From positions 2,754 to 66,753 of the forward strand of contig JARLJA010000004.1 in NCBI GenBank assembly GCA_031291445.1: a stretch of DNA of 64,000 nucleotides. Direction: 5' to 3'. Origin of the DNA: Xanthobacteraceae bacterium. Its GTDB lineage: Bacteria > Pseudomonadota > Alphaproteobacteria > Rhizobiales > Xanthobacteraceae. The position numbers and the translations under genes were made by a program. The stretch's first letter is position 1; the number at the start of each line of letters is the position of its first letter. Below are positions 1-64,000 of this stretch, piece by piece. The notes beneath the pieces were generated by a model that worked only from the letters and a program-made list of their open reading frames with translations, ran no database searches and was not told the DNA's origin.

Positions 1-97
1 CTCGATTTAGCGCTCCGAGGCCGGTTTTGAAGCCCCTGGTGCTTGATTGCGCCGGCGTTTTCGCAGACATTGCCGGCCGCAACAGGACCCATATTCC

Positions 98-358
98 ATG
101 ACCTCGCCGACCAAGAGCTCCGCGCCCCGCCAGATCGCCTGGCCCAGCGTCATCACCGTGATCTCCGCAGCGATCCTGATCGGCGCGGAAGTGTTCGGCG
201 CTGCGTTTGCCGGCGGCTGGGCGCTTGCCATCCTGTTCGGGCTCGACGACTCCGGCGCTCACGTCATGCAGGGGCTGCTGTTCGTGGTCGGCGTCATCAT
301 CATGGTGGGTTTCGTCCGCGGCGCGCAGCGCATCGAACCGTTCACCCGCGGCGCCTGA
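98..358 (+). CDS. Small membrane protein (86 aa, two hydrophobic segments)
   Basis: ORF 47..358 with ATG at 98; hydrophobic IAWPSVITVISAAILIGAEVFGAAFAGGWALAILFG and LLFVVGVIIMVGFV segments. Confidence 0.7.
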   Translation: MTSPTKSSAPRQIAWPSVITVISAAILIGAEVFGAAFAGGWALAILFGLDDSGAHVMQGLLFVVGVIIMVGFVRGAQRIEPFTRGA

Positions 359-559
359 TCGCCGCGCGGCGATTCGCACCGCCGCGGGGCCGCACCTGCG
401 TCACGCCACGGCCAACATTGGTTAAGCAATTTTAACGAATGTTCATCGCGCGCATGCCAAGCGCGCTCTCGCGGCAACACTTCGCGCGCTCGCGCGAGAA
501 ATTCGCGCTCGCGGTGAAAAAATTCTTGCGCCCCTCTCGCAAAAGACCTATTTCCCGTC

Positions 560-646
560 TTGCCCAATTTCGCACGTGCCTGTGGTCGTGTGTCGGTCGG
601 TAGGTATCCGGACAAGAGGCCGGACAGCCGCCAAGGAAGCGAGTAA
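560..646 (+). CDS. Putative Arg-rich leader peptide (28 aa, TTG start): MPNFARACGRVSVGRYPDKRPDSRQGSE
   Basis: Hand-translated open frame TTG560..TAA646; 5 Arg, two encoded by AGG; starts just downstream of a plausible sigma70 promoter (ttgcgc...tatttc). Confidence 0.35.
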   Translation: MPNFARACGRVSVGRYPDKRPDSRQGSE

Positions 647-998
647 GCCCAGCATCGTCCCTCAGGCGGTGCGCCACTCAAGGGTCCTCTCATCCTTGCA
701 ACCGTGATCGGCAGCCGGAGGCGAACCGGCGCACCCCGCGCTCAACGGGGGACGCGACTTAAAGCAACGACGGAGCGGGCTTTTTTGGTCTCTGCCAGTC
801 CTCCACCGGCTGGCGCGAATACCGAAGAGGCTTGTCCTTCATTGCCAGGTGTGCGGATGGGATCTCCCCTCCAATCCACGGCAGCACAGTTCGATTCGAG
901 TTTATGGCCGTGTCGCGCCTCCATCGCGTGACCTGGTCGCAAGCTCCTGTCGAACGTCACGTTTGAGCGGTCCGTCGCTGGACCGTTTGGAGGGTGCT
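560..998 (+). promoter_or_regulatory. Long structured 5' leader of the ornithine decarboxylase gene; probably the alphaproteobacterial speF leader RNA motif
   Basis: ~640-bp intergenic gap upstream of ODC, GC-rich hairpins and a U-tract at ~780-786. The speF leader is an established Rhizobiales motif upstream of this gene. No covariance-model match was run. Confidence 0.6.
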
Positions 999-2141
999 AT
1001 GACCGAGCGCATTCAGGAATTCCTGGCGCAGCGCCGCCGCGAAGGCCTCGACACCGAGCCGTGCCTCGTCGTCGACCTCGAGGTCGTGCGCGACAACTAC
1101 CAGACCTTCGCCAAGGCGCTGCCCGACAGCCGCGTGTTCTACGCCGTCAAGGCGAACCCGGCTCCGGAGGTGCTGTCGCTGCTCGCCGCGATGGGCTCCT
1201 GCTTCGACACCGCCACCGTCGCGGAGATCGAGATGGCGCTCGCCGCCGGCGCGACGCCGGACCGCATCTCCTATGGCAACACCATCAAGAAGGAGCGCGA
1301 CATCGCCCGCGCCTATGCGCTCGGCATCCGGCTGTTCGCGGTGGACTGCGCCGCGGAGGTCGAGAAGATCGCGCGGGTGGCGCCGGGAGCGCGGGTGTTC
1401 TGCCGCATCCTCTACGACTGCGCCGGCGCCGAATGGCCGCTGTCGCGCAAGTTCGGCTGCGACCCGGAGATGGCGGTCGACGTGCTCGACCTGGCCAAGC
1501 GGCTGGGACTGGAGCCCTGCGGCATCTCGTTCCATGTCGGTTCGCAGCAACGCAAGGTGAAGGCGTGGGACCGGGCGCTGGCGATGGCCTCGACCGTGTT
1601 CCGCGACTGCGCCGAGCGCGGCATCAGCCTCACCATGGTCAACATGGGCGGCGGCTTCCCGACCAAATACCTCAAGGACGTGCCGCCCGTGGTGCAGTAC
1701 GGCCGTTCGATCTTCCGGGCGCTGCGCAAGCACTTCGGCAACCAGATCCCGGAAACCATCATCGAGCCGGGCCGCGGCATGGTGGGCAATGCCGGCGTCA
1801 TCGAGACCGAGGTCGTCCTGATCTCCAGGAAGAGCGACGAGGACGAGGTGCGCTGGGTCTATCTCGACATCGGCAAGTTCGGCGGTCTCGCCGAGACCAT
1901 GGACGAGTCGATCCGCTACGCCATCCGCACGCCGCATGACGGCGCCGACATGACGCCCTGCGTGCTGGCGGGTCCGACCTGCGATTCGGCCGACGTGCTG
2001 TACGAGAAGCTGCCGTATCCGCTCCCGGTGACGCTCGAGATCGGCGACAAGCTGCTGATCGAGGGCACCGGGGCCTATACGTCGACCTACTCGGCGGTGG
2101 CGTTCAACGGCATCCCGCCGCTGAGAACCTACCACATCTGA
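999..2141 (+). CDS. speF: Ornithine/lysine decarboxylase, fold-type III PLP enzyme
   Basis: FYAVKAN PLP-lysine motif, FHVGSQQ, GGGFP, EPGR, GPTCDS; RBS ggaggg before ATG 999. Confidence 0.92.
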   Translation: MTERIQEFLAQRRREGLDTEPCLVVDLEVVRDNYQTFAKALPDSRVFYAVKANPAPEVLSLLAAMGSCFDTATVAEIEMALAAGATPDRISYGNTIKKERDIARAYALGIRLFAVDCAAEVEKIARVAPGARVFCRILYDCAGAEWPLSRKFGCDPEMAVDVLDLAKRLGLEPCGISFHVGSQQRKVKAWDRALAMASTVFRDCAERGISLTMVNMGGGFPTKYLKDVPPVVQYGRSIFRALRKHFGNQIPETIIEPGRGMVGNAGVIETEVVLISRKSDEDEVRWVYLDIGKFGGLAETMDESIRYAIRTPHDGADMTPCVLAGPTCDSADVLYEKLPYPLPVTLEIGDKLLIEGTGAYTSTYSAVAFNGIPPLRTYHI

Positions 2142-2260
2142 TCCGGGCCTTGACGCCCTGAAGCCGCGGGAGCCGGTGCGCCGGCTCCCCTCCTGTCACA
2201 TGCAAGCTTGCTGACAACGCTCCGCGGCCCTGTCGCCGTGGGAGCGGGGACTGACGTGCC

Positions 2261-2857
2261 ATGACCGCTGTGAAAACCGCCATGACTGTTCCTGCCGCCC
2301 CGACTTCCGAGGCCGCTCCGTTCGCGATCCGTGCGGAACGCCCCTCCGACGTCGCGGCGCGCGAGGCGCTGCTCGATGTGTGCTTCGGCCCCGGCCGGTT
2401 CGCACGCACCTGCCAGCGCCTGCGCGACGGACGCAAGCCCGCCGAAGGCCTCGCCTTCGTGGCGGTGCGCCGGGGCAAGGTCGTGGGCACCGTGCGGTTG
2501 TGGCACGTCAGCGCCGGCGGGCGCCCGGCGCTGATGCTCGGGCCGCTCGCGGTCGATCCGGCCAGCCGCGAGCTCGGCCTCGGCGCGGCGCTGATGCGCC
2601 ACGCCCTGACGGCCGCCGCCGCGCGCGGGCACGACGCCGTCGTCCTGCTGGGCGACGCGCCTTACTACGCCCGCTTCGGCTTCTCGGCCGGGAAGACCGC
2701 GGCGCTGGCGATGCCCGGCCCGTTCGAGCGTGACCGCCTGCTCGCCTGCGAACTGCGTGACGGCGCGCTCGACGGCGTCACCGGGATGATCGCGGCCACC
2801 GGCTCGACGCTGGCGCAGCCGCGTTCGGCCGTCGCGGCCACCCGGCGGGCGGCTTGA
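2261..2857 (+). CDS. GNAT family N-acetyltransferase (YhbS-like)
   Basis: LGPLAV...GLGAALM acetyl-CoA motif A; LLGDAPYYARFGF. Confidence 0.85.
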   Translation: MTAVKTAMTVPAAPTSEAAPFAIRAERPSDVAAREALLDVCFGPGRFARTCQRLRDGRKPAEGLAFVAVRRGKVVGTVRLWHVSAGGRPALMLGPLAVDPASRELGLGAALMRHALTAAAARGHDAVVLLGDAPYYARFGFSAGKTAALAMPGPFERDRLLACELRDGALDGVTGMIAATGSTLAQPRSAVAATRRAA

Positions 2858-2861
2858 GCCC

Positions 2862-3020
2862 ATGAGGCTGCCGACCACACCGCTGAAGCTGCCCGCGGCG
2901 CCCCGCGTGGGCCCCCGCACCGTCGCCAGCGCGCTGCTGATCGTGCTGGCGGCCAGGATCATCGTGGATATCTTCAGGCGCAAGCCGGGCGCCGCCGCGC
3001 GCCTTGAAATCCGGGCATGA
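2862..3020 (+). CDS. Small single-TM protein (52 aa), below the ORF-track cutoff
   Basis: ATG 4 nt after the GNAT stop; MRLPTTPLKLPAAPRVGPRTVASALLIVLAARIIVDIFRRKPGAAARLEIRA has a hydrophobic helix followed by RRK. Confidence 0.5.
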   Translation: MRLPTTPLKLPAAPRVGPRTVASALLIVLAARIIVDIFRRKPGAAARLEIRA

Positions 3021-3112
3021 CTCCCCGCGCGTCATGCGGTAGCGAGACCGGCCGGCTGGACCTTACGTCCCATCAAGCCACATCCCCGGCCGGCCGCTGA
3101 ACAGAGGTGCCC

Positions 3113-3502
3113 ATGACCCGTCGTCTCATTTCCACCGGTTCGCCCTTCGAAAAGACCGCCGGCTACAGCCGCGCCGTCGTCGACGGGGAATTCGCCTTCG
3201 TGTCCGGCACCACGGGCTACGACTACACCACCATGTCGATGCCCGCCGACGTCACCGCCCAGACCCGGAACTGCTTCAAGACCATCGGCGCGGCGCTGGC
3301 CGAGGCCGGCTTCGCCATGGCCGATATCGTGCGGGCGACCTACTACGTCGCCGACATCAAGGACGCCGACGCGGTCTTTGCGGTGTGCGGTGAGACGCTC
3401 GGCGAGATCCGCCCCGCGGCCACCATCGTCGCGGTGGCGGCGCTCTACAAGCCGGAAATGAAGATCGAGATCGAGGTCACCGCCAAGCGCCGCAGCGCCT
3501 GA
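3113..3502 (+). CDS. RidA/YjgF/UK114 family protein
   Basis: GYSRAV, FVSGTTG, RPAAT, KIEIEVTA motifs. Confidence 0.88.
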   Translation: MTRRLISTGSPFEKTAGYSRAVVDGEFAFVSGTTGYDYTTMSMPADVTAQTRNCFKTIGAALAEAGFAMADIVRATYYVADIKDADAVFAVCGETLGEIRPAATIVAVAALYKPEMKIEIEVTAKRRSA

Positions 3503-3600
3503 TCGCGGCATCCGGCGAACGCAAGGTTATAACATCGCATCGGCGGCGATTGAGAATCGCCGCTGTCGCCTGCGTGCACGAGCGGTGATAGAACGGCGCC

Positions 3601-4563
3601 ATGGACGACGCGCGACACCAGCCCCACGATCATGACGGCCACGGTCATGATCATCATGAACATGATCACCATGGCCACAGCCATGCTCCGGCGACGTTCG
3701 GCCGCGCCTTCGCCATCGGCATCGCGCTGAATACCGGCTTCGTGCTGATCGAGACCGGCTACGGCTTCGTCGCCAATTCGACGGCGCTGTTGGCCGATGC
3801 CGGGCATAATCTCTCCGACGTGCTGGGGCTCGCGGTGGCATGGATCGCGGCGGTGCTGTCGCGCCGGCCGCCGACGCCGCGCCTGACCTACGGGCTGCGC
3901 AACACCTCGATCCTGGCGGCGCTGCTCAACGCGGTGATGCTGCTGATCGCTTCGGGCGCGATCATTCTGGAGGCGGTGCAGCGCCTGCTAGAACCGGCAC
4001 CGGTGGCGACCATGACGGTCATCGTCGTCGCGGCGATCGGTATCGCCATCAACGGCGTCACCGCGTGGCTGTTCGCCGCTGGACGCGACCGCGACCTCAA
4101 CATCCGCGGCGCCTACCTCCACATGGCCGCGGACGCGGCGATCTCGGCGGGAGTGGTGGTGGCCGGCGGCGTCATCATGGCGACCGGCTGGTTGTGGATC
4201 GACCCGCTGGCCAGCCTCGTGATCGTCGCGGTCATCGTGGCGGGAACGTGGGGCCTGCTGCGCGAAAGTACCGCCATGTCGCTGGCGGCGGTTCCCAGCG
4301 GCATCGATCCCAGGGCAGTCCGCGCCTATCTCGGCGGCAGGCCCGGCGTGGCCTCGATCCACGATCTCCACATCTGGCCGATGAGCACCACCGAGACCGC
4401 CCTCACCGCCCATCTGGTGACGCCGGCCGGCCATCCCGGCGATGATTTTCTGGTCGAGACCTGCCGGGAACTGGCCCGGCGCTTCGGCATCGGCCACGCC
4501 ACGCTGCAGATCGAGGTCGCCACCGTGCCGTCCTGCACGCTGGCGCCCGACCACGTCGTGTAA
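3601..4563 (+). CDS. Cation diffusion facilitator (CzcD/ZitB-like) metal efflux transporter
   Basis: His-rich N-terminus; ALLADAGHNLSD, RGAYLHMAAD, IHDLHIW, HATLQIE. Confidence 0.92.
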   Translation: MDDARHQPHDHDGHGHDHHEHDHHGHSHAPATFGRAFAIGIALNTGFVLIETGYGFVANSTALLADAGHNLSDVLGLAVAWIAAVLSRRPPTPRLTYGLRNTSILAALLNAVMLLIASGAIILEAVQRLLEPAPVATMTVIVVAAIGIAINGVTAWLFAAGRDRDLNIRGAYLHMAADAAISAGVVVAGGVIMATGWLWIDPLASLVIVAVIVAGTWGLLRESTAMSLAAVPSGIDPRAVRAYLGGRPGVASIHDLHIWPMSTTETALTAHLVTPAGHPGDDFLVETCRELARRFGIGHATLQIEVATVPSCTLAPDHVV

Positions 4564-4710
4564 CGGCAGCATGACAGCCGGCGCCGGCGACCGCCGGTGC
4601 CGCGCCAAGCCACATGTCGGGCTTGATTTCAGCGGCCATTTGTCGTTTTGAACGACCATCGCCCCGTCGCGAGTGGGGCGTCATGCAATCCCGCCTTCTG
4701 GAGAAAATGG

Positions 4711-6135
4711 ATGTCCTCCCACGTGCATGCGCGCATTTCCGGCCCCATCGTCATGATCGGCTTCGGCTCGATCGGCAAAGGCACGCTGCCGTTGATCGAG
4801 AAGCACTTCCATTACGACAAGTCGCGCTTCGTCATCATCGACCCGCATGAGGACGGCGAACTGGCGACGGAGCACGGGGTGCGCTTCCTCAGGCAGGCCG
4901 TGACCCGCGACAACTACCGCGACGTGCTGATCCCGCTGCTGACCGAAGGCGGCGGCCAGGGCTTCTGCGTCAACCTGTCGGTCGACACCTCGTCGGTCGA
5001 CATCATGACGATGTGCCGTGAGATCGGTGCCCTCTACATCGACACCGTGATCGAGCCGTGGACCGGCTTCTATTTCGACAAGAGCGCCGGCCCCGAGGAA
5101 CGCTCGAACTATGCGCTGCGCGAGACGCTGCTCGCCGCCAAGCACAACGCACCCGGCGGCACCACCGCGGTCTCCACCTGCGGCGCCAACCCCGGCATGG
5201 TGTCGTGGTTCGTGAAGCAGGCGCTGATCAACCTGGCGATGGACGCCGGCCTCGCCTTCCAAGAACCGAAGTCCCGCCTGGGCTGGGGCCAGCTCGCGCA
5301 GCGGCTCGGCGTCAAGGGCATCCACATCGCCGAGCGCGACACCCAGCATTCCAAGAACCCGAAGCCGATGAACGTGTTCGTCAACACCTGGTCGGTCGAA
5401 GGCTTCGTCTCCGAAGGCATGCAGCCGGCCGAGCTCGGCTGGGGCACCCACGAGAAGTGGATGCCGGCAAACGGCCGCACCCACGCCAAAGGCTGCCAGG
5501 CCGCGATCTATCTGCTGCAGGAGGGCGCCAACACCCGGGTGCGCTCATGGTGCCCGACGCCCGGGCCGCAATACGGCTTCCTGGTCACCCACAACGAGGC
5601 GATCTCGATTTCGGACTACTTCACCGTGCGCGACGGCGACAAGGTGGTCTACCGCCCGACCTGCCACTACGCCTATCATCCGTCGAACGACGCCGTGCTG
5701 TCGCTGCAGGAAATGTTCGGCGCCGCGGGCAAGATGCAGCCCTCATGGCACATTCTGGACGAGACCGAGATCGTCAGCGGCGTCGACGAGCTCGGCGTGC
5801 TGCTCTACGGCCATGCCAAGAACGCCTACTGGTACGGCTCCCAGCTCTCGATCACGGAAACCCGCCACCTCGCCCCCTACCAGAACGCGACCGGCATGCA
5901 GGTGTCGTCCGCGGTGCTCGCCGGCATGGTGTGGGCGCTGGAAAACCCGCAGGCCGGCATCGTCGAGGCCGACGAGATGGACTTCCGGCGCTGCCTGGAG
6001 ATCCAGACCCCCTATCTCGGTCCGGTGAAGGGCTACTATACCGACTGGACGCCGCTGACCGACCGTCCGGGCCTGTTCCCGGAAGACATCGACCCCAGCG
6101 ATCCCTGGCAGTTCCGCAACATCCTGGTGCGTTGA
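4711..6135 (+). CDS. hss: Homospermidine synthase
   Basis: IGFGSIG NAD-binding loop, GANPGMVSWFVK, NTWSVEGF, YQNATGMQV; ggag RBS before ATG 4711. Confidence 0.93.
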   Translation: MSSHVHARISGPIVMIGFGSIGKGTLPLIEKHFHYDKSRFVIIDPHEDGELATEHGVRFLRQAVTRDNYRDVLIPLLTEGGGQGFCVNLSVDTSSVDIMTMCREIGALYIDTVIEPWTGFYFDKSAGPEERSNYALRETLLAAKHNAPGGTTAVSTCGANPGMVSWFVKQALINLAMDAGLAFQEPKSRLGWGQLAQRLGVKGIHIAERDTQHSKNPKPMNVFVNTWSVEGFVSEGMQPAELGWGTHEKWMPANGRTHAKGCQAAIYLLQEGANTRVRSWCPTPGPQYGFLVTHNEAISISDYFTVRDGDKVVYRPTCHYAYHPSNDAVLSLQEMFGAAGKMQPSWHILDETEIVSGVDELGVLLYGHAKNAYWYGSQLSITETRHLAPYQNATGMQVSSAVLAGMVWALENPQAGIVEADEMDFRRCLEIQTPYLGPVKGYYTDWTPLTDRPGLFPEDIDPSDPWQFRNILVR

Positions 6136-6158
6136 CCGCCGCATTAACCCACTCCTCC

Positions 6159-6283
6159 GTCATGGCCGGGCAGCGCGATCCGTCCCTAACGGATCGCTAG
6201 GACTAAGGCCTCCCGGCCATCCATGTCTTGCTTGTTGAGACGTCGTGAAGACGTGGATGCCCGCGACAAGCGCGGGCATGACG
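6159..6283. repeat. REP-like palindromic element (GTCATGGCCGGG...GGGCATGAC family) with an extra hairpin in the first loop
   Basis: gtcatggccggg[41-nt insert containing gcgatccgt/acggatcgc]cccggccatcca...gtggatgcccgcgacaagcgcgggcatgacg between convergent hss and mgtC. Confidence 0.75.
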
Positions 6284-6319
6284 AAGAATTGCCACCAGAT
6301 CGTCTTCTCAACCGCCGCC

Positions 6320-7033
6320 TTAATCCCGCGTGCTGCTGTCCCAGGTGGCGTGACGGACGCCGGGAATGCGTTCCAGCGCCGCGACCACGTCGTCGAGCTC
6401 GGCGGAATTGACCGCGGTGCTGGTCAGCCGGGCGACGATCTCGGCCCAGTCGGCGCGGTCGATCACCTCGACATCGCCGACCGGATAGTGCGCCGCCTCG
6501 AGCCGCTCCACCAGCTTGTCGCGCAGGTCCGCGACCGCCTCGTTGTCGACGGTCAGGGTGACGTCGAAGTCGACCTCCGCGGTCTGGACGTCGAGCGGGG
6601 TGCGGTTGATGGCGTTGACCAGCGGCCGCAGCAGGGTATTGCCGGCCAGCACGAACACGGTCAGCGCCGCGGCCTGCGCCACCATGTCGGCCCCGGCGCA
6701 GCTGCCGACCGCGGCCGACCCCCACAGCGTCGCGGCGGTGTTGAGGCCCCGCACATTGGTGCCTTCCTTCATGATCACGCCGGCACCGAGGAAGCCGATC
6801 CCGGACACCACATAGGCGATCACTCGGACCGCGCCGCCGGCGCCGTCGAGATGCATGGCGAGATCGACGAAGGCCGAGGCGCCGACCGCGACCAGCACGT
6901 TGGTCCGCAGCCCGGCGGTGCGCAGCCGCAGCTGTCGCTCGGCGCCGATCAGGGTGCCGAGGACGAAGGCGACGCCCAGGCTGATCAGCGTATCGAAGAA
7001 GTCGTAGAGCTGGAACGTGGTGATGAAGCGCAT
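6320..7033 (-). CDS. mgtC: MgtC/SapB family membrane protein
   Basis: IGAERQ, AGLRTNVLV, VVSGIGFLGAGVI, GLNTAATLW; C-terminal ACT-like region. Confidence 0.9.
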   Translation of the reverse strand: MRFITTFQLYDFFDTLISLGVAFVLGTLIGAERQLRLRTAGLRTNVLVAVGASAFVDLAMHLDGAGGAVRVIAYVVSGIGFLGAGVIMKEGTNVRGLNTAATLWGSAAVGSCAGADMVAQAAALTVFVLAGNTLLRPLVNAINRTPLDVQTAEVDFDVTLTVDNEAVADLRDKLVERLEAAHYPVGDVEVIDRADWAEIVARLTSTAVNSAELDDVVAALERIPGVRHATWDSSTRD

Positions 7034-7192
7034 GCGATCAATGAGGGCAGAAGTTGGAAGGCGACGACAAGCCAATGAAGGACCACGACGCGGAAGACGC
7101 CGTCGCGGACCATTGAAGACATTGCGATGCACGTCATCAAGGGTCAATTGTGGTTCGGGGCGTAGATAGACCAAAAATTCCCGGAGCGAACC

Positions 7193-7540
7193 ATGAGATT
7201 CGATACGCTTGAAACGGTGGCGCTGGCGGTGTTCGCGGCATCCCTGATGGTGATCGCCGCGGCGTCGATCCACTTCGGCCAGCGCATCGCCGCGCAGGAC
7301 ATCCCCATGCAATGGGGTACCGACGGTCGGCCCACCTGGTATGCGCCGCGCGTCATCGGCCTGTGGTGGATGCTCTACCTCGCGGTCGCGCTCGGCGGCG
7401 GCCTGCTGGCGCTGGCGCATGTCGCCACCGGCCCGGCCGCCGGAAAAATGTGGCTGGCCTCGATGGCGCTGTCGGTGATCATGGCCGGCGTCCAGGTCTG
7501 GCACCTCAACGCGGTGACGCGCTGGGCCGCCGGGCAATAG
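7193..7540 (+). CDS. DUF1648-like small membrane protein
   Basis: IPMQWGTDGRPTWYA motif flanked by TM helices; ggag RBS. Confidence 0.65.
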   Translation: MRFDTLETVALAVFAASLMVIAAASIHFGQRIAAQDIPMQWGTDGRPTWYAPRVIGLWWMLYLAVALGGGLLALAHVATGPAAGKMWLASMALSVIMAGVQVWHLNAVTRWAAGQ

Positions 7541-7558
7541 AGCGCGGCGCCGCGGCCT

Positions 7559-8578
7559 CTACAGCACCAGCAATCCGGCCTCGCCGCCTTCGCTGGCGAA
7601 GGCGAGCCGGCTGCCATCGGCGCTCCAGGCCAGCGCCGCGACCGCGTCGCCGGCCTTCCGGCGCACCAGCAGCTCGCCGCCGTCGGTGATCCGCACCATC
7701 AGGATGGTGCCGTCGCTGTAGCCCGCGGCCAGGATCTCCTCCTTGGGATGACAGGCGACCACGTTGACCCGCGCCTTCAGCGGCGCCAGCATCAACGGCT
7801 CCTTGCCCATCGGGCCGTCCTTGCTGGCGAACGGCCACAGGATCACGGTGTCGGCGCCCGAGGTGGCGAGGAACTTGCCGCCGGCGGTCCAGTCCATCGA
7901 GCGCACGCGGCCGGGATAGCCGGTCATGCGCATGTGCTTGTTGTCGGCCAGCCGCCAGCCATGCAGCGCCGCCTCGTGCATTGCCGTCACCAGGAAGCGG
8001 TTGTCGGCGGAAAACGCCACCCCGAGATGCGAACCCTTCCACTCCAGGAATTCGGGCTTGGCCGCCATGTTCGGAAACCACAGGGTCACGCCGTTGTAGT
8101 GGGCGATCGCGAGCCTCAGACCCTTGGGCGCGAAGGCGAGCCCGCCGACGGTCGACGGCGCCTCGAAGCTCTTGACCTCCTGCTTGGGGGCGCGGACGAA
8201 GGCGGTCTTGCCGGCCGACCACGCCACCGCGCCGTCGGGATGCAGCGCGACGGAATCGATCCAGCGGCGCTTGGCATCGGCCGCGAGCTCCGCGACCTCG
8301 CCGCGGCGATCGATCGCCACGACCCGGCCGTCGTCGCCTCCGGTGACGAGACGCTTGCCGTCGGTGGCCGCGCACAGGATGCCGCCGCCATGGGCGGCGA
8401 TCGTGCGGGCCTCGGCGGTGCCGTCGACCAGCATCACGTTGTCCTCGCTGCCGACGAAGGCCGCGATGGTGCCGAGAAAATGCACCGAGGCTGCCGGCTG
8501 CGGCAGGCTCAGCGCGCTGACGCGATCGGTGACGGAGGCGATCGAGGCCGCCGGAGCGGACGGGTCGAGGCCGGCCAT
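7559..8578 (-). CDS. Cytoplasmic WD40-repeat protein
   Basis: Repeated beta-propeller units (LVTGGDDG, LATSGAD, LAAGYSDG); ATG overlaps the GTPase stop (TGATG); no signal peptide. Confidence 0.85.
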   Translation of the reverse strand: MAGLDPSAPAASIASVTDRVSALSLPQPAASVHFLGTIAAFVGSEDNVMLVDGTAEARTIAAHGGGILCAATDGKRLVTGGDDGRVVAIDRRGEVAELAADAKRRWIDSVALHPDGAVAWSAGKTAFVRAPKQEVKSFEAPSTVGGLAFAPKGLRLAIAHYNGVTLWFPNMAAKPEFLEWKGSHLGVAFSADNRFLVTAMHEAALHGWRLADNKHMRMTGYPGRVRSMDWTAGGKFLATSGADTVILWPFASKDGPMGKEPLMLAPLKARVNVVACHPKEEILAAGYSDGTILMVRITDGGELLVRRKAGDAVAALAWSADGSRLAFASEGGEAGLLVL

Positions 8579-9633
8579 CACGCCGCGACGCACTTGGCGA
8601 AGCCGTCGCGGATCGCCTGCTCCGGCAGGTCGCGGCCGATGAACACCACCCGGCTCTCGCGCGCTTCGCCGTCGTTCCATTTGCGCTGGTGGTCGCCCTC
8701 CAGCATCATGTGGACGCCCTGGAAGACGTAGCGCTCGTCGTCGTCCTTGAACGCCAGGATGCCCTTGGAGCGCAGGATGCGGGCGCCGTCGCGCGCCACC
8801 AGGTCCTGCAGCCAGGTCATGAACTTGTCGGCATCGACCGGCTGGTCGGTCCGCAGCGACAGCGACTGCATGTCCTCGTCGTGATAGTGCTTCAGCCCGT
8901 GGCCATGATCGTGGTGATGGTGGCCGTGGTCATGGTCATGATCGTGGTCATGATCATCGCCGGCTTCGAGGAAGTCCGGCTCGATGTCGAGGATGCGGTC
9001 GAGATCGAAGGCATTGCGCTCCAGCACGTCGGCGAGCGCCACTTGGCAGCGCTCGGTGCGGTGCAGCTTGGCATAGGGGTTGATGGCGCGGATGCGGGCC
9101 TCGACCTCGGCGAGTTCGGACGCCGAGACCAGGTCGGTCTTGTTGAGCACGATGACGTCGGCGAAGGCGATCTGGTTCTTGGCCTCGGGGGCGTCCTTCA
9201 GCCGTTCGCTCAGCCACTTGGCGTCGGCCACCGTGACCACTGCGTCGAGCCGCGCCTTGGTCTGCACGTCTTCGTCGACGAAGAAGGTCTGGGCCACCGG
9301 CGCGGGATCGGCGAGCCCGGTGGTTTCCAGGATGATGGCGTCGAACTTGCCGCGCCGCTTCATCAGCCCTTCCATGATGCGCACGAGGTCGCCGCGCACG
9401 GTGCAGCAGACGCAGCCGTTGTTCATCTCGAACACTTCCTCGTCGGCGCCGATGACGAGGTCGTTGTCGATGCCGATCTCGCCGAATTCGTTGACGATCA
9501 CCGCGTATTTCTTGCCGTGGTTTTCCGACAGGATGCGGTTGAGCAGCGTGGTCTTGCCGGCGCCGAGATAGCCGGTCAGCACGGTGACGGGGATCTTGTC
9601 GGAGGCGGACGAGGGAGCGGGCGCAGCGGACAT
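8578..9633 (-). CDS. COG0523 (CobW/YeiR/ZigA-like) G3E metallochaperone GTPase
   Basis: GYLGAGKTT Walker A, GCVCC metal motif, ETTGLADP, NKTD, His/Asp-rich linker, CobW_C domain. Confidence 0.93.
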   Translation of the reverse strand: MSAAPAPSSASDKIPVTVLTGYLGAGKTTLLNRILSENHGKKYAVIVNEFGEIGIDNDLVIGADEEVFEMNNGCVCCTVRGDLVRIMEGLMKRRGKFDAIILETTGLADPAPVAQTFFVDEDVQTKARLDAVVTVADAKWLSERLKDAPEAKNQIAFADVIVLNKTDLVSASELAEVEARIRAINPYAKLHRTERCQVALADVLERNAFDLDRILDIEPDFLEAGDDHDHDHDHDHGHHHHDHGHGLKHYHDEDMQSLSLRTDQPVDADKFMTWLQDLVARDGARILRSKGILAFKDDDERYVFQGVHMMLEGDHQRKWNDGEARESRVVFIGRDLPEQAIRDGFAKCVAA

Positions 9634-9667
9634 GGAAACTCCGGATCGGGGCGGGATACAGGCCAGC

Positions 9668-10570
9668 CTAGCGGGCCAGGGCATCGGTCAGGGCCTTTAT
9701 ATTGTGCCTGACCAGGTCAATGTAAGTAGGGGCGGCGCCGTTTTCGGCGGTCAGGGAATCGGAATACAGCGTGCCGCCGATCCTGGCCCCGGTCTCGGCG
9801 GCGATCTGGCGCATCAGCCGCGGATCGGAAATGTTCTCCAGAAACACCGCCGGAACCGCTTCGGCCTTGACCTGCCGGACGATGGCGGCGAGGTCGCGGG
9901 CGCTGACCTCGCTGTCGGTCGAGACCCCCTGCGGCGCGATGAAGGCAATACCGTAGGCGTCGGCGAAGTAGCCGAAGGCGTCGTGGGTGGAGATCACCCG
10001 CCGGCGTGAGGCCGGAATCCGTTCGACCGCGGCGCGCACCTCGCGGTCGAGGTCGTCGAGGCGGGCGAGATAGGCTTCCGCATTGCTCCGGTAGACCGCG
10101 GTGCCGGCCGGATCGGCAGCGATCAGCGCGTCACGGATGTTGGCGACATAGACCTTGGCATCGGGGACCGACTGCCAGGCGTGGGGATCGACGTCATGGC
10201 TGGCCTGCCCCGCGGGCCGGCGCGGCGCGATGCCGTCGGTCGCGGTGACGATCCTGGCGCGGTTACCGGCGGCTGATACCAGCCGCGGCAGCCAGCCCTC
10301 GAGCCCGAGGCCGTTGATGATCACCAGCCTTGCCTCGCCGACCCGCCGCACGTCGTCGGGCGTCGGGCGGTAGACGTGGCTGTCGCCGTCGGGGCCGACC
10401 AGCGTGGTGAGCGCGATGCGGTCACCGCCGACCTCGCGCGCGAAGTCGCCGACGATCGAGAAGCTCGCCACCACGTTGAGGCGCGCCTCGGCGGCGGCCA
10501 GTGCCGTGGCGAGCGCCGCCATCGCCAGTCCCAAGAGCCCACCGACCAGGCCCCTGCCGCGCGATGCCAT
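9668..10570 (-). CDS. Zn/Mn ABC transporter substrate-binding protein (ZnuA/AztC/TroA-like)
   Basis: Signal peptide; DSHVY, NGLGLEGW, DPHAWQS, HDAFGYF, LYSDSL. Confidence 0.92.
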   Translation of the reverse strand: MASRGRGLVGGLLGLAMAALATALAAAEARLNVVASFSIVGDFAREVGGDRIALTTLVGPDGDSHVYRPTPDDVRRVGEARLVIINGLGLEGWLPRLVSAAGNRARIVTATDGIAPRRPAGQASHDVDPHAWQSVPDAKVYVANIRDALIAADPAGTAVYRSNAEAYLARLDDLDREVRAAVERIPASRRRVISTHDAFGYFADAYGIAFIAPQGVSTDSEVSARDLAAIVRQVKAEAVPAVFLENISDPRLMRQIAAETGARIGGTLYSDSLTAENGAAPTYIDLVRHNIKALTDALAR

Positions 10571-11440
10571 TCAGGCCTCCAGGTGTGGCGCCGGGAACAG
10601 GCGCGACCACAGGCCGCCGGCGCGGCCGAATACCAGCGACAGGAAGTAGAGCGCCGCCGCCACCAGGATGATCGCGGGACCGGCCGGCACGCGGGTGTGG
10701 AACGACAGCACCAGCCCGGCATAGCCCGACGCCGCGGCGGCGGCCACCGCGACCGCGAGCATGGCGGTGATGTCGCGCGACCAGAACCTGGCGATGCCGG
10801 CGGGCAGCACCATCAGGCCGACCGCGAGCAGCGTCCCCAGCGCCTGGAAGCCGTTGACGAGATTGACCACCACCAGCGCCAGGAAGACGAGGTGCACCGG
10901 CGCGCCGGCGCGGCTCACCGCTCGCAGGAACAGCGGGTCGACGCACTCGACCACCAGCGGCCGCCAGATCACCGCAAGGACCACCAGCGTGAGGGTGGCG
11001 TTGAAGGCGATCACCATGAGCGTCGCGCCGTCCATCGCCAGCACGTCGCCGAACAGCACGTGCAGCAGGTCGATGTTGGTGCCGCGGATCGACACGATCG
11101 CCACGCCGAGCGCGAGCGAGATCAGGTAGAACGCGGCGAGCGTCGCGTCTTCGCGCAGTTCGGTGTCGCGCGTCACCAGGCCGGCGAGAATGGCCACGGA
11201 AAACCCGGCGATCAGGCCGCCGAAGGTCATCGCGAACAGGTTGAGGCCCGAGACCAGGAAACCGATGGCCGCGCCGGGCAGGATCGCGTGCGCCATGGCG
11301 TCACCGACCAGGCTCATGCGTCGGAGCAGCAGGAGCACGCCGATCGGCGCGCCGCCCAGCGCAAGCGCGAAGACGCCGACCAGCGCGCGGCGCATGAACT
11401 CGAATTCGGCGAACGGGGAAAACAGCGCGTCGACGATCAT
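10571..11440 (-). CDS. Zn/Mn ABC transporter permease (ZnuB/AztB-like)
   Basis: RRMSLVGDAMAHAILPG ABC-3 signature; multiple TM helices. Confidence 0.92.
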   Translation of the reverse strand: MIVDALFSPFAEFEFMRRALVGVFALALGGAPIGVLLLLRRMSLVGDAMAHAILPGAAIGFLVSGLNLFAMTFGGLIAGFSVAILAGLVTRDTELREDATLAAFYLISLALGVAIVSIRGTNIDLLHVLFGDVLAMDGATLMVIAFNATLTLVVLAVIWRPLVVECVDPLFLRAVSRAGAPVHLVFLALVVVNLVNGFQALGTLLAVGLMVLPAGIARFWSRDITAMLAVAVAAAAASGYAGLVLSFHTRVPAGPAIILVAAALYFLSLVFGRAGGLWSRLFPAPHLEA

Positions 11441-11446
11441 GGCGGA

Positions 11447-12202
11447 TCAGGCCGCCCGCGACGGCGCCGCGCAGGCGGCGGCATGATCGTCGAAGGCTTC
11501 GCACATGCGCCGCGCCGCCAGCATGTTGTCGGCGGTCAGCACCTGCGCCGTTGCGCCCCACGCGACCGGCGTGCGTGCCAGCAGCAGGGTCTGGGGAAAC
11601 CGCGCCCTGACCAGGTCGAGGTCGTGCAGCGCCACCACGATGGTGCGACCCTCGCCGTGCCAGTGCGCGACCAGCGCGAACAGGTCCTCGACGGTCTTGC
11701 TGTCGATGGCATTGAACGGCTCGTCGAGCACGATCACCGAGGCGTCCTGCAGCAGCATCCGGGCGAACAGCATGCGCTGGGTCTGGCCCCCCGACAGCGT
11801 GCCGATGCCGCGGCGCTCGAACCCGTTCAACCCGACGGCCGAGAGCGCGTGGCCGATCCGGCCACGCTCCGCCTCGCCGATGCGCCCGAAGGCGCCGCGC
11901 GTCCGCCACAGGCCGGTGGAGACGAAATCGAAGACGGGAATCGGGAAGCTGCGATCGATCTCGGCGATCTGCGGCAGATAGGCGATGTCGCGCGGGTCGA
12001 GACCGTTGCGGGCGATGGTGCCGGCCAGCGGCGGCAGAATGCCGGCGATGGCCCGCAACAGGGTCGATTTGCCGGCGCCGTTGGGCCCGATCACCGCCAG
12101 CAGCGCGCCGGCCTCGACCGTGCCGGTGAGGTGATGGACCGCGGGGTGGCGCTCGTAGCCAAGCGTCAGGTCATCGAACGTCAGCTGGGAGACGGCGGTC
12201 AT
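11447..12202 (-). CDS. Zn/Mn ABC transporter ATPase (ZnuC/AztA-like)
   Basis: GPNGAGKST, LSGGQ, LDEP, VALHD. Confidence 0.92.
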   Translation of the reverse strand: MTAVSQLTFDDLTLGYERHPAVHHLTGTVEAGALLAVIGPNGAGKSTLLRAIAGILPPLAGTIARNGLDPRDIAYLPQIAEIDRSFPIPVFDFVSTGLWRTRGAFGRIGEAERGRIGHALSAVGLNGFERRGIGTLSGGQTQRMLFARMLLQDASVIVLDEPFNAIDSKTVEDLFALVAHWHGEGRTIVVALHDLDLVRARFPQTLLLARTPVAWGATAQVLTADNMLAARRMCEAFDDHAAACAAPSRAA

Positions 12203-12384
12203 CACGAGACCAGCCAGACCGTCAGCCAGAGGCCGGCGCTGAGGCCGATGGCGAGGCCAAGCCGCGCCCCCATGCCCATCCGCAGCAGTGACCACGGCAG
12301 CGGCTGGGCCGGGTGCGCGTGCGGCGCATGGCCATGATCGTGGGCATGGGCGGGGTCCGGGAGGGGGGCCAAGGGCGGGTCCAT
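12202..12384 (-). CDS. His-rich 60-aa peptide with a C-terminal TM helix; first gene of the zinc operon
   Basis: MDPPLAPLPDPAHAHDHGHAPHAHPAQPLPWSLLRMGMGARLGLAIGLSAGLWLTVWLVS; stop overlaps the ATPase ATG. Confidence 0.7.
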   Translation of the reverse strand: MDPPLAPLPDPAHAHDHGHAPHAHPAQPLPWSLLRMGMGARLGLAIGLSAGLWLTVWLVS

Positions 12385-12392
12385 CGCTGTCC

Positions 12393-12415
12393 GAAATGTT
12401 ATAATATTACATTTT
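12393..12415. promoter_or_regulatory. Zur box
   Basis: GAAATGTTATAATATTACATTTT near-palindrome matching the Zur consensus GAAATGTTATAnTATAACATTTC, 8 bp upstream of the zinc operon start. Confidence 0.88.
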
Positions 12416-12485
12416 TGACGGAAGCAACCCTGGGGAACGGGCCAGGGCCCAAATGCCCCGGGGTGCCGACCGAGGGGAACCCGGT

Positions 12486-12860
12486 TCAGGTAAGCTGACG
12501 CATCAGGGTCAAGCCGGCAAACAGCCCCAGAATGGCCAGCGCAACCGACCCGATCACGTAAAACGCCGCCAGCGCAAGCTCTCCGCGCTCGTACAGCAGG
12601 ATGGAATCCAGCGAAAAGGCCGAGAACGTGGTGTAGCCCCCCAGGACCCCGGTCATGATGAACAGTCGCCAGGGCTGGGCGGCATCGCCCTTGAAGGCGA
12701 GATAGCCGGCGATCAGCCCCATCACCAGCGAGCCCGAGATGTTGATGATGAACGTGCCGTAGGGAAAGGCGGTGCCGAACGCCCGGCCGCTGGCGACATT
12801 GACCGCGTGGCGCAGGGCCGCGCCGAGCCCGCCGCCCACGAAAACCAGAAGATAGTTCAT
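12486..12860 (-). CDS. crcB: Fluoride efflux channel Fluc/CrcB
   Basis: GGGLGAALRH, GTFIINISG, GVLGGYTTFSAF. Confidence 0.93.
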   Translation of the reverse strand: MNYLLVFVGGGLGAALRHAVNVASGRAFGTAFPYGTFIINISGSLVMGLIAGYLAFKGDAAQPWRLFIMTGVLGGYTTFSAFSLDSILLYERGELALAAFYVIGSVALAILGLFAGLTLMRQLT

Positions 12861-12963
12861 GGTCGCTCCGAACAAGATCCCGACTCGACCCGTTCTGTCT
12901 ACCGTGACGCCGCAGCCCGGGATACCGGGTTTGTGTCACGGGCACGACGGGGTGAACAGTCGC

Positions 12964-12989
12964 AAAAAAGCGGCCCCGAACGGGGCCGC
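12964..12989 (-). terminator. Intrinsic terminator after sodB
   Basis: Minus strand reads gcggcccc-gttc-ggggccgc-tttttt. Confidence 0.85.
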
Positions 12990-13038
12990 TCTCGATCAGT
13001 GAAGAATGCCGTTCCTGGAACGGCCGAAGCCAGATGGC

Positions 13039-13638
13039 TCAGCCAGCCTTGCTGAACAGCTGCTCGACGTAGTCCCAGTTCACGAGGTTCTCGACGAAGG
13101 CTTTGAGGTAGTCCGGCCGGCGATTGCGGTAGTCGATGTAGTAGGAGTGCTCCCACACGTCGACGCCGAGGATCGGGGTCGCGCCGTGGACCAACGGGCT
13201 CTCGCCGTTGGCGGTCTTCGAGATTTCGAGCTTGCCGTTCTTCACCGACAGCCAGGCCCAGCCGGAGCCGAACTGGCCGACGCCGGCGGCGATGAAGTCC
13301 TCCTTGAACTTGGCGTAGCCGCCGAGATCGGAATCGATCTGCTTCTGCAGGCGGCCGGGCAGCTTGTCGCCGCCGCCGTTCGGCTTCATCCAGTTCCAGA
13401 AGTGGAGGTGATTGAAGTGCTGGCCGGCATTGTTGAAGAGCGGCGCATTCTTGCCGAACGATCCCTTCACGATCTCCTCGAGGGATTTGCCCTCGAGTTC
13501 GGTGCCTTTCAGCAGGTTGTTGCCGTTGGTGACATAGGCCTGATGGTGCTTGTCGTGATGATACTCCAGGGTTTCCTTCGACATATAGGGCTGGAGCGCA
13601 TCGTAGGCGTAAGGCAGGTCGGGGAGTTTGAAGGTCAT
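13039..13638 (-). CDS. sodB: Fe/Mn superoxide dismutase
   Basis: HHDKHH, FNNAGQHFNH, QFGSGWAWL, DVWEHSYY. Confidence 0.93.
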   Translation of the reverse strand: MTFKLPDLPYAYDALQPYMSKETLEYHHDKHHQAYVTNGNNLLKGTELEGKSLEEIVKGSFGKNAPLFNNAGQHFNHLHFWNWMKPNGGGDKLPGRLQKQIDSDLGGYAKFKEDFIAAGVGQFGSGWAWLSVKNGKLEISKTANGESPLVHGATPILGVDVWEHSYYIDYRNRRPDYLKAFVENLVNWDYVEQLFSKAG

Positions 13639-13801
13639 GGGAATGTCCGCGGTGATGGGGTACAGGCGTTCAACGCGGAACCGTTATAGAAGTTTCCGCG
13701 CCGCTTGGATATGGGGTGATGAACGCACCGGCGCCCGTGCAAAATGGCAATAATCGTGGAGCTGAGCCCGAATTATGGGCATCGGACATCGAGAGGACGA
13801 C

Positions 13802-14341
13802 ATGGAGATCGGCCCGGATATCGACATCGGCCTCGAAAGCGGCGACGCGGCCTGGCCGAAGGTCGAGCCCTTGATGCAGGCAGCCTGGCCGGACGCGGTC
13901 CGGGCGACCCTGCCCTGGGGCCATATCGTGTTCGCCCACGCCGATTTCCGCGTCCTGGTCGAGCGCGAGGACGACGGCGTCGTGGGCCATGTCGGGATCT
14001 ATCGCCGGCGGGCGAGCCTCAACGGCAGGCCGGTTCATATCGGCGGCATCGGCGGGGTGGTCACGCGGGCCGACCATCGGCGCCGCGGCTACGCCACCGT
14101 GGCGCTCAATGCCGCGATCGCGACCCTGAAACATGAAGGCTCGATCGGCTTCGGCCTGTTGTTCTGCGCCCCCCATAACGAGGCGTTCTATCGCGCGCGG
14201 GGCTGGCATGATTTCGCCGGCGAGGTGGTCGCCGAGCAGCCTGGCGGACAGGTTCGCTTCGACGTCATGAAGCCAATGGTATTCGATCTGGTGCTGCGGC
14301 CGCGCAGCGGGACGCTCGACCTGCACGGCCTGCCCTGGTAG
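13802..14341 (+). CDS. GNAT acetyltransferase (AAC(2')/Eis N-terminal-like)
   Basis: VGHVGIY, IGGIGGVVT...RRRGYA, FYRARGW; gagagga RBS. Confidence 0.75.
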   Translation: MEIGPDIDIGLESGDAAWPKVEPLMQAAWPDAVRATLPWGHIVFAHADFRVLVEREDDGVVGHVGIYRRRASLNGRPVHIGGIGGVVTRADHRRRGYATVALNAAIATLKHEGSIGFGLLFCAPHNEAFYRARGWHDFAGEVVAEQPGGQVRFDVMKPMVFDLVLRPRSGTLDLHGLPW

Positions 14342-14492
14342 CGCGGCGGGGGCATGCGCGGCGCGCGTGGACCGCATTCCATTTGGCGGCTTGCCCGCTC
14401 CCCTTGCCCCTGTCAGACCACCCAGCGCATCGACGCCAAAGCCGGATCAACCGGCGGGCGATCTCGACTGAAGGGAAGAAACGGGACGCGGC

Positions 14493-15914
14493 ATGTCCGA
14501 TCCGGGGATTCTGGAGTTCGACGCGGCTCTGCTGCGGATCGCGGCTCTGTCAACCGCCAATCCGCTGCTGGACGGCCCGATCCTCCCCACGCTGCTCGGG
14601 CTCGCCGGGCCCAACGTGGTGGCGCTCAGCGTCAGCGTGTGCGTCAGCATCGCCGAAACCTCGTATGTCGGCATTCTCGGCACCGAGCCGCTGGCCGCCA
14701 TGGCGCTGGTGTTTCCCTTCGTGATCCTGACCATGACCATGTCGAGCGGCGCCATGGGCGGCGGCGTCGCCTCGGCGATCGCCCGCGCGCTCGGTGCCGG
14801 CGACACCGCCCGGGCCGCGATGCTCGCGCTGCACGCGCTGATGATCGGCACCTGTTTCGGCGCCGTGTTCACCGTCGTCATGCTGACCTTCGGGCCGCGA
14901 CTGCTCGCGTTGATGGGCGGGCACGACCGCGTCCTTGCCGAGGCGGTGGGCTACACCACCATCTTCTTCAGCGGCGCCATCGTGCCGTGGCTGATGAACA
15001 CGATCCTGTCGATCCTGCGCGGCACCGGCAACATGCGGATGCCGTCGGCGCTGATCCTGCTCGCCGCCACCGTCCAGATCGCGCTCGGCGGGCTGCTCGG
15101 GCTCGGCTTCGGGCCGATTCCGCGCTTCGGCATGCGCGGCGTGGCGAGCGGCACCCTGATCGCCTTCACTGCCTGCCTCGCCATCGCGGCGTGGATTCTG
15201 TTCAGCGGGCGCAGCCGCCTGAACCTCGCGACCGCCCCGCTGCGATTTCGCCGCGAGATGTTTGTCGACATTCTCAAGGTCGGCGCGATCGCCTGTTTCT
15301 CGCCGCTGCAGTCGGTGCTCACCATCGCGATCCTGACCCAGCTTCTTTCGCGCTTCGGCACCGAGGTTCTCGCCGCCTACGGCATCGGAGCCCGGCTCGA
15401 GTTCCTGCTGACCTCGGTGGCCTTCGCCGTCGGCATCGCCTCGGTGCCGATGATCGGCATGGCGATCGGCGCGGGGCGCACGGTTCGCGCGCGACGTGTC
15501 GCCTGGACCGGCGGCGCGATCTCGTTCACCGCCGTTGCAGCCGTCGGCGCGCTGGTCGCCGTGTTCCCCTGGCTGTGGGTCGCGCTGTTTACGAGCGACC
15601 CCGGCGTGCGCGCGGCGAGCTTCCGCTATCTGGCAATCGCGGCGCCGATGTATGCATTCATCGGCCTGAACAGTTCGCTGTATTTCTCGTCCCAGGGCGC
15701 GGCCAGGATCCTCGGCCCGGTGCTGGCCCAGACCGCGCGGCTCGTCTTCATCGCGGCCGGCGGCGCGCTGTTGATCGCAGCGCAGGCCGGCGCGACGAGC
15801 TTCTACCTGCTGTCGGGAGGCTCGATGGTCCTGCTGGGAGTGGCCTGCGCGGCCGCCGTCAAGCTCACGCCATGGGGCAGCGACGCGCACGATCCGCGGG
15901 AATCGAAGGTCTAA
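14493..15914 (+). CDS. MATE family efflux transporter
   Basis: About 12 TM helices in two repeats; LRGTGNM, AAYGIGARLE. Confidence 0.88.
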   Translation: MSDPGILEFDAALLRIAALSTANPLLDGPILPTLLGLAGPNVVALSVSVCVSIAETSYVGILGTEPLAAMALVFPFVILTMTMSSGAMGGGVASAIARALGAGDTARAAMLALHALMIGTCFGAVFTVVMLTFGPRLLALMGGHDRVLAEAVGYTTIFFSGAIVPWLMNTILSILRGTGNMRMPSALILLAATVQIALGGLLGLGFGPIPRFGMRGVASGTLIAFTACLAIAAWILFSGRSRLNLATAPLRFRREMFVDILKVGAIACFSPLQSVLTIAILTQLLSRFGTEVLAAYGIGARLEFLLTSVAFAVGIASVPMIGMAIGAGRTVRARRVAWTGGAISFTAVAAVGALVAVFPWLWVALFTSDPGVRAASFRYLAIAAPMYAFIGLNSSLYFSSQGAARILGPVLAQTARLVFIAAGGALLIAAQAGATSFYLLSGGSMVLLGVACAAAVKLTPWGSDAHDPRESKV

Positions 15915-17083
15915 CCCGCCTTCATCGCCACCGCCGCCGAGGCGTAGCCGCCGCGCGCGCCATCGATGAAATGGACGTGATTGCTGCGGCTCGCCGCCGG
16001 CGTGAAGCAGGTCATCATCGCCGCGTCCTGGCGATAAAGACCATGGCGCACGATGCCGGCCGCCGCCGCCCGCGCCAGCCGGCGCTCGATCTCGTCGGCG
16101 AGCTCCGGCGTACAGTCCAGCACCATGCGCAGCGCATCGTCGTATTTGCGGAAGTCGGAATTGGCGACCACCTGGTTGGTATAGATGCGCGGATCGAAGC
16201 CTCCGACCGTGATGCCGAAACGCATGATCAGATAGGCGAACAGCGTGAATCCCAGGAGCCTGACGCGGCGCACCAGCAGCGGACCGCGCTGCCGTGCGCG
16301 CGCCTCGTAATCGAGCCCCTGCGGCGGCCATTTCAGCGGCGGACCTTCGCCCGGCACCGGCCGCCCCATGTCCGGACTTCGCTCGACCAGCGTGATCACG
16401 TCCTCGATGGTCGCGCGAAATGCGTCGCTGGCGCCGCCGCGCCCCGGCACGACGAGGAGCGACAGGATCACGCCGCGGCTCGCCGCGATCTCCTCGAACC
16501 GGCACGACAGTCCGGACAGATCCGGCAGGGCCCCGGGCGACGCCGCGGCCACCGCGAATTCGCCGCGCTTCATGGCGGCTTCCGCCCACGGCAGACCGCC
16601 GCCGGAGAACATCGCATAGGTGACATAGGGCGACGGCGCGAAGCGCGCGACCCGCACGTCGAGACCCGCGGCGCGCACCGCCGCGACGGGGATCACGGCG
16701 ACCCGCATGGCAAGGTCGAGATCCTGCCGAACCCAGGCCGCCGTGGCCGCGAGCGCCTGCCGCGCCAGCTCGCCGTCCCCGGACGGAATCGCAAAGGTCG
16801 ATCCGTCGCCGCCGAAAACGAACGGAAATTCCCGCCCTTCCAGGGCGTTGGTGACGGCGGCAATGACCGCGGCGCCGGCCATGTTGACGGCCTTGTAGCG
16901 CTTCGCCGCGATCGCCCCGGTTGAATCGACGATGTCGGCAATGCCGATCATCCAGTCATCGGGCAGCGGCTTGTAGAGCGCCGGATCCATCAGCTTCGCA
17001 AAACCGCGAAACACCGGGACCTGATCGTAGAACGAATCGCGCGCGACGATGCCGGCCACCTTGGGGCCCCCCGAAAGCTGCAT
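15911..17083 (-). CDS. DUF3095 family protein
   Basis: LPDDW, ADIVDST, YKAVNMAGA, FVFGGDG, NSDFRKYDD, HFIDGARGGY. Confidence 0.75.
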   Translation of the reverse strand: MQLSGGPKVAGIVARDSFYDQVPVFRGFAKLMDPALYKPLPDDWMIGIADIVDSTGAIAAKRYKAVNMAGAAVIAAVTNALEGREFPFVFGGDGSTFAIPSGDGELARQALAATAAWVRQDLDLAMRVAVIPVAAVRAAGLDVRVARFAPSPYVTYAMFSGGGLPWAEAAMKRGEFAVAAASPGALPDLSGLSCRFEEIAASRGVILSLLVVPGRGGASDAFRATIEDVITLVERSPDMGRPVPGEGPPLKWPPQGLDYEARARQRGPLLVRRVRLLGFTLFAYLIMRFGITVGGFDPRIYTNQVVANSDFRKYDDALRMVLDCTPELADEIERRLARAAAAGIVRHGLYRQDAAMMTCFTPAASRSNHVHFIDGARGGYASAAVAMKAG

Positions 17084-17345
17084 CGGGACATTTGGCAGTG
17101 TTCGCGCCGTTTACGCAAGATTGACCGCTCGGGCGGCTTCAACCATCGCAGGCCGAGCCTGCGGGCCGGTCAGCGGCCCATGGACGACCGCCTTGCATCG
17201 GCGCCGAAATCCTGCCATCCAATCGGACCACACCATCGCCCGTTAGCAGCCGTGGATACCGCCGCCGCAGGACCATGTGGCGTTGCAGCGGCATTGCTCG
17301 GCGACTTTCGTATTTGCTGCGGTCCACCTTGATAGCGGTCTTCCC

Positions 17346-17810
17346 ATGCCCTCCACTCGACGCACGCTTCTCGCCCGGTTTCATACCCTCGGCCTGATCG
17401 GGCCGCTCCTGCTCGTCGCCATCTGTTCGGGGCATGCCGCCGAACCGGGCCCCAACGGCGTCTGGCTGACGGAGAAGGGCGATGCCCGCGTGCAGGTCAG
17501 CCGCTGCGGAGCGAATCTCTGTGGCAAGGTGGTCTGGTTGAAGGAGCCGATCGATCCGGCGACCGGCAAGGCTCAAGTCGACGACAAGAATCGCAACGCT
17601 GCGCTCAGAAACCGCCCGATCCTCGGGCTTCAGCTTTTCATCGGCATGCGAACCGTCGGGCCGAACGCGTGGTCCGGCCAGATCTACAACGCCGACGACG
17701 GCCAGATCTACGACAGTAAGGTCACGCAAAACGGCCCCGATCGCCTCGAGGTGCGCGGCTGCGTCGGTCCGCTGTGCGGCGGCGAAACCTGGACCAAGGT
17801 GTCGCGCTGA
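17346..17810 (+). CDS. DUF2147 family secreted protein
   Basis: Signal peptide; GVWLTEKGDARV, CGKVVWL, WSGQIYNADDG, RGCVGPLC. Confidence 0.85.
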   Translation: MPSTRRTLLARFHTLGLIGPLLLVAICSGHAAEPGPNGVWLTEKGDARVQVSRCGANLCGKVVWLKEPIDPATGKAQVDDKNRNAALRNRPILGLQLFIGMRTVGPNAWSGQIYNADDGQIYDSKVTQNGPDRLEVRGCVGPLCGGETWTKVSR

Positions 17811-17843
17811 CGGTTATTCGCCAGCGCGCTGGTTCTGGCCCGG

Positions 17844-18092
17844 CTAGCGGCGGTGACCGAGGCGAATTCCCAGTGCCATCGCCTTCTGCCGCAACGAGCC
17901 TTCGGTGCGCTTCATCGCCTTGGCAATAGCCTTGATCGGCGTCTTGGCCTTGGAATGTTGCCTGAGCGTCTTGACGTCAGCGGTCGTGTAGGCAACGCGA
18001 ACCCGCTTTTTTGCTTTCGCCCGGCCGGCGGTCTTGCGCGCCGACTTGGCCGTGGTTGTGGTTCGGGTCTTCCGTGAAACTGTTCTGGCCAT
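17844..18092 (-). CDS. Small, highly basic protein: K/R/T/A-rich tail plus a Myb/GcrA-like HTH
   Basis: 82 aa with very few acidic residues; YTTADVKTLRQHSKAKTPIKAIAKAMKRTEGSLRQKAMALGI. Confidence 0.75.
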   Translation of the reverse strand: MARTVSRKTRTTTTAKSARKTAGRAKAKKRVRVAYTTADVKTLRQHSKAKTPIKAIAKAMKRTEGSLRQKAMALGIRLGHRR

Positions 18093-18334
18093 CGTGGCTC
18101 CTGTTCGGCATCAGGCAGGGCAACGCCACCGCCCATACTACTAATGTGAGTAATGTCGGGACGGGACATGCATAGGGCAATAGGTTCAATTGCGCAAATC
18201 TGCCGTGGCATTGTGACGAACAGATCACCGTGATTGCAGTGGACCGCACTGATCCACCGCCAATGCGGTTCCACGTGGCGCGGGACGTGCTAACAATCCA
18301 ACGCAGAAGAATAGTTCACCAGGGGGGCATTGAG

Positions 18335-18724
18335 ATGAGTTATCATTATACGGAAGCCGCGACCCTGCTCGCGCTGCTGGTCTACGCGGGCGTCACGTGC
18401 AACGCGGCCATGGCCCGCGCTCGCTACAAGGTGAAGGCGCCGGCGGTCACCGGCGACGAAAACTTCGAGCGGGCCTACCGGGTTCAGATGAACACCCTGG
18501 AGCAGCTCGCGCTTTTTCTGCCCTCGATGTGGCTCTACGCCATCACGCTCACCGATGTCGGCGCCGCCGTCGGCGGCCTGATCTGGGTCATCGGCCGGCT
18601 GATCTATGCATTCAGCTACATCAGGGACCCGGCGTCACGCAGCGCCGGCTTCGGCATCGCCTTCGTCGCCGCCGTCGGATTGTTTCTCGGCGCCGCCTAC
18701 GGGGTGATCCGGGCGATGATCTAA
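18335..18724 (+). CDS. MAPEG family membrane protein
   Basis: FERAYRVQMNTLEQL, GRLIYAFSY. Confidence 0.88.
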   Translation: MSYHYTEAATLLALLVYAGVTCNAAMARARYKVKAPAVTGDENFERAYRVQMNTLEQLALFLPSMWLYAITLTDVGAAVGGLIWVIGRLIYAFSYIRDPASRSAGFGIAFVAAVGLFLGAAYGVIRAMI

Positions 18725-18857
18725 GCGCGGGAGAACCGCGCCGGCCTGCGAACCGAACCGGGGGGACGACCGGCATGCCGGCTCCGCCGGGACCGCACTT
18801 GACATTCGCCCGGGCACGGAACCAATTGCAAAAAAACACCAATCTGGAGAACGCCCG

Positions 18858-20027
18858 ATGCGAAGCCCGGTCCTCAACGTGCCTACCCCCGCCTATCTCG
18901 CCGACGAGGAGTTCGGGCTGTTCACGACCTCCGTGCGCCGCTTTCTCGACAGCCACACGCCGCGGGCCAAGCTCGATCAGTGGCGCAAGGACGGCGTCGT
19001 CGAACGCGAACTGTGGACCCGCGCCGGCGAGGCTGGGCTGCTCGGCCTGTCGACCAGCGCGGACTACGGCGGGGGCGGCGGCGACTTCCGCCACGAGGTG
19101 GTCCTGATCGAAGAGACCACCAAGCGCGGCCTCGACGGCTGGGGCGTCTCGCTGCACAACGGCATCGTCATGCCCTACATCGAGAGCTACTGCTCGGAAG
19201 ACCAGAAGAAGCGCTGGCTGCCCAAGCTCTCCAGCGGCGAATACGTCGCCGCCATCGCCATGACCGAGCCCGGCGCCGGGTCCGACCTTCAGGGCGTCAA
19301 GACCACGGCGCTGCGCCAGGGCAACCAGTACACCATCAACGGCGCCAAGACCTTCATCACCAACGGCCAGACCGCCAACTTCGTGGTCGTGGTGACCAAG
19401 ACCGATCCCAAGCAGGGCGCGAAGGGCACCTCGCTGATCGTGGTGGAAACCGAAGGCGCCGAAGGGTTCGCCCGCGGCCGCAATCTCGACAAGGTGGGAC
19501 TGGAGTCCGCCGACACCTCGGAGCTGTTCTTCAACGATGTCCGGGTGCCGACCGCCAACCTGATCGGGCCCGAGGAAGGCCGCGGCTTCTATCAGCTGAT
19601 GGAGAAGCTGCCGCAGGAACGGCTGATCATCGCGGTGCAGGCCATGGCGATGATCGAGCGCGCGCTCGAAGTCACGATCGACTACGTCAAGCAGCGCAAG
19701 GCGTTCGGCCGCGCGGTGTTCGACAACCAGACGGTCCAGTTCAAGCTCGCCGAATGCAAGACCCGCGCGACGGTGGCGCGCGTCTTCGTCGATCACTGCG
19801 TCGGCCAGCACCTCGAGGGCAAGCTCGACGCCGCGACCGCCTCGATGGCGAAGTACTGGCTGACCGACCTGCAGGGCGAGATCATCGACGAGTGCCTGCA
19901 GCTCCATGGCGGCTACGGCTACATGGACGAGTACGAGATCGCGCGCATGTACAAGGATGCGCGGGTGTCGCGCATCTACGGCGGCACGAATGAGATCATG
20001 AAGGTGCTGATCTCGCGCACCATCTAG
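18858..20027 (+). CDS. Acyl-CoA dehydrogenase
   Basis: IAMTEPGAGSDL, NGAKTFITNG, RKAFG, QLHGGYGY, IYGGTNEIM. Confidence 0.93.
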   Translation: MRSPVLNVPTPAYLADEEFGLFTTSVRRFLDSHTPRAKLDQWRKDGVVERELWTRAGEAGLLGLSTSADYGGGGGDFRHEVVLIEETTKRGLDGWGVSLHNGIVMPYIESYCSEDQKKRWLPKLSSGEYVAAIAMTEPGAGSDLQGVKTTALRQGNQYTINGAKTFITNGQTANFVVVVTKTDPKQGAKGTSLIVVETEGAEGFARGRNLDKVGLESADTSELFFNDVRVPTANLIGPEEGRGFYQLMEKLPQERLIIAVQAMAMIERALEVTIDYVKQRKAFGRAVFDNQTVQFKLAECKTRATVARVFVDHCVGQHLEGKLDAATASMAKYWLTDLQGEIIDECLQLHGGYGYMDEYEIARMYKDARVSRIYGGTNEIMKVLISRTI

Positions 20028-20088
20028 CATCGCCGCCGAGGACCGGGCGGCTGAGCGCCGCGCGCGGAGGCGCGTCCCCGGCCAGCGG

Positions 20089-21441
20089 CTACGGCCGTCG
20101 GCGTCCGGACATCTCGAACAGCGCGCCGGGACGGTTGTCCTCGAAGCGTAGGTCGAAGTCGTGGAGATTGGCGATGGCCGCGGCGATGCTGAGCCCCAGC
20201 CCGCTGCCGGGAACGCGATGCCCGCTCGCGGTGCGATAGAAGCGCTGGAAGATCTTGTCCCGCTCCGCCGGCTCGACGCCGATGCCGTTGTCGCTGACCC
20301 GGATGACGGGCCGGCCGTCCTCCTGGGTCACCGATACCCGCACCGTGCCGTTCTCGGGCGTGAACTTGAGCGCATTGCCGATCAGGTTCGAAACCGCCTC
20401 GCGGATCAGGTCGCCGTCGCCCTGGATCTGGACCGGAGACCGGACCTCCAGCGTCATGTTGATCGACTTCGACGTCGCCAGCGGCTCGAAGAATTCGAAC
20501 AGGTCGGCGCAGATCGCCGACAGGTCGATGGTCTGGAACTTGCTCGATTTCGGGCCGTATTCGACGTCGGCGAGCCGCAGCAGGGCGGCGACCGTCAGCA
20601 TCGCCTTGTCGATGTGGCCGAGCGCCTGGCGCGCGGCACCGCGCAGCTCGTCGGACTCCGGGCTCTCGAGACCGCGCTCGAGCTGGGCATGCACCACCGC
20701 CAGCGGCGTGCGCAGATCGTGCGCGATGTTGTCACTGACGCCCTTGATCTGCACCAGAAGCCGCATGATCTCGTCGAGCATCAGGTTGACGTCGCGGGAA
20801 ATCGTGTCGATCGCATCCGGCGTGGCGCGCACCGGCAGGCGCAGGTGCATGTCGCCCTTCATGATCTGGGCGATGGTGTCGTGTATGGCGGTCAGCCGCC
20901 GCGACGCGCGGCGCGCGAAAAAGGCGCCGATCGCGAGCGTCAGCAGCAGCATCGGCGCCAGTCCGGTCGCGAGCGCGGTCAGCACGGTGCGGCGAAAGGC
21001 GAAGGTTTCGAGCAGGCTGCGGCCGAGCAGCATGATGCTGCCGTCCGGCCGCGGCCGGGCGACGAAGATCGCCGGCTGGACGCGGTTTTCGCTGCCCGGC
21101 ACGCGGAAGGCAGCGACGAAATGCGATTTGCCGTCGAGGGCGACCGGCGGCAGTTCGTCGATGTTGCCGAACATGACCTTGCCGTCGGCGGCAAACAGCG
21201 CCGCGTAGTCGAGCCGCCGCAGGTCGTGCGTCAGGCGGATCTCGAAGGCGTAGCGCAGCTCGTCGACCGTGTGGTTGACGCTCTTGGCGGCCTCGTCCTC
21301 GAGGATCAGGCGGTTGCTCTTTTCGTCGGCGGCGCGGATCTGCAGATAGACCAGGCCGAAGATCGCCGTGGTCGCCACGATGGTCGCGACGCCGACCGCA
21401 AGCGCGACGCGGACGGCGGAGGATCGCAGGAATTCAAGCAT
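20089..21441 (-). CDS. Sensor histidine kinase (HAMP-HisKA-HATPase)
   Basis: IAHDLRTPL H-box, NLIGNALKF, DNGIGV, GSGLGL. Confidence 0.92.
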   Translation of the reverse strand: MLEFLRSSAVRVALAVGVATIVATTAIFGLVYLQIRAADEKSNRLILEDEAAKSVNHTVDELRYAFEIRLTHDLRRLDYAALFAADGKVMFGNIDELPPVALDGKSHFVAAFRVPGSENRVQPAIFVARPRPDGSIMLLGRSLLETFAFRRTVLTALATGLAPMLLLTLAIGAFFARRASRRLTAIHDTIAQIMKGDMHLRLPVRATPDAIDTISRDVNLMLDEIMRLLVQIKGVSDNIAHDLRTPLAVVHAQLERGLESPESDELRGAARQALGHIDKAMLTVAALLRLADVEYGPKSSKFQTIDLSAICADLFEFFEPLATSKSINMTLEVRSPVQIQGDGDLIREAVSNLIGNALKFTPENGTVRVSVTQEDGRPVIRVSDNGIGVEPAERDKIFQRFYRTASGHRVPGSGLGLSIAAAIANLHDFDLRFEDNRPGALFEMSGRRRP

Positions 21442-22135
21442 CGTCGTCCAGCATGAAGCCGGCGCCCCGGATGTTCACGATCAGCGACGACGGCGCGCCG
21501 CGCGGATCGATCTTCTTGCGCAGATTGCTGATGTGAACGTCGACGACGTTGGTTTCCAGCGAGAAGTGGTACTGCCAGACGTCCTCGAGCAGCATCGCCC
21601 GCGTGATCACCTGACCGGGGTGGCGCAGAAAATATTCCAGCAGCTTGAACTCGCGGGGCAGCAGATCGATCCTGGTGTCGCCGCGATGCACGGTGTGCTC
21701 GATCAGGTCCATCTCGAGCTCGCCGACCCGCAGCTTGGTCGTGCGCACGTCGTCGAGCCGGCGCATCAGCGCCTCGACCCGGGCGGCGAGTTCCGCCATC
21801 GCGAACGGCTTGGTGAGGTAGTCGTCGCCTCCGGCCTTGAGGCCGCGGACCCGCTCGTCGATGGAACCAAGCGCAGAGATCACCAGCACCGGGACCTTGA
21901 CGCGCTCCTTGCGGAGGACTTCCAGCGTCTTCAGGCTGTCCTCGCCATGGACCATGCGGTCCATGATCAGCATGGCGGCATCGCCGACACGCGCGGCATC
22001 GGCCGCTTCGGCCACCGAGGCGACGCGCACGCGGTGGCCGAGCCGTTCCAGTTCGAGCTTGATCTCGTTGGCCAGATCCTTCTCGTCCTCGACGAGAAGG
22101 ATGGTCTGGCGTGCAATGGAAGTCACTTTCGTCAA
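21434..22135 (-). CDS. OmpR-family response regulator
   Basis: LLVEDE, DRM, DDYLTKPF, NVVDVHISNLRKK, IRGAGF. Confidence 0.92.
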   Translation of the reverse strand: MTKVTSIARQTILLVEDEKDLANEIKLELERLGHRVRVASVAEAADAARVGDAAMLIMDRMVHGEDSLKTLEVLRKERVKVPVLVISALGSIDERVRGLKAGGDDYLTKPFAMAELAARVEALMRRLDDVRTTKLRVGELEMDLIEHTVHRGDTRIDLLPREFKLLEYFLRHPGQVITRAMLLEDVWQYHFSLETNVVDVHISNLRKKIDPRGAPSSLIVNIRGAGFMLDDDA

Positions 22136-22159
22136 CGGCCCGGTTCTTCTTTCGACCCG

Positions 22160-23803
22160 TCAGGGCGTGAGCCCCGGCGGCGGCGGAGGCGGCGGCTGGT
22201 GCGGCGGATCCTGGATCAGATGCTTGACCGCAGCAATCGCCGCAGGATCCGGCCGCCTGACCGGCGGAATGATTTCGTCCGGCGGCCAGCCGCCGCCCAG
22301 AGCCTTATAAAGCGCGACGAGGCTGTCGCCGGCAAGCTGATTCACGTCGGCGCGGCGCTGCTCCAGATCGAATTGCTGGCGCTCGGCGTCCAGCACGTTG
22401 AGGAAGTCGGTCAGGCCGCGGTCGTAGCGTTCGCTCGCCACTTTGGTCGCCTGGCGCGCCGCATCGAGGGCGGCATCCAGGCTGCGCAGGCTCTGCTGGA
22501 AGCCGCGATAGGCGGCGTCCGCGTCGTCGACCTGCCGGACGGCGGCGAGAATGGACTGCTTGTAGGTGGCCGCGAGTTCCTGGGCGCGGTAGTCGGCGAT
22601 CTCGATCCTGGCATCGAGCGCGCCGAAGTCGAGAAGCGGCGCATTGATCGAGGGGCCCGCCGACCCGATCCAGGTAATGGGAATCACCGAGCCCGACCGC
22701 GGGCCCCCCTGGGCGCCGCCGGCCGCCGTGATGACGAGGCTCGGGAAGAGATCGGCGGTGCGGGCTCCGACCACCGCGATCGCCGCTGCCAGCAGACGCT
22801 CGGCTTCGCGGATATCGGGGCGGCGGCGCAGCAGATCAACCGGCAGCCCGACCGGGACCCGAGCCGGCAGCGCGGGCATGGCACCGGGCCGGCGCAGTTC
22901 GCGGGCCAGCGCTTCCGGAAATTCTCCGAGCAGCACCGCGATGGCGTAGCCGCTCGAGGAAATCTGGGCATTCAGCGGCGCAACGCCGGCCTCGAGCGTC
23001 GCGACCTGGCGCTTCGCCAGGGTCACGTCCAGCTCATTGGTCAGGCCCCGATCAAGTCGCGTCTGCGCCAGGTTGAGAACCGACCGCGCCGCCTCGATAT
23101 CGCGGTTCAGGATCTGAAGGCGCTGCTGTCGCGCCCGCAGGTCGATGTAGAGCCGGGCCACATCGGCCGCGACCGTGACATAGACCCAGTCGCGCGCCTC
23201 CTGCAGCGCTTCTGCGGTATAGGCCTGCGCCTCGACCCGGCGGGCGATCTTGCCGAAGATGTCCACCTCCCATTCGGCATCGAGACCGCCGGCCTCGTTG
23301 ATGCTCCTGAGACCGCCATTGTTGGTCGCGGACCGGAGCGCCTGGGACGCCCGCCCCTTGGTTTCGTCGGTCCCGGTGCCGCCGCCGCCGCCGCCGCCAG
23401 CATTGACTTCCGGGAGCGCCTGGCTGCCGATCACCGTCATCTGCAGCCGCGCCTGCTGCAGACGGTCGAGCGCCACCTTGAGATCGAGATTGGCCTCCAG
23501 CGCGCGGGCGATCAGCGCGTTCAACCGCGGATCGCGCAAGATGCGCCACCATTGCGACAGGTCGGCGCGAACGGCCCCGGAAACCGGCGCCCTGCTGTCC
23601 GCCCGGGTCGCGAAAGCACCCGGCAGGACGAGATCCGGTGCCTGATAGTCGGGGCCCATCGCGCAACCGCCCAGCATACCGGAAAGGACGAGGGCGCCCA
23701 CGAAGGCTCGCGTCGACGCGGACCTGGCTCTGCACGATCGGGACACTCTGGAAAGACCTGCTGCAGGACTGATGACAGGACCCATGCGATCCGCTGCCCT
23801 CAT
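22160..23803 (-). CDS. NodT/OprM-family outer-membrane efflux lipoprotein
   Basis: Lipobox LGGC, ANLDLKVA, LLRRRPDIREAE, LYKALGGGW; start codon uncertain. Confidence 0.88.
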   Translation of the reverse strand: MRAADRMGPVISPAAGLSRVSRSCRARSASTRAFVGALVLSGMLGGCAMGPDYQAPDLVLPGAFATRADSRAPVSGAVRADLSQWWRILRDPRLNALIARALEANLDLKVALDRLQQARLQMTVIGSQALPEVNAGGGGGGGTGTDETKGRASQALRSATNNGGLRSINEAGGLDAEWEVDIFGKIARRVEAQAYTAEALQEARDWVYVTVAADVARLYIDLRARQQRLQILNRDIEAARSVLNLAQTRLDRGLTNELDVTLAKRQVATLEAGVAPLNAQISSSGYAIAVLLGEFPEALARELRRPGAMPALPARVPVGLPVDLLRRRPDIREAERLLAAAIAVVGARTADLFPSLVITAAGGAQGGPRSGSVIPITWIGSAGPSINAPLLDFGALDARIEIADYRAQELAATYKQSILAAVRQVDDADAAYRGFQQSLRSLDAALDAARQATKVASERYDRGLTDFLNVLDAERQQFDLEQRRADVNQLAGDSLVALYKALGGGWPPDEIIPPVRRPDPAAIAAVKHLIQDPPHQPPPPPPPGLTP

Positions 23804-25098
23804 CGGGCGATCGCCGTTTTTTCAGCCTTGCCCGAGGCCGGAGCCTGGACCTTGACGGTCTGGCCGGCCCCGATCTGGCTGCTGATATTGAGGACGACCT
23901 GATCGCCTTCCGCAAGCCCCGATTCGATCGCCACCGACGTACCATCGTCATGGGCGATGGTGACCTTGCGGAACTCGACGGCGCTGTACTTGTCCACCAC
24001 CGCGACATACTGGCCATCGGCCCTGAACAGCAGCGCGGCGGCCGGGACCTCAACGTGCGCGCGGCTTCTCAGCTTGAACTCGACTCGCACGTACATTCCG
24101 GGGACCAGCTTGTGGTCCGGGTTGGCCAGATCGATCTCGACCCGCAGGGTCCGCGACCGGGGATCGATGGTGCCGGCGGTTCGCGACACCGTACCCTTGA
24201 TCGGCCCGTCCGTCCGGTCGTTGAAGAACACGTCAGCCTCCACGCCCCGCTCCATCAACTCCAGCGCGGTGTTCTGCGGCGCGCTGACGAAGACGCGCAG
24301 CGGATCGTCCTGCGCCACTCGGTAGAGCCATTTGGTATTGGCGGTGCTGCCGGCAGTCACCAGATCGCCGGTGTTGATCTGGCGCTCCACCACGGCGCCG
24401 TCGAACGGCGCCCTGACCTGCTTGAACTCCGTCAGCGCCGTGAGGCGATCGACGTCGGCCTGCTGCAGGGCGACCTGGGCGTGCGCCGCCGTCAACTCGG
24501 CGTCGGCAGCCGCCTTGGCGGCCTGCTTGTCCTCGCGCTCCTGGTCGGAGACCACGCCCTTGGGCGAATCGCGCCAGCGCTCGTACGACGTCGTGGCGAA
24601 ATTCACCTTGGCCTGGTTGACGGCGACCTGCGCGATGCTGGCGTTGAGCTTGGCCTTCGCTGCGACCAGTTCGGCGTCGAGATCCGGCGTGTAGATCGTC
24701 GCCAGCGTCTGCCCCGCCTTGACCATTTCGCCGATATCGACCTGCCATCTGGCTACGTAACCGTTGACCCGGGCATAGATCGTGGCCTCGTCCCACGCAG
24801 CGGTCGCGCCCGGAAGAACGAGGCTTTCCGCGCCGGAGGCCCGTTTCGCGACCACGGTCTCCACCCGCGGCGGTTCGGCCGCGCTCAGGCGTGTCGCCTC
24901 CGCGAGCCGGGAAGTGGCGACGCTGCGTTGGTAATAGACAAAGAGGAACCCGGCCAGCAGGGCCACCGCCACGATGATTGCGACACGGCCGAGGTTTCGC
25001 CCGGTCCCGCGGGCAAACCGCGTCGCAGGCGTCTGCCCCCCCGCCTCCTCTGGCGGTTCGACATACGGATCAAGAATTTCGTGGGAGGCGTCCATCAC
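23800..25098 (-). CDS. RND periplasmic adaptor (membrane fusion protein)
   Basis: N-terminal TM; ARVNGYV, VRAPFDGAV, LVPGMYV. Confidence 0.9.
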   Translation of the reverse strand: MMDASHEILDPYVEPPEEAGGQTPATRFARGTGRNLGRVAIIVAVALLAGFLFVYYQRSVATSRLAEATRLSAAEPPRVETVVAKRASGAESLVLPGATAAWDEATIYARVNGYVARWQVDIGEMVKAGQTLATIYTPDLDAELVAAKAKLNASIAQVAVNQAKVNFATTSYERWRDSPKGVVSDQEREDKQAAKAAADAELTAAHAQVALQQADVDRLTALTEFKQVRAPFDGAVVERQINTGDLVTAGSTANTKWLYRVAQDDPLRVFVSAPQNTALELMERGVEADVFFNDRTDGPIKGTVSRTAGTIDPRSRTLRVEIDLANPDHKLVPGMYVRVEFKLRSRAHVEVPAAALLFRADGQYVAVVDKYSAVEFRKVTIAHDDGTSVAIESGLAEGDQVVLNISSQIGAGQTVKVQAPASGKAEKTAIAR

Positions 25099-25113
25099 GA
25101 TCGATGCCTGTTG

Positions 25114-28100
25114 TCACGGGGATACGGGCGAATGCTGCTGGGTCGCGGGCGAACGTCCCGGCACCGCGCGGGGTGTCCTGCTCAGCAGCCGATAGACCAC
25201 CGGAACGAAGACGAGGGTCGCGGCGGTCGCGAACAGGAGCCCGCCGATCACGGCGCGCGCCAGCGGCGCATTCTGCTCGCCGCCCTCGCCGACGCCGAAC
25301 GCCATGGGGATCATGCCGAGGATCATCGCGCCGGCGGTCATGAACACCGGCCGGATACGGGTGTAGCCGGCGATGATGGCCGCCATCGGAATGGCATCGC
25401 CCTCGGCCTTGCGCTGGTTGGCGAACGTCACCACCAGGATGCTGTTGGCGGAGGTCAGGCCGATACACATCAGGGACCCCATCAGGGCCGGCACGCTCAG
25501 ATGAGTCCCGGTGAGAAACAGCATCCATATCACGCCGGCGCCGGTGAACGGCACCGCGGAGAGCACGATCAGCGGATCCACCCAGCTCTGGAAATTGATC
25601 ACCAGCGCGAGGTAGACCAGAACCACGGCGAGCGCCATGCCGGAAAACAGTCCGTCATAGCTGTCCCGCATGGTCTCGACCTGCCCGCTGAGGCTGACCG
25701 AAATCGGCGAGCCGACCGGCGGCCGGTCGGCGGCGAGCACCTTGTCGATGGCATCGGCCGCCGACGCCAGATCGCGCCCCTGGACATCGGCATTGACGTC
25801 GAACACCGGGCGGATGTTGAGCTGGGAGGCCACCAGCGGCTCGTTGCGGCGACCGAACTTGGCGATGTTCGTCAGCAGCTGCGTCGGCCTGCCGGGCAGA
25901 TCGGCGGTGACTGGCATGTTCGCCAGGTCGGTGGTCGACCTGAATTGGTATCCCGGCATCTGCACCGCCAGCGGATAGCTGACGTGATTGCGGGGATCGA
26001 CCCAGAAATTGGGCATGGTCTGGGCGCTGGAGTTGGTGGTCACCAGCACGTTTTTGGCAACCTCGTCCTGGCTCAGGCCGAATTCCTGAGCCAGCGTCCT
26101 GTCGATGTCGATGGTCAGGACCGGCGCATCCGGCACTTGGAACACGTGGGAATCGACGACGCCCGGAACTGCGTTCAGGTCGCGCGCGATCTTCTGGGCG
26201 AGCGCGAAGCTCTCGTCCGAATTGGGACCCGACACCCGGATATCGATCGGCGCCGACTGGCCGAAATTCAGCACCTGGTTGACGATGTCGGCGGGCTGGA
26301 AGAAGAACGACAGCGAGGCGAAGCGTTTGGGCAATTCGCGACGCAGGTCCGCGACATGGGCCGCCGTCGGCGTGTGCTTCTCCTTGAGTGAAACCAGGAC
26401 TTCGCCGTCCATGGTCCCGACGGTCGAGGAATCGCTGAGCGCGATGTTGATGCCGCTGTAGGGCAACCCGATGTTGTCGAGCATGACGTCGATCTGGTCG
26501 TCACCGACGATCTCGCGGATCGCTGCTTCCACCTCGGCGAAGTAGCGCTGGGTCTCCTCGAGGCGGCTGGCCGCCGGCGCCCGCACGTGCAGGCGCATCT
26601 GGCCGGCGTCGACCTGCGGGAAGAAATCCTCCCCGAGCATCGGGAACAGGGGCAGCGAGCAGGCCAGAAGGGCGACGAAGAACAGGCTGGTGACGCCGGC
26701 GTGCGCCACGCAGAACGCGACGACGTTGCGGTAGATGTTTCGGAAGACGGCGAAGCCGTGCTCGAAGCCATGGTGAATGGCGCCGAAGACATTGAAGCGC
26801 CGCCGCGACCCTTGCGCTCCGTGGCCCGTGGCCGCACCCGGCGGCGCGGCATGCGCTGCGGCGAGATGCTTCTCGATCGTCGAGCGCATCAGGTAGACGA
26901 ACAGCACCGGCACCAGCGTGAAGGAGAAGGCAAGGCTCGCGATCAGCGAGACGCAGACCGACAGTGAGAGCGGCGAGAACAGGTATTTCGCCGTCCCCTG
27001 GAGCAGGAACACGGGCACGAACACGATGCAGATGCACAGCGTCGACAGCGCGGTCGGCATCGCTACCTCGCCGGCACCGACCACGATCGCCTGCTCGAGC
27101 GGATCGCCCTCCTGGACATGACGCTCGATGTTCTCGATGACGACCGTCGAGTTGTCGACGAGGATGCCGACCGCGAGCGCGAAACCGCCGAGCGTCATGG
27201 TGTTCAGCGTCTGGCCGCCGACATACATCACGAGAACCGCGGTGATGATCGACAGCGGAATCGTCGCCAGGATGACCAGGGTCAGGCGCCAGTTGCCCAG
27301 AAACAGCAGGATCATCAGCGCAGTGAGCGCGGCCGCCATGGCGCCGCCCATCAGCACGCTGTTGAGCGACGCCTTGACGAACACCGACTGGTCGAACAGC
27401 GCCTTGATGTTGACTCCCGGCGGCATCAATCGCTCGATCTCCGGCAGCGCCTCCCGGACGCCGTCGACCACCGCGAGCGTCGAGACGCCGCCGGTCTTGC
27501 GCACCATCATCAGCGCGCCGGGCCGACCGTCGACGGTGACCGCGTTGGTCTGGGTCTGGTAGCCGTCGTGCACATGGGCGACGTCGCGCACGAAGATGGT
27601 GCGCCCGTCGATCTGCTTGACCGGAAACTGGTTGATGGCGGCGATGGTGTCCGGACTGCTGTTCATGGCCAGCATGTAGTCCTTGGCGCCGATCTTGACG
27701 TCGCCGGACGGCAGAATGACGTTCTGCTTCTGGATCGCCGCGGCAAGCTCCGACGACGACAGTCCGCGCGCGCTCAGCGCGGACGGATCGATGTCGACCA
27801 TGATGACGCGCGGCTTGCCGCCATAGGGATAGGGAACTTCGGCGCCGTGCACGACCGCGAGGTCCGGACGGATGATGTTCTGGCCGAGGTCGTTCAGCTT
27901 CGCGTCCGGCAGCGAACTGCTCGAGATGCTGAGCTGGATGATCGGCACGTCGGTCGCGCCGTAGCGCAGCACCAGCGGAGGCGTGATGTTGGGCGGCATG
28001 TATTTGAGGACCACCAGCGCGGAGCTCGCAAGCTGGGAGATCGCCCGGGTCACGTTTGCGCCCTCGTGCAGATAGACCTTTTCGACGCCGACACCGGCAT

Positions 28101-28356
28101 AGCTGGTCGCCTCGATCCGGCTGATGTCGTCGACCAGCGAGGCGAGCTGCCGTTCGTGGAGGGTCAGAATGCGATCGCGGATGTCCTTCGCGCCCATGCC
28201 GGCATAGGTCCAGACCACACTGACCACCGGGATGTCGATTTCCGGAAAGATGTCGACCGGCGTCCGCAGGCCGGCGCCGATGCCCATCAGGCAGATCACG
28301 ATGATCGAGGCGATGATCGTGTACGGACGCTTCAGCGCGAACCCTGCCAATCCCAT
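25114..28356 (-). CDS. RND efflux permease (AcrB/CusA superfamily)
   Basis: 1080 aa; DIFPEIDIP, GILVDNSTVVIENI, RIRPVFMTA, LARAVIGG. Confidence 0.93.
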   Translation of the reverse strand: MGLAGFALKRPYTIIASIIVICLMGIGAGLRTPVDIFPEIDIPVVSVVWTYAGMGAKDIRDRILTLHERQLASLVDDISRIEATSYAGVGVEKVYLHEGANVTRAISQLASSALVVLKYMPPNITPPLVLRYGATDVPIIQLSISSSSLPDAKLNDLGQNIIRPDLAVVHGAEVPYPYGGKPRVIMVDIDPSALSARGLSSSELAAAIQKQNVILPSGDVKIGAKDYMLAMNSSPDTIAAINQFPVKQIDGRTIFVRDVAHVHDGYQTQTNAVTVDGRPGALMMVRKTGGVSTLAVVDGVREALPEIERLMPPGVNIKALFDQSVFVKASLNSVLMGGAMAAALTALMILLFLGNWRLTLVILATIPLSIITAVLVMYVGGQTLNTMTLGGFALAVGILVDNSTVVIENIERHVQEGDPLEQAIVVGAGEVAMPTALSTLCICIVFVPVFLLQGTAKYLFSPLSLSVCVSLIASLAFSFTLVPVLFVYLMRSTIEKHLAAAHAAPPGAATGHGAQGSRRRFNVFGAIHHGFEHGFAVFRNIYRNVVAFCVAHAGVTSLFFVALLACSLPLFPMLGEDFFPQVDAGQMRLHVRAPAASRLEETQRYFAEVEAAIREIVGDDQIDVMLDNIGLPYSGINIALSDSSTVGTMDGEVLVSLKEKHTPTAAHVADLRRELPKRFASLSFFFQPADIVNQVLNFGQSAPIDIRVSGPNSDESFALAQKIARDLNAVPGVVDSHVFQVPDAPVLTIDIDRTLAQEFGLSQDEVAKNVLVTTNSSAQTMPNFWVDPRNHVSYPLAVQMPGYQFRSTTDLANMPVTADLPGRPTQLLTNIAKFGRRNEPLVASQLNIRPVFDVNADVQGRDLASAADAIDKVLAADRPPVGSPISVSLSGQVETMRDSYDGLFSGMALAVVLVYLALVINFQSWVDPLIVLSAVPFTGAGVIWMLFLTGTHLSVPALMGSLMCIGLTSANSILVVTFANQRKAEGDAIPMAAIIAGYTRIRPVFMTAGAMILGMIPMAFGVGEGGEQNAPLARAVIGGLLFATAATLVFVPVVYRLLSRTPRAVPGRSPATQQHSPVSP

Positions 28357-28677
28357 GGACGACGACCTCAGGCTCCAACGTGACGGGGGCCGTGAAAGCC
28401 CGATCTCGGCCGCATCAGTGGCGGCTCACCGGGCCTCCGGCGTCCGCGCAAGCCGTCGTTGGATGTCGATGAAAACTGCAAAGGTATTCGGCGACGCGAT
28501 CGACGCGGACGGCAGCTCGGACCAGACACCTTCATGGAACCACCGCACCCATCTCCTTCCGAGCGAGCGACGAACGCCGAGCAAGCCGGTCGGTTCGACC
28601 AACAAAAACACGCCCGCGGCGAACTCATCGCAGCGGCCCAGTGATCGGGGCGATCATGGTGAGCGCCCCTGGCTGCG

Positions 28678-28699
28678 GCAACTAATATAATTTTTAGCG
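28678..28699. promoter_or_regulatory. Candidate operator, copy 1 (CTAA-N8-TTAG core)
   Basis: gcaactaatataatttttagcg; 20/22 identical to 29234..29255. Confidence 0.6.
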
Positions 28700-28764
28700 G
28701 CGTCCGGGGGTTAGCCGATATCGCGGCGGCGGTGGATCGTGCGAAGCCGTGGCTTGCCGGAACC

Positions 28765-28862
28765 GAAAAGAAATGACCTCCGGCGGGGCTGCGCCGGAGG
28801 TCTCAGGGGGCGTGTCCTCTTGGAGGATCAGGGCGGAAAGTCTTGCGCCTTCCGTCCCTGGT
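28765..28862 (-). ncRNA. Candidate 3'-UTR-derived sRNA / terminator module
   Basis: Minus strand: GCAA-capped hairpin, tcctccaagagga hairpin containing CCUCC, then 11-bp stem gacctccggcg/cgccggaggtc followed by atttctttt. Confidence 0.4.
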
Positions 28863-28894
28863 TCACCGTCACCGGTGTGACCGTGTGGGGTTCG

Positions 28895-29140
28895 TCACAA
28901 ACCGTTGACGCTGAGCCTGTTGCAGGATTCCACCGTGATGGTGTTGACGTTGGCGCACGGATCGAAGCGCGAACTCGCGGGCGCCGACGCAGGCGGGAGA
29001 TACATCCCGTACGCGGCGCGCACGGTGCGGTAATCGGCGGCGTGATGCCATTTGTGGTGCTTCGCGGTAGCCGCACCGGCGACTGAAGGCGCGGCAAGAA
29101 TGGCTGCGACAGCGAGGCTCGCAGCGAGTGGACGTTTCAT
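28895..29140 (-). CDS. Small secreted protein (81 aa) with a His cluster and a Cys pair
   Basis: aaggag RBS; signal peptide MKRPLAASLAVAAILAAPSVAGA, then KHHKWHH and ...DPCANVNTITVESCN. Confidence 0.7.
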   Translation of the reverse strand: MKRPLAASLAVAAILAAPSVAGAATAKHHKWHHAADYRTVRAAYGMYLPPASAPASSRFDPCANVNTITVESCNRLSVNGL

Positions 29141-29233
29141 GGCCCATCTCCTTCTATTCTTTCTTGCGACGGACTGCGTGTCGAATGGCAGAGCAGCGAC
29201 ACGCTGGCAAAGTGCAGCCGCAGCCGTGCAACC

Positions 29234-29255
29234 GCAACTAATATAAAATTTAGCG
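29234..29255. promoter_or_regulatory. Candidate operator, copy 2
   Basis: gcaactaatataaaatttagcg, ~95 bp upstream of the small secreted protein. Confidence 0.6.
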
Positions 29256-29573
29256 CCAGCGCTTATGTGCACGTGAAAACAGGCAAGCGTCGCACTCAAC
29301 GATCAGAAATGAATCCAATACCTCCCGACGGCGACGAGCGGATTCGTTTTCGGCGGGACCACTGAACGGGCAAGGACCTCGGCCACGCCGCCTTCGATCG
29401 ACGTTGCGCGCCTTCACGCCTTGGGGAAGGCGGGAAGGTCGGCGTTCAGGGCCGACGGCGCACGGGGCCGGCAAGGGCCGGACGCCTTGCCTCCGGCGAT
29501 CCGCGCTTGCGGCTTGCCAAGCATCGACGAATTGTCTTTGCTGCTGCCCGCGACATCAACCAATGAGGCGGCG

Positions 29574-30602
29574 ATGAGTGAAGTTCTCGTGACAGGCGGA
29601 TCGGGCTTCGTGGCGGGGCATTGCATCCTGCAGCTGCTCGCCGCCGGCCACGCGGTGCGCACCACCGTGCGCAGCCCGGCGCGCGAGGCCGACGTCCGCG
29701 CCACGCTTGGCGCCGGCGGAGGCAACCCGGGCGACCGCCTGTCGTTCGCCGCCGCCGACCTCACCAGCGATGCCGGCTGGGCCCAGGCCGTGGCTGGGTG
29801 CGACTACGTGCTGCACGTGGCGTCGCCGTTTCCGCTCGGGATTCCGAAGCATGAGGATGACCTGATCGTGCCGGCCCGCGACGGCACCCTGCGCGTGCTG
29901 CGCGCCGCGCGCGACGCCGGCGTCAAGCGCGTGGTGCTGACGTCGTCGTTCGCCGCGATCGGCTACGGACATCCGGATACGGCGAGGCCGTTCGACGAGA
30001 CCGACTGGACCGACGTCAACGGCGGCGGCGTCACCGCCTATGTGAAGTCGAAGACCATCGCCGAGCGCGCGGCCTGGGACTTCATCGCGCGCGAAGGCGG
30101 CGCGCTGGAGCTGTCGGTCGTCAATCCGGTCGGCATCTTCGGCCCGGTGCTCGGACCGGATCTCTCGACCTCGATCATCCTGATGCAACGCCTCATCAAC
30201 GGCGAGGTGCCCGGCTGCCCGCGGCTTGCCTTCGGCCTGGTCGACGTCCGCGACGTCGCCGACCTGCATCTGCGCGCCATGACCAGCCCCGCCGCCAAGG
30301 GCGAGCGGTTTCTCGCGGTGGCCGGCGAATTCATGCCGATGATCGACGTCGCCCGCGTGCTGCGCGAGCGCATGGGCCCGGCCGGGCGCCGCGCGCCGAC
30401 CCGGCAGTTGCCGGACTGGCTGGTGCGGCTGGTGGCGATGTTCGATTCCGACCTGCGCCAGATCGTGCCGGAACTCGGCAAGACCAAGAACGGCAGCAAT
30501 GCCAAGGCCAGGCGCCTGCTCGGCTGGTCGCCGCTCTCCAACGAGGACACCATCGTCGCCACCGCACAGAGCCTGGTCGAGCGCGGGCTGGCGAAGTCCT
30601 GA
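29574..30602 (+). CDS. NAD-dependent epimerase/dehydratase (aldehyde reductase, extended SDR)
   Basis: VLVTGGSGFVA, HVASPF, YVKSK, DVRDVADLH. Confidence 0.9.
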   Translation: MSEVLVTGGSGFVAGHCILQLLAAGHAVRTTVRSPAREADVRATLGAGGGNPGDRLSFAAADLTSDAGWAQAVAGCDYVLHVASPFPLGIPKHEDDLIVPARDGTLRVLRAARDAGVKRVVLTSSFAAIGYGHPDTARPFDETDWTDVNGGGVTAYVKSKTIAERAAWDFIAREGGALELSVVNPVGIFGPVLGPDLSTSIILMQRLINGEVPGCPRLAFGLVDVRDVADLHLRAMTSPAAKGERFLAVAGEFMPMIDVARVLRERMGPAGRRAPTRQLPDWLVRLVAMFDSDLRQIVPELGKTKNGSNAKARRLLGWSPLSNEDTIVATAQSLVERGLAKS

Positions 30603-30615
30603 CGCCTGATGGCGA

Positions 30616-31254
30616 TTACGCCACGCGATGCCCGAGCGCGGCGCGGTTGGCGGCGAAGGCGCGATCGTATTCGATGATCCCGGCGACGCGGTCGCGGGCG
30701 GCATCGCCGTAGAGCCGGCCGAGAATGTAGAGCATGCCGTCGATGGCGAGCGAGACGCCGCCGCTGGTGACGACGCCGTGGTCGTCGGACACCGCCGCCG
30801 CCGGCGCGGCCGCAACCGACGCGGCCAGCAGATCGAGCGGCGCCTGCGTTTCCGCCCCGACCGCGTTGCGGCGGGTGGTCGCGGTGCGGCCCGCCAGTTG
30901 CCCCGACGCCGCCAGGATCAGGGCCCCGGTGCAGACCGAAGCGAGCTGCGACGGCGCTCGGTCGCGGAGAAATGCCAGCATGCGGGGATTGTCGACCTGT
31001 TTGCGCCAGCCGGGGCCGCCGGTGACCACTGTCACGTCACAGGGCGGCGCATCCGTGAAGCCGGCGTCGGCGAGAATGGTGAGACCGCTCGCCAGCCGCA
31101 CCGGACCGGCCTGTTCGGCGATGGTCACATGGCGCAGCGCCGGCAGGATCCGCTGCGCCATCGATAGCACGCCGATGGTGCCGCCGACGTCGATCGGCTC
31201 GACGCCCTCATAAACCACGATGCCGATCACGGCGGGTTCGTCCATTGCCTTCAT
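30616..31254 (-). CDS. DJ-1/PfpI family protein
   Basis: VEPID, VTGGPG, ASVCTGA nucleophile elbow, TSGGVS. Confidence 0.85.
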   Translation of the reverse strand: MKAMDEPAVIGIVVYEGVEPIDVGGTIGVLSMAQRILPALRHVTIAEQAGPVRLASGLTILADAGFTDAPPCDVTVVTGGPGWRKQVDNPRMLAFLRDRAPSQLASVCTGALILAASGQLAGRTATTRRNAVGAETQAPLDLLAASVAAAPAAAVSDDHGVVTSGGVSLAIDGMLYILGRLYGDAARDRVAGIIEYDRAFAANRAALGHRVA

Positions 31255-31398
31255 GGTGTTCTCGCACTTCCTGTCGCGTGACTCGTGCCGCGGCCGCCGT
31301 ATGGGCCGAAACCCGGTCCCGTGTTATGCCATGGCGTGCAATTCGCGCGCCACGCGTGTAGTAGAATCTCGATCGTTCGCGTCGTCCACCGGATCGTC

Positions 31399-32046
31399 AT
31401 GCCAAAGTCTGCCGCCTCCAGATCCGCCTCGAAGTCCGCCGCCGGAACAGCCACCAGGCCGCCGCCGACCGAGGACGGCACGCGGTCCCAGGCCGAGATC
31501 CTGGCGGCCGAGGTGCGCTTCCACCGCAAGCGCCTCGGCCTGCCGCTCGAGGCGCTGGCGGAATTGTCGGGCGTCAGCCGCTCCATGATCTCGAAGGTCG
31601 AACGCGCCGAGGCGGTGCCCTCCACCACCGTGCTGTCGCGCCTCGCCGAAGCGCTCGGCGTGACATTCTCCCGGCTGATGGCGCCCGCCACCGAGCGCGA
31701 GGTGCTGCACATTCCGGCGCCAAGGCAGCCGGTGCTGCGCGACGAGGCCTCCGGCTTCCAGCGCCGCTGCCTGTCGCCGGTACTGCCCGGCCGCGGCATC
31801 GACTGGGTCCTCAACACCCTGCCGCCCAAGGCCACCACCGGCGATTTCACCGCGCACCGTCACGGCGTGTCGGAATACATCTACGTGCTCAAGGGCCGGC
31901 TCAGCGCCGTGATCGGCGAGCGCACCATCATCGTCGCCGAGGGCGACAGCCTCTATTTCGAGGCCGATGCCGGTCATTCCTTCACCAATATCGGCACCGG
32001 GCCCTGCGAATACTTCCTGGTCATAGACTCCTCGCGCATGCGGTAG
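31399..32046 (+). CDS. XRE-family HTH plus cupin transcriptional regulator
   Basis: LEALAELSGVSRSMISKVER HTH; EYIYVLKG...GDSLYF...HSF cupin. Confidence 0.9.
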   Translation: MPKSAASRSASKSAAGTATRPPPTEDGTRSQAEILAAEVRFHRKRLGLPLEALAELSGVSRSMISKVERAEAVPSTTVLSRLAEALGVTFSRLMAPATEREVLHIPAPRQPVLRDEASGFQRRCLSPVLPGRGIDWVLNTLPPKATTGDFTAHRHGVSEYIYVLKGRLSAVIGERTIIVAEGDSLYFEADAGHSFTNIGTGPCEYFLVIDSSRMR

Positions 32047-32072
32047 ACCTCGCGCTATCGTTGTTTTTTGGC

Positions 32073-32341
32073 GTCATTGCCGCGCTTGACCCCGGCAATC
32101 CCCCCTTCTCTTCCGCAGCGGCCGCCCTAAAGCGTGGACCCGCGGGTCAAGCCGCAGGTGACGCTGAGAATGCAGCGACGTGATTGGTTAGTCGCACGCG
32201 CTTCGGCAATCGCGGCGTCATTGCCGGGCAACCGGATCCGGCCTGCGGCCGGTCCGGCTGTAAACTTGACCCGGCAATCCACGCTTTGCGACGCGGCGAG
32301 GCCTCAAAGAGTGGATGCGCGGGTCAAGCGCGCTCATGACG
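32073..32341. repeat. Two tandem REP-like elements (GTCATTGCC...GGTCAAGC...TGACG); the second has a hairpin insert
   Basis: 32073..32163 and 32217..32341 share gtcattgcc/cttgacccggcaatc/gggtcaagc; same family as 6159..6283. Confidence 0.75.
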
Positions 32342-32477
32342 CGTAAAACAATGCACTTGCGAATGACGCGCAAAAGGTGAGCGGTTCCCGAATTGGCTGC
32401 GCATTTCCTAATCACTGACCGGCGGTGTGATGGACCGCCGTGCTCTCAAGTGCTTGAATTTCCTCATACGGGCAGTT

Positions 32478-32493
32478 TGGCACGCCCATTGCT
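32478..32493 (+). promoter_or_regulatory. Sigma54 (-24/-12) promoter
   Basis: TGGCAC-gccca-TTGCT, exact consensus and spacing, 47 bp upstream of the MFS gene. Confidence 0.82.
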
Positions 32494-32529
32494 TTCCTGG
32501 ATAGTGGATTTTTTTCCATCATGCAGGAA
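32494..32529. promoter_or_regulatory. Tandem TTCCA-N6-TGGAA-like operator sites
   Basis: ttcctggatagtggat (32494-32509) and ttccatcatgcaggaa (32514-32529). Confidence 0.55.
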
Positions 32530-32540
32530 GCGAGGCCGCC

Positions 32541-33860
32541 ATGTCCATAGCCCCCGCCGTCGAGGAACTGCCGCTTGCCGCCGCGGAAACCTCGGCCCTC
32601 AATCGCATCGTCTGGGCGAGCGTGCTCGGCACCGTGATCGAATGGTACGACTTCCTGATCTACGGCACCGCCGCAGCGCTGGTGTTCGGCAAGCTGTTCT
32701 TTCCGACGCTGGACCCGCTGGCTGGAACGCTGGCGGCGTTCGGCTCCTACGCGGTCGGCTTCGTGGCGCGGCCGCTTGGCGGCGTCGTCTTCGGCCATTA
32801 TGGCGACCGGCTCGGCCGCAAGGTGATGCTGGTGGCGACCATGCTGATCATGGGCATCGGCACCTTCCTGATCGGATGCCTGCCGACCTATTCCCACATC
32901 GGCATCTGGGCGCCGATCCTCCTGATCGGCCTGCGCCTGCTGCAGGGCATCGGCGTCGGCGGCGAATGGGGCGGCGCGGCGCTGATGGTGGTCGAGCACG
33001 CGCCCGAGGGACGGCGCGGCTTCTACGGCAGCCTGGTGCAGGTCGGATTTCCCGCCGGCATCGCCGGCTCGACCGCGACCTTCCTGCTGCTCGCCTATCT
33101 GCCGGAGGCCGACTTCCTGACATGGGGCTGGCGACTGCCGTTCCTGCTGAGCGCGATCCTGATCGCGGTCGGGCTGTTCGTGCGGCTGAAGCTCGCGGAA
33201 ACCCCGGTGTTCGAGCAGATCCGGCGCGAGGAGGCGGTGGCGCGGCTGCCGCTGGCGGAGCTCGTCAGCGATCACGGCAGGTCGCTCATGATCGCGGTCG
33301 GCCTCAAGGTCTCGGAGGTCGCCTGGGTCTACGTCTTGACGGTGTTCTCCATCGTCTACGCCACCAGCCAGCTCGGCCTGCCCAAGACCCTCATCCTCAA
33401 CGCCATCCTGGTGGCGGCGCTGCTGGAATTCATCACCATTCCGCTGTTCGGCTGGCTGTCCGACCAGGTCGGGCGCCGCACCATGTATATCGCCGGCGCG
33501 CTGATCAGCGCGGTCTGCGCGTTTGCGATCTTCGCTCTGCTCGACACCAGGAACCCGCTGATCGTCGTGCTCGCCATCGCCGTGGTCGTGAGCCTGACCC
33601 ATGCCGTGATGTTCGCGCCGCAGGCGGCCTTCCTGCCCGAGATGTTCGGCACCCGCACCCGCTACAGCGGCGCGTCGATCGGCTGCCAGGTGGCCGCGGC
33701 GCTGTCGGGCGGCTTCGCCCCGATCATCGCCACCGGCCTGTTGGGCTGGTCCGGCAAGAGCTGGCCGATCTCGGTGTTCCTGGTGGTGCTGGCAGCGATC
33801 ACGCTGACGGCGGCGCTGGCCTCGGTGGAAACCAAGGATCTCGACCTCTCCCGTGGCTGA
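32541..33860 (+). CDS. MFS transporter, metabolite:H+ symporter family (ShiA-like)
   Basis: IEWYDFLIYG, ARPLGGVVFGHYGDRLGRK, GGEWGGA, LAETPVF. Confidence 0.92.
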   Translation: MSIAPAVEELPLAAAETSALNRIVWASVLGTVIEWYDFLIYGTAAALVFGKLFFPTLDPLAGTLAAFGSYAVGFVARPLGGVVFGHYGDRLGRKVMLVATMLIMGIGTFLIGCLPTYSHIGIWAPILLIGLRLLQGIGVGGEWGGAALMVVEHAPEGRRGFYGSLVQVGFPAGIAGSTATFLLLAYLPEADFLTWGWRLPFLLSAILIAVGLFVRLKLAETPVFEQIRREEAVARLPLAELVSDHGRSLMIAVGLKVSEVAWVYVLTVFSIVYATSQLGLPKTLILNAILVAALLEFITIPLFGWLSDQVGRRTMYIAGALISAVCAFAIFALLDTRNPLIVVLAIAVVVSLTHAVMFAPQAAFLPEMFGTRTRYSGASIGCQVAAALSGGFAPIIATGLLGWSGKSWPISVFLVVLAAITLTAALASVETKDLDLSRG

Positions 33861-33878
33861 GCCACCGGCTTGACCCGC

Positions 33879-33894
33879 TTCCATGATAGTGGAA
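33879..33894. promoter_or_regulatory. TTCCA-N6-TGGAA palindrome upstream of ridA
   Basis: ttccatgatagtggaa; 13/16 identical to the site at 32494. Confidence 0.6.
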
Positions 33895-33926
33895 ATACGT
33901 CTCATCGTTTCTTAGAGGCCCGCACC

Positions 33927-34313
33927 ATGACCAAGACCATCGTCTCCACCCCCAAGGCGGCCCCGGCCGTCGGTCCCTACTCCCAGGCAACCCAGTCCGA
34001 GCAGATGGTGTTTGCTTCCGGCCAGCTTCCGATCGATCCCGCCACCGGCACCATTCCCGACGGCATCGAGGCCCAGACCCGCCAGTCGCTGGCCAACCTC
34101 ACCGCCGTGCTGGAAGCCGGCGGCGCCACGCTCGCCAGCGTCATGAAGACCACCGTGTTCCTCAAGAACATGAACGACTTCGCGGCGATGAACGCGATCT
34201 ACGCCGGTGCTTTCACGGATGCGCCGCCGGCGCGCTCGACCATCGAGGTGGCGCGGCTGCCGCGCGACGCGCTGGTCGAGATCGAGGCCATCGCCCTCCG
34301 GGTGCGGAGCTAG
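33927..34313 (+). CDS. RidA family enamine/imine deaminase
   Basis: GPYSQA, SGQLP, KTTVFL, PPARST (catalytic Arg), VEIEAIA. Confidence 0.92.
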   Translation: MTKTIVSTPKAAPAVGPYSQATQSEQMVFASGQLPIDPATGTIPDGIEAQTRQSLANLTAVLEAGGATLASVMKTTVFLKNMNDFAAMNAIYAGAFTDAPPARSTIEVARLPRDALVEIEAIALRVRS

Positions 34314-34317
34314 CTCC

Positions 34318-34902
34318 ATGCATGCTCCCGTCGCGGGCCGGCCGCCGCCGAAGATGGTGGAGGCGTTCAGCCATCCGGCCGGATCGGTCGCGGCCGCAAC
34401 CCCGGGCGGCGCCACCGCGTGGCGCGGCCGCCTCCTGCACATCCACGTCGCGCCGGAGGCGAGCTACGAGATGGAGGAACTCGCCGAGGCCGAGTGCGTG
34501 GCCGGCCGCGGCATCGTCGGCGACCGCTACTACAACGGCACCGGCACCTATTCGCCGAAGCCCGACGTACGCGAGGTAACCCTGATCGAGCAGGAGGCCC
34601 TCGACGCCCTGGCGCGCAACGATCCGCCGCTGCAGGACGGTCCGATCGTGCTGGAGCCGCGCGACCATCGCCGCAATCTCACGGTCGTCGGCGTGCCGCT
34701 CAATCACCTGGTCGGCCGGCGCTTCCGGGTCGGCGACGTCATCCTGCGCGGCGGCCGGCTGAATTTTCCGTGCAAGTATCTCGAGGAGATCCTCGGCAAG
34801 CCGGTGTTCCTGCCGCTCTACAACCGCTCCGGGCTGAACTGCGGGATCGAGCGCGGCGGCATCATCCGACCGGGCGACGTCATCGAACTGCTCGAGCCAT
34901 GA
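34318..34902 (+). CDS. MOSC domain protein (molybdenum cofactor)
   Basis: GRGIVGDRY, REVTLIE, RRNLTV, NFPC (Moco-ligating Cys position), GIIRPGD; start codon uncertain. Confidence 0.85.
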   Translation: MHAPVAGRPPPKMVEAFSHPAGSVAAATPGGATAWRGRLLHIHVAPEASYEMEELAEAECVAGRGIVGDRYYNGTGTYSPKPDVREVTLIEQEALDALARNDPPLQDGPIVLEPRDHRRNLTVVGVPLNHLVGRRFRVGDVILRGGRLNFPCKYLEEILGKPVFLPLYNRSGLNCGIERGGIIRPGDVIELLEP

Positions 34903-35837
34903 CCGCCCGCATCATCATGAAGCTGCGGGTCGCGCGGGCCCGCCTGACCGCGCCCGACGTGCTGCACCTCGACCTGGTGCATCCGTTGCGCCCCGAGCTG
35001 CCGGAATGGACCGCCGGCGCCCATGTCGACCTGCGGATGCCCGACGGCAAGATCCGGCAGTACTCGCTGTGCGGCGATCCGGCCGATCGCAGCAAATACG
35101 AGATCGCCATCAAGCGCGAGCCATCCGGCCGGGGCGGATCGGTCTGGGCGCACGAGCACCTTAAGGAAGGCGCCATCGCCCACGTCTCCGCGCCCCGCAA
35201 CAACCTGCCGCTGGTGGCGGCGCAACGCACCGTGCTGGTGGCGGGCGGCATCGGCATCACGCCGTTCGTTGCCATGGCCCATGAGCTGACGCGGCGCGGC
35301 CAGGACTTCGTCCTGCACTACTGCGCGCGTTCCCGCGAGGAGGCGCCGCTCATCGCCGAACTCGAAGCGATCTGCGGATCGCGGCTGAAGTGCTGGTTCT
35401 CCCGCGGCGGGTCGCGGTTCGACCCGGCGGTGATCGGCCCCCATGATGGCGGCACCCACGTCTATGTCTGCGGGCCGCAGCGGCTCTTGGATGCTGTGCA
35501 GGGCGCGCTGGCGGACTGGCCGGAGGAGCAGATCCATGGCGAGGTGTTCCAGGCGACGCTGGACGAGAACTTCAAGGCCGAGCCGTTCGAGGCCGTGATC
35601 GCCTCCACCGGCCAGCGTCTGCTGGTGCCGGCCGACCGCTCGCTGCTCGCGGTGCTGCGCGACGCCGGCTTCATCGTCGCCTCGTCCTGCGAGCTCGGCG
35701 TCTGCGGCTCCTGCGAATGCGGCTACCGTGACGGCCTCGTGATCCACCGCGACAAGTCGCTCGCGGTCGGCAAGCGGCAGGACCGCATGCTGCCCTGCGT
35801 CTCCCGCGCCCGGGTCAGCGTCACGCTGGAGATGTGA
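34899..35837 (+). CDS. PDR/VanB-family flavin-[2Fe-2S] oxidoreductase
   Basis: GAHVD, RQYSLC, GGIGITPF, YVCGP, SCELGVCGSC. Confidence 0.92.
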   Translation: MTARIIMKLRVARARLTAPDVLHLDLVHPLRPELPEWTAGAHVDLRMPDGKIRQYSLCGDPADRSKYEIAIKREPSGRGGSVWAHEHLKEGAIAHVSAPRNNLPLVAAQRTVLVAGGIGITPFVAMAHELTRRGQDFVLHYCARSREEAPLIAELEAICGSRLKCWFSRGGSRFDPAVIGPHDGGTHVYVCGPQRLLDAVQGALADWPEEQIHGEVFQATLDENFKAEPFEAVIASTGQRLLVPADRSLLAVLRDAGFIVASSCELGVCGSCECGYRDGLVIHRDKSLAVGKRQDRMLPCVSRARVSVTLEM

Positions 35838-35977
35838 CGCGCGGCTGGTGGCGCGCTCGCACCCTGCGGCATCCACACGTCTCGTCGCGGCTCCGGTCAT
35901 GTTGGCCGAGAGCTTCGTCTTCCGCGGTTAACCGTTTCCCCCTTATGGGATTATATACTAGACAAGTAGAGCCTGTG

Positions 35978-36268
35978 CTAAGGCTGTCGTTTTGTGAGGT
36001 AATCGACCATTTCCAAGATAACCGGTCTCACATGGGGCTGCCAGACATACACTGAAAGGAATAGGCCAAAGCTGAAGGCAGACACAAAAAACACAATCGC
36101 CCCCAGCGTCCCGTAGCCAACGAGCCACGCCGCGCCAACCCCTACAAAGAACGACGCGACGAGCCCGGAGACGAGGAAACTAAGCAGCAACGCAAAGCCG
36201 AGAAGGCCGAGCCAAAACCCGGCTACAAATTTTCCGCACTTCTCAAGGATGTGCGCAATTTGGCTCAT
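35978..36268 (-). CDS. Hypothetical membrane protein (96 aa)
   Basis: Strongly hydrophobic ORF; ATG overlaps the upstream stop (ATGA). Confidence 0.55.
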   Translation of the reverse strand: MSQIAHILEKCGKFVAGFWLGLLGFALLLSFLVSGLVASFFVGVGAAWLVGYGTLGAIVFFVSAFSFGLFLSVYVWQPHVRPVILEMVDYLTKRQP

Positions 36269-36405
36269 TTCGCCTTACGCCGTTCGGGCTTCGTCTTTGC
36301 AAGCCGCTCCATCAGCTCATCCGCAGCCGAATACTTTTCGTCCGCTTCGATCTCGCGGGCCTACTCAATGAAGGTTCTGGATTGCTCGGGGCCATCAAGC
36401 CGCAC
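36265..36405 (-). pseudogene. Small charged protein interrupted by an in-frame TAG
   Basis: GTG-RLDGPEQSRTFIE*AREIEADEKYSAADELMERLAKTKPERRKAK-TGA; TAG at 36361-36363; final stop coupled to the next gene. Confidence 0.5.
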
Positions 36406-36415
36406 GTCGCTAGAC

Positions 36416-36991
36416 TTATTTTCCGCCCTTCCATTCGAACAAAGGCCCGTCGCTTGCCTTTGGAGCCGCGCCCTTGGCCTGCCTTTTTCGTCGTCTCTCG
36501 TTCTTAGCTCGCTGCTCAATCTTGAGCAGCTTCGGATCTTTGTTAGAAACCCAACGCAATTCCCCGCCTTCAACCCAATTGCACGGCACATGATAAAATG
36601 AGGCCTTTCTCGCCCTCCTGATCTTGGCGGCAATCACAGGCCACCAATGAATCAGAAGAGCGCACTTGCGCCAAAACTTCCAATCCGACCACTGCGCCTC
36701 AAAAAATATGACTATGAACCCGTGCTCGATCAGCGCTAGCCGTTCGTGTGGTCGGTGCTTCATCCTGACATCACCAGATATAACGACCTTTCCGCCATCA
36801 TCAGCGAAGCGTTTCAACCAAGGAACGTCATCCTTGGGCCTATAATCATCATCTCCTGGTTTGGGCGTGTAGTCAGCCGCCGCCTTGATTGTGAAGTTTC
36901 CGGATATCCTCTTGAATTGGTTCTCGCTGGCGAAGTTCTGCAGAACTCTCACCAGACCTATTGGCACGTTCTGGTCAAATACAACCTTCAA
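36416..36991 (-). CDS. PIN-domain putative toxin (VapC45/PIN_10-like)
   Basis: KVVFDQNVP, DDVPWL, VISGD acidic PIN residues; coupled to the DUF433 gene. Confidence 0.78.
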   Translation of the reverse strand: MKVVFDQNVPIGLVRVLQNFASENQFKRISGNFTIKAAADYTPKPGDDDYRPKDDVPWLKRFADDGGKVVISGDVRMKHRPHERLALIEHGFIVIFFEAQWSDWKFWRKCALLIHWWPVIAAKIRRARKASFYHVPCNWVEGGELRWVSNKDPKLLKIEQRAKNERRRKRQAKGAAPKASDGPLFEWKGGK

Positions 36992-37671
36992 GCAGCTATC
37001 GCTAGGCTCTCCTCGAATTTGACAGCCTCGCGAACGTGCCGGATGGGTATTTCATAAATGTCGGCGACGAACTGCGCGTTTCCTTCGACTTTTACTGCTT
37101 TCGCAATTGTGTCTGTAGGAATGTTGCTGCGCTTCAGCACAGGATGACCAAACTCGATACGGGGGTGAAGAATTACATTCGGCGCAATCTTGGGCCTCGG
37201 CCTCCACTCGACAACTTCGCCCTGTGGATCAAAAAGAACATCTTCGCGGAGAGATTTCATTACGACAGATGGAATTTCATAGTTCTTTGTCCGTAGGTCG
37301 TAGACCAGCATCAACCCGTTTCGCAGCGCTATATCCGCAACGATTTTCCGACCATCAGTCTTGAATACCGTCTTGGTTGCAAACGGATGCGGATGGCGCA
37401 ACGTTTCTCGCGCCTCCGTCATGATGCGTCGAATTTCGCGCAGCTTCACACCAGCCTCAACGAAGCGCGCAATAAAGCGTAGCTCCATGAGGTTTGCGAA
37501 ACTGACGGCAGTCTTTTCGCCAACTCGACCAAGCTGATTGACGATGACGGGGTCTTGTTTTCCCGTATGGCCCTCGACCCAGACGCGAACGGACGCCTGC
37601 GGCGCGCTGACGAGTTCGGCAGCTTCCGGAATGCTGTAAATGCCAATTTCTAGTAGGTCCGGACGCACCAT
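36988..37671 (-). CDS. HTH plus DUF433 putative antitoxin (VapB45-like)
   Basis: N-terminal YSIPEAAELV HTH; C-terminal PRIEFGHPVLKRSNIPT...IYEIPIRHVREAVKFE. Confidence 0.8.
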   Translation of the reverse strand: MVRPDLLEIGIYSIPEAAELVSAPQASVRVWVEGHTGKQDPVIVNQLGRVGEKTAVSFANLMELRFIARFVEAGVKLREIRRIMTEARETLRHPHPFATKTVFKTDGRKIVADIALRNGLMLVYDLRTKNYEIPSVVMKSLREDVLFDPQGEVVEWRPRPKIAPNVILHPRIEFGHPVLKRSNIPTDTIAKAVKVEGNAQFVADIYEIPIRHVREAVKFEESLAIAA

Positions 37672-37870
37672 ATAATCTCGCCTTTTTCGCCGCGTTCCTA
37701 CGAGTCTCGGCAAGTCAATATCTTATCAACGATACCATTGGGCGCCTTCGTTGTGCGCGAAAAGTGTATAATTCCCCATGCGGGGAAGGTTAGGAACGGG
37801 GTGATGGAGAAGCCATGGCGCGGCAGTTCGTTTCTTCCGCCCTCACATCGATTTCTGAGTCTGCGGCTTA

Positions 37871-37908
37871 CCCCCCACCCCGGCCCTCCCCCACAAGGGG
37901 GGAGGGAG
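37871..37908. repeat. REP-like palindrome (ccccaccccggccctccccc-acaa-gggggaggg family)
   Basis: GC hairpin, roughly inverted relative to the related element at 37772-37800. Confidence 0.6.
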
Positions 37909-38011
37909 TGTGCAACCTCGCTCCTCTCGGGCGGACTGAGATGTCCAATAGGCTCGCGCCCGGCGCTGCACGGCGGACAACGACTCTGTCATCCGCCGCT
38001 TCGCTCTTGTC

Positions 38012-39130
38012 TCAGCAGAAATGCGCGCCCTGGGTCTCGACATAGACCGCGTACAGCGACTGGCTCGCCGTCATGAACAGCCGGTTGCGCTTGGCGCCGC
38101 CGAAGCAGACATTGGCGCAGATTTCCGGCAGCTTGATCTGGCCGATGCGGACGCCGTCGGGCGCGAAGATGTGCACGCCGTCGTAGCCCTCCCCGACCCA
38201 GCCGGCGCCGACCCAGATGTTGCCGTCGGTGTCGACACGCAGGCCGTCGGCGAAGCCGGACCGGCCGTCGAGCGCCATGTCGATGAACGGCTTCGGATTC
38301 GACAGCTTGGTGCCGTCGAGATCGTAACTCCAGATCACGTTCTTGGCGGCGGGATAGTGGGTGATGCCGGTGTCGCAGACATAGACCTTCTTGTAGTCAT
38401 GGCTGAAGGCGATGCCGTTGGGCTTGAACGGCTCGTCGGCGACCTTGGTGACCTGGCCGGACTGCGGGTCGAGCCGATACACCGCCTCCTTCTGGTAGGG
38501 CTGCACCGAGCCGGTGTTGGCGCGCTGGCCCTCGTAATAGCCGAGCGCGCCATAACCCGGATCGGTGAACCAGATCGACTTGTCGTTGGGATGGACGATG
38601 ATGTCGTTGGGCCCGTTGAGCTGCTTGCCGCCGGCCTGTTCGGCCAGCACCGTGGTGCTGCCGTCGTGCTCGTAGCGCACCACATGGGTGCGCTGGCAGG
38701 CCAGCTGCCGGCCCTCGGTGTCGAAGGTGTTGCCGTTGGCCTCGTTGGACGGAAAATGAAACCGCTCGGAAATGTGATTGTCGTCATCGATGAAGCGGAG
38801 CTGGCGGTTGTTGGGGATGTCGCTCCAGACCAGATAGCGGCCCTGCGCGTTCCATGCCGGCCCCTCGGCCCACAGGCAGCCGGTGAACAGCCGCTGGATC
38901 GGGGTGTTGCCGACCTTGGCCTTGAAGCGCTTATCCATGACGACGATGTCGGGATCGGGATAGCGCTGCGGCTCGTGGCCGCGGCCGAAGTCGCGCCCGA
39001 ACGCCGCCGTCGGCGCCAAGCTGGCGGCGGCGAGCGCCGCAGTGGTCTGCAACAGGCGTCGCCGATCCATGCGACCGGGCGCCGCGCTGCCGCGGGCGGA
39101 CGGATCGAGAGTCTCGTGCTGGCTGGTCAT
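38012..39130 (-). CDS. SMP-30/gluconolactonase family protein with a Tat signal
   Basis: DRRRLL twin-Arg; WAEGPAW, WSDIP, NGPND, PNGIAFS, ADGLRVD. Confidence 0.9.
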   Translation of the reverse strand: MTSQHETLDPSARGSAAPGRMDRRRLLQTTAALAAASLAPTAAFGRDFGRGHEPQRYPDPDIVVMDKRFKAKVGNTPIQRLFTGCLWAEGPAWNAQGRYLVWSDIPNNRQLRFIDDDNHISERFHFPSNEANGNTFDTEGRQLACQRTHVVRYEHDGSTTVLAEQAGGKQLNGPNDIIVHPNDKSIWFTDPGYGALGYYEGQRANTGSVQPYQKEAVYRLDPQSGQVTKVADEPFKPNGIAFSHDYKKVYVCDTGITHYPAAKNVIWSYDLDGTKLSNPKPFIDMALDGRSGFADGLRVDTDGNIWVGAGWVGEGYDGVHIFAPDGVRIGQIKLPEICANVCFGGAKRNRLFMTASQSLYAVYVETQGAHFC

Positions 39131-39494
39131 GGGGTTTCCTCTCCCTAGCGCTGTTTTTCGCAGATGTTTTTTGCAGCTATTGGTGCACCGCCAGGCGCGT
39201 CCCCGCGTTCGCAGACCAGGAAGGTCTGCGCCCGTGGAAATCGCATTGTCATCTCAGCACTTTTTACCCGGCGACCGGCGCGGTCCATCATTCGAGACGT
39301 TGCCGCGATCAACCCGATACCACAGGTTGCAGATCCCGTCACTTCACATGGGCTCGTGTTGCGAAGCAGCGAACTCCAACCGGCGACATCGTCTCGCGGT
39401 GAGGTGAACATGAGGTTGCGCCAAAACTGCGGCACGGCTGGCGCATGTCTTGCACACACCCATGAGGCGCCTGCCGCGCCCCGGAGAGACCATC

Positions 39495-39797
39495 ATGACC
39501 GATCTCAACATGCCGCTGTCGGGTCCAGTCATCCAGACCTTCCCCTGGACCAACAACTTCACCATCAATCTCGGACAGTCGTCAGACCCGGCCATCGAGA
39601 AAGATGCCCTGACTGTCGCCAGCTACGGAAAACAGCTGGGCCGGATCGGTGAGGCCTTGATCGTGCTCCTCAACCATCTCGAGCTTGGCGACTTGTCGCC
39701 GGATGAAGACGCGGCGATCTGCGACCTGAAATCGATGCTGCGCGAGATCGCCGGCAAGAAGGCGAAGCACGGCGCCAAGCTGGTCCTCCGACCATGA
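39495..39797 (+). CDS. Hypothetical protein (100 aa)
   Basis: ggag RBS; host-like codon usage; SYGKQLGRIGEALIVLL. Confidence 0.65.
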   Translation: MTDLNMPLSGPVIQTFPWTNNFTINLGQSSDPAIEKDALTVASYGKQLGRIGEALIVLLNHLELGDLSPDEDAAICDLKSMLREIAGKKAKHGAKLVLRP

Positions 39798-39799
39798 CG

Positions 39800-39961
39800 C
39801 CGGCGCTGCCCTCTCGCAACGGGCGCCGCGCGCTGGCTCGACCGGCCTTCCCGGCTATTCGCCGCTCGCCCGGACGCGCCGCGCTGTCGAGCGACGGCGG
39901 CGACGGCGCGGGACGCGCCCCCGCCCTGCAGCACCAGGGCCGTTCGTGCCGGATGTGCCAT
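39800..39961 (-). pseudogene. Patatin-like phospholipase relic (N-terminus only)
   Basis: ggaggg RBS plus MAHPARTALVLQGGGA, the patatin Gly-rich loop; no GxSxG or DGG follows. Confidence 0.5.
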
Positions 39962-40160
39962 GTCGCCCTCCGTCGCAGCCGCAGACAATCTGGGGCGCGA
40001 ATGTCAAATCCACCCCACGACCGAGATCTGTCAATTCCGATTTCTCGTAATAGGCGAACCGGGCGCAAGCGCTGAAAACCAGGTCGTCGCCTGGCGTAAT
40101 TTTGGAAATACCCGCTGCGTCCCCGCGCGGCGCGGCGGCGCTCAACCATATTCGGAGCCC

Positions 40161-41924
40161 ATGATGGAGAACCACGAGTTTGAGATCGGTCTGGTGATGG
40201 CCGGCGCGATTTCAGCGGGCGCCTATTCCGCTGGCGTGATCGATTTCTTCGTCGAAGCGCTCGACAAATACTACGAAGCCAGGAAACGCTCCGACTGGAC
40301 GGGGCCGACGCACGATGTGCGAATCCCGATCGTCGCCGGAGCATCGGCCGGGGGGATGACCGCGGCGATCACGGCGCTTCACGCCTTTCATGACCTCGTG
40401 CCCGCGCAACCGCAATCCGCCCCGCCGCCGAAGGCGGCCAATCGACTATACTCGAGCTGGGTCACGGACATTTCTATCGAGCGGCTGCTGGAGATCAGCG
40501 ATCTCACCAATCCGAAGGCGCACGTCCCCTCCGGTCTATGCAGCGACGTACTCGGTCAGATCGTCGACAGCGCCTTTGCGATGCAGGGCGCCGTTCGGGA
40601 ACGGCCCTGGGTAGGACGGGGGACCGACCACTCCCTGCGCGTGCGGTTTACCCTCACCAACGTGCGCGGCATCCCCTACTCGTTCAAGGTCTTCGGAGCG
40701 GACTCGCCAGAGCGCTTTGGCATGACCGATCACGGCGACTATCTCGACTTCAGCGTCGGCATGCCGGGATCGGCCGCGGGCGGAGCGCTGGCGCTCGACA
40801 TTCGCGACACCAGCCAACCGGCGTGGGATCTTTTCAAGACCGGTGCGCTTGCCACCGGAGCGTTTCCGATTGGCTTGGCCGCCCGACGCATCAAGCGCCC
40901 GACCCAAGACTACGACTTCAGTCAACTGGTCGGCATGGAGGACCGCGCCGGCGTCTTCCAAACCAAGGCCCCCGATGTGTCGGTGAGCGCGGCCAATCCC
41001 TACCAATTCACCGCGATCGACGGCGGGACGATCGACAACGAGCCGCTCGAACTCGCCCGACGCTACCTGGCGGACGGGGTCGGCCACGGCGACCACGGCG
41101 GTGAGCAGGCGAAGCGCGCCATCATCCTGATTGCGCCGTTCCCGAACTACGCACGACTGCCGCCTGATGACCATCAGGATGCGCTGATCCATATCGCTCC
41201 GAAACTGCTGTCCATGCTGATCGATCAAGCGCGCTTCAAGCCCGACGAACTCGCGAAAGCGGAAGACGACACCAATTTCTCGCGATATATGATCGCTCCC
41301 ACGCGACCCGCTAACAATGCCGCCGCGCGGGAATTTCCCATTGCCAGCGGCACCATCGACGGGTTCGGCGGGTTTCTCCATGAATCCTTCCGCCGCCACG
41401 ACTATCTGCTCGGGCGCCGCAACGCGCAGGCCTTCATTCGCTGGAACCTGGCGCTTCCGGAGGACAACCAGCTTTTCGCGGCTTACAGAGCCAGCCCACA
41501 GTGGGGCCGTCGCGACGAATGGTACGTCAGAAATGTGGAGGGCGCCCAGGGCTCGATCCTGGCGGACCGAGACTACCTGCCGAAGCAGTACGCCCTGAAG
41601 GTCGACGGCCCCCCGGCGGCCAAAGGCCTTCCGATCATCCCCTTGACCGAAGACCTGAAGAAACCCATCGAGATCGCCGGGCGCGACCTTCCCAACCCCG
41701 ACGGCATCGATCTCGCCGCTCTCCGGACAGCCATCGACCGCAGAGTCGGCCCGCTGACCGAACGCCTGATCGACCTCGATCTGCGGCGCTTCACCGATGG
41801 CATGTTGTTCGGATCGGCAATTCGCTGGGCGGCGCAGCGCTACGCATCGCAACTGCTGTCGAAGAAGGCGCTCGAGTTGGCGCAAGGCGCGCGGCAGTCG
41901 GTCCGTGAGGCATTTCGGACGTAG
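40161..41924 (+). CDS. Large patatin-like phospholipase family protein (587 aa)
   Basis: AGAISAGAY loop, GASAG nucleophile elbow, DGG motif. Confidence 0.85.
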   Translation: MMENHEFEIGLVMAGAISAGAYSAGVIDFFVEALDKYYEARKRSDWTGPTHDVRIPIVAGASAGGMTAAITALHAFHDLVPAQPQSAPPPKAANRLYSSWVTDISIERLLEISDLTNPKAHVPSGLCSDVLGQIVDSAFAMQGAVRERPWVGRGTDHSLRVRFTLTNVRGIPYSFKVFGADSPERFGMTDHGDYLDFSVGMPGSAAGGALALDIRDTSQPAWDLFKTGALATGAFPIGLAARRIKRPTQDYDFSQLVGMEDRAGVFQTKAPDVSVSAANPYQFTAIDGGTIDNEPLELARRYLADGVGHGDHGGEQAKRAIILIAPFPNYARLPPDDHQDALIHIAPKLLSMLIDQARFKPDELAKAEDDTNFSRYMIAPTRPANNAAAREFPIASGTIDGFGGFLHESFRRHDYLLGRRNAQAFIRWNLALPEDNQLFAAYRASPQWGRRDEWYVRNVEGAQGSILADRDYLPKQYALKVDGPPAAKGLPIIPLTEDLKKPIEIAGRDLPNPDGIDLAALRTAIDRRVGPLTERLIDLDLRRFTDGMLFGSAIRWAAQRYASQLLSKKALELAQGARQSVREAFRT

Positions 41925-41996
41925 CAGGCTCCCTAACAAACGATGCATGATCGCACCGAGGGAGCACAACAAGGCGCTTCGAAGGCAACCGTCCGC

Positions 41997-43049
41997 CTAT
42001 TCGGACTCCCCCGGTCGTACCGCACCATCGTCCGGCAGCGGCGACGGCGCCGGGCGCGCCGCGTCGCTGAACTTCGCCGGCGTCAGCCGGGTGCGGTTGA
42101 CCGAGAGGTCGAAGACGTCGAAGCGGTTGTAGTAGCCGACCACGTCGTGGAACTGCTTCGGCTCGACGCAGCGGTTGAGGTCGATGTCGGCATAGGCGAT
42201 GCCCTCGTCGTCCTGCAGCAGGTCGCCGAGCACCTCGCCGGTCGGATCGACGAAGAAGCTCGCGGCCCGCGGCGTGCGGTCGACGACATCGGCGATGGCG
42301 GGGTCGCGCTCGACCAGGAAGGCGCGCATCGCCGCATCCATGTAGCCGGCGGTGACGATGCCGAACGCCTTGGCCTCGAAGGAATGCGCGCTGGCGCGAA
42401 TGCGGTTGGCCGCCACGTTGTTGAAATTGCCGCCGCCGTCGGGCCGGCGCGTCGGCCACATCGGCGGCCAGCTCGAGATGTGGACCTGCTCGCCCTGGGC
42501 CATCAGCGCGAAGCGCGCCAGCGGATTGGTGTTCTCGCCGCAGATCAGGCAGCCGACCCGGCCGAGGCGGGTGTCCGCCACCGCGAGCCCGGCGCCGTCG
42601 CCCGACGCCCACACCAGCTTCTCGTAGAACGTCGGCACCAGCTTGCGATGGTGGACCAGGATGTCGCCGTCCTCGCCGATCACGAGGTTCGAATTCCACA
42701 GACCCCCGGCGCTGACCGGCGAACGCTCGCTGATGCCGATCGACAGCGTCACCCGAAGCGCGCGTGCCTCGGCCCGCAGCCGCGCCACCTCCGGCCCGTC
42801 CACCAGCACCGACTGGTCCGCCATGCGCACGAACAGGTCGTGGTTATCGATCGGCGCCCACAGCGCGGCCCACACCGGAAAGGCCGGGATGTAGGTTTCC
42901 GGAAAGGCGATCAGCTCGGCGCCGGCGCGGGCCGCCTCGCGCATGATCGCCACCGCCTTCTCGGTGGTGGCGGCGCGATCGAGAAACACCGGGGCGGCGT
43001 GGACGGCGGCGGCCTTGAAGCGGGGAAGCATGGCAGGATCCAATGTCAT
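41997..43049 (-). CDS. Nitrilase (carbon-nitrogen hydrolase)
   Basis: Glu-Lys-Cys triad: FPET, HRKLVPT, LICGEN. Confidence 0.9.
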   Translation of the reverse strand: MTLDPAMLPRFKAAAVHAAPVFLDRAATTEKAVAIMREAARAGAELIAFPETYIPAFPVWAALWAPIDNHDLFVRMADQSVLVDGPEVARLRAEARALRVTLSIGISERSPVSAGGLWNSNLVIGEDGDILVHHRKLVPTFYEKLVWASGDGAGLAVADTRLGRVGCLICGENTNPLARFALMAQGEQVHISSWPPMWPTRRPDGGGNFNNVAANRIRASAHSFEAKAFGIVTAGYMDAAMRAFLVERDPAIADVVDRTPRAASFFVDPTGEVLGDLLQDDEGIAYADIDLNRCVEPKQFHDVVGYYNRFDVFDLSVNRTRLTPAKFSDAARPAPSPLPDDGAVRPGESE

Positions 43050-43138
43050 CTGAGCGATCCGACCCGTAGCATTGCGCGCTCCGGCGTGCGCACATGAATT
43101 CTCGCAAGGCCTGTTGCAGCGGATCGCAGCGCCGAATC

Positions 43139-43154
43139 TGGAACGAGAATTGCA
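43139..43154 (+). promoter_or_regulatory. Possible sigma54 promoter upstream of the LysR gene
   Basis: TGGAAC-gagaa-TTGCA: conserved GG and GC at correct spacing, one mismatch. Confidence 0.55.
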
Positions 43155-43191
43155 TCGTCTACCAATGACTTATCCGAACCATGGAGCCGCG

Positions 43192-44148
43192 ATGTTCGAC
43201 ACGCTGAACTGGGACGACCTGCGCGTCTTCGTGCACGCCGCCCGCGCCGGCAACCTGAGCCAGACCGCCAAGCGGATGCGGCTCGATCATTCCACCGTGA
43301 GCCGGCGTATCGCCCAGATGGAAGCCGCGCTCGGGGTCGCAGTGTTCGAGCGCCATCGCACCGGGCTGAAGCTCAACGAAGTCGGCGAGCGGCTGCTGCG
43401 CCACGCCGAGCGGGTCGAGAGCGCCGTGATTGCGATCCGGGAGGAAGCCAGTACCAGCGACGCCGAGGACCTGACCGGCACCGTGCGGCTGGCCACCATG
43501 GAAGGCATCGCCTCGCTCTATCTGGCGCAGCGCTTCAGCGGCCTGCGGCGCACCGCGCCACGCCTCACCGTCGAGCTCGTGACCTCGCCGCAGACGGTCT
43601 ATGTCCACAAGCGCGAGGCCGACCTGTTCGTCTCGTTCTTCCGGCCGCCAGGCCCGGGCCTGATCTCGGAGCGGATCGGCAAGTTTCAGCTCGGACTGTA
43701 TGCCAGCCAGGGCTATCTCGACACCTACGGCATGCCTGCCGGATTGCGCGAGCTCGGCAGCCATTGGTTCGTGTCCTATATCGAAGACCTGATCCAGGTG
43801 GATTCGGTGCGCTGGCTCGCCGACATCATCGAGGAGCCGCGCGTTGCCTTCCACTCCAACAGCATGATCGCCCAGGCGAATGCCGCCGCCGGCGGCCTCG
43901 GCATCGTGCTGCTGCCGAGCTTCGCCACCGCCGGCCGGCCGGACCTCATTGCCGTGCTGCCTGACGTCGCCACCACCACCCGCGAGGTCTGGCTCAACGT
44001 GCACAGCGACCTGCAATTCGCGCCGCGCATTCGCGCCGTGGGATCGTTTCTCCGGAATACCTTCCGGCAGGACCCGGCCATGCAGGTCGGCGCCAGCGGC
44101 CTGGACCATGTGCCGGAATTGCGCACGGCAGATTGCAAAATTGGGTAG
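43192..44148 (+). CDS. LysR family transcriptional regulator
   Basis: WDDLRVF...HSTVSRRIAQME HTH; READL. Confidence 0.92.
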   Translation: MFDTLNWDDLRVFVHAARAGNLSQTAKRMRLDHSTVSRRIAQMEAALGVAVFERHRTGLKLNEVGERLLRHAERVESAVIAIREEASTSDAEDLTGTVRLATMEGIASLYLAQRFSGLRRTAPRLTVELVTSPQTVYVHKREADLFVSFFRPPGPGLISERIGKFQLGLYASQGYLDTYGMPAGLRELGSHWFVSYIEDLIQVDSVRWLADIIEEPRVAFHSNSMIAQANAAAGGLGIVLLPSFATAGRPDLIAVLPDVATTTREVWLNVHSDLQFAPRIRAVGSFLRNTFRQDPAMQVGASGLDHVPELRTADCKIG

Positions 44149-44233
44149 TTCCCTTTGCCGGGGCCGCGCCGGAAGCTGATGTCCGGCAGGCCGGGCAACG
44201 GTGCGCGGCACGCAGTCTCGAGATGACGGGGGC

Positions 44234-44542
44234 ATGGTGAGCGCAGAGACCTATGGCATCGCCGAGGCGACGCCCCCCACGATGCCGCGTGGCGCCGCGC
44301 TGGCCAAAAAGCGGCTGCGGATCGCGCTGGTGCTCAGCGCCGCGATGATCGCGATTTATTTCGGTTTCATGGCGCTGTTCGCGTTCGACAAGCCCCTGCT
44401 GGGAACGATGCTGGCGCCGGGGCTGTCGCTGTGCATCGTGCTCGGCCCGCTCGTCATCATCTCCTCGTTCCTGCTCTGCCTCGTCTACGTGCTGTGGGCG
44501 AACCGGGTGTTCGATCCGGGCATCCGCGATCTCGGCGCGTAG
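44234..44542 (+). CDS. DUF485 (YjcH-like) membrane protein
   Basis: Two TM helices; YVLWANRVFD; directly upstream of actP. Confidence 0.82.
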   Translation: MVSAETYGIAEATPPTMPRGAALAKKRLRIALVLSAAMIAIYFGFMALFAFDKPLLGTMLAPGLSLCIVLGPLVIISSFLLCLVYVLWANRVFDPGIRDLGA

Positions 44543-44560
44543 CAAGAGGCACCGACCAGC

Positions 44561-46123
44561 ATGGCCAACAATTCCCTTTCCATCGGCTTCTTCTTCGCCT
44601 TCATGGCGCTGACCCTGCTCATCACGTATTGGGCGGCGCGGCGCACCCGCACCACCGAGCACTTCTTCGCCGCCGGCGGCGCCGTCACCGCGTGGCAGAA
44701 CGGCTGGGCGCTGGCCGGCGACTTCCTCAGCGCCGGCGCGTTGCTCGGCATCGCCGGTATCGTCACCTCGAACGGCTTCGACGGCATGATCTACTCGATC
44801 GGATGGCTGGTGGGCTGGCCGATCATCCTGTTCCTGATCGTCGAACCGCTGCGCAATGTCGGCAAGTTCACCTTCGCCGACGTGGTGGCCTATAGGCTCG
44901 GCCAGAAGCCGGTGCGGATGGCGGCCGCGGTGGGAACCCTCGCCGTCATCATGTTCTACCTGATCGCCCAGATGGTGGCGACCGGATCGCTGATCAAGCT
45001 GCTGTTCGGCCTGCCCTATACCTGGTCGGTGGCGCTGGTCGGCAGCGTCATGCTGGTCTACGTGCTGTTCGGCGGCATGCTCGCCACCACCTGGGTGCAG
45101 GTGGTCAAGGCGGCCCTGCTGATGGCCGGCGGGGTCGTGCTCGCGGTCCTGGTGCTGACCCATTTCGACATGAACCCGCTGAAGCTGTTCGCGGCGGCGG
45201 CGGACAAATACGGCACCAAGGTGCTGCAGCCCGGATCGCGGGTGGTGTCGGGGCAGTGGGACGCGATCTCGCTCGGGCTCGGCCTGATGTTCGGCACCGC
45301 GGCCATGCCCCATGTGCTGATGCGAATCTACACCGTCAGGGACTTCAAGGCGGCGCGGCTGTCGATCCTCTATGCCACCGGCGTGATCGGCGTCTTCCAT
45401 CTCATGGTGTTCATCATCGGCTTCGGCGCCATGGTGCTGGTCGGCCCCGAAGCGGTTGCCAAGGCCGGCGGCGGCGGCAACATGGCGGCGCCGCTGCTGG
45501 CGTTGGCAGTCGGCGGCAACGCGTTCTTCGGCTTCATCTGCGCGGTGGCGTTCGCCACCATGCTGGCGGTGGTCGCCGGACTGACGCTGTCGGGTGTCGC
45601 AACTCTCTGCCACGACGTCTGGACCAACGTGGTCCGGCACGGCAGCGCGCCCGAGGCCGAGCAGCTCAAGGTGGCGCGGATCGCCACCGTTCTGATCTCC
45701 ATTCTCGCCATCGTGCTCGGGATCGCGTTCGAGGGCCAGAACGTCGCGTTCATGGCCGGGCTGGCGTTCTCGATCGCCTGCGCCGCCAATTTCCCCTCGC
45801 TGGTGCTCGCCATCACCTGGCGCCGCTTCACCACGCCGGCGGCGGTGGCCAGCATCCTGGTCGGCACGCTGAGCTCGCTGGTGCTGATCTATCTGTCGCC
45901 GACCATCCAGGTCGACATCCTGGGCAAGCCGCTGGCGCAGATCGAGACCGCATGGTGGTTCGTGTCGCTGCGCAATCCCGCCATCATCGCCATGCCGCTG
46001 TCGTTCCTGGTCGCGATCGTGGTGTCGCTGGCGACCACGGAAGCCAACGCCAACGCCACCTTCGACGAAATGCAGCGGCGGATCCTGTTCGGGCGGGGTG
46101 CGGCGGCGGTGCGGGAGCAATAG
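44561..46123 (+). CDS. actP: Cation/acetate symporter ActP-like (SSS family)
   Basis: ALAGDFLSA, GKFTFADV, GGMLATTWVQ, GTAAMPH, AANFP. Confidence 0.9.
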   Translation: MANNSLSIGFFFAFMALTLLITYWAARRTRTTEHFFAAGGAVTAWQNGWALAGDFLSAGALLGIAGIVTSNGFDGMIYSIGWLVGWPIILFLIVEPLRNVGKFTFADVVAYRLGQKPVRMAAAVGTLAVIMFYLIAQMVATGSLIKLLFGLPYTWSVALVGSVMLVYVLFGGMLATTWVQVVKAALLMAGGVVLAVLVLTHFDMNPLKLFAAAADKYGTKVLQPGSRVVSGQWDAISLGLGLMFGTAAMPHVLMRIYTVRDFKAARLSILYATGVIGVFHLMVFIIGFGAMVLVGPEAVAKAGGGGNMAAPLLALAVGGNAFFGFICAVAFATMLAVVAGLTLSGVATLCHDVWTNVVRHGSAPEAEQLKVARIATVLISILAIVLGIAFEGQNVAFMAGLAFSIACAANFPSLVLAITWRRFTTPAAVASILVGTLSSLVLIYLSPTIQVDILGKPLAQIETAWWFVSLRNPAIIAMPLSFLVAIVVSLATTEANANATFDEMQRRILFGRGAAAVREQ

Positions 46124-46156
46124 AGCCGGTTCAAGCCGGCAAAAAAAGCCCGTCGG

Positions 46157-46954
46157 TCATGTGGATCCTGGGGGCCTGTCACTTGCAGCCAGCGCCGCGG
46201 CGATCGAGGCCTCGTCCCCCAGCATCACACCGCTCGTCTTGTGCACCAGCATTCGTTGCAAAAGGCCGAAGATCTGTTCGGCTGCGGCCGCATGGTTCAA
46301 TCCGCCGGCCCGAATGTTCGAGATGCAGTTGCGCCGTGAATCCGGCAATCCAGGCTCCGGGCCATAGGTGATGTAGACGCCCAGGCTGTCGGATGCCGAC
46401 AGCCCTGGGCGCTCGCCGACCAGAACCAGAACCGCCTTGGCGCCCAGCGCGTGACCGATCTCGTCCCCGAGCGCGACACGCGCCTGCGAGGCCAGGACCA
46501 CCGGACCGACGGAAAGACCGGCGGCATCGAAACGCGGCTTCAACACCGCCAGCAGCGGCGCCGCATTGAGCTGCACCGCCGTCGCCGACAACCCGTCGGC
46601 AACCACCGCAACGACATCGCTTGCGCTCCCAAGGGACGCGAGATGCCGGCGCGACTCCGCGCTCAGGCGACGTCCCAGATCCGGGCGCCGCAGATATTCG
46701 GCCCGCGTGGTCGCGGCGCTCACAGCCGCTTCCAGCGCGAAGCCGTGCCGTGCGATGGCCTGCGACAGCTGCCCGGCATCGAGCGCCGACCAGACGGCTT
46801 CGCGCGCACGGGCATGGTCGAGCAGAAAGCGTTGCGCCGCCCTGGTTGGAACCCCGGCGCCGGATCGCCCCAGCGCGATCCGTGCCTCGGTTCTTTCCCG
46901 CAGCGCCCGGAGCGCGCCGTGCGGCGAATGGACGGCGCGCTCGTCCTTGCTCAT
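46157..46954 (-). CDS. eutC: Ethanolamine ammonia-lyase small subunit
   Basis: ARIALGRSG, YLRRPDLGRRL, ADGLS, GERPGLS, RNCISNI. Confidence 0.93.
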   Translation of the reverse strand: MSKDERAVHSPHGALRALRERTEARIALGRSGAGVPTRAAQRFLLDHARAREAVWSALDAGQLSQAIARHGFALEAAVSAATTRAEYLRRPDLGRRLSAESRRHLASLGSASDVVAVVADGLSATAVQLNAAPLLAVLKPRFDAAGLSVGPVVLASQARVALGDEIGHALGAKAVLVLVGERPGLSASDSLGVYITYGPEPGLPDSRRNCISNIRAGGLNHAAAAEQIFGLLQRMLVHKTSGVMLGDEASIAAALAASDRPPGST

Positions 46955-48354
46955 GCCGCCTCGATGGAGGCGAGCAGCGGCAGCCGGGCAAGTGGGCCGG
47001 ACAGGAGATCCGGCTCGGATATCAGCCGCCCCTGCCGATCGGTCAGGCCAACGCGTTCGAGCCACGCCTCGAACTCCGGCGCGGGCGGCTTGCCGAGGGT
47101 TTCCCGGGCGAAGACCGCATCGTGATGAGACAGGCTCTGATAGTTCAGCATGATGTCATCCGAGCCGGGAACGGTGATGACGAAATTGACGCCGGCCGCA
47201 CACAGCGACATCAGGAGCAGGTCCATGTCCTCCTGATCGGCATCGGCATGATTGGTGTAGCAGACGTCGACCCCCATCGGCAGGCCGAGCAGCTTGCCGC
47301 AAAAATGATCCTCCAACCCGGCGCGGATGATCTGCCGGCCGTTGAAGAGATATTCCGGTCCGATGAAACCGACCACCGTATTGACCAGAAGCGGCGAAAA
47401 CTCACGCGCCACCGCATAGGCCCGCGTCTCCATGGTCTGCTGGTCGACGCCGAAATGCGCGTCCGCCGAAAGCGCGGAACCCTGGCCGGTTTCAAAATAC
47501 ATCAGGTTGCGGCCGAGCGTCCCGCGATCGAGCGACAGCCCGGCGTCGCAGGCCTCGCGCAGCACCGCGAGATCGACGCCGAACCCGGCATTGGCCTTTT
47601 GCGAGCCGGCGATCGACTGAAAGACCAGATCGACGGGGGCCTGGCGCTCGATCGCCTTGATCGCCACCGTGACATGGCCGAGGCAACAGGTCTGGGTCGG
47701 AACCTCCAACCGCTGCCGCAGGTCGTCGAGCAGCGAGACGATACGGATATAGTCGGCCAGCGTGTCGGTAGCCGGATTGACGCCGATCACCGCATCGCCC
47801 GAACCCATCAACAGGCCGTCGAGCGCCGAAATGGTGATGCCGGTCGAGTCGTCGGTCGGGTGGTTCGGCTGGTTGCGGGTCGAAAGCCGGCCGGGAAGAC
47901 CGATGGTGTTGCGAAACCGGGTGACGACATGACGCTTGGCGGCGACCGCGGTCAGATCCTGCAATCGCATGATCTTGGACACGGCGGCGACCATCTCCGG
48001 CGTCAGACCGAAGGTCAGCGCTTCGAGTTGCGGTTGGCCGATCTTCGGATCGAGCAGCCATTCACGGAAGTCGCCGACCGTCATGGAGGAGACCGGCGCG
48101 AAGGCCGCCGCGTCGTGCTGGCGCGCGATGAGGTCCGAGACCTCGTCATTCTCCGAGGGGATCAGCTCTTCCTCGAGAAACGTCTTCAACGGCAGGTCAG
48201 CGAGCGCCATCTGCGCCGCCAGCCGCTCGACCGGTCCCTCGGCGGCGATCCCGGCGAGTTGATCGCCGGATCGTTCCGGCGTCGCCTTGGCCAGCAGCGT
48301 CTTCAGATCGCCGAAGCGGAAGACGGTGTTCTCGATCGTCGTCGCATAGGCCAT
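46951..48354 (-). CDS. eutB: Ethanolamine ammonia-lyase large subunit
   Basis: RSGDQLAG, RNQPNHPTD, YFETGQGS, VVGFIGPEY, LNYQS. Confidence 0.95.
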   Translation of the reverse strand: MAYATTIENTVFRFGDLKTLLAKATPERSGDQLAGIAAEGPVERLAAQMALADLPLKTFLEEELIPSENDEVSDLIARQHDAAAFAPVSSMTVGDFREWLLDPKIGQPQLEALTFGLTPEMVAAVSKIMRLQDLTAVAAKRHVVTRFRNTIGLPGRLSTRNQPNHPTDDSTGITISALDGLLMGSGDAVIGVNPATDTLADYIRIVSLLDDLRQRLEVPTQTCCLGHVTVAIKAIERQAPVDLVFQSIAGSQKANAGFGVDLAVLREACDAGLSLDRGTLGRNLMYFETGQGSALSADAHFGVDQQTMETRAYAVAREFSPLLVNTVVGFIGPEYLFNGRQIIRAGLEDHFCGKLLGLPMGVDVCYTNHADADQEDMDLLLMSLCAAGVNFVITVPGSDDIMLNYQSLSHHDAVFARETLGKPPAPEFEAWLERVGLTDRQGRLISEPDLLSGPLARLPLLASIEAA

Positions 48355-48383
48355 CGTCGCCGCCTCTTTCGTCGCTCGCGAAT

Positions 48384-49202
48384 TCAGCCGGTGGTGAGAA
48401 GCGCCAGCGCCTCGGCGTGAAGCGCTGGCGTTGCCGCCGCCACCACCCGTCCGTCCGAAGCGAGCGTCAATGGGTTGCCGTCCCAGTCCGAGATGGCGCC
48501 GCCGGCCTGCTGTATGACCGGCACGAGCGCCATGTAGTCGTAAGGCTGCAGCCCGGCCTCGACGACCAGGTCGCAGTGACCGCTGGCGAGAAGGCCGTAG
48601 GAATAGCAGTCGCCGCCGAAGCGCCGCAGCGCGACGCCCTGGGTAATGCGGCGATAGGCCTCCATCGCCTCACCCACGAACGTCTCGGGAGACGTGGTGT
48701 AGAATCGGGCCGCGGACAGGCTGGAGCACGGGCTGGTGCGCGCCGGCTCGCCATTGAACAACGTCCGGCCGGCCGCGCCGACCCAGCGCTCGCCGGTAGC
48801 CGGAATGTCGATCAGCCCGAATAGCGGCCCCTCGCCACCGATCAGCGCTATCAGGGTGCCGAACAACGGAACGCCGGTAATGAAGCTCTTGGTGCCGTCG
48901 ATCGGGTCGATCACCCATGTCAAGCCGTTGCCCGACTTGATCCCCAACTCCTCGCCATAGATGCCGTGCGCTGGAAATCGGCTGGCGATCATGTCGCGCA
49001 GCATCTTCTCGATCGTGCGGTCCGCGATCGTGACAGGGCTCTCGTCGGCCTTGTGGTCGACATCGAGGGCACTGCGAAAGTATCGCATGGCGATCGGTCG
49101 AGCCGCGTCGGCAAGCTCCGAAGCGAAGGACTGGGCGTCCGCGACATCCACGGTTGCAGGACGAATGCCTTGGCTTTCGACGTGCTTCGGATCAAGCGAC
49201 AT
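48384..49202 (-). CDS. Inositol monophosphatase / HisN-like phosphatase
   Basis: GEE, WVIDPIDGTKSF, GGDCYSY, LQPYD; start codon uncertain. Confidence 0.88.
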   Translation of the reverse strand: MSLDPKHVESQGIRPATVDVADAQSFASELADAARPIAMRYFRSALDVDHKADESPVTIADRTIEKMLRDMIASRFPAHGIYGEELGIKSGNGLTWVIDPIDGTKSFITGVPLFGTLIALIGGEGPLFGLIDIPATGERWVGAAGRTLFNGEPARTSPCSSLSAARFYTTSPETFVGEAMEAYRRITQGVALRRFGGDCYSYGLLASGHCDLVVEAGLQPYDYMALVPVIQQAGGAISDWDGNPLTLASDGRVVAAATPALHAEALALLTTG

Positions 49203-49296
49203 CGCAGCCTCTGCCCCAGCCGGGAGCGGCACGTTCGCTGTGGGAGACAACCACTGGAATCATAGGCAACTTTCGCAGTTTGAGCACTTCGGAAGC

Positions 49297-50061
49297 TCAG
49301 GCGGCAACGATCTTGCCGACGTGTTTCTTCCTTATTGCAGAGAGATGTCCCTGATCGGCGCGTCGGTCGGTCACCAGGACATCGACCTGGTCGCAGCCGC
49401 ACAGGCCGACCCGGCTCGTCTTGCCGAGCTTGCTGTAGTCGGCAAGAATCATCACGCACTCCGCGCGATCGATCATCACGCGTCCAAGCTGCGCCTCCGC
49501 GAGATCATAGCTGGTCGCCCCGTGTTCGGCATCGATGGCCACGGGCGACAGGATCGCGACATCCGGTCGGAATTGCTCCATTTGCGCGATCGCCAGCTCG
49601 CCGAAGGTGCCCGGAACGTCGTTACCGATGCGCCCGCCCAGCAGGATCACCGTGGCATTGGCCTGCGCGGCGCGTATGGTGGTGGCCACATCGAGCGAAT
49701 TGGTCACCACCGATACGTCCGGTATGCTGCTCAACGCGGCGGCGAAAGCGAGCGTGGTCGTACCGGTATCGATGGCGCAGAGCATGCCGGGCTCGATGAG
49801 CGCCGCAGCGGCCATCCCGATGCGCCGCTTCTCGGCCTCGCTGGCGCGCATGCGGGCCTTGAAGGGCGGCTCCTGCTCCGCGGGCGCAGCCACGACGCCG
49901 CCATGGACCCGCTTGAGCAATCCGGCCGATTCGAGATCCTGGATGTCGCGCCGGATCGTCTCCCGCGAAACCTCGAGCTCCTTCATCAGGAGATCATTGC
50001 TGATCTGCCCGCGCACGGTGAGCAGCGCCAGGATGCGATGATGTCTGTCTTTTGCCCACAC
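49297..50061 (-). CDS. DeoR/GlpR family transcriptional regulator
   Basis: VSRETIRRDIQDL, RVHGG, IDTGTT, VVTNS, DYSK. Confidence 0.92.
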   Translation of the reverse strand: MWAKDRHHRILALLTVRGQISNDLLMKELEVSRETIRRDIQDLESAGLLKRVHGGVVAAPAEQEPPFKARMRASEAEKRRIGMAAAALIEPGMLCAIDTGTTTLAFAAALSSIPDVSVVTNSLDVATTIRAAQANATVILLGGRIGNDVPGTFGELAIAQMEQFRPDVAILSPVAIDAEHGATSYDLAEAQLGRVMIDRAECVMILADYSKLGKTSRVGLCGCDQVDVLVTDRRADQGHLSAIRKKHVGKIVAA

Positions 50062-50196
50062 GGTCTGCGGTCCTCAGCATATTGCCTGCATTTTATTCAA
50101 CTTCTCGCCGATGGACACGGTCGACCTTGTCCTGCCACGCCGGAGCGGCGTGGGGTCGCTTGCCGGTCTGGCAGCGTCGCGCGGCGCCTTGCCTCA

Positions 50197-52014
50197 CTAT
50201 GTGACGCGATCTTCTCCTGCAAGATGACAGGCCACGATCCCGCCCTGCGGCAAGTGATGGACCGGCGGTTCCTGCTGCCGGCAGACCGGAAGGGCCTGCG
50301 GACAGCGGTTGGCAAAGGAACAACCGGCGGGAATGAGCAACGGCGAGGGCGGCTCGCCTTCGACGAGATAGTCGTCGCGCGCATAGGGCGATTCCTCGAG
50401 CGTCGGCGCCGCCGACAGGAGCGCTTTCGTATAGGGGTGCTGAGGCGCGAAGAACAGCATCTCGTTCGAGACGAGCTCGACGATCTTTCCGAGATACATG
50501 ACCGCCACGCGCGAACAGACGCGCCGCACCATCGCGAGATCATGGCTGATGAACAGGTAGGTGATCCCGCGAGCACTCTGCAACCGCTCGAAAAGCGCTA
50601 TCAATCGCGTCTGCTCGGTCTGGTCGAGCGCCGACAGTGTTTCGTCGAGCAGCAGGATTGCAGGCTCCAATACGAGGGCTCGGGCAAGATTGATCCGCTG
50701 CCGCTGGCCGGCGGACAGGCCAACCGGCAGCTTGGAATAGAGGCCCGGATCGAGGCCGACCTCCACCATCGTGTCCGTCACCCGCGTCCTTCTCTCGGAA
50801 GCGAGCATCGAGCGGTGCAGGCGCAACGGCTCGGAGATGATCCGGCCGACCGTCCAGTGTGCCGGGATCGAACCATAGGGGTCCTGGAGCACCAATTGGA
50901 GCCTGGCGCGAAGATGGAAGCGATCATTGCGGGACATTTTGCCCAGGTCGACGCCGTCAAAAGAGATCCGGCCTGCGTCCGGCATGTCGAGCCAGGTGAG
51001 AAGCCGCAGCAACGTCGATTTGCCGCAGCCCGATTCACCGACGATGCCGAGGCTCTCCCCGGATTTGACGTCGAAGCTGACGCCCCGGACTGCCTGGATG
51101 GATACCGATCCAAACAACGAACGCTGGTTGCGGACGCGATAGTTGCGCTTCACGTCCTGGACGGACAACACCGTCGCCGCATCGGCCTTGACCGCCGGAT
51201 GCGCCATCTCCCTGCTCCAGATCCGCGGGATCTGCGCGATCAACGCCTGCGAATAGGCCGTCTCGGGATGCGCCGCCAGCCGTTCCGGAGTCGAGCGCTC
51301 GACCACTCTCCCCTCTTCGAGCACGACGAGCCGGTCGGCGATGTTCTTGACCATGGGCAAGGAAGACGAGATGAACAGGATGGCGGTGTTCACTTCATTG
51401 CGCAGCATCTGGAACAGGCGGATGATCTGCGCGGCGACGGTGACGTCCAGCGGCTGGGTGACGTTGTCGGCGATCAGCAATTCCGTGCCGCCGATCATCG
51501 CATCGACGATCGCCGCGCGCTGGATCATGCCGCCGGAAAACTTGCTCGGCAGCTCGCCGGCCCGCAACCGCGCATCCGGAATCCTCACGGTCTCGAACAA
51601 TTCGACCACGCGGTCCAGTGCTTCCTTGTGGCCGACTTCCGGACGCACCGCGCGAAGCTTTTCCGCGATCTGACGACCGATCGGGATCGTCGGATCGAAT
51701 ACGGTGGTTGGATCAGCACCGACATAGCCGATCCGCCGGCCCCGTATCGCACGCAATTGCGCCGCGTCCGCGCCGACCATGTCGACGCCGTCGAAACTCA
51801 CCGCTCCCCCGGTCACCGACAGCGCCGGATCGAGCCATCCGATCAGCGCCTTGGCGAGCACGCTTTTGCCCGAGCCGCTGCGGCCGATGATGCCGAAGGT
51901 CTCGCGGCGGCTCACCGCAAATGAGATGTTGTCGAGGACGACCTTGCTGCGTCCGCCGATACTTGCGGCAACGCCGAGGTTATCGACGCCCAGGAGAATG
52001 TCGGACGGCATCAC
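50197..52014 (-). CDS. Fused dual ATPase of a peptide/opine/nickel-family ABC transporter
   Basis: GRSGSGKS and GESGCGKS Walker A motifs; FSGGM and LSAGQ; C-terminal GCSFANRC. Confidence 0.92.
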   Translation of the reverse strand: MMPSDILLGVDNLGVAASIGGRSKVVLDNISFAVSRRETFGIIGRSGSGKSVLAKALIGWLDPALSVTGGAVSFDGVDMVGADAAQLRAIRGRRIGYVGADPTTVFDPTIPIGRQIAEKLRAVRPEVGHKEALDRVVELFETVRIPDARLRAGELPSKFSGGMIQRAAIVDAMIGGTELLIADNVTQPLDVTVAAQIIRLFQMLRNEVNTAILFISSSLPMVKNIADRLVVLEEGRVVERSTPERLAAHPETAYSQALIAQIPRIWSREMAHPAVKADAATVLSVQDVKRNYRVRNQRSLFGSVSIQAVRGVSFDVKSGESLGIVGESGCGKSTLLRLLTWLDMPDAGRISFDGVDLGKMSRNDRFHLRARLQLVLQDPYGSIPAHWTVGRIISEPLRLHRSMLASERRTRVTDTMVEVGLDPGLYSKLPVGLSAGQRQRINLARALVLEPAILLLDETLSALDQTEQTRLIALFERLQSARGITYLFISHDLAMVRRVCSRVAVMYLGKIVELVSNEMLFFAPQHPYTKALLSAAPTLEESPYARDDYLVEGEPPSPLLIPAGCSFANRCPQALPVCRQQEPPVHHLPQGGIVACHLAGEDRVT

Positions 52015-52925
52015 AGGCCTCCCAGGACCCGGTTACGGGCACGTTCGAGAGCGACCCCCATCATATTGACCGCGAGCAGGACGACGATCAGGAAGACGCC
52101 GGGAAGCGACGCAACCCACCAGGCATTCATCAGATATTTGCGGCCGTCGGCGATGATCGTTCCGAGCGTCGGGGTCGGGGGCTGCAATCCGAGGCCGAGA
52201 AAATCCAACGTGGCCTCGAAAATCATCAACCGGGCCAGATCGAGCACGGCCGCGAAGGCCAAGGGCGGCAAAACCACCGGCGCGATCAGAAGGCCCAGGA
52301 TCCTCAGATCCGAGGCGCCGAGTACGCGTGCCGCCCGGACGTATTCCCGCTCTCGTTCACCGAGAGCTGCGGCGCGAGTCACCCGGGCATATGTCGGCCA
52401 TCCCGCCAGGGTCAGGACGAGCACGACGAGCGCGGGTGTCGGGCGGGTCACGCCGAGGATGGTGATCGCCAAGATGATCGGGGGGATCGACAATTGCACG
52501 TCGACGACGCGCATCAGCAGTTGGTCGGTCAGGCCTCCGTGGAAGCCGGAATACAGGCCAATCGCGGCGCCTACCGCAAACGTCAGCACCACCGCGGCGA
52601 GGGCAAGCAGGAATGATATCTGAAGACCGACGAGGCTGCGGGACAGCATGTCTCGGCCGAGCTGGTCCGTCCCGAGCGGATAGGCCCAGCTGCCGCCGGC
52701 GAATGCGGGTGGCAGCAATTTCTCCCTGAAGTGCATCACTTGCGGGTCCGCGCCGGACAACAGCGGATAGAGGAATGCGCCCAGCACCAGGACGACGAAG
52801 AGGCCGAGACCGACCGTGAACCACGGCGACTTGCGGGTTTCCAGCCAGATTCGCCGGGCGACCGACAGCTCCTTTTCGTCGGCAACCAGCGCTTCGGAGA
52901 AATCTGCGTCGATGACGGTCATCAA
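52011..52925 (-). CDS. ABC permease (DppC-like)
   Basis: YPLGTDQLGRD, EYVRAARVLGAS, LGLGLQPP. Confidence 0.92.
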   Translation of the reverse strand: MMTVIDADFSEALVADEKELSVARRIWLETRKSPWFTVGLGLFVVLVLGAFLYPLLSGADPQVMHFREKLLPPAFAGGSWAYPLGTDQLGRDMLSRSLVGLQISFLLALAAVVLTFAVGAAIGLYSGFHGGLTDQLLMRVVDVQLSIPPIILAITILGVTRPTPALVVLVLTLAGWPTYARVTRAAALGEREREYVRAARVLGASDLRILGLLIAPVVLPPLAFAAVLDLARLMIFEATLDFLGLGLQPPTPTLGTIIADGRKYLMNAWWVASLPGVFLIVVLLAVNMMGVALERARNRVLGGL

Positions 52926-53911
52926 TATTCGAGCCTCGGATCGATCAGGCCGGCAAGGAGATCAACGAGGATGTTGATCACGACGAAGATGGCGCTCGTC
53001 AGCATGGCGATCGCCTGGATCAGCGGGAAGTCGCGCTGCAGCACCGCTTCGATGGTCAAGGCTCCGAGGCCGGGGTAGTCGAAGATATACTCCACCACCA
53101 ACACGCCACCCAGCAGCGCCGAAAGCTGGACGCCCAACATGTTGAGCAGCGGCACCGAGGCGCCTTTCATGGCGTGGTGGTAGATGACCTGGCTCGGATG
53201 CAATCCGCGGATCAAACCGATACGGACGAAGTTCTGACTCATCATGGCGCCCAGCGACAGCGCCAGCGAGCGGACCAGCACCGGAATGATCTCGATGGCG
53301 AGAACGATCGCCGGCAGGATCGAATAGGTAACGTCGCGATAACCCACCGCTGGCAGCCAGTGCAACTGGATCGAAACGACAAGAACCAGAATGCCGGCAA
53401 GCCAGAAATTGGGCATCGAGACCAGCACCGAGGACAGCATCAGCGCCGCGGCATCGGGCCATCGCCCGGCATGGAGGCCGGCGAACAGGCCGATCGGAAT
53501 CGACACCGAGAGCGCGATGGCCATGGCCATCATCGCCAGTTGCAGGGTGAGGGGCAGACGGTCGAGGATCAGATCGATCACGCGGGCGCGCTCCGCCCGC
53601 GTCGGGTCGTCGGCCCGGCCGCCGGCCACGGCGCTGGCACCCGACTTCGGGCGCACGAACGACGTGCCGAAATCGCCGTGCAGAACGACCTTCTTCAGGT
53701 AGATGAAATATTGGACCAGCATCGGACTGCGCAAGCCCATCTCGGTGGCGATCTTCTCCACCGTCTCTTCGGTCGCCATCCCGCCGGCGATCATGCGCGC
53801 AGGGTTGCCCGGCCCGGTCCGCAGCAGGCAGAAGACGATGAGAGACGCCAGCAGCACAATCACGACGGATTGGGCGAGACGGCGCAGCAAAAATGACGTT
53901 ACACGAACCAT
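52922..53911 (-). CDS. ABC permease (DppB-like)
   Basis: HGDFGTS, SMPNFW, YIFDYPGLG, DPRL. Confidence 0.92.
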   Translation of the reverse strand: MVRVTSFLLRRLAQSVVIVLLASLIVFCLLRTGPGNPARMIAGGMATEETVEKIATEMGLRSPMLVQYFIYLKKVVLHGDFGTSFVRPKSGASAVAGGRADDPTRAERARVIDLILDRLPLTLQLAMMAMAIALSVSIPIGLFAGLHAGRWPDAAALMLSSVLVSMPNFWLAGILVLVVSIQLHWLPAVGYRDVTYSILPAIVLAIEIIPVLVRSLALSLGAMMSQNFVRIGLIRGLHPSQVIYHHAMKGASVPLLNMLGVQLSALLGGVLVVEYIFDYPGLGALTIEAVLQRDFPLIQAIAMLTSAIFVVINILVDLLAGLIDPRLEY

Positions 53912-53949
53912 GCCGTCTCGCGATCTCCGACTAAGGTGGATCTGGTGGC

Positions 53950-53978
53950 ATCCTCCCGCGACGGAGCCGCGGGAGGAT
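53950..53978. terminator. Stem-loop between the SBP and permease genes (stabiliser or attenuator)
   Basis: atcctcccgcg-acggagc-cgcgggaggat, 11-bp perfect stem without a U-tract. Confidence 0.5.
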
Positions 53979-53983
53979 CGCCT

Positions 53984-55525
53984 TCAGGCCAGGGTTGCGT
54001 TGTTGAAGTCGATCTGGGCGGTCGGCAGGATCCGTACACCGCTCAGGCGACTGGTCATCGCGTGCAGAAGGTTGGAGTTGAAGAGCACCAGATTGGGCAG
54101 CTTGTCGGCGATGGCCGGCAGCGTCACCGTTTCCAGGGCTTCCTTCCTCAGTTCCAGCGTCGGCGCCAGCATCTCTTTCTCGATAGCGGCATCGAGAGCC
54201 GGATCCTTGGCGCCGGTGATGAGACCGACCTTGGAGTAGTATTGGAACACGATCTGGAGATTGGGCTCCGGCGTGCCCACCGCCCATCCACCGTCGATCA
54301 TGTGTCCCGCGTTGGGATTGTAGTAGCGATCGTTCCAGGCCGCGACTTCCAGCACGGTGAGCGTGACCGGAAAGCCCTGGGCTTGGAGCATCGCCGTGAT
54401 GGCTTCGCAATATTCCTTGGTCTTGGGATAGAAGCCCGTCGATGTGATGTATTCGATCTCGGGCATGCCCTTGCCGCGGGGATAGCCCGCCTCGGCCAAC
54501 AGCTGCTGACATAGCTTTGGATCGAACTTGCCGTAGTCCGGCAGCGCCCGATAACCCAGCTTCATCGGCGGCAGAACGCTGTCTGCGGCGTAGCCGGCGT
54601 CGCCGGCGATGCCGAGGATCGCCTCGCGGTCGATCGCGGCTGCCGCAGCGCGACGCACCCGCGAGTCGTCGAACGGCCTTCGGCCATTGCGGAAATGAAG
54701 ATACTTGTTCTCGACGGATTGCAGCTTGCTGGTGGTGATCCCGGCTTTCGACTTGAGGCTGAGATACTGTTCGGGCTCCAGCCGCTCGATCAACTCCGCT
54801 TCGCCGGACTGCAATGCGAGGATGCGCGCGTTGCCGTCAGGAACGTGGCGGACGACGACCCGCTTGATCTTCGGCTTGCTGGGTCCCCAGTAGTGCTCGT
54901 TGGCTTCGAAGATGACTTCGTCCTTGTCCTGGCCGACGAGGCGGTAGGGGCCGGTGCCGTTCATGCCGCGTTGCAGCGCCTTGCCGTCGGCGACGTCCTT
55001 GGCCCGCAGGATCGGACAATACGCCTGCAGGAAGAGAAAACTGCTGATCGGAACGCCGAGGCTCTTGGTCGAGACCGTGATCGTCTCACGGTCCTTGATG
55101 CCCACTTCGAGCGGTCCGGCAAAGAAGGCGCGCGCGATCTTGGGCTGGGAATAATGCTCCAGGGAGGCCTTGACGTCCTCGACCGTAAGGTCGGCGCCGT
55201 CATGGAATTTGACCCCCTGCCGGATCTTCATCTCGACCGTGAAGGGATCGATCAGGGAATGGCCGGTCGCCAGCGACGGAACCGGCTTGATCGGGTCGAG
55301 GCCGGCAGTCATCGGATAGAGCAGCAGATAGTCGAAGGCGAGATATTCACAATTGACGTTCGCCAAGGTCGTGTTGGCGGCGGGATCCCAATTGCCCGTG
55401 GTGTTCTCCGCCATCAGCCAACGCACCGTGTTGGACGGCGCCGCCCCGGCCGGCCTGATGATGGAGGGCGCGGCCAGCGTGGCCACGGTAGCGCTCTGCA
55501 GGAACCTTCTCCGACTGACGTTCAC
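53984..55525 (-). CDS. Family-5 ABC substrate-binding protein with a Tat signal
   Basis: SRRRFLQ; GVKFHDG...TVEDVKAS, NGTGPY, FDDSRVRRA. Confidence 0.92.
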   Translation of the reverse strand: MNVSRRRFLQSATVATLAAPSIIRPAGAAPSNTVRWLMAENTTGNWDPAANTTLANVNCEYLAFDYLLLYPMTAGLDPIKPVPSLATGHSLIDPFTVEMKIRQGVKFHDGADLTVEDVKASLEHYSQPKIARAFFAGPLEVGIKDRETITVSTKSLGVPISSFLFLQAYCPILRAKDVADGKALQRGMNGTGPYRLVGQDKDEVIFEANEHYWGPSKPKIKRVVVRHVPDGNARILALQSGEAELIERLEPEQYLSLKSKAGITTSKLQSVENKYLHFRNGRRPFDDSRVRRAAAAAIDREAILGIAGDAGYAADSVLPPMKLGYRALPDYGKFDPKLCQQLLAEAGYPRGKGMPEIEYITSTGFYPKTKEYCEAITAMLQAQGFPVTLTVLEVAAWNDRYYNPNAGHMIDGGWAVGTPEPNLQIVFQYYSKVGLITGAKDPALDAAIEKEMLAPTLELRKEALETVTLPAIADKLPNLVLFNSNLLHAMTSRLSGVRILPTAQIDFNNATLA

Positions 55526-55609
55526 TCCGCTCTCCTCTGGTTGTATGACTTGGTTCGAAATGTCCCGGACACGCCGCGCTGCGCGCCAGGCGGTCGACGT
55601 GATCGACGG

Positions 55610-56545
55610 TCAAATCGCGCGCAACGCCTCTTCCCAGCCGGGAAAGCGCATGGCGTGCCGGGTCCGCAGAAACAGAAGATCCGAGTACTTTGCGAAATCG
55701 AATGGAATCGACGAAATCCGGCTTTGAAGCGCGGCCCATAGGCCCCACGTCACGCCGGCGACGCCCCCATAGAGATGGATACGCGCTTCGGCGGCGGCAG
55801 AGAAAGCCCCGTCGTGGATTTCGATGACTTCCTGGATCTTTGACCGGCTGAGGAAATTCTCGAACGAGAGCATCGCGAGATCCCAATAGGGATCGTTGTT
55901 GGAACCGTATTCCCAGTCGATGATCATGACGTTCTTGCCGGCGTCGATCATATAATTGGTGACGTAGGCGTCGTTGTAACACGCGCACAGGGCGAAGCCG
56001 GCCGCGGTGACCGCCGCGTTGGCGCGGCTGCATTGCCAGAGCAGATAATCGATGTCCCGCGGCAGGCGGGCGCCGTGGGTCCTGCACTGATCGAGCCGTT
56101 CGGACAGCTGATCGAATCCCGTCTTGGTCCGCGACAGCGTTTGAGTGCCGTGGATCGCGCGATAGGCCTGAACGACGTTGGAGAGGATCGTCCTGTCGAG
56201 CATGTCGCCGACATTGCAGCTGCGGAAGGATTCGAGAAACTCGTGCACCTCGATCTCGCCATCCTCGATGTAATGCAGCAGCTTCGGCGCATAGCCGGCG
56301 TCGGCGGCCTTGGTCGTGGCTTCGCGCGCGAGTTTTCGATCGATGAAGATGTCGGTCTTGTCGCCCGGAATCTTCATGAAATAGCTTGCGTCGTCTTCGG
56401 CGACGAAGATTTTCCAGTTCAGGTTGGTGATGCCTCCATTGATCCGCTCATAGGAGACGCTCTTGCCGCGCCACGCCGCGACCTTGCCGATCGCCGCTTC
56501 GACGGCCTGCCCGAGTGGATCCGTTGCCTCGCCAAGCTTCGTCAC
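55610..56545 (-). CDS. Choline/ethanolamine kinase-like phosphotransferase (LicA-like)
   Basis: GGITN loop, MKIPG, CYNDAYVTN (Brenner motif, His to Tyr), IDWEYG, NDPYWDLA. Confidence 0.85.
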   Translation of the reverse strand: MTKLGEATDPLGQAVEAAIGKVAAWRGKSVSYERINGGITNLNWKIFVAEDDASYFMKIPGDKTDIFIDRKLAREATTKAADAGYAPKLLHYIEDGEIEVHEFLESFRSCNVGDMLDRTILSNVVQAYRAIHGTQTLSRTKTGFDQLSERLDQCRTHGARLPRDIDYLLWQCSRANAAVTAAGFALCACYNDAYVTNYMIDAGKNVMIIDWEYGSNNDPYWDLAMLSFENFLSRSKIQEVIEIHDGAFSAAAEARIHLYGGVAGVTWGLWAALQSRISSIPFDFAKYSDLLFLRTRHAMRFPGWEEALRAI

Positions 56546-56552
56546 TGCGGCC

Positions 56553-57518
56553 TCATGCTCGTCTCAACAGGGAATCTGCGTCCCAGACGCCCAGCCAATA
56601 GGTTCCGCGCAACAAGCGGTTCTGGGCATATTTGTAGAACTCGACCGTGGTGGCGCGCGGAGAGGTCGCATGCGCCAGCAGGGCCCAGCATCCCCACAGG
56701 AAATCGTCGACGATCATGTACAATTTGGCACGCGCGACGGCGCGCTGATCGGAATGACCGAGATACAGTTCGACCGCCGCCTCGATCTCGTCGTCGAAGC
56801 TGCAAAATTCGAGGCAGAAGGCACCCACGTCGTAGAGTGGGTCGCCGTTCGCGGCCTGGTCGAAGTCGACGAGCCGGACCTCGTTCGCCGGGCCGAGCAT
56901 GACATTGCTGAGCGCATTCTCGCCATGGAGCGGCGCGAGATCGATCCCGGCGGCGGCGATCCCCCGCTCGATGCGCTCGGTCCAGTCCGCCAGCGTATGA
57001 AACGCGAGCGGAAGCGTCGACGCCGACGGCGTTCTCTCCGCCAGGGAGTTGATCCTTTCGCGGTAGGCACGAATGACCTCGAAGGGACTGCGCGTTCTGC
57101 CCAGCAGGCCGCTGCGGTGCCAGGCGCGCTTGGCGGCGAATATCGCCGACCGGACCGCGATCGTTTCGAGATCCGCGCGCGACGCCATGCGCCACGCGTC
57201 CGGCGCCAGGAAATCGAACAGCACCGCGGATCTGTCCGCGTCATGCGCGATCACGGCCGGCCCGATGCCGCATTGTCCCGCCCGGGTGGCGGCCGCGACC
57301 GCCGCGTCGAGATCGATGAAGGGCAGCATGTCGGGCGCGTAGATCTTGAGAAAGACGGGCGCGCCGGAGCGGGGGCGGACCAGACAAGGCGTCGCATCGA
57401 TCGCCAGATGCATCGGCATGATGATCGGCGGCATCATCACGATGCAGTCCGGGTCCGACCCGACATGACCGGCAAAGCCGGCGAGCGTGAAATCGAGATC
57501 CGCCTCAGTCGCGCTCAT
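56553..57518 (-). CDS. Divergent choline-kinase-fold protein (possible pseudokinase)
   Basis: FLKIY, HGENALSN (catalytic Asp to Glu), VDFDQA, GDPLYDVG; no GGxTN loop. Confidence 0.75.
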   Translation of the reverse strand: MSATEADLDFTLAGFAGHVGSDPDCIVMMPPIIMPMHLAIDATPCLVRPRSGAPVFLKIYAPDMLPFIDLDAAVAAATRAGQCGIGPAVIAHDADRSAVLFDFLAPDAWRMASRADLETIAVRSAIFAAKRAWHRSGLLGRTRSPFEVIRAYRERINSLAERTPSASTLPLAFHTLADWTERIERGIAAAGIDLAPLHGENALSNVMLGPANEVRLVDFDQAANGDPLYDVGAFCLEFCSFDDEIEAAVELYLGHSDQRAVARAKLYMIVDDFLWGCWALLAHATSPRATTVEFYKYAQNRLLRGTYWLGVWDADSLLRRA

Positions 57519-57688
57519 GACCTGATTGACCTGATGTCCATTTCGACCCGACCCCGCCCTGCCGTCGCCACCGTCAATATACACAAATATGCACAAACGC
57601 ACATTTTATTGTCAAGCGGGTTTTATCGAGCTAAGAGTTTCGCAGTCGTAACCAAGCATGTCGCCCGCCAGCCGGCGGCGCCTGCAGG

Positions 57689-59095
57689 ATGGGTAGGATG
57701 ATGGGAACGAAGCAACTTTGGCAGTTGAACGCCGTCGAAATGCTCAGCGCCTACGCGGCGCGTCGCCTTTCGCCGGTCGAGGTGATGGAAGCGATTCTGG
57801 CGCGCGCGGCTGCCGTGAATCCGGCGATCAACGCGCTGTTTCACATCGTGCCGGAAAGCGCGCTGGAGCAGGCGCGGGCTTCGGAGACGCGCTGGGCCGC
57901 AGGCTCGCCGACCGGGTTGCTCGACGGCGTGCCGGTATCGGTCAAGGACAGTATCGCCGTCGCCGGCATGCCCTATTGGCGCGGCAGCAAGGCCTACATG
58001 CAGAGGCCCAATCCGACCTACGATTCGCCGCCGGCTGCCCGCCTCAAGGAAGCCGGCGCGATCATCTTCGCCAAGACCACCATGCCGGACCTTGGCATGT
58101 TGGGCGCGGGCGTCAGCTCCGCGCACGGGATCACGCGAAATCCCTGGAACGTCGCCTTCAACACCGCCGGCTCGAGCAGTGGCGGAGCGGCGGCGGTGGC
58201 CGGCGGCATCGGGCCGCTCACCGTCGGCTCCGACATCGGCGGCTCCGTCAGGCTGCCGGCGGCGCTTTGCGGCCTGGCCTCGATCAAGCCGACGCAGGGC
58301 CGGATTCCCCATCTGCCGCCGAGCCCAATCCGTTCAGCCGGCCCGCTGGCCAGGACGGTTGAAGATACGGCGCTCTTGCTCTCCGTTCTCGCGCGACCCG
58401 ACGCGCGCGACTACGGCAGCCTGCCCCCGGAGCAGATCGCCTATCATGAACGTCTCGCCGACAGTGTCGCCGGCCTGAAGCTGGGGCTCTTCCTCGAGTC
58501 CGGTTTCGGCATGTCGGCGGAGCCGGCGGTTGTCGACGCGATCGAAACGGCCGCGGCCTGTCTTTCGGCAGCCGGGGCTGAAATCGTTCGCCTGCCGGCC
58601 CTGATCGACATCGACATATCTGCGGCGTTCAACCTGGTCTTCGCCGTGCGCACCCGCATCGAACTCGATGCCATGTCGCCGGACGCGCGCAGTGGCGTTC
58701 ACGCCGCGGTCCTGCAACTCGCCGCCTCGGCGGATAAGATCTCGGCGATCGAACTGGGACACGCCTACGACCAGATCGAACGTCTGAAAGCCGGAGTTAT
58801 CGCGGTCTCGGCGAAATTCGACTACCTCCTTTCGCCGGCGACGCCGGTCGTGAACTTTCCCGCTGAAGCGATCGCACCCGATCCCGACCAGCCGCTCGGC
58901 TGGGTCGGCTTTACGGCTGCGTTCAACCAGACCGGACAGCCCGCGGCCGTGGTCTGCTGTGGTTTCGACGCGCGTGGCCTGCCGATCGGACTCCAGATCA
59001 CCGGCAATCGTTTCGACGACCTTGGCGTCTTGAGTGTCGCCTCGGTCTACGAAGCGAGGCGCGGCTTCACCATCGAATGGCCTCACCTGTCGTAG
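57689..59095 (+). CDS. Amidase-signature family hydrolase
   Basis: GVPVSVKD, GSSSGG, GSDIGGSVRLPA, GLPIGLQ; start could be 57698 or 57701. Confidence 0.92.
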   Translation: MGRMMGTKQLWQLNAVEMLSAYAARRLSPVEVMEAILARAAAVNPAINALFHIVPESALEQARASETRWAAGSPTGLLDGVPVSVKDSIAVAGMPYWRGSKAYMQRPNPTYDSPPAARLKEAGAIIFAKTTMPDLGMLGAGVSSAHGITRNPWNVAFNTAGSSSGGAAAVAGGIGPLTVGSDIGGSVRLPAALCGLASIKPTQGRIPHLPPSPIRSAGPLARTVEDTALLLSVLARPDARDYGSLPPEQIAYHERLADSVAGLKLGLFLESGFGMSAEPAVVDAIETAAACLSAAGAEIVRLPALIDIDISAAFNLVFAVRTRIELDAMSPDARSGVHAAVLQLAASADKISAIELGHAYDQIERLKAGVIAVSAKFDYLLSPATPVVNFPAEAIAPDPDQPLGWVGFTAAFNQTGQPAAVVCCGFDARGLPIGLQITGNRFDDLGVLSVASVYEARRGFTIEWPHLS

Positions 59096-59180
59096 AGGCC
59101 CGTACGATATCTGCTCGGTCGGTGAGCCGATCGAGCAGCCTCACGACGACTCGGCGCCTGACCAGCTTCGGCTCTCAAAA

Positions 59181-59211
59181 CGAAACCCCAGCCACAAGGG
59201 CTGGGGTTTCG
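59181..59211. terminator. Stem-loop between convergent genes (probable bidirectional terminator)
   Basis: cgaaaccccagcc-acaag-ggctggggtttcg, 13-bp stem. Confidence 0.7.
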
Positions 59212-59246
59212 CAATCTGAGTTGGTTGCGGGCCGCGGGCGCGGACG

Positions 59247-59837
59247 TCAGACGACCCGGCAGACGTCCTCGAACGCCAGGCGCGGTCCTCTCGGCCACAG
59301 TTTCGTCCCGTCGCCATGCCCCAGCGTGCAGATGAAGTTCGATCTCCACGTGCCGTTCTGGAAGAAGGCTTCGTCGACCTTGGCGTTGTCGAAGCCGGAC
59401 ATCGGGCAGGCATCGAGGCCCAGGGCGCGCGCGGCAATGATCAGGTAGGCGCCCTGCATCGAGCTGTTCCTGAACGCCGTTTCCTGTCTGAGCTTGCGAT
59501 CTCCCGCGAACAGCGCAGTGGCGTCGTAGGCCGGGAACAGATCCTTGACGTGGTCGAAGAACCGCTCGTCGAACGCGACGATCGCGGTTACCGGGGCCGC
59601 GCGGACCTGCGCGACATTGGCCTCCATGAGCGCGGGATACAGCTTCTCCTTGCCGGCGTCGCTCTGAACGAAGACCAGCCTTGCGGGACCTGAATTCACC
59701 GAGGTGGGTCCCCACTTCATGATCTCATAGAGCGACTTCAGCTCGTCGGCCGACACCGGCCGATCCGTCCACGCGTGGTGGCTCCGTGCAGCCGTGAAGA
59801 TCTGCTCGACGGCCTCAAGCGATATGGGCTGACTCAT
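59247..59837 (-). CDS. RutE-like nitroreductase (malonic semialdehyde reductase family)
   Basis: FTAARSH, GPTSVNSGPARLVFV, RNSSMQGAY, GPRLAFE. Confidence 0.85.
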   Translation of the reverse strand: MSQPISLEAVEQIFTAARSHHAWTDRPVSADELKSLYEIMKWGPTSVNSGPARLVFVQSDAGKEKLYPALMEANVAQVRAAPVTAIVAFDERFFDHVKDLFPAYDATALFAGDRKLRQETAFRNSSMQGAYLIIAARALGLDACPMSGFDNAKVDEAFFQNGTWRSNFICTLGHGDGTKLWPRGPRLAFEDVCRVV

Positions 59838-60020
59838 GGCGGCTCCTGCGGTGACCTGGGGAACTCATAGCTCCACCAGATCGAGCCAAATAGGCCGCAA
59901 GCTCCAAGAATCCGGTCAAAAACGCCAGTGTTGAGCCGAAATCCCGCACGATCTATCCTGACGGCATTGCCCATGGTCGATCAGGTCGAGCGTCGGCCAT
60001 TTCGATTGCGAGGACGTGTG

Positions 60021-60956
60021 ATGGACGTGCTTGGAGACATCCTGAGGCTGCTTCGAACCGAAGGGCACATTCACGGTCGGCTGGAACTGCGGGGACCATT
60101 TGGCTTCAGCTTCCCGACCGAAGGCGGCCACTTCCTGATCGTCACCCGCGGCACCTGCTTTCTCACCATCGATGGCAAGGAGGCGGCGGCCCTGGAGGGC
60201 GGCGACTTCGTCTTCCTGCCGACGTCGAAGCCGTTCTCGCTGTCGAGTTCGGACGATGTCGAACACGTTCGGGATTTCAATGCTGACGAAGCTGAGAGCT
60301 ACGTAAGAACCGGCGTCATCGCATTCGATGGCGGCGCCGGAGCACGGGTTTCGCTGGTGTCCGGATGTTTCACCTTCCCTGCTCCCGAGAGTTATCTTCT
60401 CATCGAACATCTCCCCGCCGCCGTGTATTTGCAGGCGTCGGGGCCCCACGCGACGCCATGGACCAACGGCATCGTCCAATTGATCGTCCATGAAACGACG
60501 CATTCCGGATTGGGCGCGACGGCCGTCATCGACCGGCTGGCGGAGGTGTTGTTCGTCCATGCCCTTCGCGAGCATTTCGGAAGCGCGTGTCCGGACCGGA
60601 CCCCGAGCTGGCTGCGGGCGTTGACCGATCCGAGGATCGGCCCCTCGATCAGGAGCATTCATTCCGATCCGGGCCGCGGCTGGACCGTCGATGAGCTGGC
60701 GCGGTCGGCGGGGATGTCCAGGTCCGCGTTCGCCGCCAGGTTCAAGGCCGTGGCGGGGACGACGCCGCTCGAACACCTGACGCGATGGCGAATGGCGCGC
60801 GCGGCCGGCATGATGACGGGGACGAGACCCGCCAAGCTCGACGTCATCGCGGCCGCTGTCGGCTACGAGTCGGAGAGTTCGTTTCGAAAGGCCTTTCGCG
60901 AGGTCATGGGCGCCTCGCCATCCGAATACAGGGGGCGGGTTCCTGAATCACGCTAA
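60021..60956 (+). CDS. AraC family regulator (cupin_6 plus HTH)
   Basis: WTVDELARSAGMSRSAFAARF, VGYESESSFRKAF. Confidence 0.92.
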   Translation: MDVLGDILRLLRTEGHIHGRLELRGPFGFSFPTEGGHFLIVTRGTCFLTIDGKEAAALEGGDFVFLPTSKPFSLSSSDDVEHVRDFNADEAESYVRTGVIAFDGGAGARVSLVSGCFTFPAPESYLLIEHLPAAVYLQASGPHATPWTNGIVQLIVHETTHSGLGATAVIDRLAEVLFVHALREHFGSACPDRTPSWLRALTDPRIGPSIRSIHSDPGRGWTVDELARSAGMSRSAFAARFKAVAGTTPLEHLTRWRMARAAGMMTGTRPAKLDVIAAAVGYESESSFRKAFREVMGASPSEYRGRVPESR

Positions 60957-61058
60957 GCAACCTGCGGCCGAAGGCACGGTCCCTCCGCGCCACCCCGCCC
61001 GCGGCAAAATCGCCCGATCGGCGAAGGGACCGCGCGGCGGCGAACGAGCGGCCCGGAC

Positions 61059-61742
61059 TCAGGGAGCGGGCTGGTCGGCGCGCAGACCAGCCGGCGCCGC
61101 CGCGGACCGGGCGGCATCCCTGGCGTCGGCGCGCGGGGGCCGGCTGTCCCGGATCGACGCAAGGTATTGCCGGGTCGATCGGGTCAGCGCCTCGATGCCG
61201 CGCCTGGATCGGGCCCGGTTGGGCTTGGCCAGTTCCTGCAGGATCAGGCCGTCGACGCCGGCGAGCATGAAATGCGCCACAGCCCTGCACTCAGCGGCGG
61301 TGAGATCTTCCGTCCCCGCCGGCGCGCTCCGCAGCAGGTCGAGATAGAGCTGTACGTAGGCGTCGTACTGCCGTTCGGCCAGCCACGCGGCGCCTTCGCG
61401 CAGGGCGTAAAGCGTCAGCTCGTATTGCACGATCTGGAGCACGCGCGTCCGCATGATCCAGCGCCACGTCGCCTGCAGGATCTGCTCGACGCAGTTGCCC
61501 AGGTCCGTGCTGGTCCTGACCTCGTCGCGAAGGGCGCGGGTCATTTCGTCGATCAGGGATTCGAGCACCGCGAGCAGCAGCGAACTCTTGCTGTCGAAAT
61601 GGTAGTGCAGGGTCGCGAGCTGGACGCCCGCCTCCGCGGCGATCTTGCGCGTGGTCGCCCCCTGCACGCCGGTGGCGGACAGCGCGCGCACGGCGCCTTC
61701 GATGATCTGCGTCCGCGTCCGGTCGCCCTTGCCCTTGGCCAT
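61059..61742 (-). CDS. TetR family transcriptional regulator
   Basis: TTRKIAAEAGVQLATLHYHFDSK. Confidence 0.9.
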   Translation of the reverse strand: MAKGKGDRTRTQIIEGAVRALSATGVQGATTRKIAAEAGVQLATLHYHFDSKSSLLLAVLESLIDEMTRALRDEVRTSTDLGNCVEQILQATWRWIMRTRVLQIVQYELTLYALREGAAWLAERQYDAYVQLYLDLLRSAPAGTEDLTAAECRAVAHFMLAGVDGLILQELAKPNRARSRRGIEALTRSTRQYLASIRDSRPPRADARDAARSAAAPAGLRADQPAP

Positions 61743-61819
61743 GCGCCCATACATCCCCGTTTCGGCATCCGGTTGTCAATCCGCCCGGCGCCGGCAGCAC
61801 GGCTCGCCGGCCCCGCACC

Positions 61820-61860
61820 AAATTAAGTCAAATGACCAATTCTGGTCGCTTGACTAATTT
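61820..61860. promoter_or_regulatory. Long imperfect inverted repeat; probable TetR operator
   Basis: aaattaagtcaaatgacca...tggtcgcttgactaattt in the divergent tetR/aminotransferase gap. Confidence 0.65.
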
Positions 61861-61942
61861 CGGTGCCCCCGCGTAGTCTCGCCGGGATCGGGCTGCCGCG
61901 CTGGTGCTGCGGGCCCGCGCCATGTAGCGCTGGAGACCGAAG

Positions 61943-63316
61943 ATGTCCGTTGCCCCCCATCTCGCCAACGACCGGCTGACCAGGGACATCGTCTACCCCT
62001 TCGCCAATGCCAACTTCATGGCGAGGAATCCGCCGCTGTGCATCGAGGGCGGCGAGGACGTCTACGTGTTCGACGGCCGGGGCAAGCGCTATGTCGACGG
62101 TCAGGCCGGCCTCTGGAACGTGAACGTCGGCCACGGGCGGCCCGAGGTGAAGCAGGCGATCGTCGCGCAGCTCGACAAGCTCAGCTTCTATTCCATGTTC
62201 GGCAACACGACGACGGCGCCGTCGATCGAGCTCGCCGAGCTGATGTGCCGGCTGACGGCGAACGAGGAGATGAAGCGCGTCTTCTTCTCCTCCGGCGGCT
62301 CGGAAGCGGTCGAGGCGGCGATCAAGCTGGTGCGCCAGTTCTGGCGGCTGTCGGGACACCCCGGGCGCACCAAGTTCATTTCGCTGCGGCTCGGCTATCA
62401 CGGGGTCACGCTCGGCGCGCTCTCGCTCAACGGGCGCACGCCCTACCGCGAGCAGTACGAGCCCCTGCTTCCGGGCTTCTTCCAGATCGAGCCGCCCTAT
62501 CTCTATCGCAACCCGTTCACGTCGGATCCGATCGAACTCGGCAGGATCTGCGCGGAGCTGCTGGAACGCGAGATCGTCTATCAGGGGCCGGACAGCGTGG
62601 CGGCGTTCATCGCCGAGCCGATCCAGGGCGCGGGCGGCGTCATCGTTCCGCCGCCGAACTTCTGGCCGCTGGTGCGCGAGATCTGCGACCGGCACGGCGT
62701 GCTGCTGATCTCCGACGAGGTGGTCACGGGCTTCGGACGGTCGGGGAGCATGCTCGGCTGCCGCGCCTTCGGCGTGAAGCCCGACATCATGACCTTCGCC
62801 AAGGGCATCAACAGCGGCTACGTTCCGCTCGGCGCGACGATGATCAACGGGCGCGTCGCCGCGGCCTTCGAGTCCGACGACGACAACGAGTTCACCCCGC
62901 GCGCGTTCATGCACGGCAACACCTATTCGGGGCATCCGCTGGCTTGCGCCGCCGCGATCGCCAATCTCGGGATCGTCGAGCGCGAGAACCTGCCGGCCAA
63001 CGCCGCCGCTGTCGGCGGCTATCTTCTCCAGCGGCTCAACGCGATCGCCCCGCGCCATCCGAATATCGGCGACATCCGCGGCATGGGATTGATGATCGGG
63101 ATCGAGCTGGTCGCAAACAAGGCGACCCGGCGTCCGTTCGATCTGTCCGAACGGTTCGGCGCCCGCATCTGGGAGCGCTGTGTCGAGAACGGCGTGCTGA
63201 TCCGCAATCTGGCCGACACCTTCATCATCTCGCCGCCGCTGACCCTCAAGCGCGAGCATGCCGACGCGATTGTGGACGTGTTCGACGCGGCGATTTCGGC
63301 GGTGGAACGCGAATAG
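61943..63316 (+). CDS. Class III PLP aminotransferase (putrescine/omega-amine-type)
   Basis: GLWNVNVGHGR, GYHG, EPIQGAGG, DEVVTGFGRSG, FAKG, GNTYSGHP. Confidence 0.9.
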   Translation: MSVAPHLANDRLTRDIVYPFANANFMARNPPLCIEGGEDVYVFDGRGKRYVDGQAGLWNVNVGHGRPEVKQAIVAQLDKLSFYSMFGNTTTAPSIELAELMCRLTANEEMKRVFFSSGGSEAVEAAIKLVRQFWRLSGHPGRTKFISLRLGYHGVTLGALSLNGRTPYREQYEPLLPGFFQIEPPYLYRNPFTSDPIELGRICAELLEREIVYQGPDSVAAFIAEPIQGAGGVIVPPPNFWPLVREICDRHGVLLISDEVVTGFGRSGSMLGCRAFGVKPDIMTFAKGINSGYVPLGATMINGRVAAAFESDDDNEFTPRAFMHGNTYSGHPLACAAAIANLGIVERENLPANAAAVGGYLLQRLNAIAPRHPNIGDIRGMGLMIGIELVANKATRRPFDLSERFGARIWERCVENGVLIRNLADTFIISPPLTLKREHADAIVDVFDAAISAVERE

Positions 63317-63378
63317 CGGCGCACGGCCGGCCGGAAGTTGCGGGGGTGGTTTTCCGGATCTTCGGAGGGAGCTGAGAC

Positions 63379-64000
63379 ATGAGCACGGGCTGGCTTTGTC
63401 ACGAACTCTACATGTGGCACGATACGGGCGCTTCCGCGGGTATCCTGCCGCCGGGACTCACGGTCCAGCCGGGCACGCCCTACGAGAATCCGGAATCGAA
63501 GCGCCGCTTTCGCAACCTCGTCGAGGTCAGCGGACTGCTCGATCATCTGGTCCCGATCCGGCCGCGCCCCGCGACGGAAGACGAGGTCGCGCGCGTCCAT
63601 ACCCGCGCCCACATCGAGAAGATCAAGTCCATGAGCGCGGCGGGCGGCGGTGACGCGAGCACTCTCTCGCCGTTCGGCCAGGGGAGTTACGAGATCGCGC
63701 TGCTGTCGGCCGGCGGCGTCATCGCCGCCGTCGACGCGGTCGTGCGGGGCGAGGTGTCCAACGCCTACGCGCTGGTTCGCCCGCCCGGTCATCATGCGAT
63801 GCCGGATCTCGGGATGGGTTTCTGTCTGTTCGGCAACGTCGGCATCGCCATACGCCATGCCCAGGAGACCCACGGGCTCACGCGGGTGGCGACGGTCGAT
63901 TGGGACGTCCACCACGGCAACGGGACCCAGGCCATCTTCTACGAGGATCCCCGCGTCCTGACGATCTCGCTGCATCAGGACAATCTCTTCCCGCCCAATT
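63379..64000 (+). CDS. Class II histone-deacetylase-family amidohydrolase, truncated at the window end and absent from the ORF track
   Basis: Hand translation: MSTGWLCHELYMWHDTG...RPPGHHA...GFCLFGN...DWDVHHGNGTQ; ggaggg RBS. Confidence 0.88.
   Translation, partial: MSTGWLCHELYMWHDTGASAGILPPGLTVQPGTPYENPESKRRFRNLVEVSGLLDHLVPIRPRPATEDEVARVHTRAHIEKIKSMSAAGGGDASTLSPFGQGSYEIALLSAGGVIAAVDAVVRGEVSNAYALVRPPGHHAMPDLGMGFCLFGNVGIAIRHAQETHGLTRVATVDWDVHHGNGTQAIFYEDPRVLTISLHQDNLFPPN

What the first reader, a model, noticed from the sequence alone, without database searches (positions are those of the whole stretch)
30616..35837. Sigma54-driven MFS-RidA-MOSC-PDR operon: a compact mARC-like N-reductive nitrogen-scavenging system
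Seen: an exact sigma54 promoter; three related TTCCA-N6-TGGAA sites (two right after the -12 element, one before ridA); then MFS importer, RidA, a stand-alone MOSC protein and an overlapping (ATGA) flavin-[2Fe-2S] reductase, with no Rieske oxygenase nearby; XRE-cupin regulator and DJ-1 gene upstream. Known: MOSC enzymes (YcbX, YiiM, mARC) reduce N-hydroxylated compounds using flavin/Fe-S partners; RidA hydrolyses imines; sigma54 often marks nitrogen-regulated genes. Inference: import, then N-O reduction by MOSC plus PDR, then imine hydrolysis releasing ammonia from an oxime, hydroxylamine or N-oxide substrate, gated by both a distal enhancer-binding protein and the XRE repressor.
Basis: partly seen in the sequence, partly recalled or inferred. 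Interest (0 to 1): 0.68.

Follow-up and report, generated by a model that had tools for sequence, protein, structure and literature searches.

The report
Sigma54-gated MOSC reductase uptake operon
A conserved but unstudied alphaproteobacterial operon pairs a small molybdenum (MOSC) enzyme with its own flavin/iron-sulfur electron donor, an organic-acid importer and an imine hydrolase, and probably lets the cell strip nitrogen from N-oxygenated acids such as oximes, though no substrate has been tested.

Summary

Comparison with 80 related loci shows a real, conserved system:
- MOSC and the PDR-type reductase are adjacent in 81 of 81 loci.
- MFS importer in 63, XRE-cupin in 60, RidA in 56, DJ-1 in 42.
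- A sigma54-type site lies 57-95 nt before the MFS start in 54 of 62 loci.
- The dyad operator goes with the close XRE-cupin ortholog in 30 of 31 cases.

Where the MFS gene is missing, a TRAP transporter takes its place. Its binding protein is closest to alpha-keto-acid binders (TakP), which points to a small alpha-substituted carboxylate as substrate.

The invariant MOSC cysteine aligns with the molybdenum-site Cys120 of E. coli YiiM. No Rieske oxygenase lies on the contig and no enhancer-binding protein is local. NtrC is the likeliest activator, by elimination only.

Best reading: import, then N-O reduction by MOSC plus PDR, then RidA hydrolysis of a 2-imino acid to a keto acid and ammonium. 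Chemistry and substrate remain inferred. No paper describes this cluster. I rate it a new variant of known MOSC N-reductases, interest about 0.6.

The parts
30616..31254 (-). DJ-1/PfpI-family protein, closest solved relative isocyanide hydratase. Divergent from the regulator gene. A conserved cluster member.
   Evidence: PF01965 46 bits. 3NON isocyanide hydratase E 2e-21. Invariant ASVCTGA nucleophile elbow and EPID motif in 12 orthologs. Present in 42 of 81 loci, in some inside the operon.
31359..31366 (.). Possible degenerate fourth operator half-site (TAGTAGAA) between DJ-1 and the regulator gene.
   Evidence: The closest relatives L009, L011 and L018 carry TAGTAGAA-N5-TTCCACT at the same place. 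The window keeps only the left half.
31399..32046 (+). XRE-family HTH plus cupin regulator (PuuR-like architecture), the presumed local ligand-sensing repressor.
   Evidence: HTH_3 52.8 bits and Cupin_2 60.6 bits. Present in 60 of 81 loci. Its close ortholog accompanies 30 of the 31 promoter-plus-operator pairs.
32056..32385 (.). REP-like dispersed repeats inserted between the regulator gene and the promoter. Not part of the conserved system.
   Evidence: Internal direct and inverted repeats. About 190 blastn hits across the genome. Relatives have only about 100 nt here.
32478..32493 (+). Sigma54 (-24/-12) promoter TGGCACGCCCATTGCT. Predicted transcription start near 32504.
   Evidence: Only exact match in the window. 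A sigma54-type site lies 57-95 nt before the MFS start in 54 of 62 loci, against 0.011 expected per 220 nt. rpoN is present in the genome.
32494..32529 (.). Two operator dyads, TTCCTGGATAGTGGAT and TTCCATCATGCAGGAA, with centres 20 bp apart. They cover about -10 to +26 of the sigma54 promoter.
   Evidence: Inverted repeat I8. The conserved core ATAGTGGA-N6-TCCACTAT follows the -12 element in 31 loci. TAGTGGA-N6-TCCA has only one other match in the 6.3-Mb genome, on contig C15.
32541..33860 (+). MFS importer of the metabolite:H+ symporter (MHS) type.
   Evidence: TIGR00883 442.6 bits, cut-off 443.45. Shikimate transporter model 421 bits, below its cut-off. Present in 63 of 81 loci. Replaced by DctPQM TRAP genes in Xanthobacter, Stappia, Jiella and other loci.
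33879..33894 (.). Third operator dyad, TTCCATGATAGTGGAA, in the MFS-ridA spacer.
   Evidence: The equivalent site before ridA or before MOSC is the perfect palindrome TTCCACTATAGTGGAA in L011, L018 and L030, with variants in other loci.
33927..34313 (+). RidA-subfamily imine/enamine deaminase.
   Evidence: TIGR00004 156.4 bits, cut-off 106. PF01042 135.8 bits. Present in 56 of 81 loci, sometimes downstream of PDR.
34318..34902 (+). Stand-alone small MOSC protein (194 aa; alternative start at 34354), the presumed molybdenum-cofactor reductase.
   Evidence: PF03473 30.8 bits. 59 invariant columns among 25 orthologs, including Cys140. Cys140 aligns with E. coli YiiM Cys120 by hhalign (E 1e-4). 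Top fold hits are YuaD, YiiM and mARC1, but the model is weak.
34899..35837 (+). Phthalate-dioxygenase-reductase-type FMN / NAD(P)H / [2Fe-2S] reductase, the electron donor to MOSC.
   Evidence: 2PIA E 1e-57 over residues 7-306. Fer2 and NAD_binding_1 hits. Adjacent to MOSC in 81 of 81 loci with gaps of 0-25 nt. ATGA overlap in the window.

Best explanation
This is a conserved accessory operon of Alphaproteobacteria that takes up and reductively de-oxygenates an N-oxygenated organic acid. The steps below are marked as shown or inferred.

1. Control. Transcription starts at a sigma54 promoter that needs an enhancer-binding protein encoded elsewhere, most plausibly NtrC. It is also blocked by the neighbouring XRE-cupin regulator. 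That regulator binds TTCC-N8-GGAA dyads over the transcription start, before ridA, and probably before its own gene and the DJ-1 gene. Ligand binding to the cupin domain would release it. The operon would then fire only when both signals are present. The promoter and the operator are shown by conservation. Who binds them is inferred.

2. Uptake. An MHS-type MFS symporter imports the substrate. In other genera a TakP-like TRAP system does this job. The substrate is therefore probably a small alpha-substituted monocarboxylate (inferred).

3. Reduction. The PDR-type reductase passes electrons from NAD(P)H through FMN and a [2Fe-2S] cluster to the molybdenum cofactor of the small MOSC protein. MOSC then cleaves an N-O bond, as mARC, YcbX and YiiM do. 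The pairing is shown by invariant adjacency. The chemistry is inferred.

4. Hydrolysis. With a 2-oximino acid such as pyruvic or glyoxylic oxime, the product is a 2-imino acid, the canonical RidA substrate. RidA hydrolyses it to a 2-oxo acid and ammonium (inferred).

5. DJ-1. The isocyanide-hydratase-like DJ-1 protein keeps its catalytic cysteine and belongs to the same regulon. Its step is unknown.
For: Gene identities.

MOSC-PDR pairing:
- MOSC and PDR are adjacent in 81 of 81 loci. MFS is in 63, XRE in 60, RidA in 56 and DJ-1 in 42.
- The MFS-MOSC-PDR trio persists down to about 48% MOSC identity. It is lost in homologs of 40% identity or less.
- A second pair, MOSC_N-MOSC next to an FNR/[2Fe-2S] reductase, lies on another contig of the same genome.
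- No Rieske domain lies on the window's contig.

MOSC as an enzyme:
- Invariant Cys140 aligns with YiiM Cys120. That cysteine is invariant across the MOSC family and sits next to the modelled Mo atom (PMC5818509).
- moeA is present in the genome.
- All MOSC proteins assayed so far are N-reductive. mARC reduces oximes, hydroxylamines, hydroxamic acids and N-oxides, and MOSC proteins need flavin and Fe-S or haem partners (PMC10637980).

Substrate class:
- The MFS gene is replaced by DctPQM behind the same kind of promoter.
- The TRAP binding protein's best solved relatives are TakP 2HZK/2HZL, an alpha-keto-acid binder (PMC1839085), and 7UG8, named 'Ketoacid-binding protein'.
- The carboxylate-binding Arg177 and Glu214 of TakP are kept.
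- RidA scores above the cut-off of the RidA subfamily model.

Regulation:
- The sigma54 site is exact in the window and conserved in 54 of 62 MFS-type loci at a fixed distance. It is also present in the TRAP-type loci.
- rpoN is present.
- The operator is conserved and goes with the close XRE ortholog in 30 of 31 cases. TRAP-type loci carry a divergent XRE-cupin and a different palindrome.
- The paired operator motif (TAGTGGA-N6-TCCA) has only one other match in the genome, on contig C15.
- Only 1 of 81 loci has an enhancer-binding protein within 6 kb.
- The ligand-sensing GAF and PAS activators of this genome do not co-occur with the cluster.
- NtrC, NtrX, a FlbD-like protein and one other response-regulator activator are the only ones shared by three genomes that have the promoter.
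Against: - No activity, ligand or expression data exist.
- The MOSC structure model is poor (pLDDT 62). Its fold matches to YuaD, YiiM and mARC1 are weak (best E 2.4e-3). Sequence profiles find no solved MOSC structure.
- No enteric-type NtrC box or any shared upstream palindrome was found. In several loci the regulator gene ends about 40 nt before the -24 element, which leaves no intergenic room for an enhancer.
- Eight of 62 MFS-type loci lack the sigma54 pattern.
- RidA is missing from 25 loci and DJ-1 from 39. The model gives DJ-1 no role.
- Two TakP ligand or cation contacts are changed in the TRAP binding protein (Tyr100 to Phe, Glu240 to Gln), so the ligand is not a plain 2-oxo acid.
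- A 62%-identical MOSC in another genome sits beside xanthine-dehydrogenase-type subunits instead of a PDR. Small MOSC proteins may therefore have other roles.
Confidence: 0.5

Rival explanations
1. This is a detoxification system like E. coli YcbX and YiiM. MOSC plus PDR would reduce mutagenic N-hydroxylated bases (6-hydroxylaminopurine) or other N-hydroxylated xenobiotics made in or entering the cell. The transporter and RidA would be only loosely linked.
For: The only bacterial MOSC functions known are resistance to N-hydroxylated base analogues (PMC10637980, PMC5818509). The MOSC profile aligns with YiiM. A MOSC protein has been implicated in bacterial breakdown of benzoxazinoid hydroxamic acids (PMC11568528).
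Against: - The transporters are uptake types. TRAP systems depend on a binding protein and only import, and the binding protein resembles keto-acid binders, not purine binders.
- The operon has a dedicated ligand-sensing regulator and a sigma54 promoter, which is typical of nutrient-use operons.
- RidA co-occurs in 56 of 81 loci, yet base reduction yields no imine.
- The protein lacks the 3-alpha domain of YiiM and the MOSC_N and ferredoxin domains of YcbX.
Confidence: 0.15
2. MOSC plus PDR does reduce an imported acid, but at a different oxidised group: an N-oxide, a nitro or nitronate group (for example 3-nitropropionate), a hydroxamate (giving an amide that the DJ-1-like cysteine hydrolase could cleave), a sulfoxide, or nitrite or peroxide.
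For: mARC also reduces N-oxides, hydroxamic acids, hydroxylamines, nitrite and hydrogen peroxide (PMC10637980, PMC10489706). A hydroxamate route would give the conserved DJ-1/isocyanide-hydratase-like enzyme a job as an amidase. Cluster-bearing genera are often plant-associated.
Against: - RidA acts on 2-imino acids and enamines. Only reduction of oximes, or dehydration of N-hydroxy amino acids, yields those.
- The TakP-like binding protein points to an alpha-substituted small carboxylate.
- No MOSC enzyme is known to reduce nitro groups or sulfoxides (my own knowledge, not tested here).
Confidence: 0.2
3. The MOSC protein is not a reductase but a carrier of molybdenum cofactor or sulfur, and the PDR serves an oxygenase encoded elsewhere, so the gene order is coincidental.
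For: MOSC domains were first proposed to be sulfur carriers. A 62%-identical MOSC in another genome lies next to xanthine-dehydrogenase-type Moco subunits. The genome has 11 Rieske-domain genes elsewhere.
Against: - Adjacency in 81 of 81 loci across many genera, often with overlapping or 0-25 nt gaps, is not coincidence.
- No Rieske or Moco-hydroxylase gene lies in any conserved position of the cluster.
- Fused and paired MOSC plus flavin/[2Fe-2S] arrangements recur (PMC10637980).
Confidence: 0.05
4. A regulatory rival: the promoter is sigma70-type (TTGGCA-17-GATAGT, overlapping the same bases), and the palindromes form an RNA hairpin in the 5' leader rather than a protein operator.
For: The sigma70 scan finds TTGGCA/GATAGT at 32477-32505 with 9 of 12 matches. 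The two dyads are 80% complementary and could pair (I8).
Against: - Conservation falls on GG-N10-GC and on TTGC at -12, which would lie in a sigma70 spacer.
- Bradyrhizobium variants read CGGCAC, a poor -35 element.
- The distance from TTGC to the ATAGTG core varies by 1 nt between loci.
- The half-sites are conserved in sequence rather than by compensatory change.
- The same palindrome occurs alone before ridA or MOSC, and it goes with the regulator subtype.
- Half of the would-be hairpin lies upstream of the predicted start.
Confidence: 0.07

Closest known systems
E. coli YcbX with CysJ
   Same: A MOSC molybdoenzyme is fed by a flavin reductase through a [2Fe-2S] centre and reduces N-hydroxylated substrates (PMC10637980, PMC5818509).
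   Different: YcbX has MOSC_N and a fused ferredoxin domain and borrows CysJ from sulfite reductase. Here MOSC stands alone. The [2Fe-2S] domain sits on a dedicated PDR-type FMN reductase whose gene overlaps the MOSC gene. The operon also carries an importer, RidA and its own regulator.
E. coli / Geobacillus YiiM (6-hydroxyaminopurine reductase)
   Same: It is a small bacterial MOSC protein. The family profile aligns with YiiM, with the invariant cysteine, the N87 equivalent and flanking motifs in register.
   Different: There is no C-terminal 3-alpha domain. Similarity is remote (hhalign probability 58%; no HMMER hit). YiiM's electron donor is unknown (PMC5818509), whereas here a donor is encoded next door.
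Eukaryotic mARC with cytochrome b5 and its reductase
   Same: It is a three-centre chain, NAD(P)H to flavin to a one-electron carrier to Moco. Its documented substrates include oximes (PMC10637980).
   Different: Here the carrier is [2Fe-2S] rather than haem, two proteins rather than three, there is no MOSC_N domain or membrane anchor, and the setting is a substrate-inducible uptake operon.
B. subtilis YuaD-type stand-alone MOSC proteins
   Same: Single-domain architecture of about 180 aa. YuaD (1ORU) is the top fold match.
   Different: The fold match is weak (E 2.4e-3, TM 0.31, on a low-confidence model). There is no detectable sequence match. YuaD has no known function or partner.
Pyruvic oxime dioxygenase of heterotrophic nitrifiers
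   Same: It would act on the same class of compound (2-oximino acids) and yields pyruvate (PMC5216522, PMC11841055).
   Different: It is an oxidative, Fe(II)-dependent enzyme related to class II aldolases, and it releases nitrite. The system here would be reductive, Moco-dependent and release ammonium. The proteins share no homology.
Phthalate dioxygenase reductase / VanB-type class IA reductases
   Same: The same FMN - NAD - [2Fe-2S] domain order and a full-length match to 2PIA.
   Different: The acceptor is a MOSC protein, not a Rieske oxygenase or a P450. No Rieske domain lies on the contig.

Membership tests
MOSC superfamily (PF03473) | Match to the family model above its curated cut-off | tested here: met
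   30.8 bits against a cut-off of 22.7. 31.5 bits in the genome scan.
MOSC superfamily (PF03473) | Invariant cysteine next to the molybdenum site (ecYiiM C120, PMC5818509) | tested here: met
   Cys140 is invariant in 25 close and 40 distant homologs. It aligns with YiiM C120 in hhalign.
MOSC superfamily (PF03473) | MOSC beta-barrel fold | tested here: inconclusive
   The AF2 model has pLDDT 62 and pTM 0.62. The top Foldseek hits are YuaD, YiiM and mARC1, but the best E is 2.4e-3 and TM about 0.3.
MOSC superfamily (PF03473) | Binds molybdenum cofactor and reduces N-oxygenated substrates | not testable with these tools
   This needs holo-protein biochemistry. The genome does encode MoeA.
YiiM subfamily | C-terminal 3-alpha helical domain after MOSC | tested here: not met
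   The protein ends with the MOSC domain (Pfam match reaches residue 190 of 194). HMMER finds no hit to the YiiM structures.
YcbX subfamily | MOSC_N beta-barrel plus fused [2Fe-2S] ferredoxin domain | tested here: not met
   There is no MOSC_N or Fer2 hit in the 194-aa protein. The Fer2 domain is on the neighbouring PDR.
Phthalate dioxygenase reductase family (class IA) | Full-length FMN-binding, NAD-binding and C-terminal plant-type [2Fe-2S] domains, in that order | tested here: met
   2PIA E 1e-57 over residues 7-306. The reductase domains of CYP116B-type fusion proteins score E 7e-65. NAD_binding_1 and Fer2 hits. The RQYS and C-x4-C-x2-C...C motifs are visible in the translation.
Phthalate dioxygenase reductase family (class IA) | Serves a Rieske or P450 oxygenase | tested here: not met
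   No Rieske domain on contig C166. No oxygenase among the conserved neighbours in 80 loci.
RidA subfamily of Rid proteins | Match to TIGR00004 above its cut-off | tested here: met
   156.4 bits against 106.25. The PARS arginine motif is visible in the translation; its identity with the catalytic Arg105 is from memory.
Sigma54-dependent promoter | GG-N10-GC with TGGCAC-N5-TTGC, placed suitably before the gene | tested here: met
   Exact match 48 nt before the ATG. Conserved in 54 of 62 orthologous MFS-type loci.
Sigma54-dependent promoter | rpoN present, with a cognate enhancer-binding protein and its binding sites | tested here: inconclusive
   rpoN and nine activators are present. None is local. 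No upstream activator site was found. NtrC is favoured by elimination only.
Metabolite:H+ symporter (MHS) family of MFS | Match to TIGR00883 at its cut-off | tested here: inconclusive
   442.6 bits against a cut-off of 443.45, over the full length. This is effectively at the threshold.
DJ-1/PfpI superfamily, isocyanide hydratase branch | Nucleophile-elbow cysteine and conserved Asp, plus isocyanide hydratase activity | tested here: inconclusive
   PF01965 is met, and the Cys108 and Asp22 equivalents are invariant. The match to 3NON is E 2e-21. Activity is unknown.

The most novel reading that the evidence does not exclude
The operon is the first dedicated bacterial pathway for assimilating 2-oximino or N-hydroxy acids, and a reductive counterpart to pyruvic oxime dioxygenase. 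A stand-alone MOSC enzyme with its own PDR donor would convert oximes, formed wherever hydroxylamine meets keto acids, into imino acids. RidA would then split these into a keto acid and ammonium, under joint control by nitrogen status (sigma54/NtrC) and substrate (XRE-cupin). This would give bacterial MOSC enzymes a physiological, nutritional role, and would supply the 'oxime reductase' long postulated in older nitrogen-metabolism literature.
Probability: 0.2. Interest if true: 0.8.

Novelty: new variant of a known kind. Interest (0 to 1): 0.6.

Why it matters
MOSC enzymes are called a large and poorly studied group of molybdoenzymes (PMC10637980). The physiological substrate of mARC is unknown and so is the electron donor of YiiM (PMC5818509).

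This cluster offers a natural, self-contained system of importer, regulator, donor, MOSC and a downstream enzyme. Its gene context narrows the substrate to a small alpha-substituted N-oxygenated carboxylate. It occurs in culturable, genetically tractable bacteria such as Bradyrhizobium, Methylobacterium/Methylorubrum and Rhodopseudomonas.

If the model holds, it would show three things:
- a nutritional role for bacterial MOSC reductases;
- a new acceptor class for PDR-type reductases;
- a route that returns hydroxylamine-derived oximes to ammonium, which bears on soil and phyllosphere nitrogen cycling.

The sigma54 promoter overlaid by a local repressor operator is also a clean example of two-signal control.

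Tried and rejected
1. Solved-structure sequence searches with the MOSC protein and with a 40-sequence profile found no MOSC structure. The link to YiiM came only from hhalign.
2. The AF2 model from 25 close orthologs was of low confidence.
3. Searches for an upstream activator site found nothing shared: neither palindromic 4-mer pairs nor the enteric NtrC consensus at 11 of 14 or better.
4. I looked for a dedicated enhancer-binding protein. None lies within 6 kb in 80 of 81 loci. The GAF- and PAS-type activators of this genome do not co-occur with the cluster.
5. My first ortholog clustering of activators failed, because spurious high-GC ORFs were picked. I redid it with tblastn.
6. Fusion partners of distant small MOSC proteins are heterogeneous (QueG-like, FGE-sulfatase, DsbA, PNPOx, GST, SnoaL and others). 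They give no substrate clue.
7. Distant homologs of 40% identity or less have no PDR, RidA or MFS neighbours.
8. Extra neighbours in one Methylobacterium clade (a DAO-type oxidoreductase and an M20 peptidase) are not conserved elsewhere, so I did not use them.
9. Two literature searches with min_terms=2 returned irrelevant papers.
11. I rejected the reading that PDR serves a Rieske oxygenase, and the sigma70 and RNA-hairpin readings (see the rival explanations).

Full report
**Observation**

- DJ-1/PfpI, 30616-31254 (-)
- XRE-HTH plus cupin, 31399-32046
- an MFS of the metabolite:H+ symporter type, 32541-33860 (TIGR00883 442.6 bits, cut-off 443.45)
- RidA, 33927-34313 (TIGR00004 156 bits)
- a stand-alone MOSC protein, 34318-34902 (PF03473 30.8 bits, cut-off 22.7)
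- a reductase, 34899-35837

The reductase matches phthalate dioxygenase reductase 2PIA over its whole length (E 1e-57). The MOSC stop and the PDR start overlap as ATGA.

TGGCACGCCCATTGCT at 32478-32493 is the only exact sigma54 consensus in the window. It is one of 18 in the 6.3-Mb genome. It lies 48 nt before the MFS ATG.

The three dyads are at 32494-32509, 32514-32529 and 33879-33894. TTCC-N8-GGAA occurs 3 times in the window against 0.8 expected. The core heptamer TAGTGGA occurs only twice in 64 kb, at these two places. No Rieske domain lies on the contig.

**The cluster is conserved**

The MOSC protein is patchy among relatives. It is found in 5 of 41 related genomes and in 12 of 401 genomes of the phylum at E 1e-15.

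It is nevertheless 76-91% identical across Bradyrhizobium, Methylobacterium, Hansschlegelia, Methylopila, Xanthobacter, Stappia, Roseibium, Azospirillum, Belnapia and others. About 2600 clusters at 90% identity exist in the protein collection, and all are named only 'MOSC domain-containing protein'.

Counts over 81 loci, window included:

| Gene | Loci |
|---|---|
| MOSC and PDR adjacent (gaps 0-25 nt) | 81 |
| MFS | 63 |
| XRE-cupin | 60 |
| RidA | 56 |
| DJ-1 | 42 |

In a group of Bradyrhizobium loci the order is XRE-MFS-DJ1-RidA-MOSC-PDR, so DJ-1 is a member and not a bystander. The MFS-MOSC-PDR trio persists in paralogs with about 48% MOSC identity. It disappears in homologs of 40% identity or less. 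The PDR-linked MOSC proteins are therefore a distinct subfamily. MOSC is the most constrained component, with 59 invariant columns among 25 orthologs.

**Transporter swap**

Where the MFS gene is missing (Xanthobacter, Ancylobacter, Stappia, Roseibium, Jiella, Aurantimonas, Hoeflea), a TRAP system DctP-DctQ-DctM sits in its place, behind a sigma54 site.

The best solved relatives of that binding protein are:
- two Bordetella TRAP proteins;
- TakP (2HZK/2HZL), which binds alpha-keto acids with a co-ordinated cation (PMC1839085);
- 7UG8, named 'Ketoacid-binding protein'.

The carboxylate-binding Arg177 and Glu214 of TakP are kept. Tyr100 is Phe and Glu240 is Gln. Two unrelated uptake systems, one of them from the keto-acid-binder clade, argue for an imported small alpha-substituted carboxylate that is related to a 2-oxo acid but not identical to one.

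**The MOSC-PDR pair**

No solved structure matches the MOSC protein by sequence, even with a 40-sequence profile. A profile-profile comparison with E. coli YiiM does align 131 columns (probability 58%, E 1e-4). The GDRY, RRN and PC motifs are in register, and Cys140 falls on YiiM Cys120. That residue is invariant in the whole MOSC family and lies next to the modelled molybdenum (PMC5818509).

The AF2 model is weak (pLDDT 62). Its best fold matches are still YuaD, YiiM and mARC1, at a best E of 2.4e-3. The protein has no 3-alpha domain (YiiM) and no MOSC_N or ferredoxin domain (YcbX).

The mARC review says the following (PMC10637980):
- every MOSC protein assayed so far is N-reductive;
- mARC substrates include oximes, hydroxylamines, hydroxamic acids and N-oxides;
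- YcbX needs CysJ;
- MOSC proteins fused to flavin and [2Fe-2S] domains exist in databases.

YiiM's electron donor is unidentified (PMC5818509).

The same genome carries a second pair, MOSC_N-MOSC next to an FNR/[2Fe-2S] reductase, on contig C177. A flavin/[2Fe-2S] donor for MOSC is thus a recurring theme. Here the donor is a separate PDR-type protein. MoeA is present in the genome.

**Regulation**

A sigma54-type site ([TC]GGCA[CT]-N5-TTG[CT]) lies 57-95 nt before the MFS start in 54 of 62 loci. One further match, in L077, lies only 37 nt upstream. The background is 0.011 per 220 nt. The TRAP-type loci have the site too. rpoN is present.

Directly after the -12 element comes a conserved array, cTCC-N3/4-ATAGTGGA-N6-TCCACTAT-N4-GGAg. 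It reads as two TTCC-N8-GGAA dyads with centres 20 bp apart. In the window they would cover about -10 to +26.

The same unit occurs alone before ridA, or before MOSC where MOSC-PDR is a separate unit. In L011, L018 and L030 it is the perfect palindrome TTCCACTATAGTGGAA. A related site, TAGTAGAA-N5-TTCCACT, lies between DJ-1 and XRE in the closest relatives. The window keeps only its left half, at 31359-31366.

Several points tie the operator to the XRE-cupin protein:
- Of 31 promoter-plus-operator pairs, 30 go with the close XRE-cupin ortholog.
- TRAP-type loci have a divergent XRE-cupin and a different palindrome, GTTGCC-N5-GGCAAC, at -56 and downstream.
- The paired motif TAGTGGA-N6-TCCA has only one other match in the 6.3-Mb genome, on contig C15.

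This fits a local repressor with essentially one target locus. Half-site sequence is conserved rather than pairing, which favours a DNA operator over an RNA hairpin. A sigma70-like TTGGCA-17-GATAGT overlaps the site, but the pattern of conservation fits sigma54 (see the rival explanations).

**The activator**

Only 1 of 81 loci has an enhancer-binding protein within 6 kb. The genome has nine such proteins. The GAF-type one is unique to this genome. The PAS-type one occurs in genomes without the cluster and is missing from genomes that have it.

Among three genomes that carry the promoter (G000, G268, G333), only NtrC, NtrX, a FlbD-like protein and one other response-regulator activator are shared as full-length orthologs. 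NtrC is therefore the most plausible activator.

No NtrC-type box and no common upstream palindrome was found. In several loci the regulator gene ends about 40 nt before the -24 element. Nitrogen control stays an inference.

**Mechanism proposed**

1. Import by the MFS transporter (TRAP in other genera).
2. Electron flow from NAD(P)H through FMN and [2Fe-2S] on PDR to Moco on MOSC.
3. Two-electron cleavage of an N-O bond.
4. If the substrate is a 2-oximino acid, the product is a 2-imino acid, the canonical RidA substrate. RidA gives a 2-oxo acid plus ammonium.

The transporter evidence now sharpens it toward alpha-substituted carboxylates such as pyruvic or glyoxylic oxime.

The role of the isocyanide-hydratase-like DJ-1 protein is unexplained. 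It matches 3NON at E 2e-21 and has an invariant catalytic cysteine. A hydroxamate-to-amide route, in which DJ-1 acts as an amidase, is a live alternative.

**Comparison with what is known**

The system works like mARC with cytochrome b5 and its reductase, and like YcbX with CysJ, but it is not a member of the YiiM, YcbX or mARC subfamilies. Its reductase belongs to the PDR family but serves no Rieske oxygenase.

Pyruvic oxime dioxygenase is the only enzyme I found described for 2-oximino acids. It is oxidative and unrelated (PMC5216522, PMC11841055).

Full-text searches found no paper on this cluster or on a bacterial oxime reductase. It is an unchecked lead, and it suggests that the RidA-MOSC-donor triad recurs with other donors.

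**Verdict**

I rate it a new variant of a known kind, with interest 0.6.

Noticed in passing
window 32056-32385: The spacer between the regulator gene and the sigma54 promoter is about 330 nt longer than in relatives. It is filled by REP-like palindromic repeats that have about 190 blastn hits across the genome. The insertion separates any enhancer in or near the regulator gene from the promoter.
   Followed up: partly
G000 contig C177:41100-43500 (locus L137:610-3003, minus strand): The same genome has a second MOSC system: a YcbX-like MOSC_N-MOSC protein (284 aa), followed about 390 nt downstream on the same strand by an FAD/NAD/[2Fe-2S] reductase (382 aa, 28% identical to the window's PDR).
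   Followed up: partly
L100:3045-6765 (G432:C73): A 62%-identical small MOSC protein in another alphaproteobacterial genome has no PDR. It lies directly after a [2Fe-2S] small subunit and a Moco-binding large subunit of the xanthine-dehydrogenase/aldehyde-oxidase type, and before a glyoxalase-fold gene. Small MOSC proteins may serve different partners.
   Followed up: no
L059, L062, L067, L070, L072, L073, L076, L079, L082, L049, around the sigma54 site: TRAP-type versions of the cluster carry a different conserved palindrome (GTTGCC-N5-GGCAAC-like), about 56 nt upstream of the -24 element and again downstream of the promoter. It goes with a divergent XRE-cupin regulator (25-31% identical).
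   Followed up: partly
L025, L054, L055 (Methylopila), L057, L065, L134 (G038): These MFS-MOSC-PDR loci lack the sigma54 pattern and the TAGTGGA operator, and they have the divergent regulator. Sigma54 control is therefore common but not universal.
   Followed up: no
window 34318-34440 (MOSC residues 1-40): The PDR-linked MOSC subfamily has a conserved N-terminal extension (EAFxHPAG...GG..WxG, with an invariant His) that distant small MOSC proteins lack. It might be a docking or lid element.
   Followed up: no
The only terminator-like hairpin after PDR (35970-35985) lies inside that cassette.
   Followed up: no
L069, L071, L074, L075, L078 (Methylobacterium): In one Methylobacterium clade the cluster is flanked by an FAD-dependent DAO-type oxidoreductase with amino-acid ABC transporter genes on one side, and by an M20 peptidase on the other. 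These neighbours are not conserved elsewhere.
   Followed up: no

Follow-up and report, generated by a model that had tools for sequence, protein, structure and literature searches.

Remnant of a cargo-carrying IS1595-family element with a probable toxin-antitoxin pair in a REP hairpin loop of a Xanthobacteraceae genome

A foreign segment of 1.8 kb was identified in the window, the whole stretch of 64,000 nucleotides of Xanthobacteraceae DNA that was analysed. The segment is the remnant of a cargo-carrying element of the IS1595 family and descends from a full-length cargo element. It is a clear case of a kind of element that is already known and does not represent a new kind. Very probably, the full-length element inserted into the loop of a REP hairpin and later lost its transposase, leaving an intact pair of genes resembling a toxin-antitoxin (TA) module as a relic. 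In the annotation of this genome, the islet can be entered as a dead transposon whose TA pair is probably still live.

Composition, ends and relatives of the segment

The GC content was about 0.52 inside 35945-37779 and 0.69 in the flanks. Along the profile, values of 0.49-0.56 were obtained for 35850-37800 and of 0.64-0.74 on both sides, which confirmed the abrupt, AT-richer segment of about 1.8 kb described in the earlier note. The GC3 of the cargo genes was 0.56-0.65, compared with 0.90-0.91 in both adjoining host genes. A foreign origin is assigned to the segment because its GC and GC3 are sharply unlike those of the host. Comparison with the ends of intact relatives placed the limits of the element at about 35947-37776; the segment first outlined as 35945-37779 is thus real, with each boundary moved by 2-3 nt. 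The four co-oriented ORFs that had been reported in it turned out to be two intact genes, one broken homologue and one orphan ORF (Table 1). The islet is located between a reductase operon and an SMP-30-like gene.

Table 1. Coordinates of the element, its genes and the two parts of the host target in the window
Feature	Position	Strand	Remarks
Left part of host target	35859..35946		Upstream portion of multi-copy REPIN-like repeat
Left stem and loop of first REP hairpin	within 35859..35946		TTTCCCCC-TTAT; end of left target part
IRR, terminal inverted repeat, cargo side	35947..35969		22/24 vs intact relatives' repeat
Orphan 96-aa ORF	35978..36268	-	Variable region between 53-aa ORF and IRR
Broken homologue of conserved 53-aa small basic ORF	36265..36415	-	tblastn
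PIN_10 nuclease, putative toxin, 191 aa	36416..36991	-	PF18478
DUF433-like DNA-binding protein, putative antitoxin, 227 aa	36988..37671	-	Profile matches
IS1595 transposase gene remnant	37698..37757	-	Last 19 codons and stop, 60 nt
IRL, terminal inverted repeat, transposase side	37762..37777		Outer 16 nt only, 15/16 match
Right part of host target	37778..37944		Paralogue alignment
Loop and right stem of REP hairpin 1, then spacer	within 37778..37944		ATGC-GGGGAAGG
Second, inverted REP hairpin	37884-37906		Within right target part

Full-length relatives were found on a metagenome contig (L027), in Tardiphaga sp. and in several MAGs. Their layout is a 24-nt inverted repeat, an IS1595 transposase, a DUF433-like/PIN_10 pair, a 53-aa ORF and the inverted repeat again. 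Amino-acid identity of the pair was 87-93% in three relatives and about 75% in a fourth, and that of the DUF433-like protein was 89-93% in L027 and Tardiphaga sp. 813_E8_N1_3 (G062, L062, L072). The transposase of L027 scored 193.9 bits on NF033547 (cut-off 75) and matched both PF12762 and PF12760; an IS1595 transposase with Zn ribbon and DDE is present in L027, G062 and L065. The terminal inverted repeat of the clade, GGGAATTATATACTTGACAAGTA, is 24 nt long and common to 26 loci in other genomes, and the same terminal repeat is found in a Nitrobacter MAG (L084). Within the Alphaproteobacteria, the clade extends over Tardiphaga, Bradyrhizobium, Nitrobacter, Reyranellaceae and a Roseomonas plasmid. 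Deletion derivatives also occur in it, of 504 bp with a 7/8 duplication (L085) and of 1.6 kb (L080).

Imperfect terminal inverted repeats are indeed present at both ends of the segment. IRR reads GGG-ATTATATACTAGACAAGTA and differs from the 24-nt repeat by one deletion and one substitution. IRL lacks the inner TTGACAAGTA block, and what remains of it joins the transposase remnant directly; the inner CTTGACA block is kept even in distant relatives found via the transposase alone. No transposase gene is carried by the segment, as had been stated. Of an IS1595-type transposase (PF12760 and PF12762; NF033547), the window holds the last 60 nt of the gene only, and the segment is therefore classed as a derivative and not as an insertion sequence. 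The 60-nt remnant, overlooked in the first reading, aligns with the 3' ends of the transposase genes in the Tardiphaga and L027 elements and on contigs L028 and L029. The proposed IS1595 origin is supported by this piece of the gene and by the relatives, whose elements share their ends and cargo with the segment and encode an IS1595 transposase. The ends also fit the ISNwi1-subgroup consensus of ISfinder, ggnnatTAT.

The relatives resemble the transporter insertion sequences (tIS) of the IS1595 family (Siguier, Gagnevin and Chandler 2009, as cited in PMC3129680) in their transposase with Zn ribbon and DDE, their ends starting GGGAATTAT, their 8-bp duplications and their passenger genes, which are placed between the transposase and the opposite end. 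The window copy differs in that the transposase and part of one repeat have been lost, leaving a relic.

The REP hairpin target and site preference in the clade

Deleting the segment rejoins a REP-like palindrome, TTCCCC-loop-GGGGAA, as had been reported. On other contigs of this genome, at least 17 paralogues without an interruption aligned with the joined flanks across the junction, and this alignment bore out insertion into the hairpin loop. The hairpin forms one arm of an inverted REP doublet, REPIN-like and about 150 nt in length, so that the earlier description as a REP stands for the loop insertion and falls for an isolated REP. An intact paralogue folds into a single long hairpin (-132 kcal/mol). 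These repeats are multi-copy, extragenic, G/C-rich palindromes in inverted pairing, as REPs and REPINs are. The 6.3 Mb assembly contains 36-61 such hairpins genome-wide, with the loop orientations CTTGT and ACAAG, and because there are so few of them the probability of a chance landing in a loop is about 1e-4. No RAYT (Y1) transposase (PF01797) was found in the draft host genome (G000); the control genomes matched.

The site lies between two convergent host genes. An orthologous empty site was not located among 9 species genomes of the genus; the right-hand gene was present in 4 of the 9 (82-84% identity), where the left-hand gene and the repeat do not adjoin it. The empty-site comparison was made with paralogous sites in the same genome only. 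A GTTAGG motif adjoining the insert prompted an integron attC reading, which was dropped because GTTAGG belongs to the REP consensus in all paralogues.

The suggested targeting of REPs found statistical support in the relatives. Insertion into a hairpin loop, defined as the loop of a perfect stem of at least 7 bp, was observed for 7 of 12 complete related copies and for two further copies with their ends in separate loci, compared with 1.6% of the 57,242 control positions taken from these loci. REP-type flanks were also found at three more loci (L075, L095 and L099). Eight complete relatives and one split pair had a perfect 8-bp duplication, and two more had a 7/8 match. The clade thus prefers G/C-rich REP hairpins, in whose loops it inserts, and an 8-bp duplication is the norm. 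With REP loops making up about half of the sites, the clade shows a preference, short of strict specificity.

No 8-bp direct target duplication was demonstrable in the window with all boundary registers tried, in agreement with the earlier note, which had seen no clean one. Loop-like pentanucleotides on the two sides matched the paralogue loop at 4/5 and 3/5 positions. The best candidate duplication requires a 2-nt gap and shifted ends, was indistinguishable from chance in a C/G palindrome, and was rejected. The intact Tardiphaga and Bauldia copies likewise have no 8-bp duplication. The imperfect repeats and the absent duplication were not accepted as proof of great age, because intact relatives carry 1-3 end mismatches and two of them have no duplication.

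IS1397 has its insertion point in the REP loop. Targeting of REPs is documented for the families IS3, IS110, IS4, IS256 and IS5, including IS1397 and ISKpn1 (IS3), IS621, ISPpu9, ISPpu10 and ISPa11 (IS110), and ISRm22 (IS4), in a source in which IS1595 is not mentioned (PMC1525189). Elements of the IS1397, ISKpn1 and IS621 type likewise insert inside repetitive extragenic palindromes, and their transposases belong to other families. In the literature searched, we found no report of REP targeting and no description of a REP-loop preference or of a fixed slot for a PIN module in the IS1595 family.

The cargo genes

The presence of a DUF433-like/PIN pair, read earlier from the sequence, was supported by profile matches. 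The putative toxin matched PF18478 (PIN_10) with 45.2 bits and an E-value of 9.8e-12 (cut-off 26.2). It was 82-90% identical to the proteins of six relatives and 72% identical to that of a seventh. In 8 PIN_10 homologues, the residues D6, D40, D47, D49, D55, D64, D65, D74, E83, E89 and E98 were invariant, and the conserved acidic residues of the PIN-like domain are all kept in the window protein. No sequence match to the PIN_10 toxin was found among solved structures, and its structure model was unusable (pLDDT 40.7).

The 227-aa protein, counted from Met15 of a longer ORF, probably carries a MerR-like winged helix at its N-terminus and a DUF433 domain at its C-terminus, although the window protein itself lies below the Pfam cut-offs for DUF433 (16.9 vs 23.6 bits) and MerR_1 (20.6 vs 21.6 bits). 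DUF433 was detected at E <0.01 in 21 of 26 homologues. The protein has 335 homologues, nearly all of 225-232 aa. The family profile matched PDB 5AF3 (M. tuberculosis Rv2018) over residues 8-217 with an E-value of 6.7e-7. The structure model was mediocre (58.1), and a fold search with it returned 5AF3 and weak MerR-family matches only.

Both cargo genes are intact. Their dN/dS against the relatives was 0.02-0.07 for PIN_10 and 0.03-0.06 for the DUF433-like gene, with synonymous sites saturated. The pair also occurs elsewhere as a stand-alone two-gene unit and in contexts without an insertion sequence; stand-alone copies adjoin helicase, DUF499 and DUF1156 genes. Neither protein matched the PADLOC defence models, and among PADLOC, NCBIfam and PHROG profiles the cargo gave one match to a PHROG of unknown function and nothing else informative. 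A promoter-like site was not found upstream of the pair, and transcription may read through into it from the SMP-30-like gene.

The pair is probably a live TA module. From what is known of the families, the 227-aa protein would act by binding and neutralising the PIN_10 ribonuclease, and it is also a probable repressor of the operon. The two genes overlap by 4 nt, with the TTG start of PIN_10 lying across the stop of the upstream gene. Through this conserved weak start, translation of the toxin would be coupled to that of the antitoxin, and because the start is weak and overlaps the antitoxin stop, the toxin should stay in short supply. The TTG start had also been considered as a disabling mutation; this was rejected because it is conserved in 7 of 7 copies compared.

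A PIN gene with a COG2442/DUF433 gene has been predicted as a TA type (PMC2701414). The transcriptional and proteolytic regulation of one such pair, Synechocystis vapBC10 (VapBC10), has been studied (PMC3834315), and Rv2018 is one half of the Rv2018-Rv2019 pair (VapBC45) of M. tuberculosis (PMC3968373). The window pair has the same arrangement, an upstream gene for a putative DUF433-type DNA-binding protein followed by a PIN-like nuclease gene, and its partner protein is homologous to Rv2018 over the full length. It differs in the partner falling below the DUF433 cut-off and in the putative toxin being of the PIN_10 subfamily. TA pairs are also known inside the transposition modules of the Tn3 family (Lima-Mendez et al. 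2020, PMC7157771), where type II pairs, including PIN toxins, adjoin the transposase gene instead of lying with the ordinary cargo, and where different types were acquired repeatedly. The present element belongs to another transposon family and has no resolvase or res site, and the DUF433-like/PIN_10 pair is not among the seven pairs in PMC7157771.

Two small ORFs follow the pair. The 53-aa ORF was found with tblastn at 16 loci, whatever their cargo, and belongs to the backbone of the transposon clade. In the window its ATG is lost and the Lys codon of the FIEKA motif is an in-frame TAG (36361-36363). The hydrophobic sequence of the 96-aa ORF suggests a membrane protein, and the ORF is not common to related elements; it had no Pfam, NCBIfam, PADLOC or PHROG match, and one distant match (36% identity) in 300 same-family genomes lay outside any insertion-sequence context. 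The only conserved function remaining in the element is the two-gene module.

History of the element and alternative explanations

A full-length cargo-carrying IS1595-family element would have transposed into the REP hairpin loop with the layout 24-nt repeat, Zn-ribbon/DDE transposase, antitoxin-like gene, PIN_10 gene, 53-aa ORF, variable small ORF and repeat. An internal deletion of about 0.9 kb would later have removed the inner third of IRL and the transposase gene except its last 60 nt, and the backbone 53-aa ORF would then have gained its stop codon. We infer this order of insertion, deletion and stop. On the intact transposon, the module probably served for addiction or stabilisation, a role also proposed for the TA pairs within Tn3-family transposition modules. 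After loss of the transposase, selection against losing the module may have kept it in place, or it may be of use to the host, phage defence being one example.

The earlier note had proposed a cassette mobilised in trans, that is, a still-mobile non-autonomous element (a mobile insertion cassette or large MITE-like element) that reached the REP without a transposase and is moved by a related IS1595 enzyme. Of the inverted repeat, 16 outer nt or more are retained at both ends, and the clade does contain the deletion derivatives L085 and L080. The GC3 of the cargo is not ameliorated, and the insertion may therefore be recent; the element might even have arrived already deleted. The host assembly is a draft of 208 contigs (96% complete), and a cognate transposase could therefore lie in unassembled repeats. 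Against this, the segment is single-copy in the genome, and neither an IS1595 transposase (protein and Pfam searches) nor further copies of the element ends were found in the draft genome G000. Transposase matches in two same-genus genomes were weak (47% identity in G004, among the matches listed). CTTGACA, a block that the wider clade retains, is missing from IRL, and the deletion junction, searched with two patterns, had no match in JGI metagenome contigs and is unique in the metagenomes searched. The mobile insertion cassettes and MITEs, such as IS231-MIC231 of Bacillus cereus (cited in PMC3129680), likewise have non-transposase genes bracketed by insertion-sequence ends, but are multi-copy with duplications, whereas the window copy is single, with one truncated end, no duplication and no transposase. 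These features are better explained by full-length insertion followed by deletion in place, and mobilisation in trans is accordingly unlikely; the window element is most probably an immobile relic. It is highly improbable that no transposon was involved and that a horizontally acquired islet was captured by REP-REP recombination, with terminal repeats that arose by chance or from REPs. The flanks do form an inverted repeat themselves, being the two halves of one palindrome, and a target duplication is absent, but the ends match the 24-nt repeat of the 26 loci in other genomes, the transposase remnant is exactly at the gene's place in intact relatives, and the gene order is that of the full elements.

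We also considered that the two genes are not a classical TA pair and act instead as a transposition accessory, for example with a nuclease for hairpin targeting or processing and a DNA-binding partner, or as an uncharacterised defence module. In every complete clade member examined, a PIN-superfamily gene and an upstream partner occupy one slot, which has the transposase on one side and the 53-aa ORF on the other; the partners are large for antitoxins (227-381 aa), and the stand-alone copies have the helicase, DUF499 and DUF1156 neighbours described above. However, the slot holds three unrelated partner/PIN types (PIN_10, PIN and DUF4411), which is more in keeping with exchangeable selfish cargo than with a dedicated transposition factor. 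Strong purifying selection on the pair persists where the transposase is deleted or decayed (the window, L028) and where there is no insertion sequence. With the homology of the partner to Rv2018 and the lack of a PADLOC match also on the side of a TA pair, we regard an accessory or defence role as improbable.

A broader reading, which we put forward tentatively and think somewhat less likely to hold than to fail, is that this IS1595 clade is a structure-directed specialist for REP/REPIN loops with an obligatory yet exchangeable PIN module in a fixed slot next to the conserved 53-aa basic protein, seeding chromosomal TA or defence modules at REPs that outlive the transposase, as in this window. 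If true, it would provide a route for orphan TA pairs into intergenic repeats and add a new transposase family to the REP-targeting elements. The clade itself combines a constant slot for a PIN module, a small conserved ORF and landings in REP loops far above chance.

Descent from full-length IS1595 elements

The earlier note had claimed an AT-richer segment at 35945-37779, and the GC content was indeed 0.49-0.56 across 35850-37800, between the stops of a reductase gene and an SMP-30-like gene, versus about 0.69 around it, with GC3 of 0.56-0.65 in the insert genes versus 0.90-0.91 in both neighbour genes. The imperfect inverted repeat that it had described encloses this segment, which is single-copy in the 208-contig assembly and has all of its noteworthy ORFs on the minus strand. 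Such unameliorated composition allows a recent arrival of the element.

A complete element was found on a 2.9-kb metagenome contig, L027. Its terminal inverted repeats of 24 nt were perfect, and it contained a gene for a 309-aa transposase with PF12760 plus PF12762 (193.9 bits against NF033547, cut-off 75), the gene pair of the window with an 89% identical DUF433-like protein, a DUF1508 gene and a 53-aa ORF. A 2.76-kb element with the gene order of L027 was present in the complete Tardiphaga sp. 813_E8_N1_3 genome, and its cargo proteins were 92.5% and 90% identical to those of the window. The proposed IS1595 origin was supported by the same repeats, pair and order around an IS1595 transposase in both elements. 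The left end of the window element matched the 24-nt repeat at 22/24 positions and the right end at 15 of the first 16, and about 4 bases past the right-end repeat the sequence aligned with the last 19 transposase codons and stop of the relatives. Because the truncated right repeat runs into the 3' end of the transposase gene, the window element is an internal-deletion derivative. About 0.9 kb is missing. The loss takes in the inner CTTGACA block of the end repeat, a block that even distant relatives, identified via the transposase alone, have kept. The 53-aa ORF of the window is also broken: a conserved Lys codon has become TAG, and its start codon has been lost. The ATG of the orphan membrane ORF overlaps the stop of this broken ORF, and one distant relative of the membrane ORF was found among 300 genomes of the same family. 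The earlier finding is real and was largely read correctly, and the element is a defective member of an already known kind of transposon. Its ends appear to fit the ISNwi1 consensus. In type, it matches the IS1595-family transporter insertion sequences (Siguier et al. 2009, as cited in PMC3129680).

Features of the window element and related loci (window coordinates unless a locus is named)
Feature	Location	Strand	Remark
Reductase gene stop	35837	+	left neighbour
REPIN-like repeat	35859-35944 plus 37780-37944		
Left-end repeat	35947-35969		
Orphan membrane ORF, 96 aa	35978-36268	-	inside element
PIN_10 protein, 191 aa	36416-36991	-	
DUF433-like protein, 227 aa	36988-37671	-	241-aa ORF; homologues begin at its Met15
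Second REP hairpin	37884-37906		inverted loop ACAAG
SMP-30/gluconolactonase-like gene stop	38012	-	right neighbour
53-aa ORF	L027:2336-2497		also in L063, L065-L067, L069, L072, L078, L080, L082, L083, L085-L087
504-bp miniature	L085:3570-4073		both ends and remnant of 53-aa ORF
Cargo, DUF433-like/PIN_10 pair	L065, L069, L072		
Cargo, 270-288-aa protein, then PF01850 PIN protein	L066, L078, L086		
Cargo, HTH-IrrE (M78) protein, then DUF4411 PIN-like protein	L063		

Target site and mobility

Insertion into a REP hairpin loop was borne out. The flanks joined after removing 35945-37779 matched 17 repeat copies unbroken across the junction on other contigs of the draft genome (C116, C137, C59, C182, C206, C124, C195, C86 and others), and the loop of the palindrome holds the insert. 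In the repeat consensus, the first hairpin, whose loop is the insert position, has the stem CCCTCCCCC, loop CTTGT and stem GGGGGAGGG, and the second hairpin lies about 95 nt downstream. The repeat is 150-260 bp long, is present in at least 17 copies and contains two inverted 37-nt REP units. Since an intact paralogue folds as a single long hairpin (-132 kcal/mol), the repeat is a REPIN-like doublet of inverted REPs. The draft genome yielded no RAYT (PF01797) gene. Only 36-61 hairpins of the target type occur in the assembly, so random landing in a REP loop is very unlikely. The empty-site comparison suggested earlier was made with the 17 uninterrupted paralogous copies of the same genome; no orthologous empty site was found among nine species genomes of the genus, and the left-hand and right-hand genes were adjacent in 0/9 of them.

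A scan with the 19-nt repeat core, using one genome per species, gave 26 loci. The suggested targeting of REPs was supported, as a preference, for this clade: hairpin-loop sites with a perfect stem of at least 7 bp were found for 7/12 complete copies, plus two split pairs, versus 1.6% of the 57,242 positions used as controls from these loci. REP-type flanks were present at three further single ends; other sites had no REP hairpin, and several were AT-rich. A perfect 8-bp duplication was present around eight complete copies and a split pair; at two other copies the two sides agreed at 7/8. In L027 the 8-bp duplication CCCTGGAG extends across a REP-like hairpin loop, and in the miniature of L085 the two sides, CAAACCAG and CAAACTAG, match at 7/8. 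Two copies, that of Tardiphaga (L062/L072) and that of a Bauldia MAG (L086), have an intact transposase gene and lie between REP halves with no direct duplication; this may reflect flipping of the loop, or a deletion that extended into the partner REP of a doublet. The Tardiphaga flanking loops are exact reverse complements (TTGC, GCAA), which extends the inverted repeat by 20 nt.

Mobilisation of the window copy in trans, as the earlier note had proposed, was not supported. One end is truncated, and the 8-bp target duplication, already reported as missing, was absent. The proposed search for the same ends beside an IS1595 transposase detected neither further ends nor, by protein and Pfam searches, such a transposase in the genome, which is a draft assembly. 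The deletion junction was absent from JGI metagenome contigs. The single-copy window element is probably not mobile.

Cargo slot and the DUF433-like/PIN_10 pair

Complete copies are 2.5-3.6 kb long and ordered as transposase, two-gene cargo, 53-aa ORF and variable small ORF. The order was the same on a Roseomonas marmotae plasmid (L093), annotated merely as separate genes. The repeat was found in 6/401 genomes of the taxonomic family, with the genome of the window counted, and the clade is rare there. L085 (504 bp) and L080 (1.6 kb) are further deletion derivatives. The cargo of the Pfam-scanned loci falls into three types (table). The 270-288-aa partner had no family match, and the ORF pairs of L067, L082 and L087 have the sizes of its type and similar N-termini. 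The last gene of the two-gene modules in L063, L066, L078, L086 and L093 always encodes a PIN-superfamily protein. With any cargo, every clade element has on its cargo side a conserved, small and basic ORF of roughly 53 aa (motif DDPEQSKAFIEKA...ADEKKSAADKLM); this ORF had no match in Pfam, PADLOC or PHROG. The fixed PIN-module slot and the clade-level REP-loop preference are worth follow-up. Toxin-antitoxin pairs beside the transposase are known from Tn3-family transposons (PMC7157771), and REP targeting from the IS3, IS110, IS4, IS256 and IS5 families (PMC1525189).

The DUF433/PIN pair named earlier was recovered as a DUF433-like/PIN_10 pair. The PIN_10 match of the putative toxin was above cut-off, with acidic residues invariant in 8/8 homologues. 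The DUF433 and MerR matches of the partner itself were below cut-offs, and its family profile matched PDB 5AF3, M. tuberculosis Rv2018 in the fold search, over nearly the whole length (E 6.7e-7). Rv2018 is paired with Rv2019 as VapBC45 (PMC3968373). PIN-COG2442/DUF433 pairs are predicted toxin-antitoxin systems (PMC2701414), and the regulation of one, Synechocystis vapBC10, has been studied (PMC3834315). The 227-aa protein had 335 homologues at E ≤ 0.001, with a length of 225-232 aa in nearly all of the 120 matches listed. The two genes overlap by 4 nt, and TTG was the toxin start in 7/7 copies compared. Against relatives, pN was 0.05-0.11, pS was saturated at 0.59-0.82 and dN/dS was 0.02-0.07; therefore both genes have been under strong purifying selection, and this holds in the window and contig L028, where transposition functions have decayed.

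In Bradyrhizobium genomes, the two genes form a unit by themselves in differing surroundings, and DNA similarity to the window is confined to them. The pairs of B. barranii subsp. apii CP096255 (L022) and Bradyrhizobium sp. Arg237L (L023) have as neighbours either DUF1156 and DUF499 genes or a gene for a large helicase, along with integrase or resolvase genes; the surroundings look like a defence or mobile island.

Two perfect promoter-type motifs lie in the 24-nt repeat of elements such as L027 and L062: TTGACA, which faces inward, and TATAAT, which faces outward. Judged from these motifs, intact elements could drive their own transposase gene and form hybrid promoters into flanking DNA. TTGACA is lost from the truncated end of the window element. 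No promoter-like site was found for the window pair, and transcription may run on into it from the co-oriented SMP-30-like gene.

Follow-up and report, generated by a model that had tools for sequence, protein, structure and literature searches.

In the usual account of ethanolamine use, cells take up the free amine and EutBC then cleaves it. In a 64,000-nucleotide stretch of DNA from a Xanthobacteraceae bacterium (hereafter, the window), eutB and eutC lie instead behind genes for two kinases, an importer, a regulator and a phosphatase, next to a divergent amidase. This raises the question of which compound such a set of enzymes would process. Our analysis suggests that the cluster is probably an undescribed catabolic route for an amide-linked ethanolamine compound. 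The sequence-only reading of this DNA knew of no described pathway with such a combination of genes, and a full-text literature search likewise found no published description of it.

Profile searches against Pfam and NCBIfam delimited ten co-oriented genes on the minus strand (46157-57518). From kinA they run through kinB, a substrate-binding protein (SBP) with a Tat signal, two permeases, a fused ATPase, a DeoR regulator, a HisN-like phosphatase and eutB to eutC (Table 1). The divergent amidase gene and the kinA operon share a spacer of 170 bp. Order, content and spacer length are those of the sequence-only reading, and the weaker GC bias that it had perceived relative to the flanks was confirmed, although the difference is modest: ten of the eleven cluster genes (kinA left out) have GC3 values of 0.77-0.83, against 0.84-0.93 in most flanking genes, with a flanking AraC gene at 0.75.

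Table 1. Features of the cluster, with positions counted from the first nucleotide of the window
Feature	Position	Strand	Evidence
Amidase-signature amidase, cytoplasmic	57689-59095	+	PF01425, NF005450
Candidate promoter and candidate DeoR operator	57577-57615	-	Promoter scan, tandem repeats
kinA, divergent APH/choline-kinase-fold protein, altered active site	56553-57518	-	PF01636
kinB, choline/ethanolamine-kinase-like	55610-56545	-	PF01633
SBP, periplasmic, family 5 (SBP_bac_5), twin-arginine signal	53984-55525	-	PF00496
Stem-loop, spacer between SBP and first permease	53947-53982	-	Inverted repeat
ABC permease, OppB/NikB-like	52922-53911	-	PF00528 + PF19300
ABC permease, OppC/NikC-like	52011-52925	-	PF00528 + PF12911
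Fused double ATPase, OppD/OppF-like	50197-52014	-	Two PF00005 domains + oligo_HPY
DeoR-family repressor	49297-50061	-	HTH_DeoR + DeoRC
HisN-like IMPase-family phosphatase	48384-49250	-	TIGR02067
eutB, ethanolamine ammonia-lyase large subunit	46951-48354	-	PF06751
eutC, small subunit	46157-46954	-	PF05985

Both EutB (PF06751, 680 bits; NF011649, 673 bits against a cut-off of 554) and EutC (PF05985, 278 bits; NF003971, 288 bits against a cut-off of 230) are full-length and exceed the curated family thresholds for ethanolamine ammonia-lyase. The true start of eutC is the ATG at 46954, in an ATGA overlap with the eutB stop, and the gene is translationally coupled to eutB. This is the second eutBC copy of the genome, the other being located on contig C19. 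The lack of microcompartment and eutA genes, previously noted for the window, extends to the whole genome (96% complete), which displayed no BMC shell protein (PF00936) and no EutA reactivase match (PF06277) above cut-off. EutR had also been reported as lacking, and the nearby AraC gene did not match an EutR model. A specialised EutB clade was ruled out by the EutB tree, in which cluster-linked proteins split over at least three separate groups of ordinary EutB. They are 62-72% identical to unlinked copies, and three genomes have no eutB other than the cluster copy. Judging from this tree, EutB has been recruited independently at least three times.

The HisN-like phosphatase (TIGR02067, 291.7 bits against a cut-off of 275; likely start at ATG 49202) has the plant histidinol-phosphatase 5EQ7 as its best solved relative. 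A stronger HisN copy (339.6 bits) is encoded elsewhere in the genome, and all cluster-linked phosphatases group in one clade, from which eight housekeeping-like copies are separated (support 100/99). All ten eutBC-bearing clusters encode such a protein, for which we propose a role as O-phospho-amino-alcohol (phosphoethanolamine) phosphatase. A study of HolPases (PMC10804674) covers HAD-type enzymes and does not give the IMPase-type residues.

Among the kinases, kinB (PF01633, 74.5 bits against a cut-off of 29) conserves the G-loop GITN, the Lys, C[FYH]ND....N and IDWEY..NDP.WD. Of 35 orthologs, 34-35 have its Gly-rich loop, Lys, Brenner Asp and Asn, and choline-kinase motif D-x-E-Y...ND..WD. 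With LicA it has in common the Brenner and choline-kinase motifs as well as the residues of the head-group pocket (PMC4364537). The choline-pocket residues of LicA are kept by kinB in 32-35 of the 35 orthologs, and the LicA residues that bind a cationic amine, Glu213, Trp251, Trp254 and Tyr197, have equivalents in kinB and, partly, in kinA. The active site of kinA (start at ATG 57518; PF01636, 31.6 bits) is altered: the catalytic Asp of the Brenner motif is replaced by Glu (HGEN) in 32 of 32 orthologs, among which the P-loop Thr is changed to Asp and the LicA Tyr197 position to Arg, with the Lys, the Asn, the Mg-binding Asp, the Glu and two Trp retained. The ortholog alignment revealed no Gly-rich loop in kinA, which thus lacks two features that mark the choline/ethanolamine kinase family and may be an active kinase, an altered one or a pseudokinase.

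The amidase (PF01425, 294 bits; NF005450, 527 bits against a cut-off of 458) carries the Lys/cis-Ser/Ser triad of the amidase signature family, with K86, S162 and S186 near-invariant among 32 orthologs. In a search of its relatives it was no nearer to FAAH than to other amidase-signature enzymes, since the plant FAAH match (1.2e-39) ranks below a Rhodococcus amidase, GatA and aryl acylamidase. The protein shows no evident membrane anchor.

The SBP (PF00496, 229 bits) bears the N-terminal twin-arginine signal SRRRFLQ, and its nearest solved relatives, 5U4O, GsiB/YliB and AccA, are all distant (AccA, 1.6e-21). The 72-bp spacer that separates its gene from the first permease contains the inverted repeat ATCCTCCCGCG / CGCGGGAGGAT, a strong stem-loop that may provide an excess of SBP through transcript stabilisation or partial termination. 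The OppC/NikC-like permease gene overlaps either neighbour by 4 bp. Related clusters display ABC, SSF, MFS or TonB receptor importers, and the importer is an interchangeable part. The ActP-like symporter beside eutC was also considered as a member of the system, since SSF transporters are found inside the Burkholderia and L006 clusters. It was excluded because it has no significant similarity to those transporters and belongs to a DUF485-ActP pair of the usual type, accompanied by its own LysR.

A promoter scan identified a sigma-70-like promoter (TTGACA-18-CATATT, 57615-57586, minus strand) upstream of kinA. Three tandem TGTG[CT][AG]T[AT]T repeats (57577-57603), the sole cluster of this motif in the window, overlap this promoter, and the amidase-kinA spacer also contains TGTGCATAT-like repeats in loci of Burkholderia, Burkholderiaceae, Bradyrhizobium, Caulobacter and Methylobrevis. 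A DeoR gene is found in or beside most related clusters, and the tandem repeats over the kinA promoter are a candidate DeoR operator. DeoR is preceded by a 135-bp gap that contains a hairpin, and the repeat motif was not found within the window in front of DeoR-phosphatase-eutBC. With this gap, and with the candidate operator repeats confined to the kinA promoter, eutBC may be transcribed separately.

The gene arrangement is not due to chance, since dozens of unrelated genomes group these genes together. A neighbourhood comparison bore out the expected co-occurrence: of 34 related loci of sufficient length, 33 combine amidase, kinA and kinB, in most cases along with DeoR and a transporter, and the amidase adjoins kinA-kinB in 33 of the 34 informative ones. 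These loci span Alpha-, Beta- and Gammaproteobacteria, with hosts among Rhizobiales, Rhodobacterales, Caulobacterales, Sphingomonadales, Burkholderiales and Vibrio, and also occur in a Desulfobacteraceae bin. This conservation supports the view that the cluster genes form a functional unit. Several core-carrying genomes have no eutB anywhere, and the phosphatase and eutBC are an interchangeable accessory outside the conserved core. Hence, the proposal of a conjugated-ethanolamine system stands as regards the functional unit, in which ethanolamine is tied to the kinase pair and amidase, but not as regards fixed membership of the importer, phosphatase and eutBC. In about 16 loci there is a second module, in which another kinase pair lies next to an M20 carbamoylase-family hydrolase. 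We take the cluster to be horizontally mobile because it is absent from 30 relatives and because, in the metagenome contig L091, it is found whole as cargo of an integrase/conjugation island.

Four back ends were found behind this core. The first, phosphatase plus eutBC, is present in ten loci, and eutBC never occurs there without the phosphatase. The second is a phosphoethanolamine phospho-lyase homolog in Vibrio and Chelatococcus. In Vibrio, this class-III aminotransferase-fold gene is followed by DeoR and lies divergent from an importer-amidase-kinase operon; the best solved relatives of its product are the ethanolamine-phosphate phospho-lyase 6TOR (1.4e-96) and the phospholyase 5G4I (6e-95), with the next match at 2e-59. 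A lyase copy 45% identical to it abuts the Chelatococcus cluster. The top NCBIfam match of the homolog is PRK06148, the lyase part of kinase-lyase fusion proteins. An assignment of the Vibrio protein to PbfA (hydroxy-aminoethylphosphonate lyase) was ruled out by its far better match to ETNPPL; PbfA itself has GABA transaminases as its best solved relatives, with identities of about 30% (PMC8154272). The third back end combines the phosphatase with a glutamine-synthetase-like protein and an aldehyde dehydrogenase in a Burkholderiaceae genome without eutB, and the fourth consists of a GlpO/GlpA-like flavoprotein and its partner.

A strict anti-correlation between lyase and eutBC is only partly true. 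Four genomes with phosphatase plus eutBC clusters, including that of the window, have no phospho-lyase ortholog (the nearest match in the window genome, 29-33% identical and 138 bits, is a generic aminotransferase), but some genomes hold the lyase as well as phosphatase plus eutBC. Since the phospho-lyase, phosphatase plus EutBC, and phosphatase plus glutamine-synthetase-like enzymes swap behind the same core, a phosphorylated amino-alcohol intermediate is strongly implied, as had been anticipated from the window itself. This exchange suggests that the back ends share O-phosphoethanolamine, or a close analogue, as their intermediate.

What the sequences show directly is the gene content, its conserved linkage, the conservation of catalytic residues and the exchange of back ends; from these we postulate a self-contained mobile catabolic cluster acting on a small hydrophilic substrate that holds ethanolamine, or a similar vicinal amino alcohol, in amide linkage. 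We assign this reading a probability of roughly 0.5. The Tat-exported SBP and the Opp-type ABC system would bring the conjugate in, and kinA/kinB would use ATP to place a phosphate on its free hydroxyl, which would trap the molecule, give it an anionic handle and create the effector of a DeoR repressor seated on the TGTGCATAT-type repeats. The cytoplasmic amidase would then cleave the amide into an acid and O-phosphoethanolamine, from which the HisN-like phosphatase would remove the phosphate, leaving B12-dependent EutBC to convert ethanolamine into acetaldehyde and ammonia without a microcompartment. The substrate class, the action of the kinases before the amidase, the phosphatase substrate, and the DeoR effector and operator are what we infer here. 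In the four phosphatase plus eutBC genomes without a phospho-lyase ortholog, phosphorylation of free ethanolamine would amount to a futile cycle. The model is also favoured by the status of phosphatase and eutBC as second copies, by the separation of the phosphatase clade from housekeeping HisN, by the repeated recruitment of EutB, by the intact catalytic residues of kinB and the amidase, and by the transfer of the cluster as a whole on the L091 island.

The main point against the model is that the LicA pocket of kinB, kept in part by kinA too, is a better fit for free ethanolamine than for a neutral N-acyl amide. Furthermore, the model leaves the need for two kinases without account, spending ATP only to remove the phosphate later is unusual, the back ends are not strictly exclusive, and no copy of the repeat motif precedes DeoR-phosphatase-eutBC in the window, so that eutBC may not be co-regulated. 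A broader version is more tentative: a widespread mobile pathway in which the kinase pair, with the re-tooled site of kinA (Asp to Glu, Tyr to Arg), would tag neutral N-acyl ethanolamines, and in genomes with the second module N-carbamoyl ones as well, so that the phosphate lets amidase or carbamoylase recognise the substrate. Phosphoethanolamine would then leave by four exits: phosphatase plus EutBC, phospho-lyase, phosphatase plus gamma-glutamylation, or a GlpO-like dehydrogenase. Further candidate substrates are aminoacyl- or gamma-glutamyl-ethanolamides and fragments of carboxylate siderophores that contain ethanolamine (vibrioferrin/achromobactin type).

Rather doubtful, though the strongest competitor, is a scheme in which the amidase acts first. 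Ethanolamine would be freed from its conjugate and phosphorylated by kinB with kinA, as in the classical amino-alcohol kinase / O-phosphate phospho-lyase route; where no lyase exists, kinase and phosphatase would buffer or trap phosphoethanolamine, supply the DeoR effector and meter the flux through EutBC. The cationic head-group pocket of kinB fits this scheme, as do the PRK06148-like homologs of Vibrio and Chelatococcus and a kinase/phospho-lyase route for ethanolamine and aminopropanol reportedly described in Erwinia in the 1970s. However, in the window genome and the three others without the lyase, a kinase followed by a phosphatase merely burns ATP, and the constant presence of the phosphatase beside cluster-borne eutBC is unexpected if the amidase directly yields free ethanolamine. 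It is unlikely that the same architecture serves another amino alcohol, such as 2-amino-1-propanol, 1-amino-2-propanol or serinol, bound as an amide or, in genomes with the second module, as an N-carbamoyl derivative, with EutBC and the lyase acting on the analogue. The phosphatase is related to histidinol-phosphatase, which acts on a side-chain-bearing 2-amino-1-alkanol phosphate, the GlpO-like flavoenzymes of some clusters suggest a glycerol-phosphate-like intermediate, and the carbamoylase-linked kinase pairs fit as well; yet the cluster EutBs are ordinary in their tree and at times the sole eutB, and the lyase is nearest to ethanolamine-phosphate phospho-lyase. Highly improbable is an accidental apposition of a peptide/opine-type importer, kinases and amidase with an unrelated spare hisN and spare eutBC, which would suit the gap, hairpin and missing operator-like repeats before DeoR and the many cores without eutBC, but the same core gained phosphatase and eutBC repeatedly and independently in at least four orders, and gene order, EutB lineages and HisN-like lineages differ among the clusters.

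Here ethanolamine appears to be taken up in conjugated form by way of a dedicated kinase/amidase front end, which is common to soil, lichen, plant-associated and marine bacteria and moves between them. The identity of the substrate would provide the ethanolamine field with a new nutrient, and possibly a signal. It would also assign functions to three large 'hypothetical' groups, namely PRK07042 amidases, 'thiamine-kinase-like' kinases and extra HisN copies, and correct the automatic histidine-biosynthesis annotation of the phosphatase. Since one partner of the kinase pair has a conserved Asp-to-Glu change, the pair lends itself well to studies of how kinases and pseudokinases evolve in bacteria.

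Several known systems resemble parts of this cluster. The canonical eut operon has a microcompartment, whose shell, like EutA, is not encoded in this genome. Proteobacteria and Actinobacteria also have short eutBC loci that are microcompartment-free, in which ethanolamine ammonia-lyase is accompanied by a permease and a regulator; with these the cluster shares full-length, typical EutB and EutC and the lack of shell proteins and EutA. Unlike them, the cluster has no eat/EutH permease and no EutR, but an Opp-type importer, two kinases, an amidase, a phosphatase and a DeoR regulator, and here eutBC is an optional add-on to the core. The Agrobacterium agrocinopine (acc) operon combines a DeoR-family repressor, a family-5 SBP with an Opp-like ABC system, the phosphodiesterase AccF and an IMPase-family phosphatase that acts on a phosphorylated breakdown product. 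The cluster resembles it at the family level in repressor, SBP5-ABC importer and IMPase-type phosphatase, with AccA a weak relative of its SBP (1.6e-21). It differs in having kinases, amidase and EutBC, and none of its eleven genes matched a phosphodiesterase family. With LicA and the eukaryotic choline and ethanolamine kinases, kinB shares Brenner and choline-kinase motifs and head-group pocket residues (about 25-30% similar), but it belongs to a catabolic operon without a cytidylyltransferase and is paired with kinA, in which Glu replaces the catalytic Asp. The kinase plus phospho-lyase route (ETNPPL/AGXT2L1; PRK06148 fusions) also ties an APH/choline-kinase-fold kinase to a phosphoethanolamine-type intermediate, and its lyase homolog is physically part of the Vibrio and Chelatococcus versions. 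That route accepts free amino alcohols and not conjugates, whereas the window and its genome have phosphatase and EutBC in place of the lyase, and here the kinase is constantly accompanied by an amidase and by a second, altered kinase.

The swapping of back ends behind one core, as we read it from sequence families and gene neighbourhoods (the basis of all functional readings here), is the key result of this analysis. The sequence-only reading had listed the genes of the cluster, and ORF listing and family scans confirmed that list; the divergent spacer between amidase and kinA, which it had put at about 170 bp, measured 170 bp. The cluster was also described there as less GC-biased than its surroundings, and GC3 was indeed 0.77-0.83 in 10 of its 11 genes (kinA, whose figure was computed out of frame, is left out of this range) versus mostly 0.84-0.93 in the flanks and 0.75 in the flanking AraC gene. 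Microcompartment shell and EutA genes, already noted there as absent from the window, were not found in the whole genome either (6.3 Mb, 96% complete). Negative results for other genomes refer to assemblies that may be incomplete.

Genes of the cluster in window coordinates
Feature	Position	Strand	Basis and remarks
kinA	56553-57518	-	ORF listing and family scans; start at ATG 57518, upstream GTG discarded
kinB	55610-56545	-	ORF listing and family scans; 7 bp downstream of kinA
Family-5 solute-binding protein (SBP)	53984-55525	-	twin-arginine motif SRRRFLQ at N-terminus
Two Opp/Nik-type permeases and fused double ATPase	50197-53911	-	linked by 4-bp overlaps
DeoR regulator	49297-50061	-	ORF listing and family scans
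IMPase-family protein	48384-49250	-	score exceeds NCBI cut-off for histidinol-phosphatase HisN
eutB	46951-48354	-	ORF listing and family scans
eutC	start ATG 46954	-	ATGA overlap with eutB stop
Amidase-signature gene	57689-59095	+	divergent from kinA; 170-bp spacer between

Further genes lie on both sides of the cluster. Convergent with eutC are genes for a LysR regulator, a small DUF485 membrane protein and a cation/acetate symporter of ActP type (43072-46123, +). The last two form a typical acetate-permease pair. It shows no similarity to the SSF transporters inside related kinase clusters and is therefore probably an unrelated neighbour, although oxidation of acetaldehyde is expected to end in acetate. 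Just past the amidase (61943-63316, +, and 59928-61754), the window encodes a class-III aminotransferase (NF005683, 659 bits) together with two regulators, one of the TetR family and one AraC-cupin protein that is RclR-like and not EutR; in other genomes, these genes showed no link with the cluster.

Homologs of kinB were used to gather three context sets, namely loci chosen by identity, 31 orthologous loci from named genomes, and further stretches of these genomes. These were searched with the window's proteins by tblastn, counting only loci long enough to judge. Amidase, kinA and kinB were linked in 33 of 34 such loci. Among all loci gathered, those from relatives lack phylogenetic independence, and many are cut short. 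Carriers of this core included Lichenihabitans, Bradyrhizobium, Mesorhizobium, Methylobrevis, Chelatococcus, Oryzicola and many Rhodobacterales, as well as Caulobacter, Novosphingobium, Burkholderia/Burkholderiaceae, two Vibrio species and a Desulfobacteraceae bin. A DeoR gene was usually part of these loci. The importer varied. About 26 loci had the Opp-type ABC system of the window, Burkholderia and locus L006 an SSF symporter with a small membrane protein, other loci MFS transporters, and L089 a family-1 SBP system; the Caulobacter and Novosphingobium clusters contained a TonB-dependent receptor. These types of transporter suggest that the substrate is small, hydrophilic, and peptide-like or anionic, rather than a lipid. 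Single loci showed a phospholipase-D-like gene (L028:13831-15069, an alphaproteobacterial bin) or a sulfatase (L026:6319-7890, the Desulfobacteraceae bin) near the cluster; each was seen once and is a possible clue to where the substrate comes from in nature.

Four different back ends were found behind this core. The HisN-like phosphatase with eutBC occurred in the clusters of the window, Caulobacter (two loci), Novosphingobium, Pseudooceanicola, Alloyangia, Mangrovicoccus, Poseidonocella, Frigidibacter and the metagenome contig L091, the phosphatase accompanying eutBC in 10 of 10 cases; in Burkholderia, eutB lay 5 kb from the cluster. The two Vibrio species had a class-III-aminotransferase-fold gene, with DeoR next after it, that was divergent from SBP, permeases, ATPase, amidase, kinA and kinB. 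The closest solved relatives of its product were the human ethanolamine-phosphate phospho-lyase and an Arthrobacter phospholyase, about 120 bits above the next, and its top NCBIfam match was the lyase portion of proteins in which a kinase and a lyase are fused; the aminotransferase beside the window's amidase is only 24% identical to it. No HisN-like gene was found in these Vibrio genomes, and a lyase gene 45% identical to the Vibrio one abutted the Chelatococcus cluster. The third back end was found in a Burkholderiaceae bin with the gene order of the window, where genes for a glutamine-synthetase-like enzyme and an aldehyde dehydrogenase came after that of the phosphatase, and eutB was absent from the genome. 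Several Rhodobacterales/Roseitalea-type loci and L089/L090 had instead a GlpO/GlpA-like flavoprotein and a second flavoprotein. Each of the four is a set of enzymes by which O-phosphoethanolamine or ethanolamine could be removed. The complementarity of lyase and eutBC is only partial, since Pseudooceanicola and Mangrovicoccus have both.

About 16 genomes (including those of loci L003, L019, L021, L024, L025 and L040-L042; e.g., L040:2301-5457) had a second module next to the first, which was absent from the window and its genome. It comprised a DeoR gene, a hydrolase of the M20 hydantoinase/carbamoylase family and a kinase pair about 35% identical to the first, whose first member retains the catalytic Asp. 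The make-up of this module suggests that an N-carbamoyl analogue has a parallel pathway of its own.

The Lys-cisSer-Ser triad of the amidase is near-invariant among 32 orthologs, and the enzyme showed no special closeness to FAAH. In LicA, choline is held by Thr29, Asp176, Tyr197, Glu213, Trp251 and Trp254 (PMC4364537). The equivalents in the alignment are T40, D192, Y213, E229, W267 and W270 of kinB, conserved in 32-35 of 35 orthologs, and kinB retains every catalytic motif of choline/ethanolamine kinases. Its partner kinA retains the Lys, Asn, Mg-binding Asp, Glu and both Trp and is without the Gly-rich loop; the catalytic Asp is Glu in 32 of 32 orthologs, the P-loop Thr is Asp in 31 of 32, and the position of LicA Tyr197 is Arg in 28 of 32. 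As a putative kinase, kinA is clearly under selection.

In the simplest model, a conjugate would be imported first, O-phosphorylated before amide hydrolysis, and then cleaved by the amidase to phosphoethanolamine, which would leave through a lyase, or through the phosphatase followed by EutBC or gamma-glutamylation. Phosphoethanolamine formed in this order would fit all variants. The strongest argument for placing the kinase before the amidase is twofold: eutBC was never recruited without the phosphatase, and no lyase ortholog was found in the window's genome, Caulobacter, Alloyangia or Novosphingobium. Alternatively, the amidase may act first and an ethanolamine kinase second, phosphoethanolamine being a trapped pool and the DeoR effector. 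The conserved cationic-amine pocket of kinB favours this order and is the strongest argument against the opposite one. However, kinases acting on free ethanolamine in lyase-less genomes would form a futile cycle with the phosphatase, and the strict pairing of phosphatase and eutBC also speaks against the amidase acting first.

One sigma-70-like promoter match (TTGACA-18-CATATT) lies in the amidase-kinA spacer, and the region has no other. Three tandem TGTG[CT][AG]T[AT]T repeats overlap the kinA-side promoter, with no other such cluster in 64 kb, and repeats resembling TGTGCATAT are also present between amidase and kinA in distant loci, which is consistent with a conserved candidate operator. 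A strong hairpin directly follows the SBP gene, and the 135-bp spacer between ATPase and DeoR (50062-50196) holds a second one (CCACGCC...GGCGTGG), so the cluster may form two transcripts. The same spacer holds TTGAATAAAATG, whose resemblance to TTGACAATAAAATG at the kinA promoter indicates that it may be an internal promoter for DeoR, phosphatase and eutBC.

The eutBC and phosphatase genes of the cluster are extra copies within the genome. A second eutBC pair lies beside fabF- and fabG-like genes on a 6.7-kb contig (C19; L065:4430-6552), a fragment on which no permease or EutR is visible, and another HisN outscores the cluster copy (339.6 versus 291.9 bits). In the EutB tree, cluster-linked copies did not group together but were split into three or more groups interspersed with ordinary EutBs, that of the window being sister to an unlinked Pseudooceanicola copy; eutBC was thus captured repeatedly and is a normal ethanolamine ammonia-lyase. 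Caulobacter, Alloyangia and Novosphingobium have no eutB besides the one in the cluster. The HisN-like tree separated eight housekeeping-like copies from a clade of all ten cluster-linked copies and four others (support 100/99).

The distribution of these genes depicts the cluster as mobile cargo. A kinB ortholog was absent from all 30 relatives searched, of which 8 belong to the same genus, 10 to the family and 12 to the order. On L091 (1-19074), DeoR, amidase, kinA, kinB, phosphatase, a TonB receptor, eutBC and an MFS gene occur together, flanked by conjugation/partition genes (TraG/ParB/AlpA-type) and a phage-type tyrosine integrase adjoining guaA, which makes this cluster the cargo of an integrative and probably conjugative element.

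The sequence-only reading proposed a conjugated-ethanolamine system. It is partly supported: the gene linkage and the phosphorylated intermediate have support, and eutBC and the phosphatase are an optional module rather than fixed parts. It knew of no described pathway with this combination, and our search of the full-text literature likewise found no published description. The cluster shares EutBC with short eut loci but has no shell or EutA. It resembles the amino-alcohol kinase/phospho-lyase route in its kinase and phospho-intermediate, but the window's genome has no lyase. The acc operon combines a DeoR, SBP5-ABC and IMPase frame with a phosphodiesterase; the cluster shares the frame but not the phosphodiesterase. 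Because of these differences, the cluster belongs to none of the three, and we regard it as putative bacterial amino-alcohol catabolism built from known enzyme families in an apparently undescribed combination and logic.
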